Assembly: GCF_963506605.1 (NCBI RefSeq)
Contig: NC_083282.1
Coordinates: 73,966,001 to 74,030,000, forward strand
Direction of reading: 5' to 3'
Origin: Zootoca vivipara
Taxonomy: Eukaryota
Length of the DNA stretch: 64,000 bases
Below, piece after piece: positions 1 through 64,000 of the stretch; the first letter of the stretch is position 1; each line of letters opens with the position of its first letter. The translations under genes were made by a program, and so were the position numbers. Below the pieces are notes generated by a model that had not been told where the DNA came from, made no database searches, and saw only the letters and a list, made by a program, of their open reading frames with translations.

Positions 1-1101
1 GCATTTAATTTTGTAGTAAACATATTATTCCGTCGTGCTGCACAACATCTATGCCCCATGCTGGGAAATAAGAAAGGACAAGTTCTTCCTTCTCCTTTCT
101 TGCTTCCAGCTCTTTCTGTTAGATGTTAATAGGATACAGTAAGTTGGGTCAGTTTAAATGCCTGGGCTTAGATAGCAGGGGGTACCATTTTGGGGACAAT
201 CCATGTTTTGATGCCCCACCGTCTGATGTTCCAAGTTGCATCCTGTGCTGATCCTAGGTTTATATTGATTTCCTCTTCTGCCCTTCAAATAAGCTTCCAG
301 CTCGTTTCCCCAGTACGTGCAGGGAATCACTGGATGTCATACAGCCACTGTAAATGTAAACTTGCAGTCACTTCCTCCTTTTCCTTCTTGCTTCCAGTGC
401 TGCCCCAGAATGACTTCCGGGTCCAGCCACCAGACAGGATTCTTCATATAGCAGTCCTCACTGGACTGAGAGCCCAACTATGTGTTTCAGGGAATTACGT
501 GGCTACCCACACTCCACATTTCCTCCTCCATTCTTTCTTTTCAGACATAAACTCGGCTTTGGCTGCTGCTTGTGGGAGCGAGGAGAATGCTGTGCCTAAT
601 GTGGTTGCGTGCCTTATTTAACTAAATAATACCAGGGAGGCTAAGGGAGCGGGGGAGGGGAGGTGGCAGCCACATGTCCCTTGTAACGTGTAATTAGGCC
701 TTGACCCACTTATTCAACATCATCAAACAAGGCAGGAGGAAACAACGTAAGGCACACGTGCCAAATGGGTCAAGCCTTGTGCTTTGATCAGCATGTTAAG
801 CATGTGGAATAAGCTTGAGATTGAGTTTCTACCGAAAGATAGAGATAAGAGGGCAAATGCCTGGGAAGCCATGGAGGTCCAATTGGTCAACAGCAAAGCC
901 TGTTTGGGGTTGTAACAGGAAGCCACAAGTCCCAACTTCCAAGGTTGGCACAGTGGCTGCACCAGAATTCTTAGCTAAGATCCCACTGTGATTTCAAATG
1001 TAAAATGTTTGCTTGATTTCCCCATGCAACTCCTATGGCATTTTTGCTGTGGACTGCAACATCCTTCTGCAGCATGGAAGGAGGAGAGGGAGCATCTATG
1101 G

Positions 1102-1221
1102 CAGGCATCCCCAAACTTCGGCCCTCCAGATGTTTCGGACTACAATTCCCATCATCCCTGACCACTGGTCCTCTTAGCTAGGGATCATGGGAGTTGTAGG
1201 CCAAAACATCTGGGATGCCTG
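1102..1221. mobile_element. Palindromic non-autonomous hAT element (MITE)
   Basis: Termini CAGGCATCCC...GGGATGCCTG, internal inverted arms, exact 8-bp TSD ATCTATGG (1094-1101 and 1222-1229). Confidence 0.85.
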
Positions 1222-2610
1222 ATCTATGGGATGGCTTCCAGAGTGATTCTCACATGTGTGTGTGCACCTACATCTTGCTGCGATGGGTCATTTATGCAGC
1301 TGGGATATTGTGAAGTGTAACTTTTCAGCAGTCCAGATTCAGCTCATAGGATACTTGGCAAACATGGCAATAAGATATTTTTACCCGGGGTGGGGGGATA
1401 TTTCCTGGGAGCATTTGGCAGTCTAATGAAAGAAGAGAGTGAATTGTTGCATTCTGTCCTAGGTGGTGAGAGATAGTATTGTCCTACATCGTAGGATCAT
1501 TGTGGAGGGAAACGGGATAAAGACAATAGAGCACTTAGCACATTAAAAGCACATTGTAAACAATTAATGATATTATTGCCATATGACTGGGCAGATGGAA
1601 GTGGCCTCTTCATAGCAGATGTTGGGCCCTCCCCCTGCTTCCTTCCAGCAAACACATTTTCCACTCATTGCTCTGCTATCTAAATATTGCTTCTGCCCTG
1701 TAGGCTGTCTGGGCATCTCTGGCCTTCTGGAGTCCTCCCACTCCTGCCTTGAAAGTTGCCCAGAACAATGGGAGACCTTTAGAAAAGGTTGTGATTAGCT
1801 AATTTTATTCTTTTTCTTTTAAAGGTATGTTTATTTAAACTGCTGCCCTTTCCTGTAGCAGGCAATGGGGTGGCTTGGTGCAAGATGCTGAGGACGAACA
1901 GTATGTGGGAGATGGTTAATCATCATAAACTACTTGTGAACCTTTCTGTGGAACCTGTTAAGAGACATAGGCCTGGACCTTTTGGGTTGTAATACAGCAG
2001 TTTTCATATGGAGAGGCATACTAGTGTGTAAAAAGAAAAGGCCAACCAAAAACTACAAGTCATTTTGACACCTGTAGTTGTTCCCTCAATTAAAGAGATG
2101 ACTGGAATCTTCTAGAGGGAGAAGAATTGAGTTCCTGCACTCTTCAAATCATAACTTGAAATGTTTGTGGCTTGGCAAATGGAATGTTGCAAGTTCACTA
2201 TTTCACATTCAGTGGAAAAACCTGTCTTGAGGACTAGAAGCTGTTCGTTGGCCATGCTGCTTTTACAGAAACAGTAGAAAGGGTGGCCGTTAGAAATGTT
2301 CTACATTCATTCCCATATCCATTTGTGCACCAAGAAACCTCTGTGTATTCAGAGAAACTTGAGGTGGTTAGTTCATGCAGGGCACTGGCTAGTTTTCCAC
2401 CTCAATATATGTTCTTATTGGGGAACCACTGATAAGCTTTTTAGGGACGCCAGAGTTCCTAGGAATACATGTTGAAAACCACAATATTATGGCTATTAGC
2501 ACTTGTGAATGCATCTTTCCCATTTTGAAAAGCATCTCAAAACTGCATTTCTTTTAATCTAAGCCCTGTCTCTTTCTCTCTTGTATCCTGCTCCTCATGC
2601 TTTCATTTAG

Positions 2611-2628
2611 GAGAAAGGTGGATGTCAG
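2611..2628 (+). CDS. SRC: SRC neuronal N1 micro-exon (18 nt; SH3 insert RKVDVR)
   Basis: ttcatttag|GAGAAAGGTGGATGTCAG|gtgtgt. 18 nt and frame-preserving; encodes RKVDVR as in N1-Src. Preceded by a CU-rich tract (2568-2582) and TGC motifs just before the AG. Confidence 0.93.
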
Positions 2629-3499
2629 GTGTGTATCTTCTATTTGATTGGCATAAACAATAAAAGCTAACCTGATCTTTGATGTCTAAACTATGGGGGA
2701 AAGGATTGGGAGGGAGAGCAATGTTATGCATTAAGTTTAAAGTCCTTATGGTTCTTCTCATTTGCAGACTCAGGAGTTTTAACATTGGTTTTGAGCATTT
2801 TTACTTTTGTAACCAAGCAGATGATATATTCTAGAAGTGTTGTTTCAACTGAATTTTAGATTTTGGAGTGTTATGTATGCATTTTTCTTGTTTCCAACTG
2901 GAATGTGGGGAGCGGAGTTGTCTGAGTTAGATAAATTCTTAGTCATGGTGATCAACCTTCTAACGGGAGAAAAATCAGAGTTCTGGGCAACATAAGCAGG
3001 CATCATTAAGTACCTGTGTATGAGTTGTCCAGTAGCTCAGGGGATTCTAGACTGCGGTCTGTGCACCAACAACGGTCCATGAGCTTCATTCAGAGGGTCT
3101 GTTACATGTCCACATTACTTTTTGATTTTGATTTTTGATTGCATTTTGACTGCCTCTTTTATTATATTGCATTTTACATTGGAATGCAAATTCAATAAGT
3201 ACGATAAAATACAATATAAGAAATAAAAGAAGCAGTAAAAAGGCAATTAAAAATCATACAGCATGTTGCACAGCAGGTGACAATTGCTACAACAGGCAAG
3301 CAAAATAGTTAAGTGGTTCAACAAGACCATCAGCAATTTTCAATTCATAGGGGAAATTGGGACCCCCTAGTACCATATGCCTTACTTGAGTAAAGTTTGC
3401 ATATGGTTTAATAAGAACTGAGTATATAAAGCTGGCTCTGCCTCTTCTGAAGAACATTAAAATCATGTAGGGATATCCCAGACTTCTTATTGTTCTGCT

Positions 3500-3899
3500 C
3501 AGGGCTGTCTTAAGCATATGTAGCACCGGGGTGCAAAAATCCGGCCGGCACCCCTCCCCCTGGTTGCCCAGAGTTGGGCTAGCCATTGGGCTAGCCATTG
3601 AGGCATGCAGGCAGGGCAAAGCAGGGCACAGAGGAGTGTGAGGCAGCAACGCTAGGCTGGGCAGCTCGTCAGGTGGGTAGTGCGCTCTGGGCGGGCCTCC
3701 CCATGTCCCTACGCCAATCCTAGGTGCGCCTCACTGGCTTGCCTGCCCCTGAACACATGACGGAGAGCTGCCCACAGCAGAAGAGCCTGCCGCGGCACTC
3801 CAGTGGGCGGGCTCTTTCCCGGACTCCAACTCTCAGAACCCTGAGAGCCCAGTGCCCGGGTGCCCTGCACTCCTAATGCCTATGGTTAAGACGGCCCTG
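3500..3899. mobile_element. Non-autonomous hAT-like DNA transposon, GC-rich interior
   Basis: TIRs CAGGGCTGTCTTAAGCATA / TATGGTTAAGACGGCCCTG; exact 8-bp TSD GTTCTGCT (3492-3499, 3900-3907). Confidence 0.85.
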
Positions 3900-4671
3900 G
3901 TTCTGCTTGTAACCATATGGGTAGACATTCTTCCTGTGAGGGACAAATGCAACTTGGGAAGGAGACAAGGAGATTTCACTCCAGTTGAATACACAATAAA
4001 CCATGGAAGAATGGGAACAGGAGTGGGATGCCTGTGGCCCCCTAGATGTTGTTCAAATAACTCTGATTCAGATGACTTTGAAAAGAATAATGGTGCACTA
4101 TGGACTATTGATTGAATTGTGGTATTACAGGGAAGGAACTGCTTGTGTTGCCAACTGAGCTGGCTGTATCCAGCTAGCAAAGATTATGAGTGTGAAAGCA
4201 CCATTCATTTAAGCTTATTATTCCAGCTCTTATATGATTTCATTTATCTCATCCCCCATTCATTGCTTACTTGCCTAGGGCTATAATCCTACGCATACCT
4301 AGTCTGTTTAAATCAACTGTAATGGGATATAGGCAGATAAGTCTGCAAGTTTCTCTCTCTCTCATGGGGAAATGAAGGTGACAAAGGGTGTATTCCTCTT
4401 TCTGTTCTGCACACCTGCTGTTGAGATTCTTTTCACTGACCAAACTTCATGTTACTAGCCTCTGAATGCAACAGGCATTCTTGAAGTTCATGATAGGAGT
4501 TGAGAAAATGCTGCAGGGGAAGGATTTTATATTTGGTCTAAACACATTTACCCATACAGGGGTAGCCAGCAAGCATTATATACCTGTTAAGACCTAGAAA
4601 TTAAGACCTAGAAATTAAACATCTGTTTTTCCTGAGAACTTGCTGTTTGGCCTGGCAAGTATATACAGTAT

Positions 4672-4673
<2 letters not shown>

Positions 4674-4761
<88 letters not shown>
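4674..4761. repeat. Compound microsatellite (CT)n(GT)n
   Basis: Seen directly. Confidence 0.95.
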
Positions 4762-4762
<1 letters not shown>

Positions 4763-7031
4763 TATATTTAATCCTAGTCAAGGTCAGGCCAGTAAACATT
4801 CGGAGCTAAAGTTTCTCTTGCAATATTAATATTTTAATAATCTGTGGCTTTTAAAACAATTCTGTGATGGTGCAAAGGAAATGGAGCTCTGCATGTTTTT
4901 TCTTCTTCTTTAGAGCCCTGACTTGAGGACTTTAATTTGGACTAGGTCAGAGTGCTAGAACCTGTTTTCTTTGTTGAGGGCTTAGGCCTTGAACATATGA
5001 AGTAGCAAAAAATAGTTTGAGTGTGCATGCAGAGTGTTAGAAAATGTTCTTCTTGGTACCACCGAGCAACCACCACTAGCCTCCACATTTCAGGGATACA
5101 TCAGACAGTATAGAGTCAGGTGCTTGCACATGGTGATATAATGAATCCCCGTAGCTTATGAATGGAAATATTCCAATAGAGGTTCTCTCTCTCCATGTTA
5201 TGGTGGCTTTTGACCACTCCTACTGTTTCAGCACAGTGGTCAGAAGTGGTTCAACTTGTACATGTGGGGCATCAGTCGTTTCATTCAGATTGGCAAAACC
5301 AGATGGCAGCTTTTAAAGCACCATTTAGATTGTCAGAGTAAGAGAGGCGGATCTGTCCACCAAGACCTGCCAAAAGGAGTTGCACAAAAGCACATTATTG
5401 CTGTTGCCTAGCTCTCCCTATCACAAAAACGAGTCTTCCACTGGATAGTGTCTGGGTGGACTGTGTTAAAAAGAGAGTGCCACTTGGTATAGCCAAATTA
5501 TCATGATGCCTTGGCCAGCTCTGCCAAACTGGCAACTGTTTGCCTACCCCTTGCCGTAGAACTATCCTTGAACAGGTTTGCTTCCTTGAACTTCCCAGTA
5601 TAAAAAACGTAAGTATTGCTGATATCCAAACTTAAATTTCGCAGGTAAGTATTTCTAACCTAAATATTTTCCTTATTTTTTAAACCGCAGAAACAAAAAT
5701 AGACATTTTTGAATACTGAAAGCTCTGGTCTTTGGCTGTTTGGCACACTTTCCAGGTACAAAGGAAGTGTGCATTCTTTTGCTTCAAAGGAACTAAATGC
5801 AATATTGTGAGCGCTGGCAGCTTCACAGCTGCCTCTGGTATAAATAACGCTGAGAACAGAATGGCCCTCATAGGAAGATGAGGTGGTTTTTTTAAAGGCT
5901 TTGTGCTGAAGCATGTAGAGGAGAAATGAGTCTCAAGCTATGTATTTCACAATATCCAATATCGCTTCACTGTTGGAGTTTAGGATAAGAGTGTGGTTCT
6001 CACAGAGATACTGTAGCAGTAATGAACTGCAATCTTTTGAATAGCTAAGGTGCCTGGCCTTCTGCCTAGCAACATGTTGCGAGGGGAGGAAGTTTCTGAG
6101 AGATACACGCTGCATTTGGCAGGTTGTGCTGACCCAGCCATATAATTCCATAGCTGTGGCTGTAGTTGCACCCCCCCCCCCCAGTCAGAGGTATGCAGAG
6201 GAGAGGAAGCCATTTTTGACTGCCTTTAGTAGAAGTGGATACCTTTACTTGAAAAATAGATGAACATGGATAATTGCTTAGTACCGTACAAGATAGGTTC
6301 AGAAGTTCTGATCGTTCGACTTGTCGCTTATGTCTTTCAAAAGAAAGCAGCATCATGCAGTGCCTTGACCTAGCAGCTTGGCTCTGGAAAAAAAGTTTTA
6401 TCTTCATAAACATTCTGTCTTAAAATTCATTGAGGTTTCCCAAGCAATGGATTTGCAGTGTGCGGATTAAACTGACCCAGACAGAAGTTGACTCTGGGTT
6501 TCCCCATTCATTCCAATGGAGAGGTCTATCTGTAGGCCTCTCATAGGAGCTGGCATGTCCTTCCACTGAAGTGGATAGGGAAGCACATATACCCTGGGGA
6601 ACTTCTGAACCTCTCTAAGCAGTCACCAGATTGGGAGTGGTTATTAGTATTCTGACACCCAAAGATGAGAAGATAGCATGATCTCCCTACTTACAATGGA
6701 TTTTCCTGGCATGTGCTTACCCAAGCTGTACTTTCCTGTGACATTAATCAGGATGGGGAACTTGGGGCTTTCCTTCTACTTGGATTTTTTTTCCTTTTGC
6801 AGCTTCCTCTTCCTCATTTGTACCTCTTTATCTTCCTTCTGTTTTACACAGTTTAAGAAACAGAGCCTGGGTGAGGAGTACCTGTTATTTTAGAAGTGGT
6901 AGCTCGCGCATCACTGCATAGCAGCGTTTAGAATGCTTTCTGGCTATGCACTATGTGAAAATAGTGCCATATTAACAGCTAGCCAGGCATACATCTGGTG
7001 ATTTTAGCCAGCTCTTCCTGCAGATCTAGTA

Positions 7032-7591
7032 CAGTGGTACCTCGGTTTAAGTACACAATTGGTTCCGGAAGTCTGTACTTAACCTGAAGCGTACTTAACC
7101 TGAAGCGAACTTTCCCATTGAAAGTGACCTTGGGCTAGTCACACTTCTCTGAAGTCTCTCAGCCCCACCCACCTCACAGAGTGTCTGTTGTGGGGGAGGA
7201 GGGGAAAGGAGATTGTTAGCCGCTTTGAGACTCCTTCGGGTAGTGATAAAGCAGAATATCAAATCCAAACTCCTCCTCCTCCTCTTCTTCTTCTTCTTCT
7301 TCTTCTTCTTCTTCTTCTTCTTCTTCTTCTTCTTCTTCTTCTTCTTCTAATGGAATGTGGATTAATCCGTTCCAGATGGGTCCGCGGAGTACTCAACCTG
7401 AAGTGTACTTAACCCGAAGTATAAGTGTAATTGGTTTTGGAAGTCCGTACTTAACCTGAAGTGTACTTAACCTGAAGCGAACTTTCCTATTGAAAGTAAT
7501 GGAAAGTGGATTAATCCGTTCCAGACGGGTCCGCGGAGTACTTAAACTGAAAGTACTCAAACCGAAGCGTACTTAAATCAAGGTATGACTG
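7032..7591. mobile_element. Tc1/mariner (Tigger/pogo-like) MITE with internal repeats, interrupted by a SINE
   Basis: TA|CAGTGGTACCTCGGTTTAAGTAC ... GTACTTAAATCAAGGTATGACTG|TA; repeated GTACTTAACCTGAAG units; the element resumes (TAATGGAA) after the insert. Confidence 0.8.
7125..7347 (+). mobile_element. 5'-truncated Squam3/MIR-like SINE with (TTC)n tail, nested in the MITE
   Basis: Core GTGACCTTGGGCTAGTCACA...CACCTCACAG, 3' part GCCGCTTTGAGACTCC, (CCT)n(CTT)n tail 7270-7347. Family name from memory. Confidence 0.7.
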
Positions 7592-8261
7592 TATAAGAAA
7601 TTGTCCCTCTGCCAAGGCCAGCCAGATATTCGTTCCACACACCTGATATACAGCTATGCATCTAGGAGTGTTTGTATTCACGGGTAGCCCCAAACATCCC
7701 CAGAACTCACTGTGTTTGGACTTCATTAGCCTGCATGGCTCTATAAACCTAGTTGTGGGGGTTATGGTAAGGCTGCCATATGTCTCAAATTTCCCAGACA
7801 TAGCCAGGATTTGGCTGTTGAAAATGGCATCCAAGCGAAATTTCCGAAAAGCAGCTAAAATGTCTGGGAAAACCCGGATTTTCACTTTTTGAAATACGGC
7901 AACCCTAGATTATGGCCATGCATCCAATGTTTTAACTAGGACACTTCAGGGATAGAATGGGTCTAAATACACATTCTTTACACCACCCTATTTGCTATTA
8001 CGGTTCTGTCGGGGGGGAGGTGGTGGTGAGGGGAGTACCTGCTTAAGAGTTGCACTGCTTGCAGAAGCCACCTTCCCTCCAAGAAGTGCAGGGCAGTCTC
8101 ATAAACCATCAAGTCAACCCCCTCCTTTATGCAGGGGTAGACAGAGCAGCCATAGCCAACTTTGTGCCCTTCGCCCGTGAGTCCTGGCTGGGGCTGATGG
8201 GAGTTGTAGCCAAAAACATCTGGAGTACGCCAGCTTGGCAAAGGCTACCTTAGAGCACCTT

Positions 8262-8480
8262 CAGCAGACAGTTGACAGGCTCTGCTTGAAGACCTCCAGC
8301 GTGGGAGAGCCCACCGACCCCTTGGGTAATTAGTACCCTTGCCAAACTGCTCTTCCTTTCCCTCTACTGTTCAGTCAAATTCTACCCCTCTCTAACTTAA
8401 GCCCCCTGGATCTGCTCCTGCCCTCTGAAGCAACAGAGAACAAGCCTCTGCTCTCTTCTTTGTGATAGCCCTTCATGTAC
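8262..8480 (-). mobile_element. CR1 LINE fragment (degenerate)
   Basis: Resembles the reverse complement of the CR1 ORF2 3' region (AAGACCTCCAG..GGAGAGCCCACC; GAAGCAACAGAGAACAAG). Confidence 0.5.
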
Positions 8481-11400
8481 AGCACATGTTACTAGCCTCC
8501 GGAAACAATAAATAGACAGGGCCTGGCAAACTTCAGTTGGCAGAGCATTCTTTAGGGAAGGTACCATTGCAGGGAAAGCTCTGCCCCTGGGAGTGTTGAG
8601 TAATCCAAGGTGGAATCTCCAGTGATGAGGAGAGAGTTTTCGCACTGAAAGGGTTTGCCTTGTAGCCTTGTGAACCCCCCACTCCTTCCACACTTATTTG
8701 CATCCCACTCTTCCTCCAAGCAGCTGAGGGCAATGTGGCATATCTTCCTATTTTTATCTTACCCCTTTTATCCTCTCAACAACTCTGTATGCTTAGGCCA
8801 CTTCAAACCATTTATTTAAGTGGTGTACAGTAAAATCGATCCCAAGCAAAGATTCCCCAGCTGTGAAGGCAGGGGTTGAGGCAGCCTCTCCAATAGGTAG
8901 GTTAAGCTGAGAGGAAGCAAGAGTGAGACCAGCTTGTTGAGAGTCACCTGATTTTCATAGGGGCTGAACAGAGCTTTTGAACTCAAGTCTTGCCAGGCTC
9001 CAAACCAGGAAGATTTATCCATCACAATTTGTGTCTCTGCTTAGTTATTCACTTGTCTGGAAGGTTGTACTGAAAAGTTTATAATCTTCAGAAGATCTCT
9101 CTCAAGACTGCTTTGGAAGAAATTGCAGGGGTTAAGAACGAAAAGCTCAGTTTTCCCTTGTGGTTGCAGCAAATTAAACAGGGACACCAAAATATCACAG
9201 AAGGAGAGAAGGGAGCATCACTCATTTCTAATATTCAGGCTGCCTCTTGCAGCCTCTTCCTCGAGTGAATAACATTCCCACTGTTCTCTGGCATTCTTCC
9301 CACTTCTGCCCCAATTACAATAATTCTATTGGGTAACAGACGTGTGTGAGAGAGCGGGGGGGGGGGATATCTTGGAGCCCTTTTTAATGGGCTGGCATAC
9401 CGTTTTATTTTGCCTGTCATTCCAAACCAAGTATTCCTTCCCATAGGAATGGATCCAGTTTCAGTGTGCTGGCACTATAAGGCCGAAAACAGTAACTGAA
9501 GCATTTTCGCAATTAATAAATCAGTTTGTTAACAGCAAATAAAATTCCAACAAGTTACATAAACAATATCAACATAAGGTCGTTCCCCCCATTTACATAA
9601 TGGTCTGCATTCTGTGCAATGGCTGGGTAATCTTTCCCTACGGTGGCAAATCTATTGTGGGAAAATATATAATCACTAGGAGTTTACCCCTCCAACCCTT
9701 CAGGTAGCAGAGAGATGGGGAACCTTCAGGCCCAAATGCAATCCCCAGGCTTATCTGTCTGAGCCTCCCCAGGACACAAACCCTCACCAGCCGCACCTGC
9801 TTTGCCCAGGCCATCTTTCACCATACTTACTTGGCATGATCATTGAATGTTTCTGCCTGGCTAGAATGTGTCCTTGGTCTCTGATAATCATTATTTTTAA
9901 AGGAAAAAAAATATTGTCACTTTCCACATTTGGTATAAATCTGCACCAGGGACTAGCTTCTGCTCAGTTCATGTTGGGACTGCAGGTGTAAGGTGTGCTA
10001 ATGGAATATGCCTGAGGTTTAGAAGACCCCTCTGTCTAAAAGCATGCTATCACCCATGCTCCCAACATAGGTGGGAAAGCTTATCATATGCAGGATTTAC
10101 AAACCCAAACAAACATTTGGGCATTGGTGTAACCATGAATCCATCGTTTTATATAACCTCTCCATGGTGAGCATCTTCCTGATACACAGATTGCATACTT
10201 CTACCCATAGTACTGTGAATCTCCCATCAAACAACCTGCAGAACTGAGAGAGAGACATTCAGTTGGTGTGCGCCCACTGTGTAGGCAGCATTTTAAATAG
10301 CTCCCCTTCTTGGTTACTTCTGTGTACACCACTCTGTGGTACATGATTCTGCAGGGACTCATTTAAAACAGCCTCCACCGGCAGCTGTTTTGTGTGCGTT
10401 GGTCCTTGCAGTTCTCTGCAGCATGCACATCTGGCTTTACCAACTCATTTGCACATGTGGGTGTTTGCATGAAAAAGATGCCTTTTAGTGCCAGAGGCAG
10501 AAAAACCAAATGATAGCCCCATATATAAAACACAGTGTTTTATAGCATAATAAACACTAAACTATTTGCTACACTTTAATCAGTCACCTGCTGCCTTATT
10601 GTTTAAGGTTGGCGCCATCATTGTGAACCAATTTTGTTTTCTATGATGGGGCAATTTTATGTTTTTTTGCAGAGGAGAGGAACTATTTCACACATCCTCC
10701 CCCTATGATAATGAAGTGGTGATGTCACCTGTGTATGTTGCAATGAGTATTGTAGTCCCATTTCCTTATGGTAGCTGTGTTGGCCAGGCTGGTACCATGA
10801 TTTCACCAGTCTGATTTTCAATTGCATTAATCCAATGGCGGTATATAGGTGGGGGGAATAGGTTCCTTTATAATTTCCAGTCTGCCTGAGTTTCTGGTTG
10901 ATCGTCCCTGCAGACACGGACACTGGAAGCTAGAAATTTGTTCCTATTCAACTAAGCAAACATGAGCACTGTGTCAAGGATCCTGACCAGTACAATTCCA
11001 CTTGCCCCTGAGTATGGCTGATGCCTGGCAAACTCATGGCAGTTGCATTTCATGTTGCAGATACAACAAACCTGGAGTGAACTGCAGATGGCTATTAAAG
11101 TATGATAAAAAAAATAGCTAGCATAAAAATTGTCTTTGCCACCACTTGGCTCCCCCAAACTCGTTTTTCTGGAGTTGTCCACTAGACCTTGAGAAAGCTG
11201 CTGCCAGTTGCTGGCTGCTGGATAGGTCAGGGGTCCGACTAAGGGTCATATGATGTGTCCAAGTTTCAGATGTTGCTCACTTTGTGGAGCTTCCTTCATG
11301 CTTCTTAAAAAGCCTGTGAGAAATAGCACTTGATTGTCTATCGATGGTGATGCATAATGTGGCTTGTTTTCAAGGTTATATATAATCCTTCCTATACCTT

Positions 11401-12562
11401 CCCAGGATGTGGGGAAGATTTTGCCTTTTGTTTAGAAAGTTAACTCTGTGACAAGGGAGTCAGTAAAATCCAGAAACCTATGGAGGAAGAAACATTAGGT
11501 TGGCACTTGACCGGAGAGTACAGTTTTATCGTTCCCAGGCATTTTGGAGAGTTAGGCTAACTATTTTCCACCCGCTGCCTCCTTGCCAGTGGCAGTCTCT
11601 GTGTGATTCTGCAAGATAAAGACATTCCAAGCCACCTGGACATTCCTTGAGTGCTTTGGGGCTTAGCACAGAAAAGAAAAATGCAGACCTGGGGATTGGG
11701 ATTGGGGGGGGGGAGTCCTGCCTGCATTCTTCACCCTCTGACCTGCTTTGCCCCGGGATATATTGCATTTACAGTGCTATGTCCTGTGTGGGATGCTGAT
11801 AGAGACTGCTTGGAAACACAGATTTCTTACCTGACACTACTGGGATCAGAACATATTTGGTGTATTAAATTCCTGTGTGGGTATTGCACTTTTGCCTTCC
11901 TGAATCCACAACAAACTATTCAGAATTCAACACTTCTGCAGTTTGGCATTACTTAGTTTCTTCTAGGAGAGACAGCAGCTTTACATAATTTGGTAGAGTG
12001 ATGGAGCATGGCTTTGAACATCCTCTCCATCAAGTCTTGCTAGCTACAATTTTTGTAAGAGCCTGAGCTTGCTGCTTCTGAAGTCACTGGGTTGTATCCA
12101 TTCCTAGTCATACTCAGAACAGATATGACCTACTTAGATCCATTGATTTCTATACTTACTTACTGAAAGTAGAATGTACAGTAGTTGGATAGAACCCAGC
12201 ATGGTATGAACATGTGTGCCCAGCGAATTCTAGGCTGCAAGTAGAATTGCAAAGTAAGATACATTTCCTTACAACTTGTCTTACTCGGTTCTGGTCTCTT
12301 CTACGTTCTTCTCCAATAAACAGTTGGTTAATAGACATAATGGCCCCAATCTTATAACCATGGTTAAAAAAAATTGGAACAGGCTGTAGAATTGTGCATT
12401 GATTCTACCCTTTCTTGTCCACACATACCTTAATGTTGTTAATGTTGGTATTTTAAGTAGGAGGGGTGCAATTTGCCTGTGGTGAGGAGAGCGCAGGAGA
12501 TCACAACTGGCTTTTGATCTCCAAACTGTTAAGAGAGTGGCCCATTATGCCTGTGCTAAACC

Positions 12563-12720
12563 CATGGGCATAGCCAGGATTTATGTTGGGTGGGTGGGGG
12601 AAAGCAGAATCAATGTGTGTGGGGGGGGGGGGGCGCAGAACCAAACTATCTGCAACACAATTGGCAGCTGCCTACCCCCCCCCCCCGGCCGCCGCCGCCC
12701 TCGCCTTGGCTATATCCATG
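12563..12720. mobile_element. Short hAT-like non-autonomous element
   Basis: CATGGGCATAGCCA ... TGGCTATATCCATG termini; TSD GCTAAACC/ACTAAACC (7/8). Confidence 0.7.
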
Positions 12721-12877
12721 ACTAAACCTATCGAGATTGACTAAAGCTAAGTTTGTTAAATGTGTGTTTCACATTTCTTTCCCTTTACATTTCTGCTTGA
12801 TGGAGGAGTTCTGTGCAACTCAGAAGATTGCATAATCCTCAAACTACATTGCCTTACCTATTCTGCACAGCTTAGCT

Positions 12878-13444
12878 CAGGGGTCGGCAATTTTTTTTAG
12901 CTGTGGGCCGGTCCACTGTCCCTCAGACCTTGTGGCGGGCCGGAGAAGCAGCACCGGGGGAGGGGAGCTGGAAGAAGAGGCGAGGGGGGCAAGTAGTCCT
13001 CCCCAGCCGCTGCGCTTACTTTCCCAGGGGCTGCCGCCACCACCACCACCGCTGCTGCTGCTGCTTCTCATGGGTAGGCAGAGTGAGCTCGTCCGCTCCG
13101 CTCTCTGGCCCACAGGAGTACCAGGGCAGCAGCAGCAGCGACAGAGGGAAGATGAGCGGCGCGAAAGGGCTGGCTCCGGAGAGGGGCTGCTTAAAATGGC
13201 ACTCAGCCAGCTCAGCCTAGCCCCCCGCCCTCCTCTAGGCAGGGCGGGGAGAAGCCAGGGGGAGGGAGCGAGGAGGCACCGCCACGGTGTGTGTGAGGGA
13301 GGGGGGATGGAATGGCGCAGGGGGGGGAAATGGTGCAGCCCAAATGAACAGAATCCTCATGCCGATCCACGGACAGTCCGCGGGCCAGATCCTGAAGGCA
13401 ATTGGGCCTGATCCGGCCCACGGGCCTTAGTTTGCCGACCCCTG
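12878..13444. mobile_element. Non-autonomous hAT (Charlie-type) element with CpG-rich interior
   Basis: 13-bp TIR CAGGGGTCGGCAA / TTGCCGACCCCTG; exact 8-bp TSD GCTTAGCT (12870-12877, 13445-13452); subterminal sequence shared with elements at 27721 and 49632. Confidence 0.9.
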
Positions 13445-13780
13445 GCTTAGCTTATCCAACCGAGTAGCATTTTTTCTACCGACTTCAGATGCAGCATGCT
13501 TGTGTCCTTTTCTAGGATATAGTTTCTCCTTTATTTCTTATTCTCTCCTACCCCCCCCCCCCCGGGCTGCATGTATGTACTCTAATGTTATGTTCCGAGT
13601 ATTGCTTTATGCTCTTGTGTGTTTTTTTAATTAAAAAAAAAAACCTTTTGCTTTTGAGCTCTGTGTTCCCTTTTTATTATCACAATTTTTCTTTTCTTTT
13701 TTGTTTTGTTTTGTTTGTGTGCCTATTTCCTCCCCATTCCCAACCCTGCTTTCTTGGACTTCCAATGCTCCATACAGCAG

Positions 13781-13813
13781 CCAGATTTGGTTCAGATTCA
13801 AATGGCTCCAAAG
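13781..13813 (+). CDS. SRC: SRC neuronal N2 micro-exon orthologue (33 nt; SQIWFRFKWLQR)
   Basis: catacagcag|CCAGATTTGGTTCAGATTCAAATGGCTCCAAAG|gtattt. 33 nt, frame-preserving. The translation matches the human N2 insert SQTWFTFRWLQR (recalled) at 9/12. Lies between N1 and the next constitutive exon, after a long pyrimidine tract. Confidence 0.85.
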
Positions 13814-14759
13814 GTATTTTCAATGGGTACTTGACATGCCTTTTTAAGTAAGGAAATTCCTTATTTAAAAGGATCTTGTGTTATTTGTCATTTAACCAAA
13901 CTAATAAGGTGCCAGCTGTGGAATCTCAGATAATGACACAGTTCAGTTGCTATGGAGACCACCTTATTTGCTTGAGTTATCCTCATTACCGGCACTCCAG
14001 TCATGGGTTGAAGAGCTTGCTGCAAAGAAATCCTGCATTGTTTGATTGGAATATATCACATAAATCATGCAAAACTGTTTTTGTTGGGTGAATGGGTTTT
14101 TATTTAGTCAACATCCTCTTCTTTTTGTCTAAGCCAGGATGGCCAGTCCATGTTCTGCAAGCTAGGGATGGGCACTTCTGTCTATTTTGGTCTGTGTCCC
14201 TTTTGCATGGTTTCATCTGTAATTCCATTCCGATTCATTTCCACATTAATCTGTTTTTTTATTTAAAAAAAACCCCTCTCAATATTTATTTAAGTATGCA
14301 TTTTAATACATTTAATAATAATAAATGTATTTTGAAAGACTATAGATATTTAAAAGTGTATTTTGATACATTTAAATGTCCAAGAACAGTGTTGCAACTT
14401 TGGAGAAGTGCAAAATGCAATGAATAGCAAAATTCCATCCTGCAGATTGACCCCAAGTTATTTGTGCAGGAATTCGCAAAGGTTGAATTCCTCAAGCAAC
14501 TCTAGTGCAAATCAGATTTGGCTCCCAGCAGCCCTGCCAAATTTGAATGAATGTATGCTTAAGCCACCTTGGCAGAATTTTTATTCAGAAAGGTGGGATA
14601 TAAATGCCTTAACATAAATAATAATAACATTTCATAAACTGTATGTATTTTCTGTACATTTAATGTTGCTTTCTCTTATACCTTCTGGAAAAGCAAAGGG
14701 ATTGCCTACTGATCAGCTTCGAGGGGAGGGACAAGATTGTTCAGGAAGTACCTTCATGT

Positions 14760-14797
<38 letters not shown>

Positions 14798-14878
14798 CTG
14801 TTGGTTACCATCATCTTCTTTGTTGAGCTTCACCATCCACAAAGGGGTTACAGAATTCTGACCCACAAGCAAACATAG

Positions 14879-15154
<276 letters not shown>

Positions 15155-15992
15155 TAATTGAAATATTTTAGATAGTTTTTGATAAACAGTGCAATGCTTC
15201 TGCCAGGCCTTCTAGCTTCTAACCCAAGCCTTCTAGCCATAACGGTCAGGGGCACCCCTCATTTCCCCAGATAATTCCTGACTTTGTGTCACACATGTAT
15301 TGATCCTTTAGTTGCTGTGCGGAAGAGTGGTCTCAGACTGAACACTGTATCTAGAATTCTCGTATCACTTTGGACACAATGCTCTGAGGTTGAATCAGTT
15401 CACTCATACAGCTTTAAGCCAACTTCAGTGGTCAAGAGTGGAGTAATTGAGTGATGTGCATGGCTAATTGGGCCTATAGCAACTTGCTGGCTTTTAAGAT
15501 ATGATTAGTCTTTCCTTCCTATTAGATGTTCAGCGCCATTTTTGAAAAACACTGGTTTCTTCTGGGGGGGGGGACACACTAGTGAATACCACAGTATCTG
15601 AAAAAATAATGTCAATGATTGTATAAATCACATGCATCTCTCAGAGAGAGACCTAATGACTCGTGAACTGTTTACTATGTGTTTCTCACTCCCTACACCT
15701 GGCTTGGGGAACTTCGGGCCTTCAAGATGTTGTTTGACTACAACTCCCATCATCCTTCACCATTGACCATGATGGCTGAGGATAATGGGAGCTAGAGTCC
15801 AACCACCTCTAGAGAGTCACCTAGCCCTGCCCTCAGTGGACCTTTCATACCATCCAGTTCTGTTTATGAGGTACAGTTCTTAATGTCCTGCATGTACCTA
15901 CTGAAGCTATCCAGTTTATTTAATACTGAAGTTTGCTTTCCAACTAAGTCACTTTTGGATAGTGCACTACTGGATATTTCCACCTTACTAGT

Positions 15993-16330
15993 AGGTAAAA
16001 GGTAAAGGTAAAGGGACCCCTGACCATTAGGTCCAGTTGCAGACAACTCTGGGGTTGCAGTGCTCATCTCGCTTTATTAGCTGAGGGAGCCGACGTACAG
16101 CTTCCGGGTCATGTGTTCGCTTCTGGCGAACCAGAGCAGCACATGGAAACACCGTTTACCTTCCCACTGTAGCGGTACCTATTTATCTACTTGCACTTTG
16201 ACGTGCTTTCAAACTGCTAGGTTGGCAGGAGCAGGGACCGAGGAACAGGAGCTCACCCTGTCGCAGGGATTTGAACTGCCGACCTTCTGATTGGCAAGCC
16301 CTAGGCTCTGTGGTTTAACCCACAGCACCA
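15993..16330 (-). mobile_element. Sauria SINE (near full length)
   Basis: (AAAGGT)n on + = (ACCTTT)n tail; body GAGGGAGCCG..CAGCTTCCGGGTCATGTG..CCTATTTATCTACTTGCAC; tRNA-like head at the right end. Confidence 0.85.
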
Positions 16331-17913
16331 TTTTTTTTGAACTTCTGGGCAGTTTAGCATCTGACAGAAATATTTATGACTATAAAAATGAGCTTGCTCT
16401 ATGGTTTGTTACCTATAAAGACTCATTCATACATGGAGGTTACCATTTGATCATTAGAGTGGAATAAGTGTTTATGTATGAGTGCTAGCATGACATTGGT
16501 GTGCTTCTTAGAACGGGTTCAGAATCTTCAACATTTTTGCACACCGTCCAGGAAAATTTCACAGGATTTTGAAACACCTCCCAACTTGGTGGCCTGTTTC
16601 TCCAATCCTCGGATGACCTTTTGGCGAAGTGCCTGCTTGGAACGGGTTTTGTTTTTCACATTGCAGCTTTTGTGGCAAGGAGAATCTAGAAAACTGTGGT
16701 GACGAGCCCCCAACTTTCCAGTGATCTAACTTAATATCTGTAGATGGAATAAAAGTCTGTAAATTAGAACTCCTTCATACAAAATGCTCCCCCTCACACT
16801 GATATCACCCCTGTGTAAGAAACAATGTGCACCAAAGGAGCGGCGGATGATCAGGCCCTTATTAGAGAAACACTGTTGAATGAGTATTCAACACTTCTGG
16901 GGCCTAGTCTGGCCCATAGATGCCTCTCACAGGACCATGGATCAGGACAATGTTTTCCTGGCATGAAAACACATGAGCTTCCTTCAGCCTTGGTGTTCAC
17001 ATATTTATCAGGCTTTAAGGAGTTAAGAATCTAGCAGCCCTTGGCAAAATTTAGTGCATTTCAGAATGTCGTCTTTTATCCTAGGATAAGTGATTTATGT
17101 AAGAACTCAAAAAGAGCTCTGCTGGATCAGAACAAATGTCCATCTATTTTAGTATTGTTTGTTGGAAGAAGCTAGTCAGATGCCTCTGGGAAACCCACAA
17201 GCAGTGTGTGGAGTGTTCCTATTCAGCGCCTTCCTCCAGAAAACTGCAATCTTATTCTCCCACAACCTGCGTTTTCCAGTGTCCCCCCCCCCCCAAAAAA
17301 AGTCAGTCAGCATTTTATATTGACTGTACTTAATCCTTATTTGCACATTTTTGGGTTTCCCCATTTAGTTCCCCCCCCCCGCCCCCAGTGATATGTTACT
17401 TCTACAAACCTTCCCCCAAGCCTACCAACACCTCTTTTGTTTGTGGGCAGTGCTATTTTGGTAACATAAGCAATGACATTCATACTTGAACATTGAATAT
17501 TGGAAATAGGAATTGTAGCCTTTATACTCCATGAATTTGTCTAAAATCCTCTTTTAAAGCCAAGCGAGTCAGTGGTTTTCATCACATCTTATGACAGTGA
17601 TTTTTCACATATGAGTTATGCATTGTTGCACTTCTTTTTCCCTTTCTTTTTCCTGTCGCGAACCTGCTAATTAATTTCAAATTTGCAAGGTATTCCTGGG
17701 AAGGTCATAATTATTCTTATATTTTATAGAGCCCTACTTTCAAGCTCTTGACCCAAAGAATGAGAGCTTAGCACGTCAGTTCAAACATTCAGAAGAAAAG
17801 TGTGTAGTCTTGCTTCCTGTTGGTCAGAAGCCCTTGGCCCAGGCACTTGCCATGTAGAAGTTGTGCACTAATAAGAAGATTGATCCTTCAATATTTAAAA
17901 AAGTTAACAGTGA

Positions 17914-18210
<297 letters not shown>

Positions 18211-18425
18211 TGATAGCTGAAGTACATTCTTTGTTTCCAAGTTTAAATTGGGAAGTAAAGCCCAAAAGACTTACTTTAGCAGGTGTAAGAATTTGGTGGC
18301 CTCAGATGATCAATAAAGTGTGTTTCTGGGCAAGTCGCCATTCTGACTCAACCAGAGATGCACTAAAGAGCTGCTTCCAAGTGCAGGTATTTCTGCTGCA
18401 AAGGGAGGGTGAGGAGGGGCCTACA

Positions 18426-18553
18426 CAGGTCCGGCTCTAGGGGTAGGCTGGGTGGCGCGGGGCGACAGGGTGCCGCGCTGCGCCCGCCCACCAGGACGGG
18501 GGCGACAGAGTGATCGCCGCACCAGGGCGCCCGACATGCTTGAGATGGCCCTG
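18426..18553. mobile_element. Short GC-rich hAT-like MITE
   Basis: CAGGTCCGGCTCTAG ... CTTGAGATGGCCCTG termini; exact 8-bp TSD GGCCTACA (18418-18425, 18554-18561). Confidence 0.8.
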
Positions 18554-21014
18554 GGCCTACAGACACAAGGATATGGACGCCCTTGGGCTGCTGAAACTAC
18601 TTGGGGAAAATTCAGAATGTTAGTATGAACTTGCTCCAGCTGGTCTCTTATCTTGAGATACTTAACTATGATAATAACAAGCAATAATAATTGGTGAGTA
18701 ACGCTGGCATTTCAACATTATAGCTGCCACAAATGTGCGTGGACTCACTTTTCATTCTGGATAGTTCTACAGCATTGGAAGTTTTCAATTCCAGAGCCTG
18801 GAGCTTGTACAGTCCTCTGGTCCTTTTTAGTTCTGGCCCAAGGCTCTTAATATCAGGTATCTTAACTCAAGAGTGTGTGTTATTGTTATGTCCATGTTCC
18901 CCTCCTCACCCTCACCCTCTCTCCTTGTATGCTAGCCATAGTCTGTTCTATTAACCAATCAGTAATCTCTCTGACTCCCGCCCTGTTCTGATTTGATTGG
19001 TGGAGAACTGGATGGGATTTAAATATCTAACGTAAACAGAGATTCTGGTCCTGTGCCTGTCCTCTTTACAAGGGAATGGTGCTGAAACTGGGTCACTGAG
19101 CTGGGAATAGCTGGGTAACCAATGGCAACAAGGAACTCTGCAGTTCCCTCCTATCCTTGCTGCCAGGGGCAGTTTGTTGTTGCGTTTATAGGAGCTGTTT
19201 AATGAAGTTTGTGTTTGGGTGTGAGTGGCATTGTAGGAACCAGTTGGTGGTAGCAACACACGCGTGCCAGAAATAAAAGCCATGTGAGCAGAGTTTAGCT
19301 CAGGATGTCCTTTGCCCTGCCCTTCCCATTTCTGTCATATGTGACTGGCATGTCAAGAAGGGCATAAGCGCATGGAGGGATCAAGCATCATTGCTGTGAG
19401 CAGGTCAGGTATTTATTAGGGTGAGGAGAGAGGCACTGGAGATATAGCAGGAGCATGTGGTTACGGCACTTCAGCAGTGACAGAATGTCTGCCAGGCATA
19501 TTCTGTTCAATATATTCAACTCAAGATTTCCCTGCTCTTCTCTGAAATTATCTCCGATGCCATATATACAAAATCCTCATGTGCGATCAACCCAGGAAAC
19601 TAGCTTCTAGTTCTTGTGGATGTGAGAATAGATTTGAGAATTCAGTTGTGTAAGCTGGAGAAATGGCTAAACAACATTTCCAGATGTTGGAGGAAGACCT
19701 TGGTGCTGTGCGTGATCCCTAGCTCCTCCTCATGACTAGTAGAAGCATAAAAATTTAAACAAAAACGGAAAAGCATGCTTAATTTGAATAATTCATGCAG
19801 GTTGCAGAGTTCAGCTTTTTCTCACTTCAGAATCTGGATATCCGGTGCTGTTGCCAATTATCTCTGCATAGAAAGTTTTGCCCATGCAACCTCAGTAACC
19901 TGGTGGTTTATTAGGTTGTGGATGTTTTTGCCTGGAACTAAAGTTGGGAGCTGACATACAAATAATGTGTGATGTGTAAGACACTCTGTGGCTAGCCATG
20001 GAGCAGAAGGAATGGGGTGGTGGTGATTCCATTGAGGACAAAAGCAGCAGCCAATGTGACCAGGATGTCTTTTTAACAGGGATCACTCTCTAAATTCATT
20101 TGCACAACAGAAGCTCTAGTTTCTTTTCTTCCCCCTTAGCCTCCAGAGGGGGCCCCCATCTACTCTGGAGCCCCCCCCCACCCTCTGGAGCAGATGTTAG
20201 GAACATACAAGAAACCAAAGGAGAGGAAGAGTTAATACTGTAATCCTATGTTTTACTAATGGCCTTAAACTTTACAGAACATTAATATCGCATTCAGGTA
20301 CTAAATAGTTCATTCACATTCTTAATTGCGGTCAATGTATAGCAGGTACCACACAAGAAATTGAGGAATGAGCTCTTTTCAAAAGCCAGTTTCAAAAATG
20401 CTGCTGTCCTGTGTTTTGAAAACCTTTGCCCAATAATCCTAGCTTCCACAGAACTTGTGTCAGCTTTTGGGTGTTAACGCAACAACAGTTTCCCCATATA
20501 ATTGGTGCATAGCATTAGCAATACAGGAAGAAAGGACAATTCCCTATAGATTTGCTGCCAGTACCTATTTCCCTCCCCTTGAGGTGCTGCAGCAAAGGTC
20601 TCTGAGGTTTACGTTAACCCTGCACAAATTAGCTGCTGAAGTTTGACAGGATCAGAGTGGAAGCTGAGCCAGCTGGAGGCCATAATTAGACAGACCTGGC
20701 CTTGCCAGCTGCTTTTGTTCTTCAAAGGTATCTACTCTGCATCCTGCCCCCCTCCCTTCATATGAATTCTGCTGTGAAGTTACTAATCTGCTGACGGCAG
20801 CACCAGCTCTCTTTCATGGACATGTCATGAGGACATGTGAGAGGCTTCCTTGAAAACCTGTGTGTTCAACATTTTCCCCATCCTAAAGTGCCACAAGGAA
20901 ATGATGAATAGATAAGGTTTTTAATCTATTAGTTTTCCTATACTTGGTTCTCATTTTTTACAAGATGGACCATCTCACATCTGTGCTGGCTGAATCAGGG
21001 TATATGCATATGCT

Positions 21015-21298
21015 ACATAGGGACATGGGAAGCTGCTTTTTATTGAGCCAGACGATAGGTCCATCTAGCTGAGTACTGTCAATGTTGATAGACAACATAC
21101 TTCTAGAATCTCGGGCGGGTCTCTCCTGACCTACCTGGAGATGCCAGAGATTGAGCCTGGGACCTTTGGTTTGCAAAGAAGACATCTGAAGGCAGCCTTG
21201 TTTAGGGAAGTTTTTAATGACTGATGTCTTAATGTATTTTTAATCTTTTGTTGGAAGCCGCCCAGATGGGCAGGATATAAATAATATATTATTATTAC

Positions 21299-21329
<31 letters not shown>

Positions 21330-21361
21330 TAATCAGGGACTCTACCACTGAGCTACAGTCC
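21015..21361 (-). mobile_element. tRNA-derived SINE (- strand) interrupted by an L2 3' end (+ strand, ~21179-21332, (TTA)n tail)
   Basis: SINE head ...GGGACCTTTGGTTTGCAAAG / CAGGGACTCTACCACTGAGCTACAG is split by GACATCTGAAGGCAGCC...GGAAGCCGCCCAG..(TTA)n, which matches the L2 end at 44100-44270 in reverse. Confidence 0.65.
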
Positions 21362-21394
21362 TTCACCTCTTCTTTGTTCCTTGGGCATCTAAAC

Positions 21395-21530
21395 CAGGGT
21401 TTCCCAAACTTGGGTCTCCAGCTGTTTTTGGACTACAATTCCCATCATCTCTGACCACTGGTCCTGCTAGCTAGGGATAATGGGAGTTGTCACCCAAAAA
21501 CAACTGGAGACCCAAGTTTGAGAAACACTG
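21395..21530. mobile_element. Palindromic hAT MITE (same core as 1102)
   Basis: Inverted arms TTTCCCAAACTTGGGTCTCCAG / CTGGAGACCCAAGTTTGAGAAA around the GGACTACAATTCCCATCATC core. Confidence 0.8.
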
Positions 21531-21683
21531 ATCGATTCTAAACCTTTGCAATGCTGTTAATATTTTATTCTAACCTTTGAAATAATAAATAATGCTATTC
21601 TCTTGGTAGTCAGTTCCGCTACGTATTGGCTGCGAAGTATCTCTTAAACCCAATCCTGAGCTGTTTCTGCTTTTTTCTGGTAG

Positions 21684-21833
21684 GTGCCTATTGCCTCTCT
21701 GTCTCAGATTTTGACAATGCCAAAGGACTCAACGTGAAGCATTACAAGATCCGCAAGCTAGACAACGGTGGCTTCTACATCACTTCCCGCACACAGTTCA
21801 GCAGCCTTCAGCAACTGGTGGCCTATTACTCCA
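21684..21833 (+). CDS. SRC: SRC coding exon, SH2 ([50 protein letters not shown])
   Basis: 150 nt, ctggtag|GT...TCCA|gtaagt. Confidence 0.97.
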
Positions 21834-22074
21834 GTAAGTGCCATTTCGGCTTCTGATAATGCAGAATTTCTTTGCAGAATACAGAGGCTCTGTCTAAGGT
21901 ACCTTGAACTAAAAAGCAAAAGTGAACCTGCTTGGACAGCATCTTATGGGCACCATACGTACTTAAAGAGATTGCCACCCCCTACCATAAAACAGCATAT
22001 TGGCTCCATATATTGGCTCCCTGTATATTATTCCATGATAATTAAGCAGACTGATCCACCATGATTTTGAGCAT

Positions 22075-22214
22075 CAGTGTGTCTGGCTTGTAACCAGAAG
22101 GTTGGTGGTTCGAGCCCACCCAGGGATGGTTGTGGGCAGAATTTCCTGCATTGCAGGGGGTTGGACTAGATGACCCTGAGAGCCCTTCCAACTCTAGAGT
22201 TCTATGATTCCATG
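22075..22214 (+). mobile_element. tRNA-head SINE with CR1-derived tail
   Basis: Box B GGTTCGAGCCC followed by the CR1 3' end CCTGCATTGCAGGGGGTTGGACTAGATGACC..CCCTTCCAACTCT..TTCTATGATTC. Confidence 0.65.
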
Positions 22215-23214
22215 AAATCAAAAGGTTGCAATGGTATTATAGTCCAGCTGCCACTGCACCACAAAGCTGCAAATCTCAGTTTGCCTGATGTCAAGCAGGA
22301 TGGCAAGGCTGAACAAGGTGCGCCCTTTCAATAGGTTTCTGCTGCAGAAGAAAATAAGTTGGAAAGATACATATTTTCTGGATACTTCTGACTTGGGTAG
22401 ACACTGGCAGAGTGTTAGAGACAGGAAGTGATTGTCAGGTGACGGTGGTGAAGAATGGTAAATAGTGCAAGAGAGAGCTGGGATGAAAAAAGAAAGTCGG
22501 TTTACATTTGGTAATTGAGATGGTAGGGAAAAGAAGCTGGGCAGCTTCTTGGATGATGTCCTTTCTTCAGACATAGATGGTTCTGATCATGTTGGTTGTA
22601 CTTCATTGCATCCAAGGAAATATGCAGTTCCTAATTGAATTATGGGATTATTGTTTGCTGTGAACTGGCCCTAAATTGACCTGCCACTTACTGAGTCCCA
22701 ACTGAACAACCATTTAGTTGTCTTCAGAGCTGCAAGATATTAGTTGTTTCCAAAAAAATGTGCACTTCTACCTGATAATGTAGAATTGTGGGCAACTATG
22801 AAATGGTTATAAGATTCTGGCAGCAACCTGGAAATTCTGGTGGGCAATCGGTATGAAATCAGACCAAGACATATATATCTGACTTTCATAACTGTATTTT
22901 AAGATTTTAAAATCTTTCACTTCTTAGCATGGTAAGATGTTTGATGAATCATAGATAGTGCTTCTGAACTTGTGATAGGTTTCTTTCTTTTATGTTGGAG
23001 TCAGTATATGGCATTATGAACCTGGTTCTAAGAGGACTCTTTTTGGGAAATTACTGTTTTTTGCAATTTCTTTTCTCTGAGTTAGGTAGAACAATTAAGT
23101 AGGGCAATGAATCCTTATAGGAAATGCAGTCTGAGACACCTTAGAAAGTGTTCTGGTGCTTGTCCCATTTAAGTGCTTCCTTGGGATTTGAAGAACATTT
23201 TATATAGAAAAATC

Positions 23215-23219
23215 TCACA

Positions 23220-23296
<77 letters not shown>
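23215..23296. repeat. Compound microsatellite (CA)n(GA)n
   Basis: Seen directly. Confidence 0.95.
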
Positions 23297-23298
<2 letters not shown>

Positions 23299-23407
23299 AG
23301 AAATAGAGACTCAAGGAGATTCAAACTGGGTTTGAGAAGGAGAGAAATAGTTCCATATTCTTAAGACACGTTTCACTTAAAGTGATGTTTCTTATGCCGT
23401 ATTGTGA

Positions 23408-23596
<189 letters not shown>

Positions 23597-23758
23597 TAGC
23601 AGGTACCTGAGCCACAAAGTTCGCCTTCTAGCCCGATGGGCATATTTCAGGCCATGTCTTTCAGCAAGGGGAAATTAGGCAAGGCCCCCGGCTGCACAAT
23701 CTGTAGGAGGCATGGTACTAGCTTAAGTGTTCATTAGTGAAAAGGATGCCTTTGTTAA

Positions 23759-24052
<294 letters not shown>

Positions 24053-24155
24053 TAATGTTGGGAGCAGAAACATTTTACCCAGTCATTCAGAACAGGCAGC
24101 ATTTGGAAAATGAGCTTGTCAATTAGGCACCATCTAAGCACCAATTCACATAACC

Positions 24156-24297
24156 CAGGCATGGCCAAATGTGGCCCTCCAGATGTTTTGGGACTACAAC
24201 TCCCATCATCCCTAGCTACCGGTAACAGGACCAGTGGTCAAGGGTGATGGGAATTGTAGTCCCAAAACATCTGGAGAGCCACATTTGGCCATGCCTG
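24156..24297. mobile_element. Palindromic hAT MITE
   Basis: CAGGCATGGCCAAATGTGGC / GCCACATTTGGCCATGCCTG; TSD ACATAACC/ACATAGCC (7/8). Confidence 0.85.
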
Positions 24298-24719
24298 ACA
24301 TAGCCAAAAGGATGTGTTACAGATGTGGGCTGAATGGATTTACGCGGTTGTTTGTGTGGTTTTATTGTATCTGTGTGGGGTTTATTACCTGTTTGTTTGT
24401 AAATTGCTTTGGGTTGCTCTAGGCAAGATAAAAGTGACTTTAACCAATTTAATAAATAAGAATAAGCACTGAAGAGGCCTTGTGATTGTTTGGCAAACAA
24501 TTCAACCCTTGCTTCCCATGTTGCTGCAACATTTGGGGAGTGTAAATTACAGTTCAATCAAGATGTGAGGAAAAACTAATGAAGGGTTTTTGTTAAGGCT
24601 TAAATTCTTTCTACACTCTTTAAAAAACAGCTCGTTGGCTCAGTTAAATTGTATTGTTTGCTCTGTGAGATTAAAACAGCTGCAAATTCTGCAGAGGGAA
24701 AACATCTGCAAAAGTTTAG

Positions 24720-24890
<171 letters not shown>

Positions 24891-25215
24891 TAGGATGCTG
24901 CTTTTCCAGATCTGTATGACTCTAGGCCACTGTTGGAAGATTGCCTATTTCACATGTTTGCCTATAATAGTATCTCCCTGCATACAAATATTTAGCATGA
25001 CAACTAGCTGTTGTAAAATCTGTCTCCCTGACATGCTGCTTTTCTGTTGGTGGGGGGTGTTACTGGCGAAGCATTTTCCAGTGCCCTTTGGTTTCCTTCA
25101 AATCTATATAAGATCTCTGACCATGTCTTGCTCCCTTTTTGGCATTCGAGCCTCTTCCCATATCTCATTTTCTGTGTGCGCCAGCTGAGACAGAGTGCTG
25201 ATGAACATCTGTTTC

Positions 25216-25766
25216 TTTCTTTTTCTTTTTAAACATAATCTTTATTAAATTTACCGAATAAACACTGGTACAAATCAATAAATTTTGTCAACATTTCCAG
25301 TTGTTTTCTTATAGTGTATATGATATCAATTATATTTCACAGCCTAAAAAATGGTAGACAAAATAAATCACATATCTTGAAATAAACCTATGAAGAGATT
25401 TTTTTAAAAAAAGAGGGGAGAGGAAAAAAGAAAAGAAAAAAAAGAAAAGAAAAAAGCAAAAAAGAAATGTGTGTGTGTGTGTGTGTGTGTATCAATTCCA
25501 ATCATATTTCTAATATTATGGTTCTGCAACTTCCCTTCTTCTTCTTCTGTTTCTAACAGTCTTCCCTTTTTTTGGTGTTGTATCTTTCATTATCCATATA
25601 CAATTTTTATTTCTTATTTTATAAATATGCCTAGGTGAAATATTTACAATATTTTAACATATATTTTCTTAAAGACCTTACGACACTTGGCATTGCTTTG
25701 GTCATACATCTTAATTGTTCTTGTTCCTCAAACTGACTATTAAGGGTTTGTGGTGCGGTTTTTGTC
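25216..25766 (-). mobile_element. 5'-truncated retrotransposed insert (L1/Tx1-like 3' UTR or retrocopy)
   Basis: Exact 16-bp TSD GATGAACATCTGTTTC (25200-25215, 25767-25782); T-rich left end with TTTATT at ~25240 = poly(A) signal and A-rich tail on the - strand. Confidence 0.75.
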
Positions 25767-25949
25767 GATGAACATCTGTTTCAGTCAATGCAACATTAGC
25801 AGCTATGCAAGATAGGCAGCCCACCTGATATTGGCTGACAAATACCTCCTTTTTCATAGGTTTAGCTTCATTCAGTCCCTTTACTTTTCAAGAGAACTGT
25901 AGGTTCATTTGACTCCAAGTTCATTGCTTTTGCTGGTTGGTTTGATATT

Positions 25950-25951
<2 letters not shown>

Positions 25952-25999
<48 letters not shown>
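25952..25999. repeat. (AC)n microsatellite
   Basis: Seen directly. Confidence 0.95.
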
Positions 26000-26001
<2 letters not shown>

Positions 26002-26149
26002 CTTTACTACATTAGTCTATATCTTCAATAGTTACCTGATTCCTGGTAACCCTGGGCTGACTAGATGGCTGAATAGAGCTGGCTGATTTGACTAATGCTT
26101 TATGGGTAAGCTCTGATAGATCATAATAATCATTAAAGCAAATTTGTAT

Positions 26150-26870
<721 letters not shown>

Positions 26871-26960
26871 TGACAAATTGCTGAGTACATTTCTATGATT
26901 CTATGCCCTGGATTCCTACACTTTTGCTATTGCCGGTGAATGATGCAGAAGTAGTGGTAG

Positions 26961-27257
<297 letters not shown>

Positions 27258-27720
27258 TAGCAAACTCCTCACTCACTTGGAAAGGGACAAGGATCTCCAA
27301 GGCAGAAGAATACTATCTCCTACAGTGCTAATAAAGAGCAGGCAGGCTTTATCTCTGATAAGAGTGAAAGGCAGCAATTTACCCACCCACACCTCCAGCA
27401 CTCTGTGGAAATGTACAGTATATCTGATCTTTGTGGTGTGTTGCTTAGCTCCAAAACTAGAGATAAAAAAAATAATCCCTCTGCCTGTTCTTTACAGAGG
27501 ATCTTTAAAGAGGAAGCAGAGCATTTTAATGCTGTTTAGGAGACAAAAGTTGTGAGGTTGCATCCTGTGGTTTGGTAGAGTAGATGCAGCCCATGGACTT
27601 GTGGGTTCGCCCAACCCCCTTGGTTTATCCTATTCTTTGCAATTTAATATATTTTGTTTGTGTTTTTATTTTTAACTGTTGTACGTCATTGTGAGTGCAT
27701 GGACGCTAGGCAGGTGGGAT

Positions 27721-27996
27721 AGACCCCCTTGTGGGGGGCCGGACTATATTTTGAAAAAAAAAATGAACGAATTCCTATGCCCTACAAATAACCCAGAGAT
27801 GCTTTTTAAATAAAAGGACACATTCTACTCATGTAAAAACACCAGGCAGGCCCCACAAATAACCCAGAGCTGCATTTTAAATAAAAGGACACATTCTACT
27901 CATGTAAAAACACGCTGATTCCCAAACCATCCATGGGCTGGATTTAGAAGGTGATTGAGCCGCATCCGGCCCCTGGGCCTTAGTTTGGGAATCCTG
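27721..27996. mobile_element. hAT (Charlie-type) non-autonomous element, left end missing, internal ~70-bp tandem duplication
   Basis: Same body as 49632-49863; unit CACAAATAACCCAGAG..CATTCTACTCATGTAAAAACAC occurs twice. Confidence 0.75.
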
Positions 27997-28745
27997 ATAT
28001 ACACCAACAATAAGACCTTTCACAATTATGGGAGACAAAATCAGCAAGTGTCTTATGGAAAATGGATTTCTCCAGAGTTTTAATTCCTCTGTAGAGCTCT
28101 GCTTTCCTTTTGAAGCCCCATTCATATATCACTGTTGCAAAATGATAGCCTACCGGGGGGGGGGACCACTCCCTTTTATTCATGTTTCAGTTCCACATCA
28201 GTAATATTATGGATGACCTTATGAGTGGCTCAAATCCCTGAAGTGGTGTACAGCATGAGAAAAATGGCATTGAATACAAGAGAAGTTTGATAAACAATAA
28301 AATCGTTTCTACAGACTATAAAAAACATCCGTATGTTACAAACACATTACAGGATTGAGCTATGGGGAAAATCCCTGTGTCCCATACCCAGCTAGTGTCT
28401 AGCTCTCTGTTTGCTGGCAGGAGAAGAAGAAAGGTAACAGGCTTTGTGTGAGAGATGGGAAGTTTGTGACCCTCCAGGTGTTACTGGGTTCCCATCATCC
28501 CTGGACGTTGTCCTTGCTGGCTGGGGCTGATGGGAGTTAAGAGTCCAGTATCTGGAGGGCCACAGGCTCCCCCTCTCTGCTTGATGCCAGACTTTAGGAA
28601 CACTACTTAAATCGCTCCACTGTAATGCAAATTGAACTGTACTTGGTAAACAGGAGCGTAAGTTGTTAGCAACACTTCTGTATATTTTGGCTAAACTGTT
28701 CTACTGAAGAGCCAGGTTGCATTCTCCTTTTCTGAGAAGTGATAA

Positions 28746-29057
<312 letters not shown>

Positions 29058-29954
29058 ATCTGGGAACAGAATTCAGTGCCAAAGACTCTATGCTGCTCCT
29101 ACTGCATATGTGCTCAAGCGAGAGACTTTGAGCCATACTTGAAACATGTCTGGAGCACCTGCCAGGGTCTCTTCCTCATTCTGCTGATTTGCTCTTCCTT
29201 TTGAGGATGGTACCGGGGGGCCCCTTTGTTAAACAAATGTGGTGCCCTTGGCTGTTATGGGTTACCTAAGGCCTCAATCGGTCATAAATTAGCAGTGTCA
29301 CGGTTCTACTTTTTGATATGAAGTTGGCTACGGTGCAGAGAAACAGGGTTTCAGAAAAGCCAAGTTCTTCCAGAAGAGAAGAGGCCAAATGAAAACCAGG
29401 GATCCTATTCCTGTGGGCCGCCTGCCCTCTGGAGTCTGCCCTCCCTCCAAACCATCCTTCACACCCATCAGCAAGAACATGGCAATCCTGCGTCTGATGG
29501 TGATGATGTGGGCTACTTCATGGCTGCATGGCTTCAAAGCACTTGGGTCATCTCTGATTGACTTAGTGGTGATGCTACAGCATTATGCCTTTCCAATTCA
29601 TATGGCTTCTGTTCTCCTTTATGTCTGAAACCAGCACAATTTCCCCCTTTCCTTGTCCTATCCAACCCCCACTGCGTGGAATTGGATTGACTGCTTCACT
29701 CCAGGGGAAAAATGGCAGCCCGCTTATATTTGGAACATGTCACATTTCCATGTACTTATGGTCCTCTTTTTATATGTGTAAATATGTACAATCTGCCACT
29801 GTTCTCTTCTGGGCCACTGAGGATGTGTCACTGTCCACCCAGTCTTGTATTGTGTGTGTGTGTGGTGCACTTGCTCTTAGCCATAGAAGAAACAGGACTC
29901 AGGGTACTGGGTTTGCAGTATTGTAGGGTTTGGTTCATCTTTGCCTTGGAACAG

Positions 29955-30085
29955 CGATAGCAAACGTGGTGCCCTCCAGATTTTATTGGACTATGATTCC
30001 CATCATCCCTGATCATTGACAGTATTGGTTAGGACTGATGGGAGATGTAGTCCAACAATATTAGGAGGGCACCACATTGGTTACT
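29955..30085. mobile_element. Older copy of the palindromic hAT MITE, in the SRC 3'UTR
   Basis: GTGGTGCCCTCC..TTGGACTA..TCCCATCA / TGATGGGAGATGTAGTCCAA..GGAGGGCACCAC inverted arms. Confidence 0.75.
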
Positions 30086-31141
30086 TGGATGTTGAATTGA
30101 ATGAACTTCTTGATGAGGTCATACTCTGCAATTGATTAGGGATTTTAATGTTGATGCTTGTGGTAGTGATGACTTTTCAGAGCTGTGTTTGTTCTTGGAC
30201 TGCAGGCTTGTCTTCCAGCCTAGCCTTTCAAAAACCCTAATAAAGTGAAATTATGAATAGAAATGTCTTAGACTGGCAAGAAGGGATAATACTCTACCTG
30301 GGTCGTAAGTCCCCTAAATGCCAGCTGTTAGCCCAGGGAATAAAAGTCTTCCACATGGCATTTTAAGAATTCATCAAGTACACAGTTTCTTCTCTTTTCA
30401 CATCATTGCATCTTAATCTTAACCATTTCCAAGGCTCCTTGGTCCCTCAGGGCCATAATATTGCTGCTGGGCAAACTTCAGCTGAACAAGTTGCTCTGCA
30501 GTGCTGCGTCAGCACAGTGGGTGCACTTCTGGTTCAGACAGGGTAAAGAGGCCTTGCATTGCCCTGCCATCCAAGGGCAGCCCCCTTCTCCCATACAGTA
30601 TATGAAAAAGTGATACACATGGGGAAGAACAAATCCAACAAAGAAAGTAGCAAAGTACATAGAACTCTGCAAAACTTGATTTTTGTCCCCCCCTCACTAA
30701 ACCTGCTTCTCAGTGCTATATGATCCCCGGGATGACTCCTTGCTGGAGAGAATTTTAGGTCAGGGGTTTAACCCAGTCCCCTGTTCTAAAACTACTGACA
30801 AGTGCTTACAATCTCCACATAGGCCCCTTCTACAGAGCGATCCTTTAAGAAATGCAACTCCCGTTATGCTTCTGATTTGGTTATGACCTAAAACTAGTCC
30901 CAATTATTCCTAGGGTACAAATGCCAAATGTCCTTGTTTTGCCTCTTCTATCTTCCTTCCATCTTTTAAAGCCTTATTGGCTGAAGCAGTGGGGGAATAG
31001 CTGAACCCTGTGAAGTACTAATGAGCAAACTGCATATTACATTCCACTGCCTGTATTTTTTCCTCTACTAAACTAAAGGCAGTCGCTAGGCTGTGAGTTT
31101 CACCAAAGAAGCATTAGGGGGAAGGGCAGCCTAAACTTGTA

Positions 31142-31391
31142 CAGCCATACCTCGGTTTGAGAATGCTCCAGTTTGAGTACTTTCAGTTTAAGTACTCCGC
31201 AGACCTGGAAGTGTTTACTTCCGGGTTCCGCGGCGCACACATGCGCAGAAACGATCTGCGTGCTTCACGCACACGCAGAAGCACTCTATCAGTGTTTCGC
31301 GCACACACGGAAGAGGCACTCGGATTGAGTACTTTTCGGGGAGTGAATGGCTCCCCGGATCCAATTGAGTACTTAAACCGAAGTACCACTG
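31142..31391. mobile_element. Tigger/pogo-like MITE in the SRC 3'UTR
   Basis: TA|CAGCCATACCTCGGTTT ... AAACCGAAGTACCACTG|TA; related to the 7032 element in opposite orientation. Confidence 0.8.
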
Positions 31392-34300
31392 TACCTTCTG
31401 GCTGTCTTTCGATTTAAATTACACCTTCCCCAGCTGATTCAGAGTGGAGGGGAAACTGGGAGGGAAATGGTTAAGCTGGAGTGCATGTGGTGTTCCTCTG
31501 CTAAAAACTCACAGCACAATAAACTGCATTCAGTTCAAAAAAGCAAATGTCAGAAGAGAAGAGAAATATGCAACTGCATTCAGTGTATAGTTTGGCCATA
31601 AAAGTCCTTAAAAATGGATGTTCAGGCTTCTGCCGGATCACACCCTGTGCAGGCTCTTCCTTGATCACTTGTCCCTTTCCACATATCCTGCAGAGCTTTC
31701 CATACTCATATCCATCCTGCTGCACACCAGGAGCTGTTTTTAACAGCAGCTGGCATCTGAGGAGCCGGTTGCAGTTTACATTTCAGCTTGTGCATATGCA
31801 ACAGAATTCAACTTGGCAATCTTTGCACTGTTGGGGGGGGGGAGCTTTTAGAATCAACGATCAGTCTGCTTTAAAATCAGCAAGGTGATGCGTCTCTGAA
31901 TGCATGCCAGAACCATCCCTTTCTTGGGAAAGAGGAAGGAACAGAACAAGATGGAGACTTGGGCACCAGTACCTAGTCCCGTCAGCAGCTGGTGCTGCAG
32001 CAACCTTACTCCATGACCTTCACTCACACAGAGGAGCAAAATATATAAAGCTGCAATGGACTTGGCTGGAGCATGCCTGTTACGTTAGCGCTTGTTAGGC
32101 CAAGGAATCTGCACCCCAAGGGCAGATGGAGTAATTGTGCATATCACGCTAGGGGAGTCCCGAGATGCACTCCAGGAGCTGGCATGAGAGTTCAGACTTG
32201 GAGCCATGTTGATTTGTTAACTAGGGCAATTCTGCAGACAACACACTGCATTCCAGACTCACGGCCTCAAAGGGACTGAAAGGGCGATTTTTCTAAAGTG
32301 CCTGTTGTGTGGGTTGTGAGTTGAGGCTGATTAAGTTTTTTTTTTATTTTTAAAAAACCCCCAGTAAGATTGCTTCAGCATCTTAACTTTTTTTAAACCA
32401 ACAAGATTGCTGCAACATCTTGTCAGAAAATTCTCACTAGTGAAAGGTGGGTCTCCTTGTCATTCAAGGTCAGCTTTCAGCTGTCGCTTCCTCAACAACA
32501 TGCAGTGTGCTTGTCTATCCAACTAAGTCTTACTTGGAGGAGAGCCACTGAAATTAAGGAACATGAAAGTTTGAACCCAAATAGTTACACTTGCTTCATT
32601 TGACACAAGGCAGATAGCTGAATGATTTCCATATTTATGATTTACACTTGTGCTGGAAATCCCAAATCTATATTTTAAAAAAACTAGTCGTCCCTTCCCA
32701 CCTTTAAAGTCCTATTAAAACCAATTAAACTTGTTTAGCCACAAGTATGACTGACTCTCTCTGGCTTGAGGCCTATGGTTGCCACTAAGTCTCAAGCCTA
32801 CAGTTCATGAAAGAAGCCCTATTCCTACAGAGAACAGCAGTTTGAGGCAGCTTTTAGCCCATGTTTGGAGTGGAACCTTGCCACCATCACACTGCAGAGC
32901 GAGAAAGTGTAATGAACGCCAATTCTGCAGTCTTCTCCAATGTGGCCTGCCACCATCCACAAAACCCTTTCTAAGTGATATGCAAATAGATCAGCCTTCT
33001 GTTGCAATGGTTCCTTCTAATGTACAGAAAACCCTTCTGCAGTGCACCACTTTTTATTGGGATAATTTCTTAACAGCTGTAAAATAGCCCATCCCCCTTT
33101 GTATATAGCTCTTGAGTCCTCTGAGTTGTTGCTCAGTGGCTTTGGATATTGATTTAAGTGCATGTGACTCTTAAAAGTGATAAGAATGTTTGTTGCAATT
33201 GTACTTGGCTGGAATTCATTGTTGTCACTGTACCATCACTTGGTCGTCTTACTTTTTCATGCCTAAAGTTTGGATGGTCTCCAATGTGCCAAAAAACAAC
33301 AACAACCCCATAACCTCCAAGGGCAGAATTCCCCCCCTCCATTTATCTGATTTTACCTTATTCAGGACCAATTTCTGGAAGGACTGGGTTTCCAAGAACT
33401 GCTTCATTCATTCTTTGTTTTGCCATCTCATTTGAGCAGCATGTTTTTGCTGCTGTTATCAGCTCAGTGTTAGACTGGGAAAGGGGTTTTGGAGGGCAAG
33501 GTTTTGCTCAGAAAGGTCCAAAGTGGAGATTTGATACCTCTTATCTCATTCAAAGAGAAAGGTCCACAGGTTTTTTTAACAGAGGACCTCTGTCCACCTC
33601 AAAGGTAATTTGACTCAACCGGAGATTATTTCTACCAGAGATAGAGCACAGCTGAGAAGGCACCAAAAATGGTATGACAAGATTTTGTGTGCTTCCCAGC
33701 CACTCAGTCCTGCACCCTTGCCTGTTGGCAGGAGAAGGGACCTGGAATGGGGCAGAGTTCCCATATTTTGCACAAGCTCCTTTCCCAAAAAGTCCAGATT
33801 CAAGTTTTTAATGATGCTGAAGACCAGACCTCAGTATCTTTTTGAGATTACTGAGCCAAATCTCCATCTTATGCCAAGTAAGTGTGTGTACCTCAGAACC
33901 ACAAAATGCTCAGTCCATCATAGCAATAGTGTTTAAAATTTAGTCATGGGTTCTCTTAGGTGCCAATTGCTTTGTTATATGCCAAAATCCCCACCTCCTG
34001 CAGAACTTCTAGTAAAATGCATACTTTTATTGTGTTTGGAACAGGGTCTGCTCTCCTTTTTCCAATGTGTTGTAGGAGGTACGGATAAAGGGCAGCAACT
34101 TACCCCCTGCCATTCTGTATCTCTTCTACACTGCTTATTCATAATATGCCTTATGCGTGCTTTTTTCCCATATGTACTCAAAAGACTATATGCTGGGGTT
34201 TTTTTTTTAAAAAAAATCATTTTCTCAGATGTATTGAATTCAAATTCTGCTCCTATGAGGACCACTTCAGCAACATACCACATCAAATGAGAAAGGAACT

Positions 34301-35969
34301 AAGCTGGGAATTCAGGAGACTGTGCCTTCCCAAACCTCAAAACCTTCAGTTCTCTTTCTATTCCTTTGCCAAGTTGAACATTCCCTTGTACCTCCTTCAC
34401 ATCCAGGACTGAGAATGACTTTGCCCCTTCAGTCTGGGGTTTCTTGGGGGGGTATTCCAGTGTGCCAGTGTATACTGAATTCACATCAGAACTTTCCTTT
34501 GTTAAAGCATGGTTATTTGGAACACCAATGTGGGCTGACAATTAGCCTGTATGGGAAACAGCCTTTTGTTTCATATTTTATTTTTTGGTGAAATGCTGCT
34601 CCCTCTAGTCTTGTTCACTTAATGCTTTCTATACTAGTCCATCCTGAGGTGGCAATCTGTGCCTGGGTTGTACCACTTTTGAATTGAGCAAGGGCTCATA
34701 TGATTGCAGGGTTTTCCCTGCAATAAAGAAAAATAATCCATCTACAAAACTTCTAAAGTGGGGGGGGTAAGGCTAAATCCCTTCTGATATTTAATTCCCT
34801 GTGCAAGGGGGGAGTTGAACATTTGACCCACCTGCAATTTACAAAGTGCAGCCTAGATGCAAGTTTTCTGCCTCTCAGAACTAGACCTAAAAATCCAGTC
34901 TCTTAAATCTGTGATCAAGCCATTTCCTTGCAGCATAATATTACTGTATTTGGGTTTTTTTCTCTAGCACCATTCATTTGTGAGCAGGACTTACATTGGG
35001 GTATTCAAATTATGTGACCAGGGTTGTTTACAAGCTGGAACAGTTGTTTTACCGGAGTGGTAGGGTGTGTGGCATCCTTCACTCCAAGGAGATGCCAGAT
35101 TTGTTTCTGCTCAAGTATGTCAAGTAACCCCTTTTGCTGAGATGGAAGGAAGGAATAACTTTTATTTTTAAATGTCAGCCACCACGGAGAAACAGCTTCT
35201 TGACAAATACAAAACAAAACATATACCTAGCTGGGAAATGCTTCAGTGTAGGAGCTAAAACCAGCCTCTGTGTGCGTATGTGTACGTATGTGTGTATATA
35301 ATATAGATATTAATGTATAAAGAATCCTTTTTTCCAAGTATGTACATTTTTTTATATAAAGAAATCAAGACAAGTAGATCAGTTTAAAATCACAGATTTC
35401 TCTTCTGCTTTTGGTATAGCAATAATGATTATGAATACTAATTTAAATGAACAGTGTACTTAATCTTACTTTTCTTCTTTGTCACACACAAATTTTTCAA
35501 AGAAAAATGAGTCAAGATTCCCTTGTGTGAACTCCCCCGTCTTCCCCCCGCCCATCATGCATGGCATAGGCGACTTTGGTACACAGGAAGGATGCTTGTA
35601 TACTGGATTCCATCTTCAGATCAGAGTCTGACCGTTGCAATGAACTCATGAACTGGAGGAAGCATTGAGAGAGCTCCTTGTGTTGGCCTTGTTCTTCCTT
35701 ATTCACGTCTTTGTTTTTTTAAAAGCCCACAATGTGTGAATCTGTCAGAGGGAGGCTCTGGCACTGGCTGAATGAAGTTTAAACAAGTCCTTACACGGAT
35801 TTCTTCTGCTAATGTAATTGTGTGTGTGCGTGTGGGGGGGGGAACTGCACACATTTTGTAAAATCTCCAAATAACTATGCAGAGAATGGAACGAACTTTT
35901 TCTCTGTGTCTCTTTCTCCCATCCCTTCCTTTTTAGTGTCAGACTACTTAACTCTTTTTTTTTTTTGAA

Positions 35970-35993
35970 AATAAAATGTTATCAAAAAATAAA
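35970..35993 (+). terminator. Candidate SRC poly(A) signals (two AATAAA)
   Basis: AATAAA at 35970-35975 and 35988-35993, U-run upstream, GTATGTCTTTTTTTCTTT downstream. Confidence 0.55.
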
Positions 35994-38807
35994 ATTGCTA
36001 AATGTATGGAGATGAAAGTCCTCTTTTAATTCAGCGGCGTATGTCTTTTTTTCTTTCCATTTTTGCAGTTTTGTTAAATACAAGTAAATGGCACACAGGT
36101 GTGTGTGTGTGAGAGAGGGAGAATCATAGAATTGTGGAGTTAGAAGAGACCCCATGTGTAATCTAATCCAACCCCCTGCTTTGCAAAGAGAGAAATGACC
36201 TGCCGTATCAAATGTCATGCAAGTCCATATTGGCATCATTGGGACGCCATCCCCCACGACGTTTCTGACCACATACAATTTTGTAAAACTCGAAAGAGAA
36301 TCTGTGTTTTGGGCCAGCTCATCTTGCTGCTTCTACATGCTGAGTGACAATGTTTATAAACCCTTCACAGTGCAATTCTATATGTGTATACTTAAAAGTA
36401 GGTTTCACTGAGTTCAGTGGGGTTTACTCCTAGGAAAGTAGGTACAGGAGTGCAGCTCAAACGTAATGGACTTATGTACTTAGTACAAATGCCAAAAACA
36501 CAAATCATATTGCTTAAAAAAAACGGGATAACTAATTGATCTGCCCTTGCTGTACTTACGATGTAGTACTGCTGTGTGTGTGCATATGTGTGTAATATGC
36601 ATCATAAGCTCAACAGCTGATCTCAACCTAAACCACTTTTTGCACTTTAAATCTTGAATCTCAGAGCCTTTTAAACCTTGCTGGAAAACTCCTGTGCGCT
36701 GAAATGCATAGCTCTCTCCTCCACCCTGGAAATTGAAATGGCAATCCTCTTGGTAGGGCATCAAAACAATCACTTTGTGTCCCTAAGCAGGAAGGTGCTG
36801 CTGCTGAAGTGTGGCCTGGTTTACCATCATTGGTGATGGAAGAAGTAACAGGAGGAGAAAAGTCGAAAGGCCCAGGAGAACTGTTGCTACACGTTGATAA
36901 AGGGGGGAAAGCTGGTGAGGTTGTGGTGTGCACAGTATAATAGGATGTATTTAGATGAATTCTGCATAAGGTACCAGGAGTCATAGCATTGCTGGTGTTT
37001 TACACACTACCTCCCCTGCCCCCAAACAAATTAAAAATCATTATGGGGTTAGGCAGATGTAGCACTACTCACAATGCACCTGTGGTGTGCTTTGGCCTTC
37101 ACAACTTAATATAAGCATATACACGCACACTTCAACCTGGAAGTCAAACACAGGATCATCTGCTGATATTGCTGCAGGTGGTGGAAGTACAAAAGTGATC
37201 TCTCAGATCACTTGCCATGTGCTGAATGCAAAAAGTATGTCCATAACAAGCATGGCACTTTCAGATTTTCTGTGCTTGCATGCACAATTTATATTTCATT
37301 AAGAAGCTGCCAAGATAAGCACATTTGCTTCTAGGTAGTGGGCAGGGGGGTACTTGGGGGTTGGCCAGGTTGGCCCCTCCCAAAGGCACAGGCCCAGTGT
37401 GATGCAAAAATTGCCCTTGCCCACTCTGGCTTGGAGTGGTTAGGAGCCTGTCCATGTGCTCCTCGGGCTGCTCCTTCACTGCTCTGGGCAGCCGGGAGAG
37501 GTACACAGGCTTCTCTGGGCACCTTGGCAGAGGAGCTCAAGGGACAAGGGGGCGCTGATACAGCTCTTTGCCAAGAGTGCAAGGGAGCTTAAGTACGCCT
37601 CTGGTAGTGGGTAGGAAAAGAACAAGCTTGAGATTTCCCTCCCTGGCCTCTGGAAGTCTCGTTTCACTTCCTGTTGCCTCCTGAACTTAAAACTACAATA
37701 ACTCTCTTCATTTGTTCAGGATTATTTCACTACCAGGTATCAATTGCTGCATTTGCACGATGACATTGTGAACATGTGAAATACATATAACCTGCACATT
37801 CCATAGCAAAGCCGGGTGGGCCTGAGTACAGAAACATTTCTCTGTGTAAGAGCAATGGCTTTGCAAAGATTCTTCTTCAGGACACCAACATTTTGTGGCT
37901 GGAGCTGGTTTTAATTCTCATCAACATGTCTCATTTGCTTTGGGGTCAGAGGCTCGCTTTGTCTTATCTTAGCCTACCCAAAGCCCCTTTCACATCTGCT
38001 TTATATATCAAGACTGCAAAGTGCAAGCAACCCTGTTAGCCTGCAGAAACAGAATCCATGGGAAGAGAATGACATTGACTTGGTCGTCTCAATCAGTCAG
38101 TGAACTTCAGCCACTGCCAAAGATTTCTGCATACAGTATAGGCAAACTATTATGAGCTATCTTAATGAAATGGATGTTGGCTAAGAGAAGTGTCTTTGCT
38201 TCTGTGCTATAATATGTTTCTCTGGGCCTGTTAATATGAGTGCCATGCCAGATTTTTAAAAGCTGGATCAGATGTTTTTTTCTGGCACTTTCAAGAACCT
38301 TCAAGTCATCAAAAATAATAGCCTAAACTAGTGATGGGAAGCCTGTGGAGCTCCTAATGGTGCTAGACTACAATTCCCATCACTCCTGACCATTGATCAT
38401 GTTGGCTGGGGCTGATGGGAGTTGGAGTTCTGACATCTAGAGGGCCACAGGTTTTCAATCATTATCCAAATCTTTCTTGTGTGATTTGCCTTATCTGGCA
38501 AGTTGTGGTTTTAGGGCGCTCTCCTTTGTACTGTGTTTTACAACCCTATTTGGCTGAAACCTGACTTTCCTTGATACTAAGTTTTTACCTGTTCAAACTC
38601 CTCTTTTGAGATTATCTGTCTCTCTTAAAAATGCAGATTCTGGATCCCTGCAGTTCTGCTTCTGTATTTGCCTGCTGCCACCTGGTGCCCAGACATAGTG
38701 CAAAAATTTTCCCAAATATATCCCTCTTCCTCTAAAGTGTCAACCTTTCCTAAGCGTGATAACCAAAGAGGGTCAGCTAGATGTAGGTGTCCAGAATCTT
38801 GCCTGTA

Positions 38808-39021
38808 CAGTGGTACCTCGGTTTACGAACTTAATCCGTTCCTGAAGTCCATTCTTAAACCAAATCCGTTCTTAAACCGAGGTGCGTTTTCCCTAATGAG
38901 GCCTTCCGCCGCTGGTGCCCTTCCACCGTTCCGTTCGTTCACAAACCGGAACACGACTTCTACGGCGTTTGTAAACTGAATAATTTGTAAACAAGACTGT
39001 TCGTAAACTGAGGTACTACTG
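38808..39021. mobile_element. Tigger/pogo-like MITE
   Basis: TA|CAGTGGTACCTCGGTTTACGAAC ... GTTCGTAAACTGAGGTACTACTG|TA. Confidence 0.85.
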
Positions 39022-39140
39022 TATTATATCTTACATTTATATCTGCATCCTTTCCCTAAAAGAGCGGCATACTTTAGGGTTATTTCATCTCATCAGACCA
39101 GTCCCACTAGCAGAAGCCCACACAAGGGCTTCCACTAGTG

Positions 39141-39278
39141 CAGTGTTTCCCAACCAGTGTGCCTCCAGATGTTTTGGGACTACAACTCCCATCATCCCTA
39201 GCTAGCAAGACCAGTGGTCAGGAATGATGGGAGTTGTAGTCCCAAAACATCTGGAGGCACACTGGTTGGGAAACACTG
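39141..39278. mobile_element. Young palindromic hAT MITE
   Basis: 55-bp perfect inverted arms; exact TSD CACTAGTG (39133-39140, 39279-39286). Confidence 0.92.
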
Positions 39279-41237
39279 CACTAGTGCAATGGGACTTTCC
39301 ATCTCTCCTGTCTCTACTCCATCACACCCAAATCAGCTTAGGAGGTCAAGAGAACCTCCATACATTTCCTTTTTCCGTGGGCCCCTAGGAAATTTCCAGC
39401 CAACCTCACTAATGCATTGACTTCCATGGGCCTTGAGGCAGCTCTGTCTTGTTTAAATTCATACAGTTATCAAGGCACCAAATGATGTGTCATAGTTCGC
39501 TCATGTTGCACTTCATACATAATTCTCTCTACAAAGCCTCACGTCTGAAAAGCCACCAAGCCCCGGAGCCCTGTTACTTGCTCAGTTTGCAACCATTGAT
39601 TTCCAAACTTCCACCAGCTTGTTTCTTTCCCCCTGTTCCTCTGATCTACCAAGCTGGTAAGTGAGTCATACTCCTTTTTTAAATGTTTAATATTTTGTAT
39701 TACACACCCTCTTTAAAGCAGCTTACAAAATGAAAGGGAATTTCTCTCTTCAGCAACATCTTCCCTGCAAGTCCCTGACACATGGACTGATTGCTTAATT
39801 GGTGCTTCCATTTCTACTGGGGAAAAGGTAAAAGAAGATTTCTGCCAGCCATTATTCCTCTGAAATCTAAAAAAACACTGAGGCAGCATGAGGCTGGGAA
39901 GAAAGTAGGGCACAATGCTGAGCACAGCTGTCTCATACAGGAGATGTCATAAAGAAGGTTTTCCTTAACCACCATGAAACGCTTTGCAATTCAGAGGCTT
40001 CTTAGGAATTATCAGTTGTTGCTTTTGACAGTAGCAAACTATACTGTGAGAGGGTGGTGGGGAATATATTATACAGTACAGGTACTTCAGGGATGCGGAA
40101 ACTGCATTCTCCAAATGAAGGTTGGACTCCAATTCCCAACAGCTCCAGGCAGCATGGTCAATGGTCACAATGTCCAACAACATCTGGAGGCATGGGCATA
40201 GCCAGGATTTTTGTTGGGAGAGTAGGCCTTTTGTTTTTTTGGGGGGGGCAGAACCTCAGTTACCTATGTATTTTTACCTTTTCCCCAGTAGATGCACCAA
40301 TTAAGCAATCAGTCTATGTGTCAGGGACTTGCAGGGAAGAAGTTGCTGAAGAGAGAAATTTCCCACCAACCCCAGAGCCTACTGACCTCATTTCACATAG
40401 CACCATAGTAATATATCAGCCACAGGTCAGGACAGTTGCTAATCTAGATCTGAGCTGGCTGATGTGCCTTTAGTTTAGGGGATTATGTTAATTGGCTAAC
40501 TAATCTTCTTGTTTGTGTTAGTATTTGATCACTTTGGAATCTAGGGGTAGGGTGTGAAAATTATTGGCCTGAGAAGATCACAGAAGCAAAAGAGGTGTCT
40601 AGCAGTTCTCAAACTCCTTATGTTGTGCATGAACAAGTGAGTTGTATTATTTATTTCTGTAGGGATTCTGCAGATACATGCAATTATTTATTTCTGCACT
40701 GTACAGGTGTGCATGTGCCTGTGTCCATGCATGCATGCATGCATGTGTGCACGTATGCACACACACGTTGAGTGGGGAAATTGGCTTATGGGGAAGAATG
40801 TTCCCTGTGATTTCTACTAGCTTCAATGTGTTTAAAAGGGGGTTAAGCTAAATGGAGGATAAGGCTCTTAGCCCTAGTTATTATAGGTACCTCAAGGATC
40901 AAAAGCAGCCAGTATCTGAATACCAGTTGCTAGGGAACAAAAGCAGGAGAGGGCTACTGTGTTCATGCCCTACTTCTGGCCTTGCCAGAAGCTCTGCCCA
41001 CCTGTCAAACCTGGTCCATAAAGGGTGGGGAAGATAACCATCTGGCTCATCAGTCACAGCCTGTTTCTCACCCCTGCTCTATACTGAAGAAAGGGACTGT
41101 CCTGATTCCTGGCCAGCCTATGATGATAGAGGCTCTTATCTGAATGTAAAAAAGAAATCTTTATTGAGGGAGAAAAGAGATGCAGCCTTGGCAGCAGGCT
41201 TGACTCCCAGTAGCAGCAGTGGCATTCTCCATACTCC

Positions 41238-41420
41238 AAGGAAGTACTTTCTGATTATGAGAGCTGTTCAACAGTGCAATGAACTACCACAGAAGGTGGT
41301 GGAGGATCATTAGAGGTTTTTTAAACAGATGTTGGATTGGATTCTTTAACTGTGTGATTCCTGCATTGCAGGGGGCTGGACCCATATTACCCTTTCCAAC
41401 TCTACAATTCTATGATTCTA
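41238..41420 (+). mobile_element. CR1 LINE 3' end
   Basis: GAGAGCTGTTCAACAGTG..GAGGTTTTTAAACAG..TTCCTGCATTGCAGGGGG..TTCCAACTCTACAATTCTATGATTCTA tail. Confidence 0.7.
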
Positions 41421-41591
41421 AGGGAAAGAAACAGCAACAGCAACCATCCCCACCACCCATGGATATCCTTTCTGAAAATAGGGGCAATCCTATATCAGGG
41501 AGAGCTATCAGGTGGCCTGAAGAGTAGGTATATGTTAATTTTGGAAATGGGGGTAGCATTTGGTTTGCCCCTGCTTGCTGATTTTAAAATA

Positions 41592-41961
41592 CCGTATATT
41601 CCGGCATATAAGACGACTTTTTAACACCGGGAAATCATCTCAAAATTTGGGGGTCATCTTATACGCCGGGTACTGCCCGCTCGGCAAGTCCCCCGCGCAC
41701 TGCACTAAACCGGGGACTTGCTGAGCAGTGCAGGGACTCGAGCAGCGCCAGAAATCACTTCTGAGCATGTCCGCATGTCTGCACATGCTCAGAAGTGATT
41801 TCTTGCACTGTGGACATTTTGGATATGGGCAGCGCAGCATCAGAAATGGCTGCAGACATTTTTGAGTTAAAATATAGAGTATATCCCAAATTCTATACTT
41901 TAACTCAAAAATTTGGGGGTAGTCTTATATGCCCAGTCGCCTTGTACGCCGGAATATACGG
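41592..41961. mobile_element. Tc1/mariner (Tc2-like) MITE
   Basis: TA|CCGTATATTCCGGCATATAAGACGAC ... GTCGCCTTGTACGCCGGAATATACGG|TA. Confidence 0.85.
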
Positions 41962-43197
41962 TACTCTTTCCATGGCTATAACTTACTATTCCAATTATGT
42001 GAGAACAGTTCCTCCCACCCTCCTTATTTAAGACAATGACAGCTTTAAACACTTGTTTTAGATGGGCTTTTGTTTTCTTTCAAAAATCAGTTTGCATGCT
42101 GAGAAATGGCAAGGGAGGAAGTGTCTTGAAGAGAGAAACTGAACATGAGAATGCTCTTAGTTGGCAGCAGTGAGCCATGACACAGAGGGGAAATTGCAAA
42201 GGGTAGATGGAATCATTTGTGAATCAGTCGTGTGGGAAGAACTCACAGAGGGCCAGAAGATACTGCAGTAAACAAGGCCAGTGCTGCTTTCTGAAACCCA
42301 TCAGAGTGCAGAGCGGGTACTTGTAGCCCCCAGCTCATGCGGACATTGTACTACAACTCCCATCAGCTCCATCCAGAATGGGCAGTGCTCAAGGATGGTG
42401 GGAGTTGTAAGCCAGGAACACTGGTGGTTCCCAGGTGTAGTTCTAAAATATGTTTTCCCCATGCAAAATAAATAAATTTAAAATCTTCCATACAGAGCAG
42501 TGTTCTCCAAGACTTCACTGAGATCTAGTTTTCTACACTGATGGTATTTTGATACTGAGGAGCTTTCAGTGATGTGAGCATTTACCTGCAGCAGTACAGG
42601 AAAAATACAAGTTTACTATCTCACTACGCCCTATGATTCTCCAGGATTCCTATCTGTGAGATCACAACACTAGCCGTACAATTACAGGCAGCCTGGCTGT
42701 CAGTCTTAAATTGTCAAATGCAATGGAAATTACACTAACTTGCAATTACACCCCTTTTCAGATTCTCTTACAGCACCAAGACTTCTCATTTACTCACCCA
42801 TTTATAGGCTTGCAAGTCAAACGTCATTTGAAACAGTCTCTTTCTCCCCACACCTTCCTCAGTCCTGTCCTTCAGGTCGAATCCTTCCTCATTTCACTCA
42901 AGCTTACTAGTCAGGCTGCTGATGTGTTAATGAGGCTATCAGTCATGACACAGAAGGTCATGATACCACTTAAGGTGAGCAAGAGGCAACACTACAAGAA
43001 GTTGATCAGCTGTGTTACTGTGGCTGCAAAGGCCACTTCTTAAAGCAGGCATCTAAGAGCTCAGAAGTCTTGGTGGGATTTTATTTGTCCTTGTCCACAG
43101 TTGCATTACATTCCCTTGCATGGCAAGAAAGCAAAGTGAACAGAAAAGGGATATAAAACCAAGAATTCAGATAAACACCCCAGTTACTAAAATAATG

Positions 43198-43325
43198 GAA
43201 TCATAGAATTGAGGAGCTGGAAGAGGCTACAAGGGTTATCTAGTCCAATCTTTCGCACAAAGTGGGGCTCAAACCCACAACCCTGGCTTTTAGAGTCTCA
43301 TGCGCGACCTTCTGAGCTACCCAGC
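43198..43325 (-). mobile_element. tRNA-Lys-derived SINE with CR1 tail
   Basis: Reverse complement reads GCTGGGTAGCTCAG..GCATGAGACTCT..CAGGGTTGTGGGTTTGAGCCCCAC, then TTGGACTAGAT..ATTCTATGATTC. Confidence 0.65.
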
Positions 43326-43868
43326 CTCACAGTGGGGAGAGATAACTTAAGCAGCATATGGACTTCAATGACCTGTGCTAGGGATAAAATATTTGTGAAA
43401 TTGTATAAAGCCTGTGGAATAGAACACAATGAAGGTCCAAAAGAATATTAGACAGCTCTACTGCTGAAGCCAAACAAGTCTAGTTCTGTGGTTTTCCAAG
43501 ACACACCCCCTCCCAGGACCCACATGAAAAGTGATTTGAGCTCACTAGAGAACTTCTCCATATGGTTTGTTGTAATTTTCTGCCACCAGATGTCCCTCTA
43601 ATACAGTTTGCTTCAGCAATAGTTTCTTCACAAACTGTGAGAGCGAGCAGCCAATTAGGTTTCATAGATGTGTATGGACACTTTATTTCCAGACTTCATG
43701 AGCTTCCTGCAGTAAGCATAATGTGCAGGTCATCATGGAACAGGAACATCTGCTCATAGGAACCTAAGAAGCTGCCTTATACCAGGTCAAATTACTTGTC
43801 CATTGAGGACAGAGTACCCATCAGTATTCCAATTACAAGCAGATATTGAGGACACTCTTTCTTTATTA

Positions 43869-44093
43869 CAGTAATACCTCGGGTTACGAACGCGATCCGT
43901 TCCGGATCGCAGTTCGTAACCCGAATAGTTCGTAAACCGAACGCGATGGGCGCCGCCATTTTGCGCATGCGCAGATCGCGCGATCGCGCCGCTTCTGCGC
44001 ACGCGCGCGCGCGGCGAAAACACTTCCGGGGTTGCGCAGTTCGTAACCCGAACTGTTCGCAAACTGAGGTGGTCGTAACCCGAGGTACGACTG
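43869..44093. mobile_element. Young CpG-rich Tigger/pogo-like MITE
   Basis: TA|CAGTAATACCTCGGGTTACGA ... TCGTAACCCGAGGTACGACTG|TA; CpGs largely undecayed. Confidence 0.88.
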
Positions 44094-44095
44094 TA

Positions 44096-44783
44096 TTATT
44101 TATTTATTTATTTATTTATACATACATACATACATACATACATACATACCCCGCCCATCTGGCTGGGTTTCCCCAGCCACTCTGGGCGGCTTCCAACAGA
44201 AAAATAGAACACAGTAATCTATTAAACATTAAAAGCCTCCCTGAACAGGGCTGCCTTCAGATGTCTTCTAAAAGTCAGGTAGTTGTTTTCCTCTTTGACA
44301 TCTGTTGGGAGGGCGTTCCACAGGGCAGGCGCCACCACCGAGAAGGCCCTCTGCCTAGTTCTGTGCAACTTAGCTTCTCGCAACGAGGGAACCGCCAGAA
44401 GGCCCTCAGTGCTGGACCTCAATGTCCGGGCAGAATGATGGAGGTGGAGACACTCCTTCAGGTCTCCTGAGGCCATTTAGGGCTTTAAAGGTCAGCACCA
44501 ACACTTTGAATTGTGCTCGGAAACGTACTGGGAGCCAATATAGATCTTTCAAGACCGGTGTTATGTGGTCTCAGCGGCCGCTCCCAGTCACCACTCTAGC
44601 TGCCGCATTCTGGATTAGTTGTTGTTTCCGAGTCACCTTCAAAGGTAGCCCCACGTAGAGCGCATTGCAGTAGTCCAAGCGGGAGATAACTAGAGCATGC
44701 ACCACTCTGGCTAGACAGTCTGCAGGCAGGTAGGGTCTCAGCCTGCGTACCAGATGGAGCTGATAGACAGCTGCCCTGGACAC
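44096..44783 (-). mobile_element. L2 LINE 3' fragment (5'-truncated)
   Basis: The - strand encodes the L2 ORF2 C-terminal motif VHALVISRLDYCNALYVGLP..QLIQNAAARVVTG and RAFSVVAPALWNALP..FRRHLKAALF; (TTTA)n/(CATA)n tail at left. Confidence 0.88.
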
Positions 44784-45684
44784 AAGAGGAAAGCTGGAGC
44801 TACCATTGGTGCTTGAAGACTGGCAAGAAGCCCCTGGCCTAAACCTAAATTGTGCCTCCCTACCTTTACAGCTCAGGAATAAGAAATGGCTATGGAGAAG
44901 TGAAAACAGCAATAATTCCTCCAAAATTAAAGGGCACCTGAAGGCACAAGTGGCAGGTTTAGAGATGGAAGGGACCTAGGATGATTTCGTTCTTGCAGAG
45001 CCAAAGTTAGGGAGTATATGTGAAAATGTGGGCCAGAATTAAACAAAAAAACAGCTAACCTAGTGAAACATGTTGACCTTTTTTTCTTCTCTTTGAACAG
45101 CTGACTCCTATCCTGCAAGCTACTTTTGAAACCCATTCCCTGCAGTCCAATGACTGTTCTACGGCATTTCGTGGAAAGCTCCTGCATGGGAAAGCCCCTT
45201 AGGACACTGGTTTCAGTTCTTTGGATCCTAGTGTCTACGGAAGGGTTTAGTGGGCTGCATTTTAACTGAAATGTTCAAGGACAGAGACTAGAGCAGCAGA
45301 GCAGAAGTGTTGTGCCTCCATGCTCCTGTGCCCCCTCCCATAGTTTTAAAAATTCTGTCTGGTGTGCTTTTGGCTGCATCACTGCTTGTTACACCCCTCA
45401 CGGGAGTCCTCCACAGGCTGAGTCAAAGGGCACATTAGCTTGTCAATGTAATTGCAGAGCAGCAGGCAAGCTTGTGCCATCAAGTGGAGTGTTTCCGAAT
45501 ACAAAGTAAAAGTGACAAGCTGGAGAAAAAGCAAGGAAGAAGGGAAGGGAAGTGCACAAGGCCAGGCTCCACTGTTGCACAATAGCAACAGCTTTTTGCT
45601 CTTCAATTTTTCACCCTCACATGCCAAGAAGTTTCAGGTCACTACCATTTTTTGTGAAGGTCTGTGCAGCCACTGATAGTCTTC

Positions 45685-46062
45685 TCCTCAATGAATTTGT
45701 CTAATCCTATTTCAAAGCCATCCAGGTTTGTGGCCATCACTGCCTCTTGTGGGAGCAAAATCCCAGAGTTTTTGCACTATGTGAATACGGTAAGTATTTC
45801 CCCCGTCTTGAATATTCTAGCATTCAGCTTCCACGAGTTCTAGTATGGGGGAGAAATGCCTTTCCCTATCCCTATCCCATGTAATAATTTTATACACTTC
45901 TTTTGTCACCTCTTACACACCTTTTTCTAAACTACTGTAAATAGCTCCAGATGTTGTAACCTTTCCTCACAGTAATCAAATCCCATTTTTTATTTTGGTT
46001 GTGCTTTTCTGAACCTGTTCCAATTCTACAATATCGTTTTTGAGGTGAGGCAACCAGAATCT
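45685..46062 (-). mobile_element. Degenerate CR1-like LINE fragment
   Basis: ATGAATTTGTCTAATCC..AAAGCCATCCAGG..GTGGCCATCAC; a similar remnant lies at ~17530-17600. Confidence 0.5.
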
Positions 46063-47620
46063 ACTTGTCTCTAATAGCTTACATTACAAACTATTTTGTT
46101 ATTGCTTGTTTGTCAGTCTTACATGGCTGACCACCTACTGCCACTTTCTAACAACTCTCTTTTCTTTGCCTCTACCATTCTGAGTTTTCGCCAAACATTT
46201 CACTTGCATATCAGCTAATTCTCCCCACTCTGCTGCCCACTAAGCCTTCAAGTTTGAGGCTTGATGAAAATATTTGTTCATTCCACATTCCTGGATTTTG
46301 GCATTTACGTTAAACTTACTAACTTTTTCTGTTCTACAAGAGAGTTTAAACTTGCCCTGTTAATTTCAGGAACACAAATTGTCTTTTGGGTTCCACATGT
46401 GTGTGGTTTTAATGTTAAAAATAAGGAAGTTTACACAGCCCAGCTTTGATCGTACATAATGTCAAACTGATCCAATGGCATCCAGATAGTAACCAGCAGC
46501 AGAAAGAGCACACAAAAAACCCATAGTGCCCCATGCCAATGGCCAGGAAATATAACTGCAATGGGGAGAGAAACAAAATGTGAAAGCTAACCTTGGCAAT
46601 GGCTGCAATCAAAGCCCAAAGCATAACTATAACCCATACACAGAAAGCAAAACATAAAAGTTACATGGGTAAATCCGTAAGAAAAATGCCAGAATCCAGA
46701 GTCAGACAATTCATTTATTAGGGCCAACCAATATGTCACAAAATAGTGAGCACACATTCATTAGGGTGAATGTCAAGCAAAGTGGGCAGCAGAGAGGGAG
46801 AAAAGCCGCTTGGTGTTGAAGCCATAGATAATTTCAAACAAATAGTTTTGAACTCCACCGTCTCCACTAGCTTGTAAAAGCATCTCTTGCAACCAAGAAA
46901 GAATGCAGCTCCAACAATAGTAATAGAAAGGGTTGCCAGTTCCCAGCTGGATCACAGTTCTTGTGTAGAGAGAATTGCAGTATCAGATATAGGAGCTCAG
47001 AAAGTCAATCAGTAGTCTAAAACACAGAACTTACCCATATATACAAGTTCCAAAGACTTGCACATTAGCTGTGTTATTCTACTAAGGGGGGGAAACCCAG
47101 TAAATACTTTGGGGTTCGATGGACTAAAAGAAGCTTCATCTTCACCCCAAATCACCTCATCCCATCCCAATTTCCAGATGGTGTTCTCTCTTTCTTTTAA
47201 GCTGTGTTGTCATCTAGTCTGGCTGCTGCCACTTTCCCCAACTATCCTTTCCGCTGTAACCTCCCCTCTGGTTTCTTGCTTATTGTTTCCCACCTCCATT
47301 CCAATTTTATAGTTCTGCAAGCACTGACATAGCCTAGGTGGTAAGTTATTTCCAAAAAACTATAGTGCTTTCTGAACTCAAAAAATGGTCATCAAAACAC
47401 TTTGTGAGAAGGGTCAGGAGGTCAGTGACTGCCACATGAAAGTGAATGAAACAAGAGCTTTGAACTCTATTCTTTGCTTTGGCTTCCAATAAAATTGTCC
47501 TGGGAACAGAAGCGGGTAGGGGGGAAGAGGAGTTAAAATTCTGCAAATCCGAAGGCCTTAGTCCAACGAGAGTTACTGCATCATAAATGGCACTAGTCCA
47601 CAGACCAAAGTTTATAAAGC

Positions 47621-47626
47621 TTTATT
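47621..47626 (-). terminator. Candidate BLCAP poly(A) signal
   Basis: TTTATT on + (AATAAA on -) ~1.4 kb after the stop, followed on - by GU-rich CTTTGGTCTGTGG. Alternatives at 48540 and 46714. Confidence 0.45.
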
Positions 47627-49032
47627 AAACCTGTTGAACAGCTGTGCAATGAACAAACAAACAAAACAACCAAAAAAAATCTCTGTGGAGTTTTCACGAT
47701 TGGTTTCTTAGTTCCAACTCCCCTGGAAAGAAAAAGCATTTTCAGCAATGCTCTTCCAGGGAAAGATTGTGCAGAGCTAAACAGGTGGCAAAACAAGAGC
47801 ATAACCTTGAAATGTTATCCAAAAAGTATATGCCTGCTTCCCCCAAAGGACTAGCTTATGCTTCAGTGAAGCAAACGTTTCCTAAGGGAGAAACATATAT
47901 ATTTTCTGGAAATTACTGATGTGCAAGAGAGTGAAAGCCTGGGGGTGGGGATAAAGCTACGATCCAGGCATCACCACAAAAAGGTTTCCCAGAACCACAT
48001 GAAGAGCTGCAGCTTAACCATTAGTTGCTTTCTTCCTCCCATGCATTCATGCACAGGCTCATTTACTTGTGATGAGCGATAGTAATAATACTCTTGGCCT
48101 CAAAAGGAAAAGAAAGAAAAGCAGCAGGTCACTCAAGTGACAACTCCAATCCAGTATCCAGAGGCAGCCCATACCTCTCATGTCAGGCTTAGCACATACA
48201 AGCTTCTCTACTTGCACTTGCCGTTCGCCTTTTCAGGTTAGAAACACTGAGAGCTTAAAAGTCAACAGCAAAAATATTAAGAGGGATCCCATAACATTAC
48301 AACGGAGCATGCTTCTTTTCCAATTCAAGACCACTGGTAAACTGTTGATATTTGGCTGGGTGGGGTGGTGAGACAGGCTCCAGTGCCTGTGTAGTAAAAG
48401 TGGCATCATGACAACTCTGGGATTTTTGAGCTATGATCTATGCAGATAAGTATTTTGGAAAGGACTCAGGCAGTGCACACATTCCAGTTTGGCCTGCTGT
48501 GATGAATCAGCAGCCTCCTGGCTCCAACAGCTTTTAAACTTTATTAGCCATTTGCAAATCCCCCCCTCCCCGGATGTTCGGACCGAGGAACACTAGCTCT
48601 TTATCAAAAGCAAAATGGAGAGGCTTTCCAGTTTCAACAGGATCAGATGACACATGTTCCAGAGTACTGATGGCTGCATCCTCAACTAGGCAAGACCACT
48701 CCGGCATCAGGCAACACGCAAAACGTCTCTTCACCACCAAGTCGGAAACAGAAGGACCAAACGCAGGTAATACAGGGCAGGAAAAATGGGGTGGGAAAAG
48801 GCCACCCACCAACTGCTCTGTTTCAACCCCAGGACAACGTTATCACCATAAACAGCTTTTGTAAAATTTTACAGGCAGGTGGAAGGGCAGGTGATCATGA
48901 ATGAAACACTTTAATCCAGACATACAAACAGGTTGCTTGTACTCTAATCACATGCCTTAGAACCCCTCCTTCCCATAAAACCGTCCTTTTAAAGGAAAAA
49001 GAAATAAGGAGCTTGCAACCAGGTGGAGGGTT

Positions 49033-49296
49033 TTAGGTGCCAACCACATTGGGATCATGAGCAGAGTCCGGCAGCTGGGAGCCAGAGCAGTGATACAAGA
49101 AACAATTCCCCCAGCAACTGTAGCAGATGAGGAACAAGGCGGCCAAGAAGACCAAGGCACAGATTGTGCAAGGTTTCCGCTCCAACAGAAAGCTCAGTAG
49201 GTAGAAGCCCATGAACACTGAGTGACTGAACCACAAGGCTGGGTTGAGGGGCTTTGGGATGAGGAGAACAGGCAGTAACCACTGGAGGCAGTACAT
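49033..49296 (-). CDS. BLCAP: Bladder cancer-associated protein (BLCAP/BC10), complete 87-aa single-exon CDS
   Basis: [70 protein letters not shown]... is the conserved BLCAP sequence; ACCATG Kozak; known SRC-BLCAP synteny. Confidence 0.98.
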
Positions 49297-49429
49297 GGTG
49301 TCTAGCGATCAGGGCGTCACAGTGATGGCAGCAATCCAAAACGGCAGTGTAAAACGTCTCCTCTGTGCATTCAACTCTTCCAGAATCAGATGTGACTTCA
49401 TAAAAATGTGTGGTGATATATGAGCAAGT

Positions 49430-49481
49430 CTTAACAGAAAGGTTGGGGGGGGGGAGGAAAAAAAAGAAGGGACAAGTCAGC
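49430..49481 (-). promoter_or_regulatory. BLCAP: Splice acceptor of the BLCAP coding exon (exon begins at 49429)
   Basis: On -: GCTGAC branch point, long pyrimidine tract, CTGTTAAG|ACTTG. Confidence 0.7.
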
Positions 49482-49631
49482 AAGTTGGATTTTCCAGGTG
49501 TTTTAAATTTGCATTGTGTAGTAATCCAACCCAGTTCCCCAAACCCTACTGTAGTTTTCACACTCCAAATCCCAAATCCTCATTCCCCCAGCTGCCACTC
49601 CCCTAGGTCCATGCCATCCCAAGCTCTAGTG

Positions 49632-49863
49632 CAGGGGTCAGCAACCTTTTTCAGTCCCTCAGACCATGTGGTGGGCCAGACTATATTTTGAAGGAAAAAA
49701 ATGAATGAATTCCTATGCCCCACAAATAACCCACAGATGCATTTTAAATAAAAGCACACATTCTACTCATGTAAAACACACTGATTCCCGGACCGTCTGC
49801 AGGCCGGATTGAGAAGGCGAATGGGCCGTATCCAGCCCCCGGGCCTTAGGTTGCCTACCCCTG
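49632..49863. mobile_element. hAT (Charlie-type) non-autonomous element
   Basis: CAGGGGTCAGCAACCT / AGGTTGCCTACCCCTG; TSD CTCTAGTG/CTCTATTG (7/8). Confidence 0.85.
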
Positions 49864-50225
49864 CTCTATTGGTTCCTTCTTGTAGCCTATGTGGGAAGAG
49901 ACAGAAGATGCACAAATCACTTGTGGCCTTCTTCTATCCCATGTACAGGTGATTGTCACAGGTGTTCCTCTATGTAGTTTGAAAACCATTATGCAACCAA
50001 GGTCAATTTCATTCTACAATGTTGTCAGTACTTGAGAACACAGCATCTGAACACACACAACAACTGAATTCATTCACACACACTCCTCTCTCTCCCTTGC
50101 TCACACAGACACTGCAATAAAGTTGGAACATGAAAAGATCAGCACATCTTCAGAGTTCTTCTTGATTTTATTTTCTTCATTATTTCGAGACCACTGTTGT
50201 GCTATATTGTCCAAGTGTGCAAGTA

Positions 50226-50474
50226 CAGTGGTACCTTGGTTCTCGAACTTAATCCATTCCGGGAGTCTGTTCGACTCCTGAAACGGTTCAAAAAGCAAGG
50301 CGCGGCTTCCAATTGCTGCAGGAGCTTCCGGCACTTGATCAGAAAAAGCGGAAGCTGTGTCGGACGCCCAGCTTCCAAAAAATGTTCGCAAACCGGAACA
50401 CCCACTTCCAGGTTTGCAGTGTTCAGGAGCCGATTTGTAGGGAACCCAGTCGTTCGAGCACCAAGGTACCACTG
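50226..50474. mobile_element. Tigger/pogo-like MITE
   Basis: TA|CAGTGGTACCTTGGT ... ACCAAGGTACCACTG|TA. Confidence 0.88.
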
Positions 50475-50510
50475 TATCTGCTTCAAATCTTGCCTCAGTC
50501 TTGAATTCAC

Positions 50511-50755
50511 CAAGTTACTTGCCCAATGTTGCTACCTCTCTGACTCTGTTGTAGGGACCGCTGAAAATGTATATGAAGCACTTTCAACTAGTGACATTCC
50601 CTATCAAATATGTTTAGTGGGTAAACCAGAGATTTGTTAGAGCCATGATTACGAACCCTACATTCTTGGCTAATTATATCCAGGGGAACTTCCTACTTTC
50701 AGACACCTTTCACTGCCCTCCCCACCTTCAAAGGCTTCTTGCCTTCTCCTGATAA
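50511..50755 (-). promoter_or_regulatory. BLCAP: Candidate editing complementary sequence (ECS) for BLCAP A-to-I editing
   Basis: Five colinear blocks complementary (with G-U pairs) to the BLCAP 5'UTR and first codons; BLCAP is an established ADAR recoding target with an intronic ECS. Confidence 0.65.
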
Positions 50756-51179
50756 GCTGCAGCTCTCAGTCATCATTGCTTCATCTACAAACAGGAGGCA
50801 GAAGCAAGAGAGTCGGAAAGAGAACTACTGAAAAAGCACAGTTCAAATAATACACAGCTTCCCCGAATACAAGTATCACTAAGGCTATGGCCACTACAGA
50901 GACAAATGCAAAGCAAAGCCTAGAACTCCATGCCCTGTCACTTGAGCTTCAGACAAGAGGAAGCAACTATGTTTTTGCATTATGAACGTTGAACAACTAA
51001 GAGGAAAACTTACTGTAGCCCTTCCAGCAAACAGCTAATTGTTAAGCAAGGAAGGAAAAGAATAATTCTTTATTTTCTGAAGGCCAACCATAGGAAAAGA
51101 GAGAGACCAGGATATTCTGGGCTCAATCCAGGTGGATTTTCTATATATACTCCATTGTGAAGAATTTGTCTGATGTCAC

Positions 51180-51571
51180 TGTGAGCATTTTCACCCCTCC
51201 CATTCTGAAAATCTGGTGATATCTGCTGTTGGGAGGGAACAGTTAGGAATTGTTACTTTGTTGTTTTTCATTCCTGACTCTGCTCTCTGCTGTGTGCTGT
51301 GTGCAGTTTAATATCTTCTGTAGACAAGATGGCTAAGTGAGAGGCTGTAACACTCACAAAGCCAGATCTGTAAATATTCAGTAGTTAATAGAAATAAATG
51401 AGGAATGTTTTGAAACCTCTACAAATGCTTCTGCTGTTCACTGCTGATTTGGTGCTCATAAAGCCCAGTTATGAGTCCATGATTCCCGGGTGTATGCTGA
51501 AGGTGTTCCAGACGTCCTGCCCAGGCATAGGGGCCTAAGAAGACCTGGACAGATCCTGGCATTTACCCACA
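51180..51571 (+). repeat. 5' LTR (392 bp)
   Basis: TGTGAG...ACCCACA; AATAAA at 51393-51398; no difference from the 3' LTR found by eye. Confidence 0.97.
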
Positions 51572-51573
51572 TA

Positions 51574-51592
51574 TGGTAGCAGGCGGATGGTT
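51574..51592 (+). promoter_or_regulatory. Primer-binding site complementary to the 3' end of initiator tRNA-Met
   Basis: TGGTAGCAG-gc-GGATGGTT versus the reverse complement of the vertebrate tRNA-iMet 3' end, TGGTAGCAG-a-GGATGGTT; starts 2 nt after the LTR. Confidence 0.85.
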
Positions 51593-51881
51593 GCTGGTAG
51601 CAGACTGGTGGTTGCAGATGGCTATTGATGGTTGGATAATTGGATGTTTCTGATCCATTTCCATCTGATGCTGCACATCGGAGTTGAGCTGTGAGCTGAA
51701 GCTGTTTTTCAAGCTGCTGTTTGATTTACAGAAAGGTATGTTGCTGGCTGCCAAGAAGACAGCAGAGACGCTTTTCCAGTTTGCCTGTTAATTGTGCTGA
51801 GTGGGGAGAGAAGTTGCTGAGAGAGTCAAGAGTATTTGGGGTGCATGAAGGGAAGTGTCTTGCTGTTAACTAAACACAGGC

Positions 51882-54800
51882 ATGGCTTCTGCACATTCTG
51901 GCCAGATGTCTCTATCTTTTCCTCTCCTTACACCAGAGACCTATCCTACATGGCAGGTCAAAATGAAAGCACTTTTACAAAGGGAAAAGCTTTACCATAT
52001 TATAGAAGATGACCCCCCTAATGAGGATGATGATGGATGGCCAGCGTGGCATGAGGCAGACATGAGAGCCAGGGGGACAATTATTCTGAGTGTCCAGGAC
52101 CAGTTGTTGGTCAACTTGGAGAACCAGCAGACTGCACGGGCTGTTTGGAATAAACTTCGAGATATGCATCTAAGACAAAATGCAGGATCCAGTGTGCTTT
52201 TCTTTAAAAAGCTGTGTAGGCTGGAATTGCAGAAAGATGGTGATTTGCCCAGCCATCTAGCCCAATTAAAACGTCTCAGACAGGATCTTGTCCAGCGAGA
52301 CTTAAATATTTCAGAAGCTGTTTTTGCAATGCTTATCATAAACAGTTTGGATGAATCTTATGATGCTGTAGCTGCTCAATTGTCGTCTTTGCCCAATGAC
52401 CGTCTAACAGAAGATTATGTGTCTAGCGTGCTCTTGAATGAGTGGGATCGCAGACAGACTGCTAGAGAAAGCAGGGACAAGGCTGTTGGAAATGCCTACA
52501 AGCCTTCAACAGGGGAAAGTGAAAGTGTTGCAAAAGCTCTTAAAATGCGCCGCTGTTTTTCTTGCGGAGAGGTCGGCCATTTTAAAAATCAGTGTAAAAA
52601 CTCTTCAAAGAAGAAGGGCAACTTCAAAGGCAAAGGGGGAGGAGGCCGAAAACCCCAAGGGCCAGCTGCATCAAAGGCTTTGATTTCACGCAGTTCTAAT
52701 CAACTCACACGTTCTGTTTTTGTTGTCGACTCAGGAGCCACAAGGCACGTGGCCAATGATAAAAATCTCTTTCTTCATCTTGAGAAACAGGGAGGAGCAA
52801 TTCATCAAGCGGATGGAACGACTATTAAAAGTTTGGCTCAGGGAACGGTTTCTTTGCAGAGCCTTAATGCAACAGTTAAAAATGTTATGTATGCTCCTCA
52901 TTTGCAGGATAATCTCTTGAGTGTTTCTCAGCTAGACGCTCAAGGATTTAAAGTGGTGTTTGCAAACTCTCGGTGTGAAATTCTTCGAGACAACAAACTC
53001 ATTCTTTATGCTAAGTGTGTTGATGGTTTATATGTATTGCCTTTTGTTACAGGTACAGCTGCTGGAGCAACTAAAGAAACTGAAAAGGCGTGCTGTAATA
53101 TATCAGTAGATAAGAATGAGAAATTGCATAACCATTGTATTCATGATTATCATCGTTTGTTTGGTCATTTGCATTTCCAGGCAGTAGGTAAAATGCAAAA
53201 TATGGTTGAGGGCATGAAAGTTCAAAAGTGTCCTTATCATATGAAATGTGTCTCATGTGCAGAGAACAAAATTAAGCAAGCTCCCAAAGGTACAAAATCT
53301 GGGAGGGAGGTTAAGAAACCTTATGAGATTGTGCATGCAGACTTGGTTGGACCTCTAGCGCTCTCTAGAGGAAACTCATGTTATTTTTTGGTTCTGATAG
53401 ATGCCTATTCTAGATATGTTTGGGTCTATATGTTACAAAAGAAGTCTGAAGCCTTCTCTAAGTTTCAAAAATTTTGTGCATGGCTCAGGAATGTTCACGA
53501 TGAGCATGTACGTTGTCTTTTCACTGACAGGGGTGGAGAATTTTGTTCAGAACAGTTTGAAAACTTTACTGCAGAACAGGGCATAGAGCACATGACTGCC
53601 ACGCCCAGATCTCCATGGCAGAATGGTTTATGTGAAAGAGTAAACCAGACCTTGCAACAAGGAATTAAAACTCTGTTGCATGATTCAGGCCTACCCAACC
53701 CCTTTTGGGCTGAAGCTCTATCGTGTTTCACCTATATTTACAACCGCAGATATCAATCAGCCATTGATTGCACCCCATACGAAATGCTGTTCAAAAGGAA
53801 ACCGTTTGTAAAACATTTAAAAATTTTCGGTTCTGAAGTTTGGGTGCACACTCTGCAAGGTGACAAACTGAGCAAATCTGGTCAACATGGCATTTTTCTA
53901 GGTTATGAAAAAGGTTCTTATCGTGTGCTGATGACAGACACAAACACAATTAGGCTGACCAGAAGCATGGATTGTAATCCAAAATGGGACAAAGTTGGCA
54001 TTTTTCAATGTCATCCCATTTCAGATGATGAGGTGGTGAAACCAATTAACAAAGAGGCAAAACCTGTAATTGATGCTGATGGTAGCACAGATTCTGACAC
54101 TGATACAGATGATCAGAATGAAAAGACCTCTTTTAAGAAATCAGATGGGTCTGACACTGATCTAGAGGTAGAATCTTTGCCAGATACAGGTCACCATTCT
54201 CCCAAGGAGGAGGAACCAGACCCAGAGGATCCCAGAGTATTGCGTAGATCTGAGAGAACTACCAAGGGACAAGCACCTAAACGATTTTCTAAAGAATTTG
54301 CTAAAGCTGCTATTTCAGATATGGCTGCCACTAGCAATCCAAACTCAGTTTTTGAACCAACTAACTACAAAGAGGTTCAAAATTTACCTGAAAAAGATGC
54401 CGAACCTTGGCTTAATGCCATGAAAGCTGAATTGAATTCCCTAAAGCAAAATGACACGTGGGAATTGGTTCCAGTAGAACCAGGCATGAAACTTGTAGAC
54501 AGCAGGTGGATTTACAAAACCAAGACTGATCAGACTGGTAAAGTGGTCAGATATAAAGCCAGATTAGTTGCACGTGGTTTTTCTCAAGTTCCTGATCAGG
54601 ACTATCATGAGACATATTCACCGACAGTCAAATTTGAGACAGTTAGGCTGTTGATGAAAATTGCTGCAGAAGAGGGCATGACCATATCTCATCACGACGT
54701 AAATACTGCGTTTTTGTACGGAATTCTCAATGAGAGTATTTACATGTCACCGCCAGATGGAGTGCAGATAAAAAAGGGAATGGTGTGTAAATTAAAAAAA

Positions 54801-55886
54801 TCCCTGTATGGTCTAAAACAAAGCGCTCGATGCTGGCACACTAAGCTGACAGACGTGCTGTTTTCCTTAGGTTTCCAGCAAGGAAAGGCTGATTCTTGTG
54901 TTTTTGTTAAAGAATCTAACCAGCACAAATTGTACTGCATTTGTTTTGTGGATGATATTTTGTTTTTCTGGAAGGATGCAAATATTTACAAAACCACTCT
55001 TGCAAAGCTGCAAAAGCATTTTGATATGAAAGACCTAGGGGAAGTCAGCAATTATCTCTCACTGGAAGTAGAGAGAAATAAGCAAGGTGATGTTTTGCTG
55101 CATCAATCACGTAAGATAAATGATGTGATTGAAAAATTAAATCTGACAGATGCCAATTCTGTAGACACCCCCATGGTCACAGGGTACCAACATGATACTA
55201 ATGCTAATGTTTTTCCTGACACTACATTGTTCAGAAGTGTGTTGGGTAAACTTAGTTTTATAGCAAGGTGCACAAGACCAGACATTGCTGTTAGCGTAAA
55301 TTTGCTCAGCAGATATGTAAATAAACCTACAGTGCAAGACTGGAAGGCGCTGAAACGCATAGTTAGGTATTTAAAAGGCACTATGCATTACAGGTTGAAG
55401 CTTACTAGCCAAAACTCTGGAGGTCTTGAGATCTATGCCGATGCCAGTTTTGGTAGTGATACAACTGATGGCAAGAGCACCTCAGGTGTGTGTTATTTGT
55501 ACAATCAGTGCCTATTTGATTGGTCTTGTAAGAAACAGGCAACAATAAGCATGAGTTCATGTGAAGCAGAACTCAACGCTTTAAATTTTTCCCTCATGAA
55601 TGTAGAGTGGTTGTTGCAACTATGTGAGGATATGAGAGTAAAAATTTGTTGTCCAGTTCAAGTTTATCAGGACAACAAAGCCTGCATAGAACTAATCCAT
55701 TCAGAAGGGTGCAAGCAAAGAACAAAACATTTGCTAATCAAATTGCACCGTGCCAGAGAATGCATTCAGAAAGGAGTTGTAAAAGTCTCATATATGCCAG
55801 GGAAAGAAATACCTGCTGATGCTTTGACTAAAGCTGTTAATAAGGAACAACTTGGTATATATGTAAAGAAATTGCTTTTGTGCTAG
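51882..55886 (+). CDS. Copia-type Gag-Pol polyprotein, 1334 aa
   Basis: Zn knuckle CFSCGEVGHFKNQC (52554-52595), protease VVDSGAT, integrase HRLFGH..CVSC and D(VHADL)-D(TDRGGEF)-E(NGLCER), RT YKARLVARGF / HDVNTAFL / LKKSLYGLKQS / FVDD, RNase H YADASF / EAE / QDN / ADALTK. No stops or frameshifts. Confidence 0.98.
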   Translation: MASAHSGQMSLSFPLLTPETYPTWQVKMKALLQREKLYHIIEDDPPNEDDDGWPAWHEADMRARGTIILSVQDQLLVNLENQQTARAVWNKLRDMHLRQNAGSSVLFFKKLCRLELQKDGDLPSHLAQLKRLRQDLVQRDLNISEAVFAMLIINSLDESYDAVAAQLSSLPNDRLTEDYVSSVLLNEWDRRQTARESRDKAVGNAYKPSTGESESVAKALKMRRCFSCGEVGHFKNQCKNSSKKKGNFKGKGGGGRKPQGPAASKALISRSSNQLTRSVFVVDSGATRHVANDKNLFLHLEKQGGAIHQADGTTIKSLAQGTVSLQSLNATVKNVMYAPHLQDNLLSVSQLDAQGFKVVFANSRCEILRDNKLILYAKCVDGLYVLPFVTGTAAGATKETEKACCNISVDKNEKLHNHCIHDYHRLFGHLHFQAVGKMQNMVEGMKVQKCPYHMKCVSCAENKIKQAPKGTKSGREVKKPYEIVHADLVGPLALSRGNSCYFLVLIDAYSRYVWVYMLQKKSEAFSKFQKFCAWLRNVHDEHVRCLFTDRGGEFCSEQFENFTAEQGIEHMTATPRSPWQNGLCERVNQTLQQGIKTLLHDSGLPNPFWAEALSCFTYIYNRRYQSAIDCTPYEMLFKRKPFVKHLKIFGSEVWVHTLQGDKLSKSGQHGIFLGYEKGSYRVLMTDTNTIRLTRSMDCNPKWDKVGIFQCHPISDDEVVKPINKEAKPVIDADGSTDSDTDTDDQNEKTSFKKSDGSDTDLEVESLPDTGHHSPKEEEPDPEDPRVLRRSERTTKGQAPKRFSKEFAKAAISDMAATSNPNSVFEPTNYKEVQNLPEKDAEPWLNAMKAELNSLKQNDTWELVPVEPGMKLVDSRWIYKTKTDQTGKVVRYKARLVARGFSQVPDQDYHETYSPTVKFETVRLLMKIAAEEGMTISHHDVNTAFLYGILNESIYMSPPDGVQIKKGMVCKLKKSLYGLKQSARCWHTKLTDVLFSLGFQQGKADSCVFVKESNQHKLYCICFVDDILFFWKDANIYKTTLAKLQKHFDMKDLGEVSNYLSLEVERNKQGDVLLHQSRKINDVIEKLNLTDANSVDTPMVTGYQHDTNANVFPDTTLFRSVLGKLSFIARCTRPDIAVSVNLLSRYVNKPTVQDWKALKRIVRYLKGTMHYRLKLTSQNSGGLEIYADASFGSDTTDGKSTSGVCYLYNQCLFDWSCKKQATISMSSCEAELNALNFSLMNVEWLLQLCEDMRVKICCPVQVYQDNKACIELIHSEGCKQRTKHLLIKLHRARECIQKGVVKVSYMPGKEIPADALTKAVNKEQLGIYVKKLLLC

Positions 55887-55902
55887 ATTTTCATAATGGT
55901 CA

Positions 55903-55919
55903 GAATGAAAAGGGGGAGG
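55903..55919 (+). promoter_or_regulatory. Polypurine tract
   Basis: GAATGAAAAGGGGGAGG immediately before the 3' LTR. Confidence 0.9.
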
Positions 55920-55920
55920 T

Positions 55921-56312
55921 TGTGAGCATTTTCACCCCTCCCATTCTGAAAATCTGGTGATATCTGCTGTTGGGAGGGAACAGTTAGGAATTGTTACTTT
56001 GTTGTTTTTCATTCCTGACTCTGCTCTCTGCTGTGTGCTGTGTGCAGTTTAATATCTTCTGTAGACAAGATGGCTAAGTGAGAGGCTGTAACACTCACAA
56101 AGCCAGATCTGTAAATATTCAGTAGTTAATAGAAATAAATGAGGAATGTTTTGAAACCTCTACAAATGCTTCTGCTGTTCACTGCTGATTTGGTGCTCAT
56201 AAAGCCCAGTTATGAGTCCATGATTCCCGGGTGTATGCTGAAGGTGTTCCAGACGTCCTGCCCAGGCATAGGGGCCTAAGAAGACCTGGACAGATCCTGG
56301 CATTTACCCACA
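55921..56312 (+). repeat. 3' LTR (392 bp)
   Basis: Direct repeat of 51180-51571, followed by TSD GTCAC. Confidence 0.97.
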
Positions 56313-58031
56313 GTCACTTGCTTGCTGGGAGATGCATAGAAGAGGATAATCATGGACTGTGTCTAAAGTACTTCAGTCTGAAGGAATAAAAAACTTTTAA
56401 TGACAGACTAATCAAGAACTGTTCTTTCTTTCTTTCTAAAAAATGATTTACAGCTCAACATAAAGGCCAAGGTCTTTTGGAAAACCCATGTTAAAGAGAA
56501 TTTAGCCATAAATTTGTAGAATCTAGGCAGTGAAATTTCCCCCACCCAGGGATGGATTCAATTTTCCTTTATCAGGTATGTGGCATGAACGAAGGCAACA
56601 AAACATGGCAGATCAGGTTGTACAGCCTTCTCAATGCATCACACATACCAGTACTGTCAACAACAAAAAAGGAATGACAACCCATCCCACAATTTAACTT
56701 TAACCACAATTTAATAAACCATAGTTTAAAAAAGTTTAATAAATGGGGTAGCTTAATGGGATGGTGACACAAGACAGGGTTTTCTCAGTAGTTTTGTGCA
56801 GCATTGTGGAACTCCTATCCAGGGGAAATTCAACTACAGTATCCCACATGTTTATAAGATTCAGGTGCCAACTGAAAATGTATTTCTTTGTCTGGGTTTG
56901 CAACATTATGCATTGGACTCTACCCCAGCAAAGTTTTATTGCCCTTGTACTGTTTTTAGTTCTTGATACAGATTTTAATGTTTTATTTATTGCTTTATCA
57001 TGTTTGTATTTTATGCTCATTGTTACCCAGCCTGGGTTCCCATGGGAGAAAAGGTGGGATAGATGAACAAACAACAATATTGATCAGTTGTTTAAGTGCA
57101 AATATTGTTCGGGTGCAAAGTTGTTATCATGAATTTAACAGAACAAAGTTACCAACTTCAGAAGAAATTTTATAGTGCTCCTTGACAATGGCTTTCTTAA
57201 TGCTAGTCATAACAAAACATGAGATACACATGGCAAAATCTGCCCAAGATTCATTTGAAGGTAAGTAGCAAAAGACTGTGAATATGAATTTCTCCTTTGT
57301 GGCAGCAAAGAGTGCCTCTCGGGAACACTGAGAGAGAGATGACAAAGAACTAGCAAAGGGATGCAATGCTGTTTCGCTTAACTCTCAGTTGAAAATCTAT
57401 CATACATGGCTCTGTTGAGCTGTGGCAGTATTATGCACATTGCCATGGAAACATCAGATAAGACCAGCTTGAGGACATCTGACGATCTTGTAGAATCCTA
57501 CTCCGCTGACTACATCAAATACCTTGCTAAGATCAACAGAACTGAGGTAGAGTGGCTTACTTTGTTCTCTGCATTTCTCTCATAGCTGGTGCTGAGAGAA
57601 GATCATATTTGTTTTTGATCTGCTTGCACAGAAGTTGGACTGTGCCTACCAAAGCACTGAAGCATAAAGTTACTGAGAGTACCCTCAAAAAATCATTCTG
57701 GCAAATACTCTCCTTAGGGTGCAGATGAGAGAGATTCCAATGCCTCTGGGGTTGTCTTCATTCTTACACAGCATGATAATGTTAGAACCACATGTTCAGT
57801 AGAACTATTTCTTTCCTCCAGCAGCAGAACTAGTCATAATGGACTGTCTGACTTTTCCACTCCCACGAACCTCAGCTGTGATACCACTCTTCCCAGGTAC
57901 TCTCTCTCTTGCCAAGGACTCCATGAGTTGGCTCTTTGTACTATCATTCTTGAGATACAGTACTATGTTTTTCAGAACATAGTCTGAAGTAGTTTTTCAC
58001 TTGTGAGATGCAGCTGCTCGTTCCTGTAGAT

Positions 58032-58167
58032 CAGGCATCTCCAAACTGCGGCCCTCCAGATGTTTTGGCCTACAACTCCCATGATCCCTAGCTAACAGGA
58101 CCAGTGGTTGGTGAAGATGGGAATTGTAGTCCAAAACATCTGGAGGGCCGAAGTTTGGGGGTGCCTG
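58032..58167. mobile_element. Palindromic hAT MITE
   Basis: CAGGCATCTCCAAACT / AGTTTGGGGGTGCCTG; TSD CTGTAGAT/TTGTAGAT (7/8). Confidence 0.85.
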
Positions 58168-59479
58168 TTGTAGATCATTCTGCTATCCAGGGTCTCACAG
58201 GCAGGAGGCTGCTGAAGTGGGAATGAGAGTCTGTCATACGTTACATGACTGCTTCCCAAGTCAGAAGCAGTTTATATATGATATAGGCTAATCTACAGAT
58301 TTATACAGCATCTAAAATAAATGCTTTCTTTACTGCACTTTTTCTTGGCTTGAGTGTCTTCACCAGGCTGAATTATTTCCCTTAGCATATGACATTTTAA
58401 TTTCAGTAGGCTTTAAATCAGTCATTTCTAGTCATCTTGCCAAAAACTGTCCAGCACTCTCCCATATATTGCTCTGTTTAGAGAAAGGAAGACTCACAGC
58501 TCAGTGATACAGCACATACTGTGCATGCAAATGTTCCATGTTCAGTTGCAGACACCCCGTGTTATGAAAGGATCTTTGACAATAGGGTGGGGAAGGCCTT
58601 CCACCTGAGACCCTAGGGAAGCAATGCTAGTCAGAGTGGATGATACCAAGCTAGTTGGAACAATGGACTGACTTAATACAAAGCTGATTACCGTATTTAA
58701 AAGGCGCAAGGCACACCTTCAGGTTTAGATCTATACAGCTTTCCAGTATGGAATAAGGTCAAAGGGCAAACAAGAGAATGGGAAAAGTTAATTGTGCAAG
58801 TGCTGTAGGAGAAGTAAGAAATACACTGAACAACCACATCTCCTGCTAATGCCAAGATCATGGTGATGCTAGGTGCCACGATAACCTTTGTCAATTGTCA
58901 CCGATATTGCCTATGCTATGTTGGCCAGCACATATTAGGGCTATGACTTGCATTTTAATCAAACCCTTCCATTCAAATCACTGAGAAGAAATTATGTGAT
59001 AGCTCTCACAACTGCAATAGCATCAAAGTACAAGAAACTGAAAATGGCAATTTTAGGCTTCTGCCTCAACACTTATCTCACCATTCCCCAGAACCACTTT
59101 TCTATTCCCCTTACCATTTAGAAGCAGTCACATGCCAACTACATGAGAGCAGCATGTGGGAGTGATATGGAACAGGTTGTAGCCAACCCTCTCACAGAGT
59201 CCCCTACTCAATATCTATGAGGAAAGAAAAATTGAGGATTGCAAAACTAACCATGCTTATTGATTCCAGATTATCTGGAAAAGAGATACCTGTACAACAA
59301 AAGCCCTTAAAAACGACATCCTGTTCACTTTCGAAACACACACAAATCCAGTTCAGCACTTTCAATACTTTAAGGTGGAAACAATAAAAAGATCACTGTT
59401 TTACTGATAACTAAAATTATTCTCTGCTGGCTTGATGAAAGAAATTAGGATCTTCACGTTCATGCACCATTAATAAATA

Positions 59480-59826
59480 CAGGTGAAACTCGGAAAATTA
59501 AAACATCGTCAAAAAGTGCATTTATTTCAGTAATGCAACTTAAAAGGTGAAACCAATATATGAGATAGATGCATGACATGCAAAGCAATATATGTCAAGC
59601 CTTTATTAATTGTAATTATCTGTCGTTAGGCGGGTCAATTATAAATGAAATGTAATTAATGAAATGTAATAGCGATGTTTATTTTTGTATTATTGTAACT
59701 ACTTGTTTTATTACTGTGGAATTTCCAAAAGAAAGCATTTGTAAAAATTAAAATAAAAAATAATAAGTTGCATTACTGAAATGAATGCACTTTTTGACGA
59801 TATTCTAATTTTCTGAGTTTCACCTG
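59480..59826. mobile_element. Tc1-like MITE
   Basis: TA|CAGGTGAAACTC..GTAATGCAACTTA and TAAGTTGCATTAC..GAGTTTCACCTG|TA, ~64-bp TIRs. Confidence 0.88.
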
Positions 59827-60884
59827 TACAACTGATGACAGGAAACAACTCTGTCAAAACAAAATTCAGCAACTAGGAATGTGCAAAGGATAGAGCCTCT
59901 ACAGCCCTCAAGTAATCCCTGTTGCTCCAAAAATTATCATCTGAACAAACCTTGCTGTTCTTATGCAGCTTGTAAAATAATAAATAAAAAACACTTTAGC
60001 AATTGTAGCTGGAGCCCACTTATTAAAATCTACCACCAAGGTCACCTGGACTGTAAGTAAAGTATGTTTAATACTAGCAGGGGAATAGACAAGGTAGATA
60101 AAAGCATGCTCAGCTTCATCATAAATGATGTCTCTTTCCCTGCTGCTTCCATTTCCCTATTCTCTTTGGTGAGGTTTCTGGGAGTCACGTCACTCTGAGA
60201 TTACCCATAGCTTTTACTACATTCTCTCTACAGGTTTTCATGTCAGTATACTTCAATTAGCAAAACAAAATATTCAGCCTCAAAGGTTTCCCCCTTTTTC
60301 CTTTAGCAATTGCATTCTTAGAAGTTTAGAGGATGCTGTTTTACTGTGACAACCACACAGTAAGAGACCGAGATTTCAGAAAAAGCAGGAAGAACAATTA
60401 TGGGTGTAAGATGTGGACTTTAATACCCAAATAACTGTTCTCTAACTTCTATGAACTATAAGGATGATGGATCACTAGTTAGTAAAGCACTCCTAAAAAA
60501 AGGGGCATCGTGTTATTCAGCAATATAAACTTTTTGGATAAAAGAGAACAAAAACCTGTATTAACCTGCTTTGCAATTACAGCAAAGTATCTATCTTGAG
60601 TGACTTTCTTCACCAGATAAACCTCAAAGGGAACAATGGAGAAATGCTTTGAATCCTATGGGCTTTATACAAAGATTGACTTCAAGGATTTATAGGCAAG
60701 TTGAAATTTCCCTTCACATTTTCCCCATTTATACAGTAGCAGCTGACAGTGGCATAATGCAAAGTAGTTTACCTGTGTCAAAATGAATGAAGGTAAGCTA
60801 ATGGGCTGGCACAGGTGGAGGGAAAATGGAGATATTTGTACCTCCAATTTGCTTAGAGTGCTTGCTGGCTGTGGGGGGTAGCAT

Positions 60885-61483
60885 TGTAGTTGGATGCAGA
60901 GGATTGGTGGGAGGAACCAGTTGGGGAGCCACCAAGGGAAGAAGGCTCAGAGCTCAGGGAGTGGTAGTGGGACAACGATGAGTGGTCAGAGGGAGAAGAC
61001 TAGGAAGAGAAGGTGTCAGTAGCTGAATGGGTAACGGGGCTTAGCGAGCTGGGGGAGTCTGCGGCAGAGTGAAGTCAAGAATCAGTAGCTAAACCTGGTG
61101 AGTGGGAGGAGGGAGGTCAAGAGGCAGGTATGAGTCAGGCTGCTGAAGAATCATGGTTGTTTCCCACTCCTACTGCAAAAAGCTCCCTTCCCCCTCTGTC
61201 TCTCAGAACCAGAAGAGGGCTGAAAGGGGCAGAGCAGCGACAGGATGCCCACAGGTGCAGTCTCCAATTCCCTGGAAAAAACCCTGAAGAGGAGCAAACT
61301 TAGACAGCTATGGGGAGGCAGGGGCTTTCAGTCTCAGCAACTGCTTTAAGACCCACAGGGAATGGGTTGCTGTGCTCGTTAGGCCTGACACTTAGCCAAG
61401 TCTGTGGAGATCGTGTTTTTCCTAATAAAGAGTTAGCTCCAAATTTGAATTGTGTGATTTACTGGCCGGCTCGCTCTGTGACA
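60885..61483 (+). mobile_element. Possible solo LTR
   Basis: Purine-rich block ending with AATAAA (~61424) and ...TGTGACA. Left end and TSD not resolved. Confidence 0.35.
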
Positions 61484-62757
61484 ATCACCAGCAAACAAAT
61501 TGTGCTATCAAAATAGGCAACTGGGTGCTCTCCAGATGTTGTGGACCAACTCCAATCCCTAACTCTTGGCTACGCTATCTGGGACTGATGGGAGTTGTAG
61601 TCCATAACATCTGGAGGACACCACATTGATCACCACTAAAAAAATATTTTAATGTGCTGCAGCCTTCAGCAATCTGATACTCTCCAGATATTTTGGACTA
61701 CAACTCTCATCAGTCCCAGCCAGGATTGCACACATCTGGAGAGCACCACATTGCTAAAGGCTGATTTACTGAATGTGTTAAGTGCATGCATGGTTCAGCA
61801 AAAGTGCTGCTTCAGAGTACCTCAGGAGGAGAGAGACAACTGTTACACAATTGTCAACTTCAACCTGGCATCCAAGGAAGAGATTTTTGCAGGCTGATAT
61901 ACTTCTGTGCTGAAGAAGGTCACTCGGGGGAGGGTGAAAGAGGCAAGGGAAACTGGAAGAGAAAATATACAAAGTAAATGTAATTTAAAAACTGACTGGG
62001 AATTGCACAAGCATGGAAAGGAGATTTCTCCTCAGAAAGGAAGTAAAGCAAATAGTGACATTCCAGATTTTAATTTTTTTTTACTCTATAATAATAAAGA
62101 ATTGCTACTGAAGTGCACCACAGTATTTACTTTGTTCATCCTCAGCAACTTGTGAGGTGGACAAGCCTCCCTCTCCTCCTATTTTAAAGAGCCAAGTCTG
62201 AGAAAATATCACCAAGGATGTTTATGATGGAGAGAATCAAACTTGAATCTCCCAGGTTCAAGCCCACCACTTCAAACTAAACTGTCTTGTGTGGCCTCTA
62301 GAATTTTCTTCCTGGTATCTCAAGCAGCAACATTTTAGACAGCAACTCTTGTACAGTATAGGCTTCAGGCTGTTTATCCATCATATTTGCATAGAGGCTT
62401 CACAAGTAACTAGCTAAAACATAGGTACCACAAAATGAACCAATATGGAATGAAGATGTAGCAGAAGAGTTATTTCATGCTTCTTATGTTTTCAAGAAAG
62501 CATTAAGACTTACCAGCCAAAGAACTAAAAGCCACGTTACCCTAGTTGCAGAAAGCTGTTTGCCGCCATTTTGCAGTTAAAGGAAAATTTCTTCCTTTTA
62601 AGAACTTTAGTGCTTTTGAACAGGTGGGGGCACTAAAAATATATTCTCATTCCCAACCCATTATATACCTACTGAGCCACAAACACACTCTGATGAGAAG
62701 AAAAAGTACTCAGAAAATGAGCTAGAAGCAAATCTAATGTTCAGTGAGCTCTTCAAT

Positions 62758-63084
62758 TAAAGGTAAAGGGACCCCTTTAGGGTAAAGGGTTGCGGCGCTC
62801 ATCTCGCGTGATTGGTCGAGGGAGCCGGCGTACAGCTTCCAGGTCATGTGGCCAGCATGACAAAGCCGCTTTTGGTGAACCAGAGCAGCACACGGAAACG
62901 CCGTTTACCTTCCCGCTGTAGCGGTACCTATTTATCTACTTGCACTTTGACGTGTTTTCAAACTGCTAGGTTGGCAGGAGCTGGGACCGAGCAACGGGAG
63001 CTCACCCTGTCGCGGGGATTCGAACCGCCAACCTTCTGATCAGCAAGCCCTAGGCTCTGTGGTTTAACCCACAGCACCACCCGC
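62758..63084 (-). mobile_element. Sauria SINE
   Basis: Same family as 15993-16330; retains CpGs and box B (GGATTCGAACC on +). Confidence 0.87.
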
Positions 63085-64000
63085 TGTGGTCATCATTATT
63101 GCAAAGGCTGCCCAAATCAAGTATTGCCTTGACTCCAGAAAACACAGGAAAGTTTTACCAAACAGATTCTGCCATTTCTACAATCCATTTAGTTTTGAAG
63201 TATTCATACTTTTGGTGCCAACTGTGCATGGGGCCCTGTACAGAACATAGACAGTGATCAGAAAGGAAGTTACTATGCATAAGGACAATAATTTATTGAG
63301 GGGGTTGTGTAGCAGCTGCCAGTGTGGTGAGCTATGGAGCTCAGCACTGGTGCTGTTGCAGTTTACTTGGACAGTGCTAGGGTGGGGCATGACAGCAATG
63401 AGATTGGGGCTACACAGATGCATTGACAAAGCTACGCTGGTGCTCCCACTCAGACTAGCTGTCACTCTGCCCTATGTCCACATCAGGAATAGGCAAACTC
63501 GGCCCTCCAAATGTTTTGGGACTATAACTCCCATCATCCCTAGCTAACAGGACCAGTGCAGTGACACTGGTGTCAGGACGGCAGGCAGATCCACCACACC
63601 AGCTGCTACTGGCAGTGACTGGGGAGGGAGGGGGAGAGAGAGAACTTGCAGCCCTTGGCCTAATGCCATGCATGCATGGCCATGAGAGGGGGAAATGGGG
63701 AGGAGGGATGGCAAAAGGAGAGAAAAAACAGGGCAGAGGAAAAGAGAAGAGTAGTGCCACACCCACTGTTCATTCAGGCCCGCCCACTACTGGCATTTAG
63801 TTTCTGACAGATCACACACAATGGAATTTGGACAACTGAAAAAAAGTCTCACCACCCCTGATTTAATGAGTAATATTTTAAGATTAGAAAAGTACTGCTA
63901 CTTGACAACATCAGTCCATGGTCATCTAGTGACAGTCCACCCTCCTCATTTTATCATTTCCCTGCCAGATGCCTCTAAACAGCACACAGGCAATATATGA

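Follow-up and report, generated by a model that had tools for sequence, protein, structure and literature searches.

A lizard N2-Src exon with a tandem CAGCAG acceptor, probably lengthened by one codon through an acceptor shift in squamates

Introduction

The n-Src loop of the SH3 domain is the named insertion site of the N2 sequence of Src, and in rat the resulting N2-Src shows autophosphorylation about four-fold above that of N1-Src, no gain from PxxP ligands of either class I or class II, and weaker binding of the SH2-kinase linker (PMC4509517). This paper and PMC5577857 treat N2-Src as mammal-only and link it to higher brain function, the latter with the wording 'restricted to mammals'. 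A 2025 paper describes N2 as amniote-wide, and in the available part of PMC12871342 Src appears solely in a reference. The amniote date of N2 is in print, and a search of the literature, with subscription papers and theses mostly outside its reach, found neither a sequence-level history of the exon nor reptile N2 sequences or an acceptor shift. With regard to splicing, PMC3250501 presents a common route of one-codon exon growth in which an upstream NAG arises first and the downstream NAG then disappears, and SRRM3/4-dependent neural microexons carry UGC near the acceptor (bioRxiv 10.1101/2024.09.17.613571). Here we describe the N2 exon found in a window of 64,000 nucleotides from the lizard Zootoca vivipara and compare it with these systems.

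Results and discussion

The N2 exon in the lizard SRC locus

The window carries the SRC gene on the + strand with the exons after exon 4 reaching to about 29054, and the first coding exon and exon 3 sit shortly 5' of the window, exon 3 ending at position 9964 of locus L002. The 18-nt N1 microexon is found at 2611..2628 (+) and encodes the same six-residue insert as in squamate, bird and mammal records, and exon 4, which encodes the second half of the SH3 domain, is placed at 15055..15153 (+) by the sequence and by protein matches. Between the two lies an exon with a tandem CAGCAG acceptor (13775..13780, +, AGs at 13776 and 13779) and a donor at 13814..13821 (+), where AAG is followed by gtattttc. 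It may be read as a 36-nt form from the upstream acceptor (13778..13813, +), which is the form implied by annotation, or as a candidate and probably ancestral 33-nt form from the downstream acceptor (13781..13813, +, AG at 13779-80). The first-pass annotation, which had taken the exon for an N2-Src orthologue of 33 nt, was accurate in all its coordinates (CAG 13775-77, CAG 13778-80, 33 nt at 13781-13813 followed by GT, TGCATG at 13568 and 14204), and likewise in stating that the frame is preserved, as it is with 33 or 36 nt, and that N1 and N2 lie 11.2 kb apart, the measured intron being 11,149 nt. The exon is found 1,241 nt from exon 4, its stretch has a single match genome-wide, and its position in the SRC intron between exon 3/N1 and exon 4 is the one required of N2-Src; in human SRC the insert site is between NNT and EGDWW. 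The 11-kb gap might loosen the coupling of the two exons. The mammalian N1 downstream control sequence holds a TGCATG; in the window this hexamer is absent from 2629-4889, about 2.2 kb past N1, and the nearest copy is at 4890.

When the window was read in six frames, the top match of the mammalian N2 peptide (P0041) was at 13782 with a score of 48 (runner-up 28), and that of the turtle N2 peptide (P0008) was at the same position with a score of 49 (runner-up 30). The score was equalled in 0 of 200 block shuffles for the mammalian query and in 0 of 200 for the turtle query. Judged by its sequence, the exon is an N2-Src orthologue, and the claim made for it is borne out by its AG/GT edges, its frame, its position in SRC and this peptide homology. 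Since N2 is present in squamates, a turtle and mammals, its origin lies at least in the amniote ancestor, which is the date that had been proposed. As a whole, we consider it highly probable that the exon is a lizard N2-Src exon in a 36-nt, upstream-acceptor form that arose via a squamate acceptor shift, with likely inclusion in neural tissue.

Existing annotation

The lizard N2 exon is already known, in that RefSeq carries it and its amniote range is in print. The isoform P0059 (XP_028590855.1, Podarcis muralis X1; XP_033009305.1, Lacerta agilis X2; XP_053250057.1) shows 100% identity to the SRC of the window in the unique-domain exon and exon 4 as well as in five other exon matches, and four weaker exon matches at 75-97% apparently overrun exon edges. 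The N2 peptide of the window is present in P0059 and N1 is absent, exon 3 being followed by N2 and N2 by exon 4; in Podarcis muralis this lacertid form with N2 and without N1 is isoform X1. Predicted models with both N2 and N1 exist for Anolis carolinensis, A. sagrei, Pantherophis, Thamnophis, Elgaria, Tiliqua and the turtle Lepidochelys. Reptile N2 splicing is thus known here through predicted (XP_) gene models, which were collected by a first-coding-exon search giving 58 proteins out of 93 candidates and extended with further records from clusters, 15 being listed per large cluster. Among the 15 squamate records listed, of 43 in the squamate cluster, 7 have N2, 4 have N1 only and 4 have neither. 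That N2 is found beyond lacertids, in anoles, an anguid, snakes and a skink, agrees with the conservation in other squamates that had been expected, and the novelty that had been attached to a reptile N2 is lost, isoforms being already annotated in lacertids, anoles, an anguid, colubrid snakes, a skink and a turtle.

Acceptor choice and exon length

In P0059, ILNN and GDWW are separated by 14 residues, a spacing that implies a 36-nt exon starting from the upstream AG. The variant with one additional Ser, previously thought possible, is accordingly the annotated form in lacertids. The alternative, which was also the earlier proposal, is that the 33-nt form predominates in the lizard, and it would agree with the mammalian and turtle length and with the intact distal CAG, but seems very unlikely given that the annotated lacertid protein, otherwise identical to the gene of the window, requires 36 nt. 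Indeed, 36 nt is implied by 6 of the 7 squamate N2 records (lacertid, anole, Pantherophis, Thamnophis and Elgaria) and 48 nt by the remaining one (Tiliqua), so that the 33-nt edge is seen in none of the 7; turtle and mammal records imply 33 nt. Elgaria and the snakes have Asn as the additional residue, and since the distal AG cannot be part of an Asn codon, their exon can be of 36 nt only. The extension in Tiliqua, A-S-Y-T, aligns with the window intron read in frame, A-P-Y-S, a likeness that is expected if the exon edge slid over intron sequence. Furthermore, a projection from mammals would have taken the available 33-nt edge, and the 36-nt choice therefore probably reflects transcript evidence.

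The ancestral N2 exon would thus have been of 33 nt, and since this length is shared by mammals and the turtle, squamates probably gained an AG three bases upstream of the old one. Because the first AG past the pyrimidine tract is preferred, the new AG would have captured the acceptor, and the AG at 13776 is indeed the first after a long pyrimidine-rich stretch, there being no AG in 13659-13775. Both AGs would have been kept in lacertids and possibly in anoles, the old one would have been lost in snakes and the anguid, and the skink model appears to begin a further 12 nt upstream. Seen in this way, CAGCAG looks like a trace of the squamate acceptor shift. There was no gecko, tuatara or crocodilian N2 among the records examined, and the timing of the shift is therefore loosely bounded.

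It is possible, though on balance somewhat doubtful, that both AGs are used meaningfully in lacertid neurons as a regulated NAGNAG that yields two N2 forms one Ser apart. The two acceptors are each CAG and preserve the frame, and PMC3250501 sees both forms at a level of at least 5% in some tissue for 50-85% of the YAGYAGs of human, mouse and fly. However, the same paper has the proximal AG favoured at NAGNAGs with a preference of about 1 bit, the absence of the 33-nt edge from all 7 squamate N2 records (from the 15 listed of 43 in the cluster) means that the records support the upstream AG only, and since the distal AG is gone in snakes and the anguid, two forms are not conserved. As a minor form, the product of the distal AG is compatible with the explanation that we favor, a 36-nt exon from the upstream acceptor.

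Residue constraint in the N2 peptide

Constraint was counted over 16 N2 records (7 squamate, 1 turtle and 8 mammal), which are related and not independent. The frame is intact in all 16, and 5 of the 11 positions (Q1, W3, L9, Q10 and R11) are invariant. Position 7 is K or R throughout, position 4 is F in 15 records and L in 1, position 6 is F in 13 and Y in 3, and position 8 is W in 10 and G in 6, and the idea of a constrained core W-F-x-F-[RK]-W-L-Q hence fails at its first F, its second F and above all its second W. Residue change is greater among squamates than among mammals, the second Trp being Gly in 6 of the 7 squamate N2 records and retained in the lacertid one only. What appears to be fixed in N2 is thus Q1, W3, L9, Q10 and R11, and what appears to be free is its length and the second Trp. 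Gly at position 8 is found in skink, anoles, anguid and snakes, and Trp in lacertids, a pattern that on the squamate tree requires that lacertids reverted or that the residue changed twice independently. In the turtle record (P0008, Lepidochelys kempii X4) the residue at the N1/N2 junction is Arg vs Ser in mammals and squamates; this record stops at 441 residues, before the kinase C-terminus.

Splicing signals and RNA data

The AG-free stretch preceding the acceptor (13659..13775, +) is about 78% pyrimidine, has TGC at 13720, 13747 and 13766 and is a candidate SRRM3/4 element. TGCATG, which we take to be an RBFOX-type motif, is found upstream of N2 at 13568..13573 (+) and again at 14204-14209, within a downstream intron block (13911..14244, +). 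At the window rate the chance of finding TGCATG is about 10% in the 210 nt upstream and about 19% in the 400 nt downstream. The mean spacing of TGC is about 53 nt, and its density before the acceptor is not above chance. The two motifs were for this reason, being near chance at the window rate, discarded as independent proof of N2 regulation. In a related organism the block 13911-14244 shows 6 differences in 336 nt, and the 7 remaining pieces of the 8 listed show 102 in 2145 nt taken together (binomial p 0.003, the block being chosen post hoc), and this low divergence lends mild support to N2 regulation. The best two branch-point matches, at 13580 and 13625, are each 5' of other AGs (13598 and 13657). 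Microexon cut-offs are set at 27 nt or 51 nt, of which the 36-nt N2 exon exceeds the first and fits the second. By analogy with mammals, splicing of the lizard exon in nerve cells is likely, and its neural inclusion would be mediated by SRRM3/4- and RBFOX-type elements.

In 4 of 22 listed RNA runs compared with 2300-18300, neither spliced reads nor contigs spanning the exon turned up; repeats dominated, none of the 15 joints listed (144 more lying beyond the list) was of the GT..AG type, and reads from conserved sequence may have been filtered out. Among 13 short database protein candidates there was no transcript fragment with an N2 junction. Repeat copies in the SRC introns, at about 7030-7590, 8180-8220, 12890-13500, 15720-16330 and 17250-17550, draw very many RNA reads and contigs from other genome sites. 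Depth in the N2 bin was zero in three raw RNA runs (tissue not given, some 6% of the data being used from each) in which the SRC exons were barely covered, and together with the greater variation of N2 in squamates than in mammals and the eroded look of similar stretches in probable birds (see below) this could be taken to mean that N2 is a vestige or a rare mis-splicing under little selection, and that its annotation is an artefact of prediction. Such a reading is however most improbable, since the frame is kept in 16 of 16 N2 records, since 5 of 11 positions are invariant from mammals to lizards and snakes, since gene models in 7 squamate records have lineage-specific edges, and since the block 13911-14244 diverged less than the other intron pieces.

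Possible decay of N2 in birds

Open reading frames that run from the intron into SRC exon 4 were found in P0168 (12 cluster members, one of them on 179 contigs), P0166, P0184, P0187 and P0193, and related ones that stop short of exon 4 in P0189-P0191. All of these hold an N2-like stretch about 100-110 codons (300-330 nt) before exon 4, which is mostly off frame, P0168 having 11 of the 14 residues of the window's off-frame reading; in P0193 the stretch is in frame and reads SQTPFAFRWLQW. The AG/GT edges look intact, the first Trp is impossible in every such stretch examined, and the second Trp is allowed, without being required, in P0189, P0166 and P0184. Exon 4 in these reading frames is of the type common to birds, alligator, turtle and marsupials, and not of that of squamates or placentals, and P0180 lies on a contig of equal length (10,246) to that of P0146, the first coding exon of which equals that of chicken and pheasant in 81 of 81 residues. 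The N2-like reading frames thus probably come from birds, the evidence being circumstantial. The only metagenome match for P0168 DNA, at locus L004, covers 37 residues at 46% and is not exon 4; it was deemed to be due to chance.

Bird records, many of which are genome-only models, have N2 in 0 of 58 cases and N1 in 9, 14 of the 58 being without a readable junction. Isoform X1, usually the longest model, is without N2 in 7 of 7 bird records vs 1 of 7 squamate records. A Fisher test of N2 in squamate vs bird records was discounted, the records being related and non-randomly sampled. These observations suggest that N2 decayed in birds, and such a decay could explain the older notion that the exon is confined to mammals. 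A history in which a neural N2 of the amniote ancestor was fixed at 11 residues in mammals, was lengthened in squamates via the NAGNAG that is visible in lacertids and mostly changed from Trp to Gly, and in birds kept its AG/GT shell, lost its first Trp and is rarely or never spliced, is offered tentatively, as slightly less likely than not. In-frame skipping of exon 4, with loss of half of the SH3 domain, is annotated in many birds and in pig (P0004, P0019, P0125-P0131, P0133, P0016 and P0055).

Function and significance

By analogy with rat N2-Src, the lizard N2 insert likely raises kinase activity, and weaker binding of the linker would be expected to go with it. An AlphaFold2 model of P0059 from a 20-sequence alignment had a mean pLDDT of 32 and was unusable. 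The presence of N2 in reptiles corrects the mammal-only claim of PMC4509517 and PMC5577857, and the acceptor shift and the possible decay in birds are modest additions to a known exon. A comparative N2 series may be useful to the few laboratories working on N-Src, as natural variants for assays of SH3 binding and activity, and the exon would also be a clean small example of exon growth through an acceptor shift. Moreover, the chick is a natural N2-null amniote, provided that birds really do not use N2.

Comparison with known systems

Compared with the lacertid isoform in RefSeq (P0059, a predicted model), the N2 peptide is identical and no difference was seen. With the SRRM3/4-dependent microexons (bioRxiv 10.1101/2024.09.17.613571), the exon has in common that it is short and frame-preserving and that UGC is found between pyrimidine tract and AG. 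The exon resembles the one-codon boundary shifts at NAGNAGs (PMC3250501) in being one codon longer, in that a NAG remains as its positions +1 to +3, and in that sister lineages no longer have the old AG; here, however, the shift concerns a cassette exon, probably neural, that encodes part of a signalling loop, and it is read from protein records. The closest counterpart is the mammalian N2-Src (NII) exon (PMC4509517; P0041, P0085, P0116 and P0124), which has the same intron, the same phase and the same SH3 insertion site, and with which 7 of the 10 residues wholly encoded by the exon are identical in the lizard. The two differ in length, 36 nt in the lizard and 33 nt in mammals, and while N2-Src is N1 plus N2 in PMC4509517, the lacertid models carry N2 without N1.

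Follow-up and report, generated by a model that had tools for sequence, protein, structure and literature searches.

A probable very recent Ty1/copia insertion beside a BLCAP exon of Zootoca vivipara, from a family of near-identical copies with a mostly mismatched primer-binding site

The window analysed here comprises 64,000 nucleotides of Zootoca vivipara (contig NC_083282.1, positions 73,966,001 to 74,030,000) and contains no N. SRC-type tyrosine kinase exons were identified at 15000-29054 (plus strand), upstream of BLCAP, followed by a coding exon of BLCAP and by an LTR retrotransposon (Table 1). The element probably lies antisense in intron 1 of BLCAP, a placement suggested by the exon on one side and, on the other, by a CpG island that contains a donor-like site and lies 9 kb beyond the element, some 1-1.7 kb after the window ends. 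Aligned with 8 of the 14 other listed members, the BLCAP protein of the window shows 99% identity to a snake sequence, 97% to a gecko one and 93-95% to those of birds and turtles, which places the host among squamates; residue 27 (49215-49217, minus strand) is Val, being Met in all 8 of the other aligned vertebrate sequences. Simple scans of the element detected neither an antisense AATAAA nor a strong donor nor a long pyrimidine acceptor, and no effect on BLCAP is therefore claimed. Short MITE-like elements with TIRs were identified at 43870-44090, 50219-50481, 58027-58172 and 59478-59828, and a SINE-like element, which we take to resemble the Sauria/Squam1 SINE, at 62770-63085.

Table 1. Positions of the retrotransposon features and of the neighbouring BLCAP exon in the window
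Feature	Position	Strand	Remark
Host BLCAP coding exon	49033..49296	-	element about 1.9 kb upstream of exon, opposite orientation
5' TSD GTCAC	51175..51179	.	exact 5-bp duplication
5' LTR, 392 nt, TG...CA	51180..51571	+	one AATAAA at LTR position 214
PBS against the 3' 18 nt of host tRNAiMet	51574..51592	+	9 perfect pairs, 2-for-1 base bulge, 8 pairs
Second, decayed 21-nt PBS unit (tandem duplication)	51595..51615	+	never perfect, 72/72 copies
Predicted T-arm (tRNAiMet) pairing box	51641..51668	+	likely second part of a bipartite primer site
Single gag-pol ORF, 1334 aa	51882..55886	+	
gag (PF14223, aa 28-194) and CCHC knuckle (aa 225-238)	51963..52595	+	
Protease region (PF22936, DSGA)	52719..52949	+	
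Integrase	53130..53636	+	HHCC finger and core with D-D35-E (D549/E585)
Reverse transcriptase (PF07727)	54450..55178	+	
RNase H region	55419..55883	+	motifs YADA, RTKH, ADALTK
Polypurine tract	55907..55919	+	
3' LTR, 392 nt, TG...CA	55921..56312	+	no difference from 5' LTR
3' TSD GTCAC	56313..56317	.	

The element is an intact Ty1/copia retrotransposon (Pseudoviridae) lacking env, as its LTRs, 5-bp TSD, PBS, PPT and pol order all agree. The exact match between the two LTRs cannot be extended on either side. Pfam domains follow one another in the single frame as gag, PR, rve (PF00665), SH3-like and RVT_2 (E 6e-69), which together with an RNase H recognised by its motifs gives the order PR-IN-RT-RH with a copia-type RT; further pol motifs are KARLVARG and FVDD, and the assignment of the names YADA, RTKH and ADALTK to RNase H is presumably correct. 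Since only 34 nt separate the stop codon from the 3' LTR, there is no space for an env ORF. All the structures reported in the earlier note (two 392-bp LTRs with no visible difference, 5-bp TSD, PBS, PPT, a 1334-aa ORF, IN before RT and no env) were recovered, to which the bulge in the PBS and the tandem duplication of this site are added as features absent from it.

The genome searched comprises 1.44 Gb in 48 contigs. A search with the RT gave 70 matches at least 98% identical over all 243 residues, among the 150 matches listed, and exact patterns were counted 71 times for the LTR-PBS junction and 148 times for the LTR end, a count of ends that leaves only a handful of solo LTRs. Besides the window copy, 73 loci were examined: 71 with two LTRs, one interrupted by an insert (1.7 kb) and one partial; the two-LTR copies compared below are hence 72, the window copy and the 71 others. 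The LTR pairs of these 71 are identical in 58 copies, with one difference in 9, two in 2 and damaged ends in the last 2, the 5-bp TSD being exact in 64 and the frame complete in 60. An alignment of 71 copies, which includes the window copy and leaves out one internally deleted copy, has a mean pairwise distance of 0.49%; private substitutions are totally absent in 37 of them, among which is the window copy, and some copies are identical to each other. The window copy shows 9 differences to its nearest neighbours, every one shared with further copies. The LTR alignment and the genome-wide survey of copy number and divergence that had been suggested as checks thus gave identical LTRs and about 70 near-identical copies.

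The same 71 aligned copies fail the four-gamete test at 82-88% of the site pairs more than 100 nt apart, as is expected under template switching between co-packaged RNAs, and are heavily recombined, mosaic haplotypes. The ratio of synonymous to replacement variants is 45:20 among shared variants versus 27:33 among private ones (Fisher p=0.007). The family is under purifying selection, the synonymous excess implying that the variants that spread had passed through functional elements. Target sites present G at -3 in 45/64 and C at +3 in 41/64 (p<1e-12), an integrase-type palindromic motif common to the copies.

Divergence within LTR pairs has a mean of 4.4e-4 per site (69 copies); if rates of 3e-9 to 1e-9 are assumed, this corresponds to about 0.07-0.22 My, and these ages are upper bounds because LTR differences include reverse-transcription errors. 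Older LTRs of the family, 93-95% identical, were identified in the same genome as two of three candidate solos checked, the third (L135) having no match to the family LTR. The sequence data point to a family that is very young, likely transposition-competent and probably still mobile, and the earlier description of it as young and transposition-competent is supported by the identical LTR pairs (58/71), the full frames (60/71), the distance of 0.49% and the purifying selection. That the burst is recent but finished or silenced, the intact look reflecting youth only, is unlikely, although in two of two raw RNA runs, of which about 6% was read (tissue unspecified), almost no reads fall on the element and the LTR divergence would be compatible with no activity today. 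The 37 copies without private substitution, with identical copies among them, speak for mobility instead, the tissue of the RNA runs is unspecified and the LTR ages are upper bounds. No gag-only RNA splice joint was listed in the data examined.

The site had also been called probably polymorphic. A 616-nt contig of another sample (S6) follows the left flank from 51014 to 51180 and then departs from the element; the right flank has this base as its first one too, and the contig therefore fits an empty allele, as a candidate seen at the left junction only. Polymorphism at this site is weakly supported by it. In S6 the element variant has diverged by about 1% and is shorter by 22 nt at the primer site, which is what a single unbulged unit would give.

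Four further copia families were identified in the same genome (L051-L070) from the RT match list, with five copies sampled of each and RT-RH identities to the window element of 86%, 69%, 60% and 45%. In most sampled copies the frames are long and open and the two LTRs identical or nearly so, and several copia lineages are bursting at once in this genome, with two primer types side by side. A quick IQ-TREE analysis of RT-RH (40 rows, 28 of 240 database matches, long-branch warnings, no Mtanga, GalEa or corn-snake reference) places in one clade, with 100% SH-aLRT, the window element, the four families, a protein of the anguid lizard Elgaria (61%) and two further proteins (82% and 73%); arthropod, plant and fungal matches fall outside at 35-42%. 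The composition of the clade and the distance to the sister family (dN 0.075, dS 1.04) fit a long residence in squamates. Protein searches gave no close named non-squamate relative and no near-identical copy in a distant host among the top 120 matches of each, the named non-squamate ones being at 30-39%, and when shorter proteins were searched with the gag region one match (22%) resulted. The family thus appears likely to have been inherited within squamates. Capture of the LTR or gag from a GalEa element was also considered and rejected, as gag, PR, IN, RT and RH identities rank the families alike.

Horizontal acquisition, for which the element had been named a candidate, fares less well. A recent transfer into the lineage, with the family in its first burst, is distinctly improbable: the very low diversity (0.49%), the distance of about 1 in dS that separates it from the closest family of the same genome, an ENA protein 82% identical and a run labelled as another organism (X16), which holds a nearly unchanged element without unique flank, would favour it, but other repeats of this genome occur in X16 too, a pattern expected of low-coverage host DNA, the genome contains older family LTRs (93-95%), at least four related families are bursting beside it and the named non-squamate matches stay at 30-39%. 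The phylogeny proposed as a check places the family, in the quick tree, with the young families of its own genome and a lizard protein in one clade (100% SH-aLRT), and does not support a recent transfer over inheritance within squamates. Transfer between squamates or via an unsampled host may have occurred, as the ENA protein P0002 (82% RT-RH) would allow, an ancient transfer into tetrapods is left open in the published survey (PMC11889832), and the family may already be catalogued elsewhere. Last, an origin of the LTR identity by assembly collapse or gene conversion, in whose favour stands only the general risk for repeats, is extremely improbable, collapse being largely refuted by LTR alleles that are specific to a copy and common to its own two LTRs and by the resolved differences of 1-2 nt in 11 of the 71 other copies, to which the distinct TSDs with an integrase-type target motif are added.

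The unusual part of this family is its primer site, mismatched in most copies; apparently active copia in squamates is itself already known. The PBS is complementary to the 3' 18 nt of tRNA-Met(CAT) as encoded in this genome, having two bases for one after pair 9, and the predicted pairing is -30.0 kcal/mol in the bulged form versus -34.7 in the perfect one. The 21-nt unit is duplicated in tandem. Across the 72 copies the first unit has GC in 67, GA in 2 and the perfect A in 3 (bulge in 69/72), and the second unit is perfect in none. The extra base is present in both units, so the bulge is older than the duplication and the perfect first units probably arose by later repair. Linked sites within 20-170 nt distinguish the three perfect copies from one another, and their match to the tRNA is exactly 18 nt long, up to the normally methylated A, which we take to be m1A58. 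Judging from these sequences they were possibly repaired by templating from the primer tRNA, or they could come from one old event spread by recombination. Their frequency (3/72) is far below the approximately 50% of primer copying described for retroviruses (PMC7472051) and above that of Ty1 and Ty3, for which no inheritance of primer sequence is reported (PMC5371799).

The predicted pairing of the T-arm box is -28.4 kcal/mol, with 0/200 shuffles as strong, and is found in 3/3 copies of the sister family as well (0/200 shuffles each), although the box was picked after inspection and its pairing in the sister family may partly reflect shared descent. In the families with a half-tRNA site the box does not clearly pair (10, 90 and 175 of 200 shuffles reaching the same strength). 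Pairing of the LTR or leader with the tRNA's 5' half is no better than chance.

The anticodon-half site (half-tRNA; copia and Ty5 type) is the one identified in the 69%, 60% and 45% families, the window family and its 86% sister using instead the 3' end of tRNAiMet. In the 86% sister, a low-copy family, the PBS is perfect in 9/9 copies. In the 69% family it is imperfect in 15/20, and each of the 5 perfect copies among 17 examined is nearest to an imperfect one. Priming from the 3' end looks derived because the three outer families use the half-tRNA site; this direction of the switch is tentative, as the corn-snake element also has a 3'-end site with an extra base. As a further candidate, an LTR grown over an old half-tRNA site (10/12 match at LTR 289) was rejected, being absent from the aligned LTR of the sister and no better than shuffles.

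The preferred reading, which we consider very probable, is that the window holds an intact Ty1/copia element without env, inserted very recently and belonging to a family of about 72 near-identical copies that is likely to be still mobile and squamate-inherited. An RNA running from LTR to LTR would encode one Gag-Pol polyprotein and be packaged in two copies, the 3' end of a whole tRNAiMet would prime reverse transcription on an 18-nt, bulge-tolerant site, and the spare PBS unit and the T-arm box would probably assist it. Frequent template switching would make every copy a mosaic, and the integrase would insert the product with a 5-bp duplication. The primer sequence would usually not be inherited, as in Ty1, so that the bulge persists, and would likely be copied in on occasion (3/72 copies).

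The closest published case is the Copia element of the corn snake in OCA2 and CLCN2, described with about 85 near-identical copies, as possibly active and as the cause of two colour mutants (PMC4657000, PMC11948899). It resembles the window element in being a young squamate copia with an intronic insertion, and its PBS, read by eye in the supplement of PMC4657000, is a tRNAiMet 3' end with one extra base, thus a similar bulge. The corn-snake element is longer (5,832 bp versus 5,133 bp), its RT looks distant by eye, unaligned, a duplicated PBS was noticed only in the window family, and phenotypes and exonisation are shown for the corn snake whereas none is known for the window element. Motif searches of two corn-snake supplements found no perfect PBS of either type.

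Copia was reported in 23 of 24 squamates, all of the Mtanga clade and the only Copia clade in Lepidosauria, with 1004 copies in Podarcis muralis and 304 in Zootoca vivipara (supplementary table 3), and as absent from birds, mammals, turtles and crocodilians (PMC11889832); a Mtanga-like element is described as abundant in tuatara (PMC7116210). The window family may belong to the Mtanga clade, to which its squamate host and its lizard neighbour in the quick tree point indirectly. The surprise expressed in the earlier note at a copia in an amniote is tempered, since copia is common in squamates, to which the host belongs, and one squamate family has been published as apparently active (PMC11889832, PMC11948899). 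Neither PBS nor primer appears as a word in the main text of PMC11889832, and a literature search, mostly without subscription papers, found no paper on squamate copia primer sites.

Ty1 of Saccharomyces, as described in PMC5371799, shares with the window family the copia order and, as predicted for the latter, priming from the 3' end of tRNAiMet, a bipartite primer site and a primer normally not inherited; the window family differs in its complementarity of 18-19 nt, its single ORF and the 3/72 copies seemingly repaired from the tRNA. The GalEa clade also has a PBS for the tRNA-Met 3' end, and the termini of the 86% sister family (TGTTA...TATCA) are those of CoRex1/2 (GalEa), but GalEa is not reported in squamates in that source and the pol of the window element groups with half-tRNA-primed families of its own genome (PMC3587641). 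PBS type alone does not separate GalEa membership. In plants it is described as usually lineage-specific (PMC6317226).

Mismatch of the PBS as an escape from tRNA fragments has been proposed for the mouse ERVs ETn/MusD/IAP; these are Retroviridae whose primer is copied, Ty1-type elements being said to inherit strictly their own PBS (PMC7472051). A tentative extension to copia, in our judgement somewhat doubtful, is that bursting squamate families repeatedly evolve a deliberately imperfect PBS to escape tRNA-fragment silencing (69/72 here, 15/20 in the half-tRNA sister and apparently the corn snake, with the low-copy sister perfect in 9/9), that vertebrate copia, unlike Ty1, sometimes inherits primer tRNA sequence, and that this clade exchanged half-tRNA for whole-tRNA priming. 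If true, one genome would be a natural experiment on primer choice and on tRNA-fragment defence outside mammals. The pattern at the primer site provides a way to test by observation whether the trade-off that sets priming against silencing, proposed for mouse ERVs, acts on copia elements as well. What is known of where copia occurs in vertebrates is not overturned, and a well-resolved young family, with several beside it, is added to the squamate record. Such families are a likely source of polymorphic intronic insertions, as in the colour genes of the corn snake.

Some individual copies present structures of their own. One copy (L132) is split at 2045-3741 by an insert of 1,697 nt that bears terminal inverted repeats; this is likely a non-autonomous DNA transposon, of younger age than the copia copy around it. 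Copy L078 is internally deleted (2,465 nt), with identical LTRs and an exact TSD. The TSDs of four copies (L093, L105, L125 and L126) are mismatched at 1-2 of the final positions, which exceeds the mutation expected at such an age and is possibly the result of imprecise end repair. Finally, in copy L043 the leader and ORF start (element position about 556-728) are duplicated in tandem over 172 nt, with short microhomology at the bounds, likely through a slip of the reverse transcriptase.
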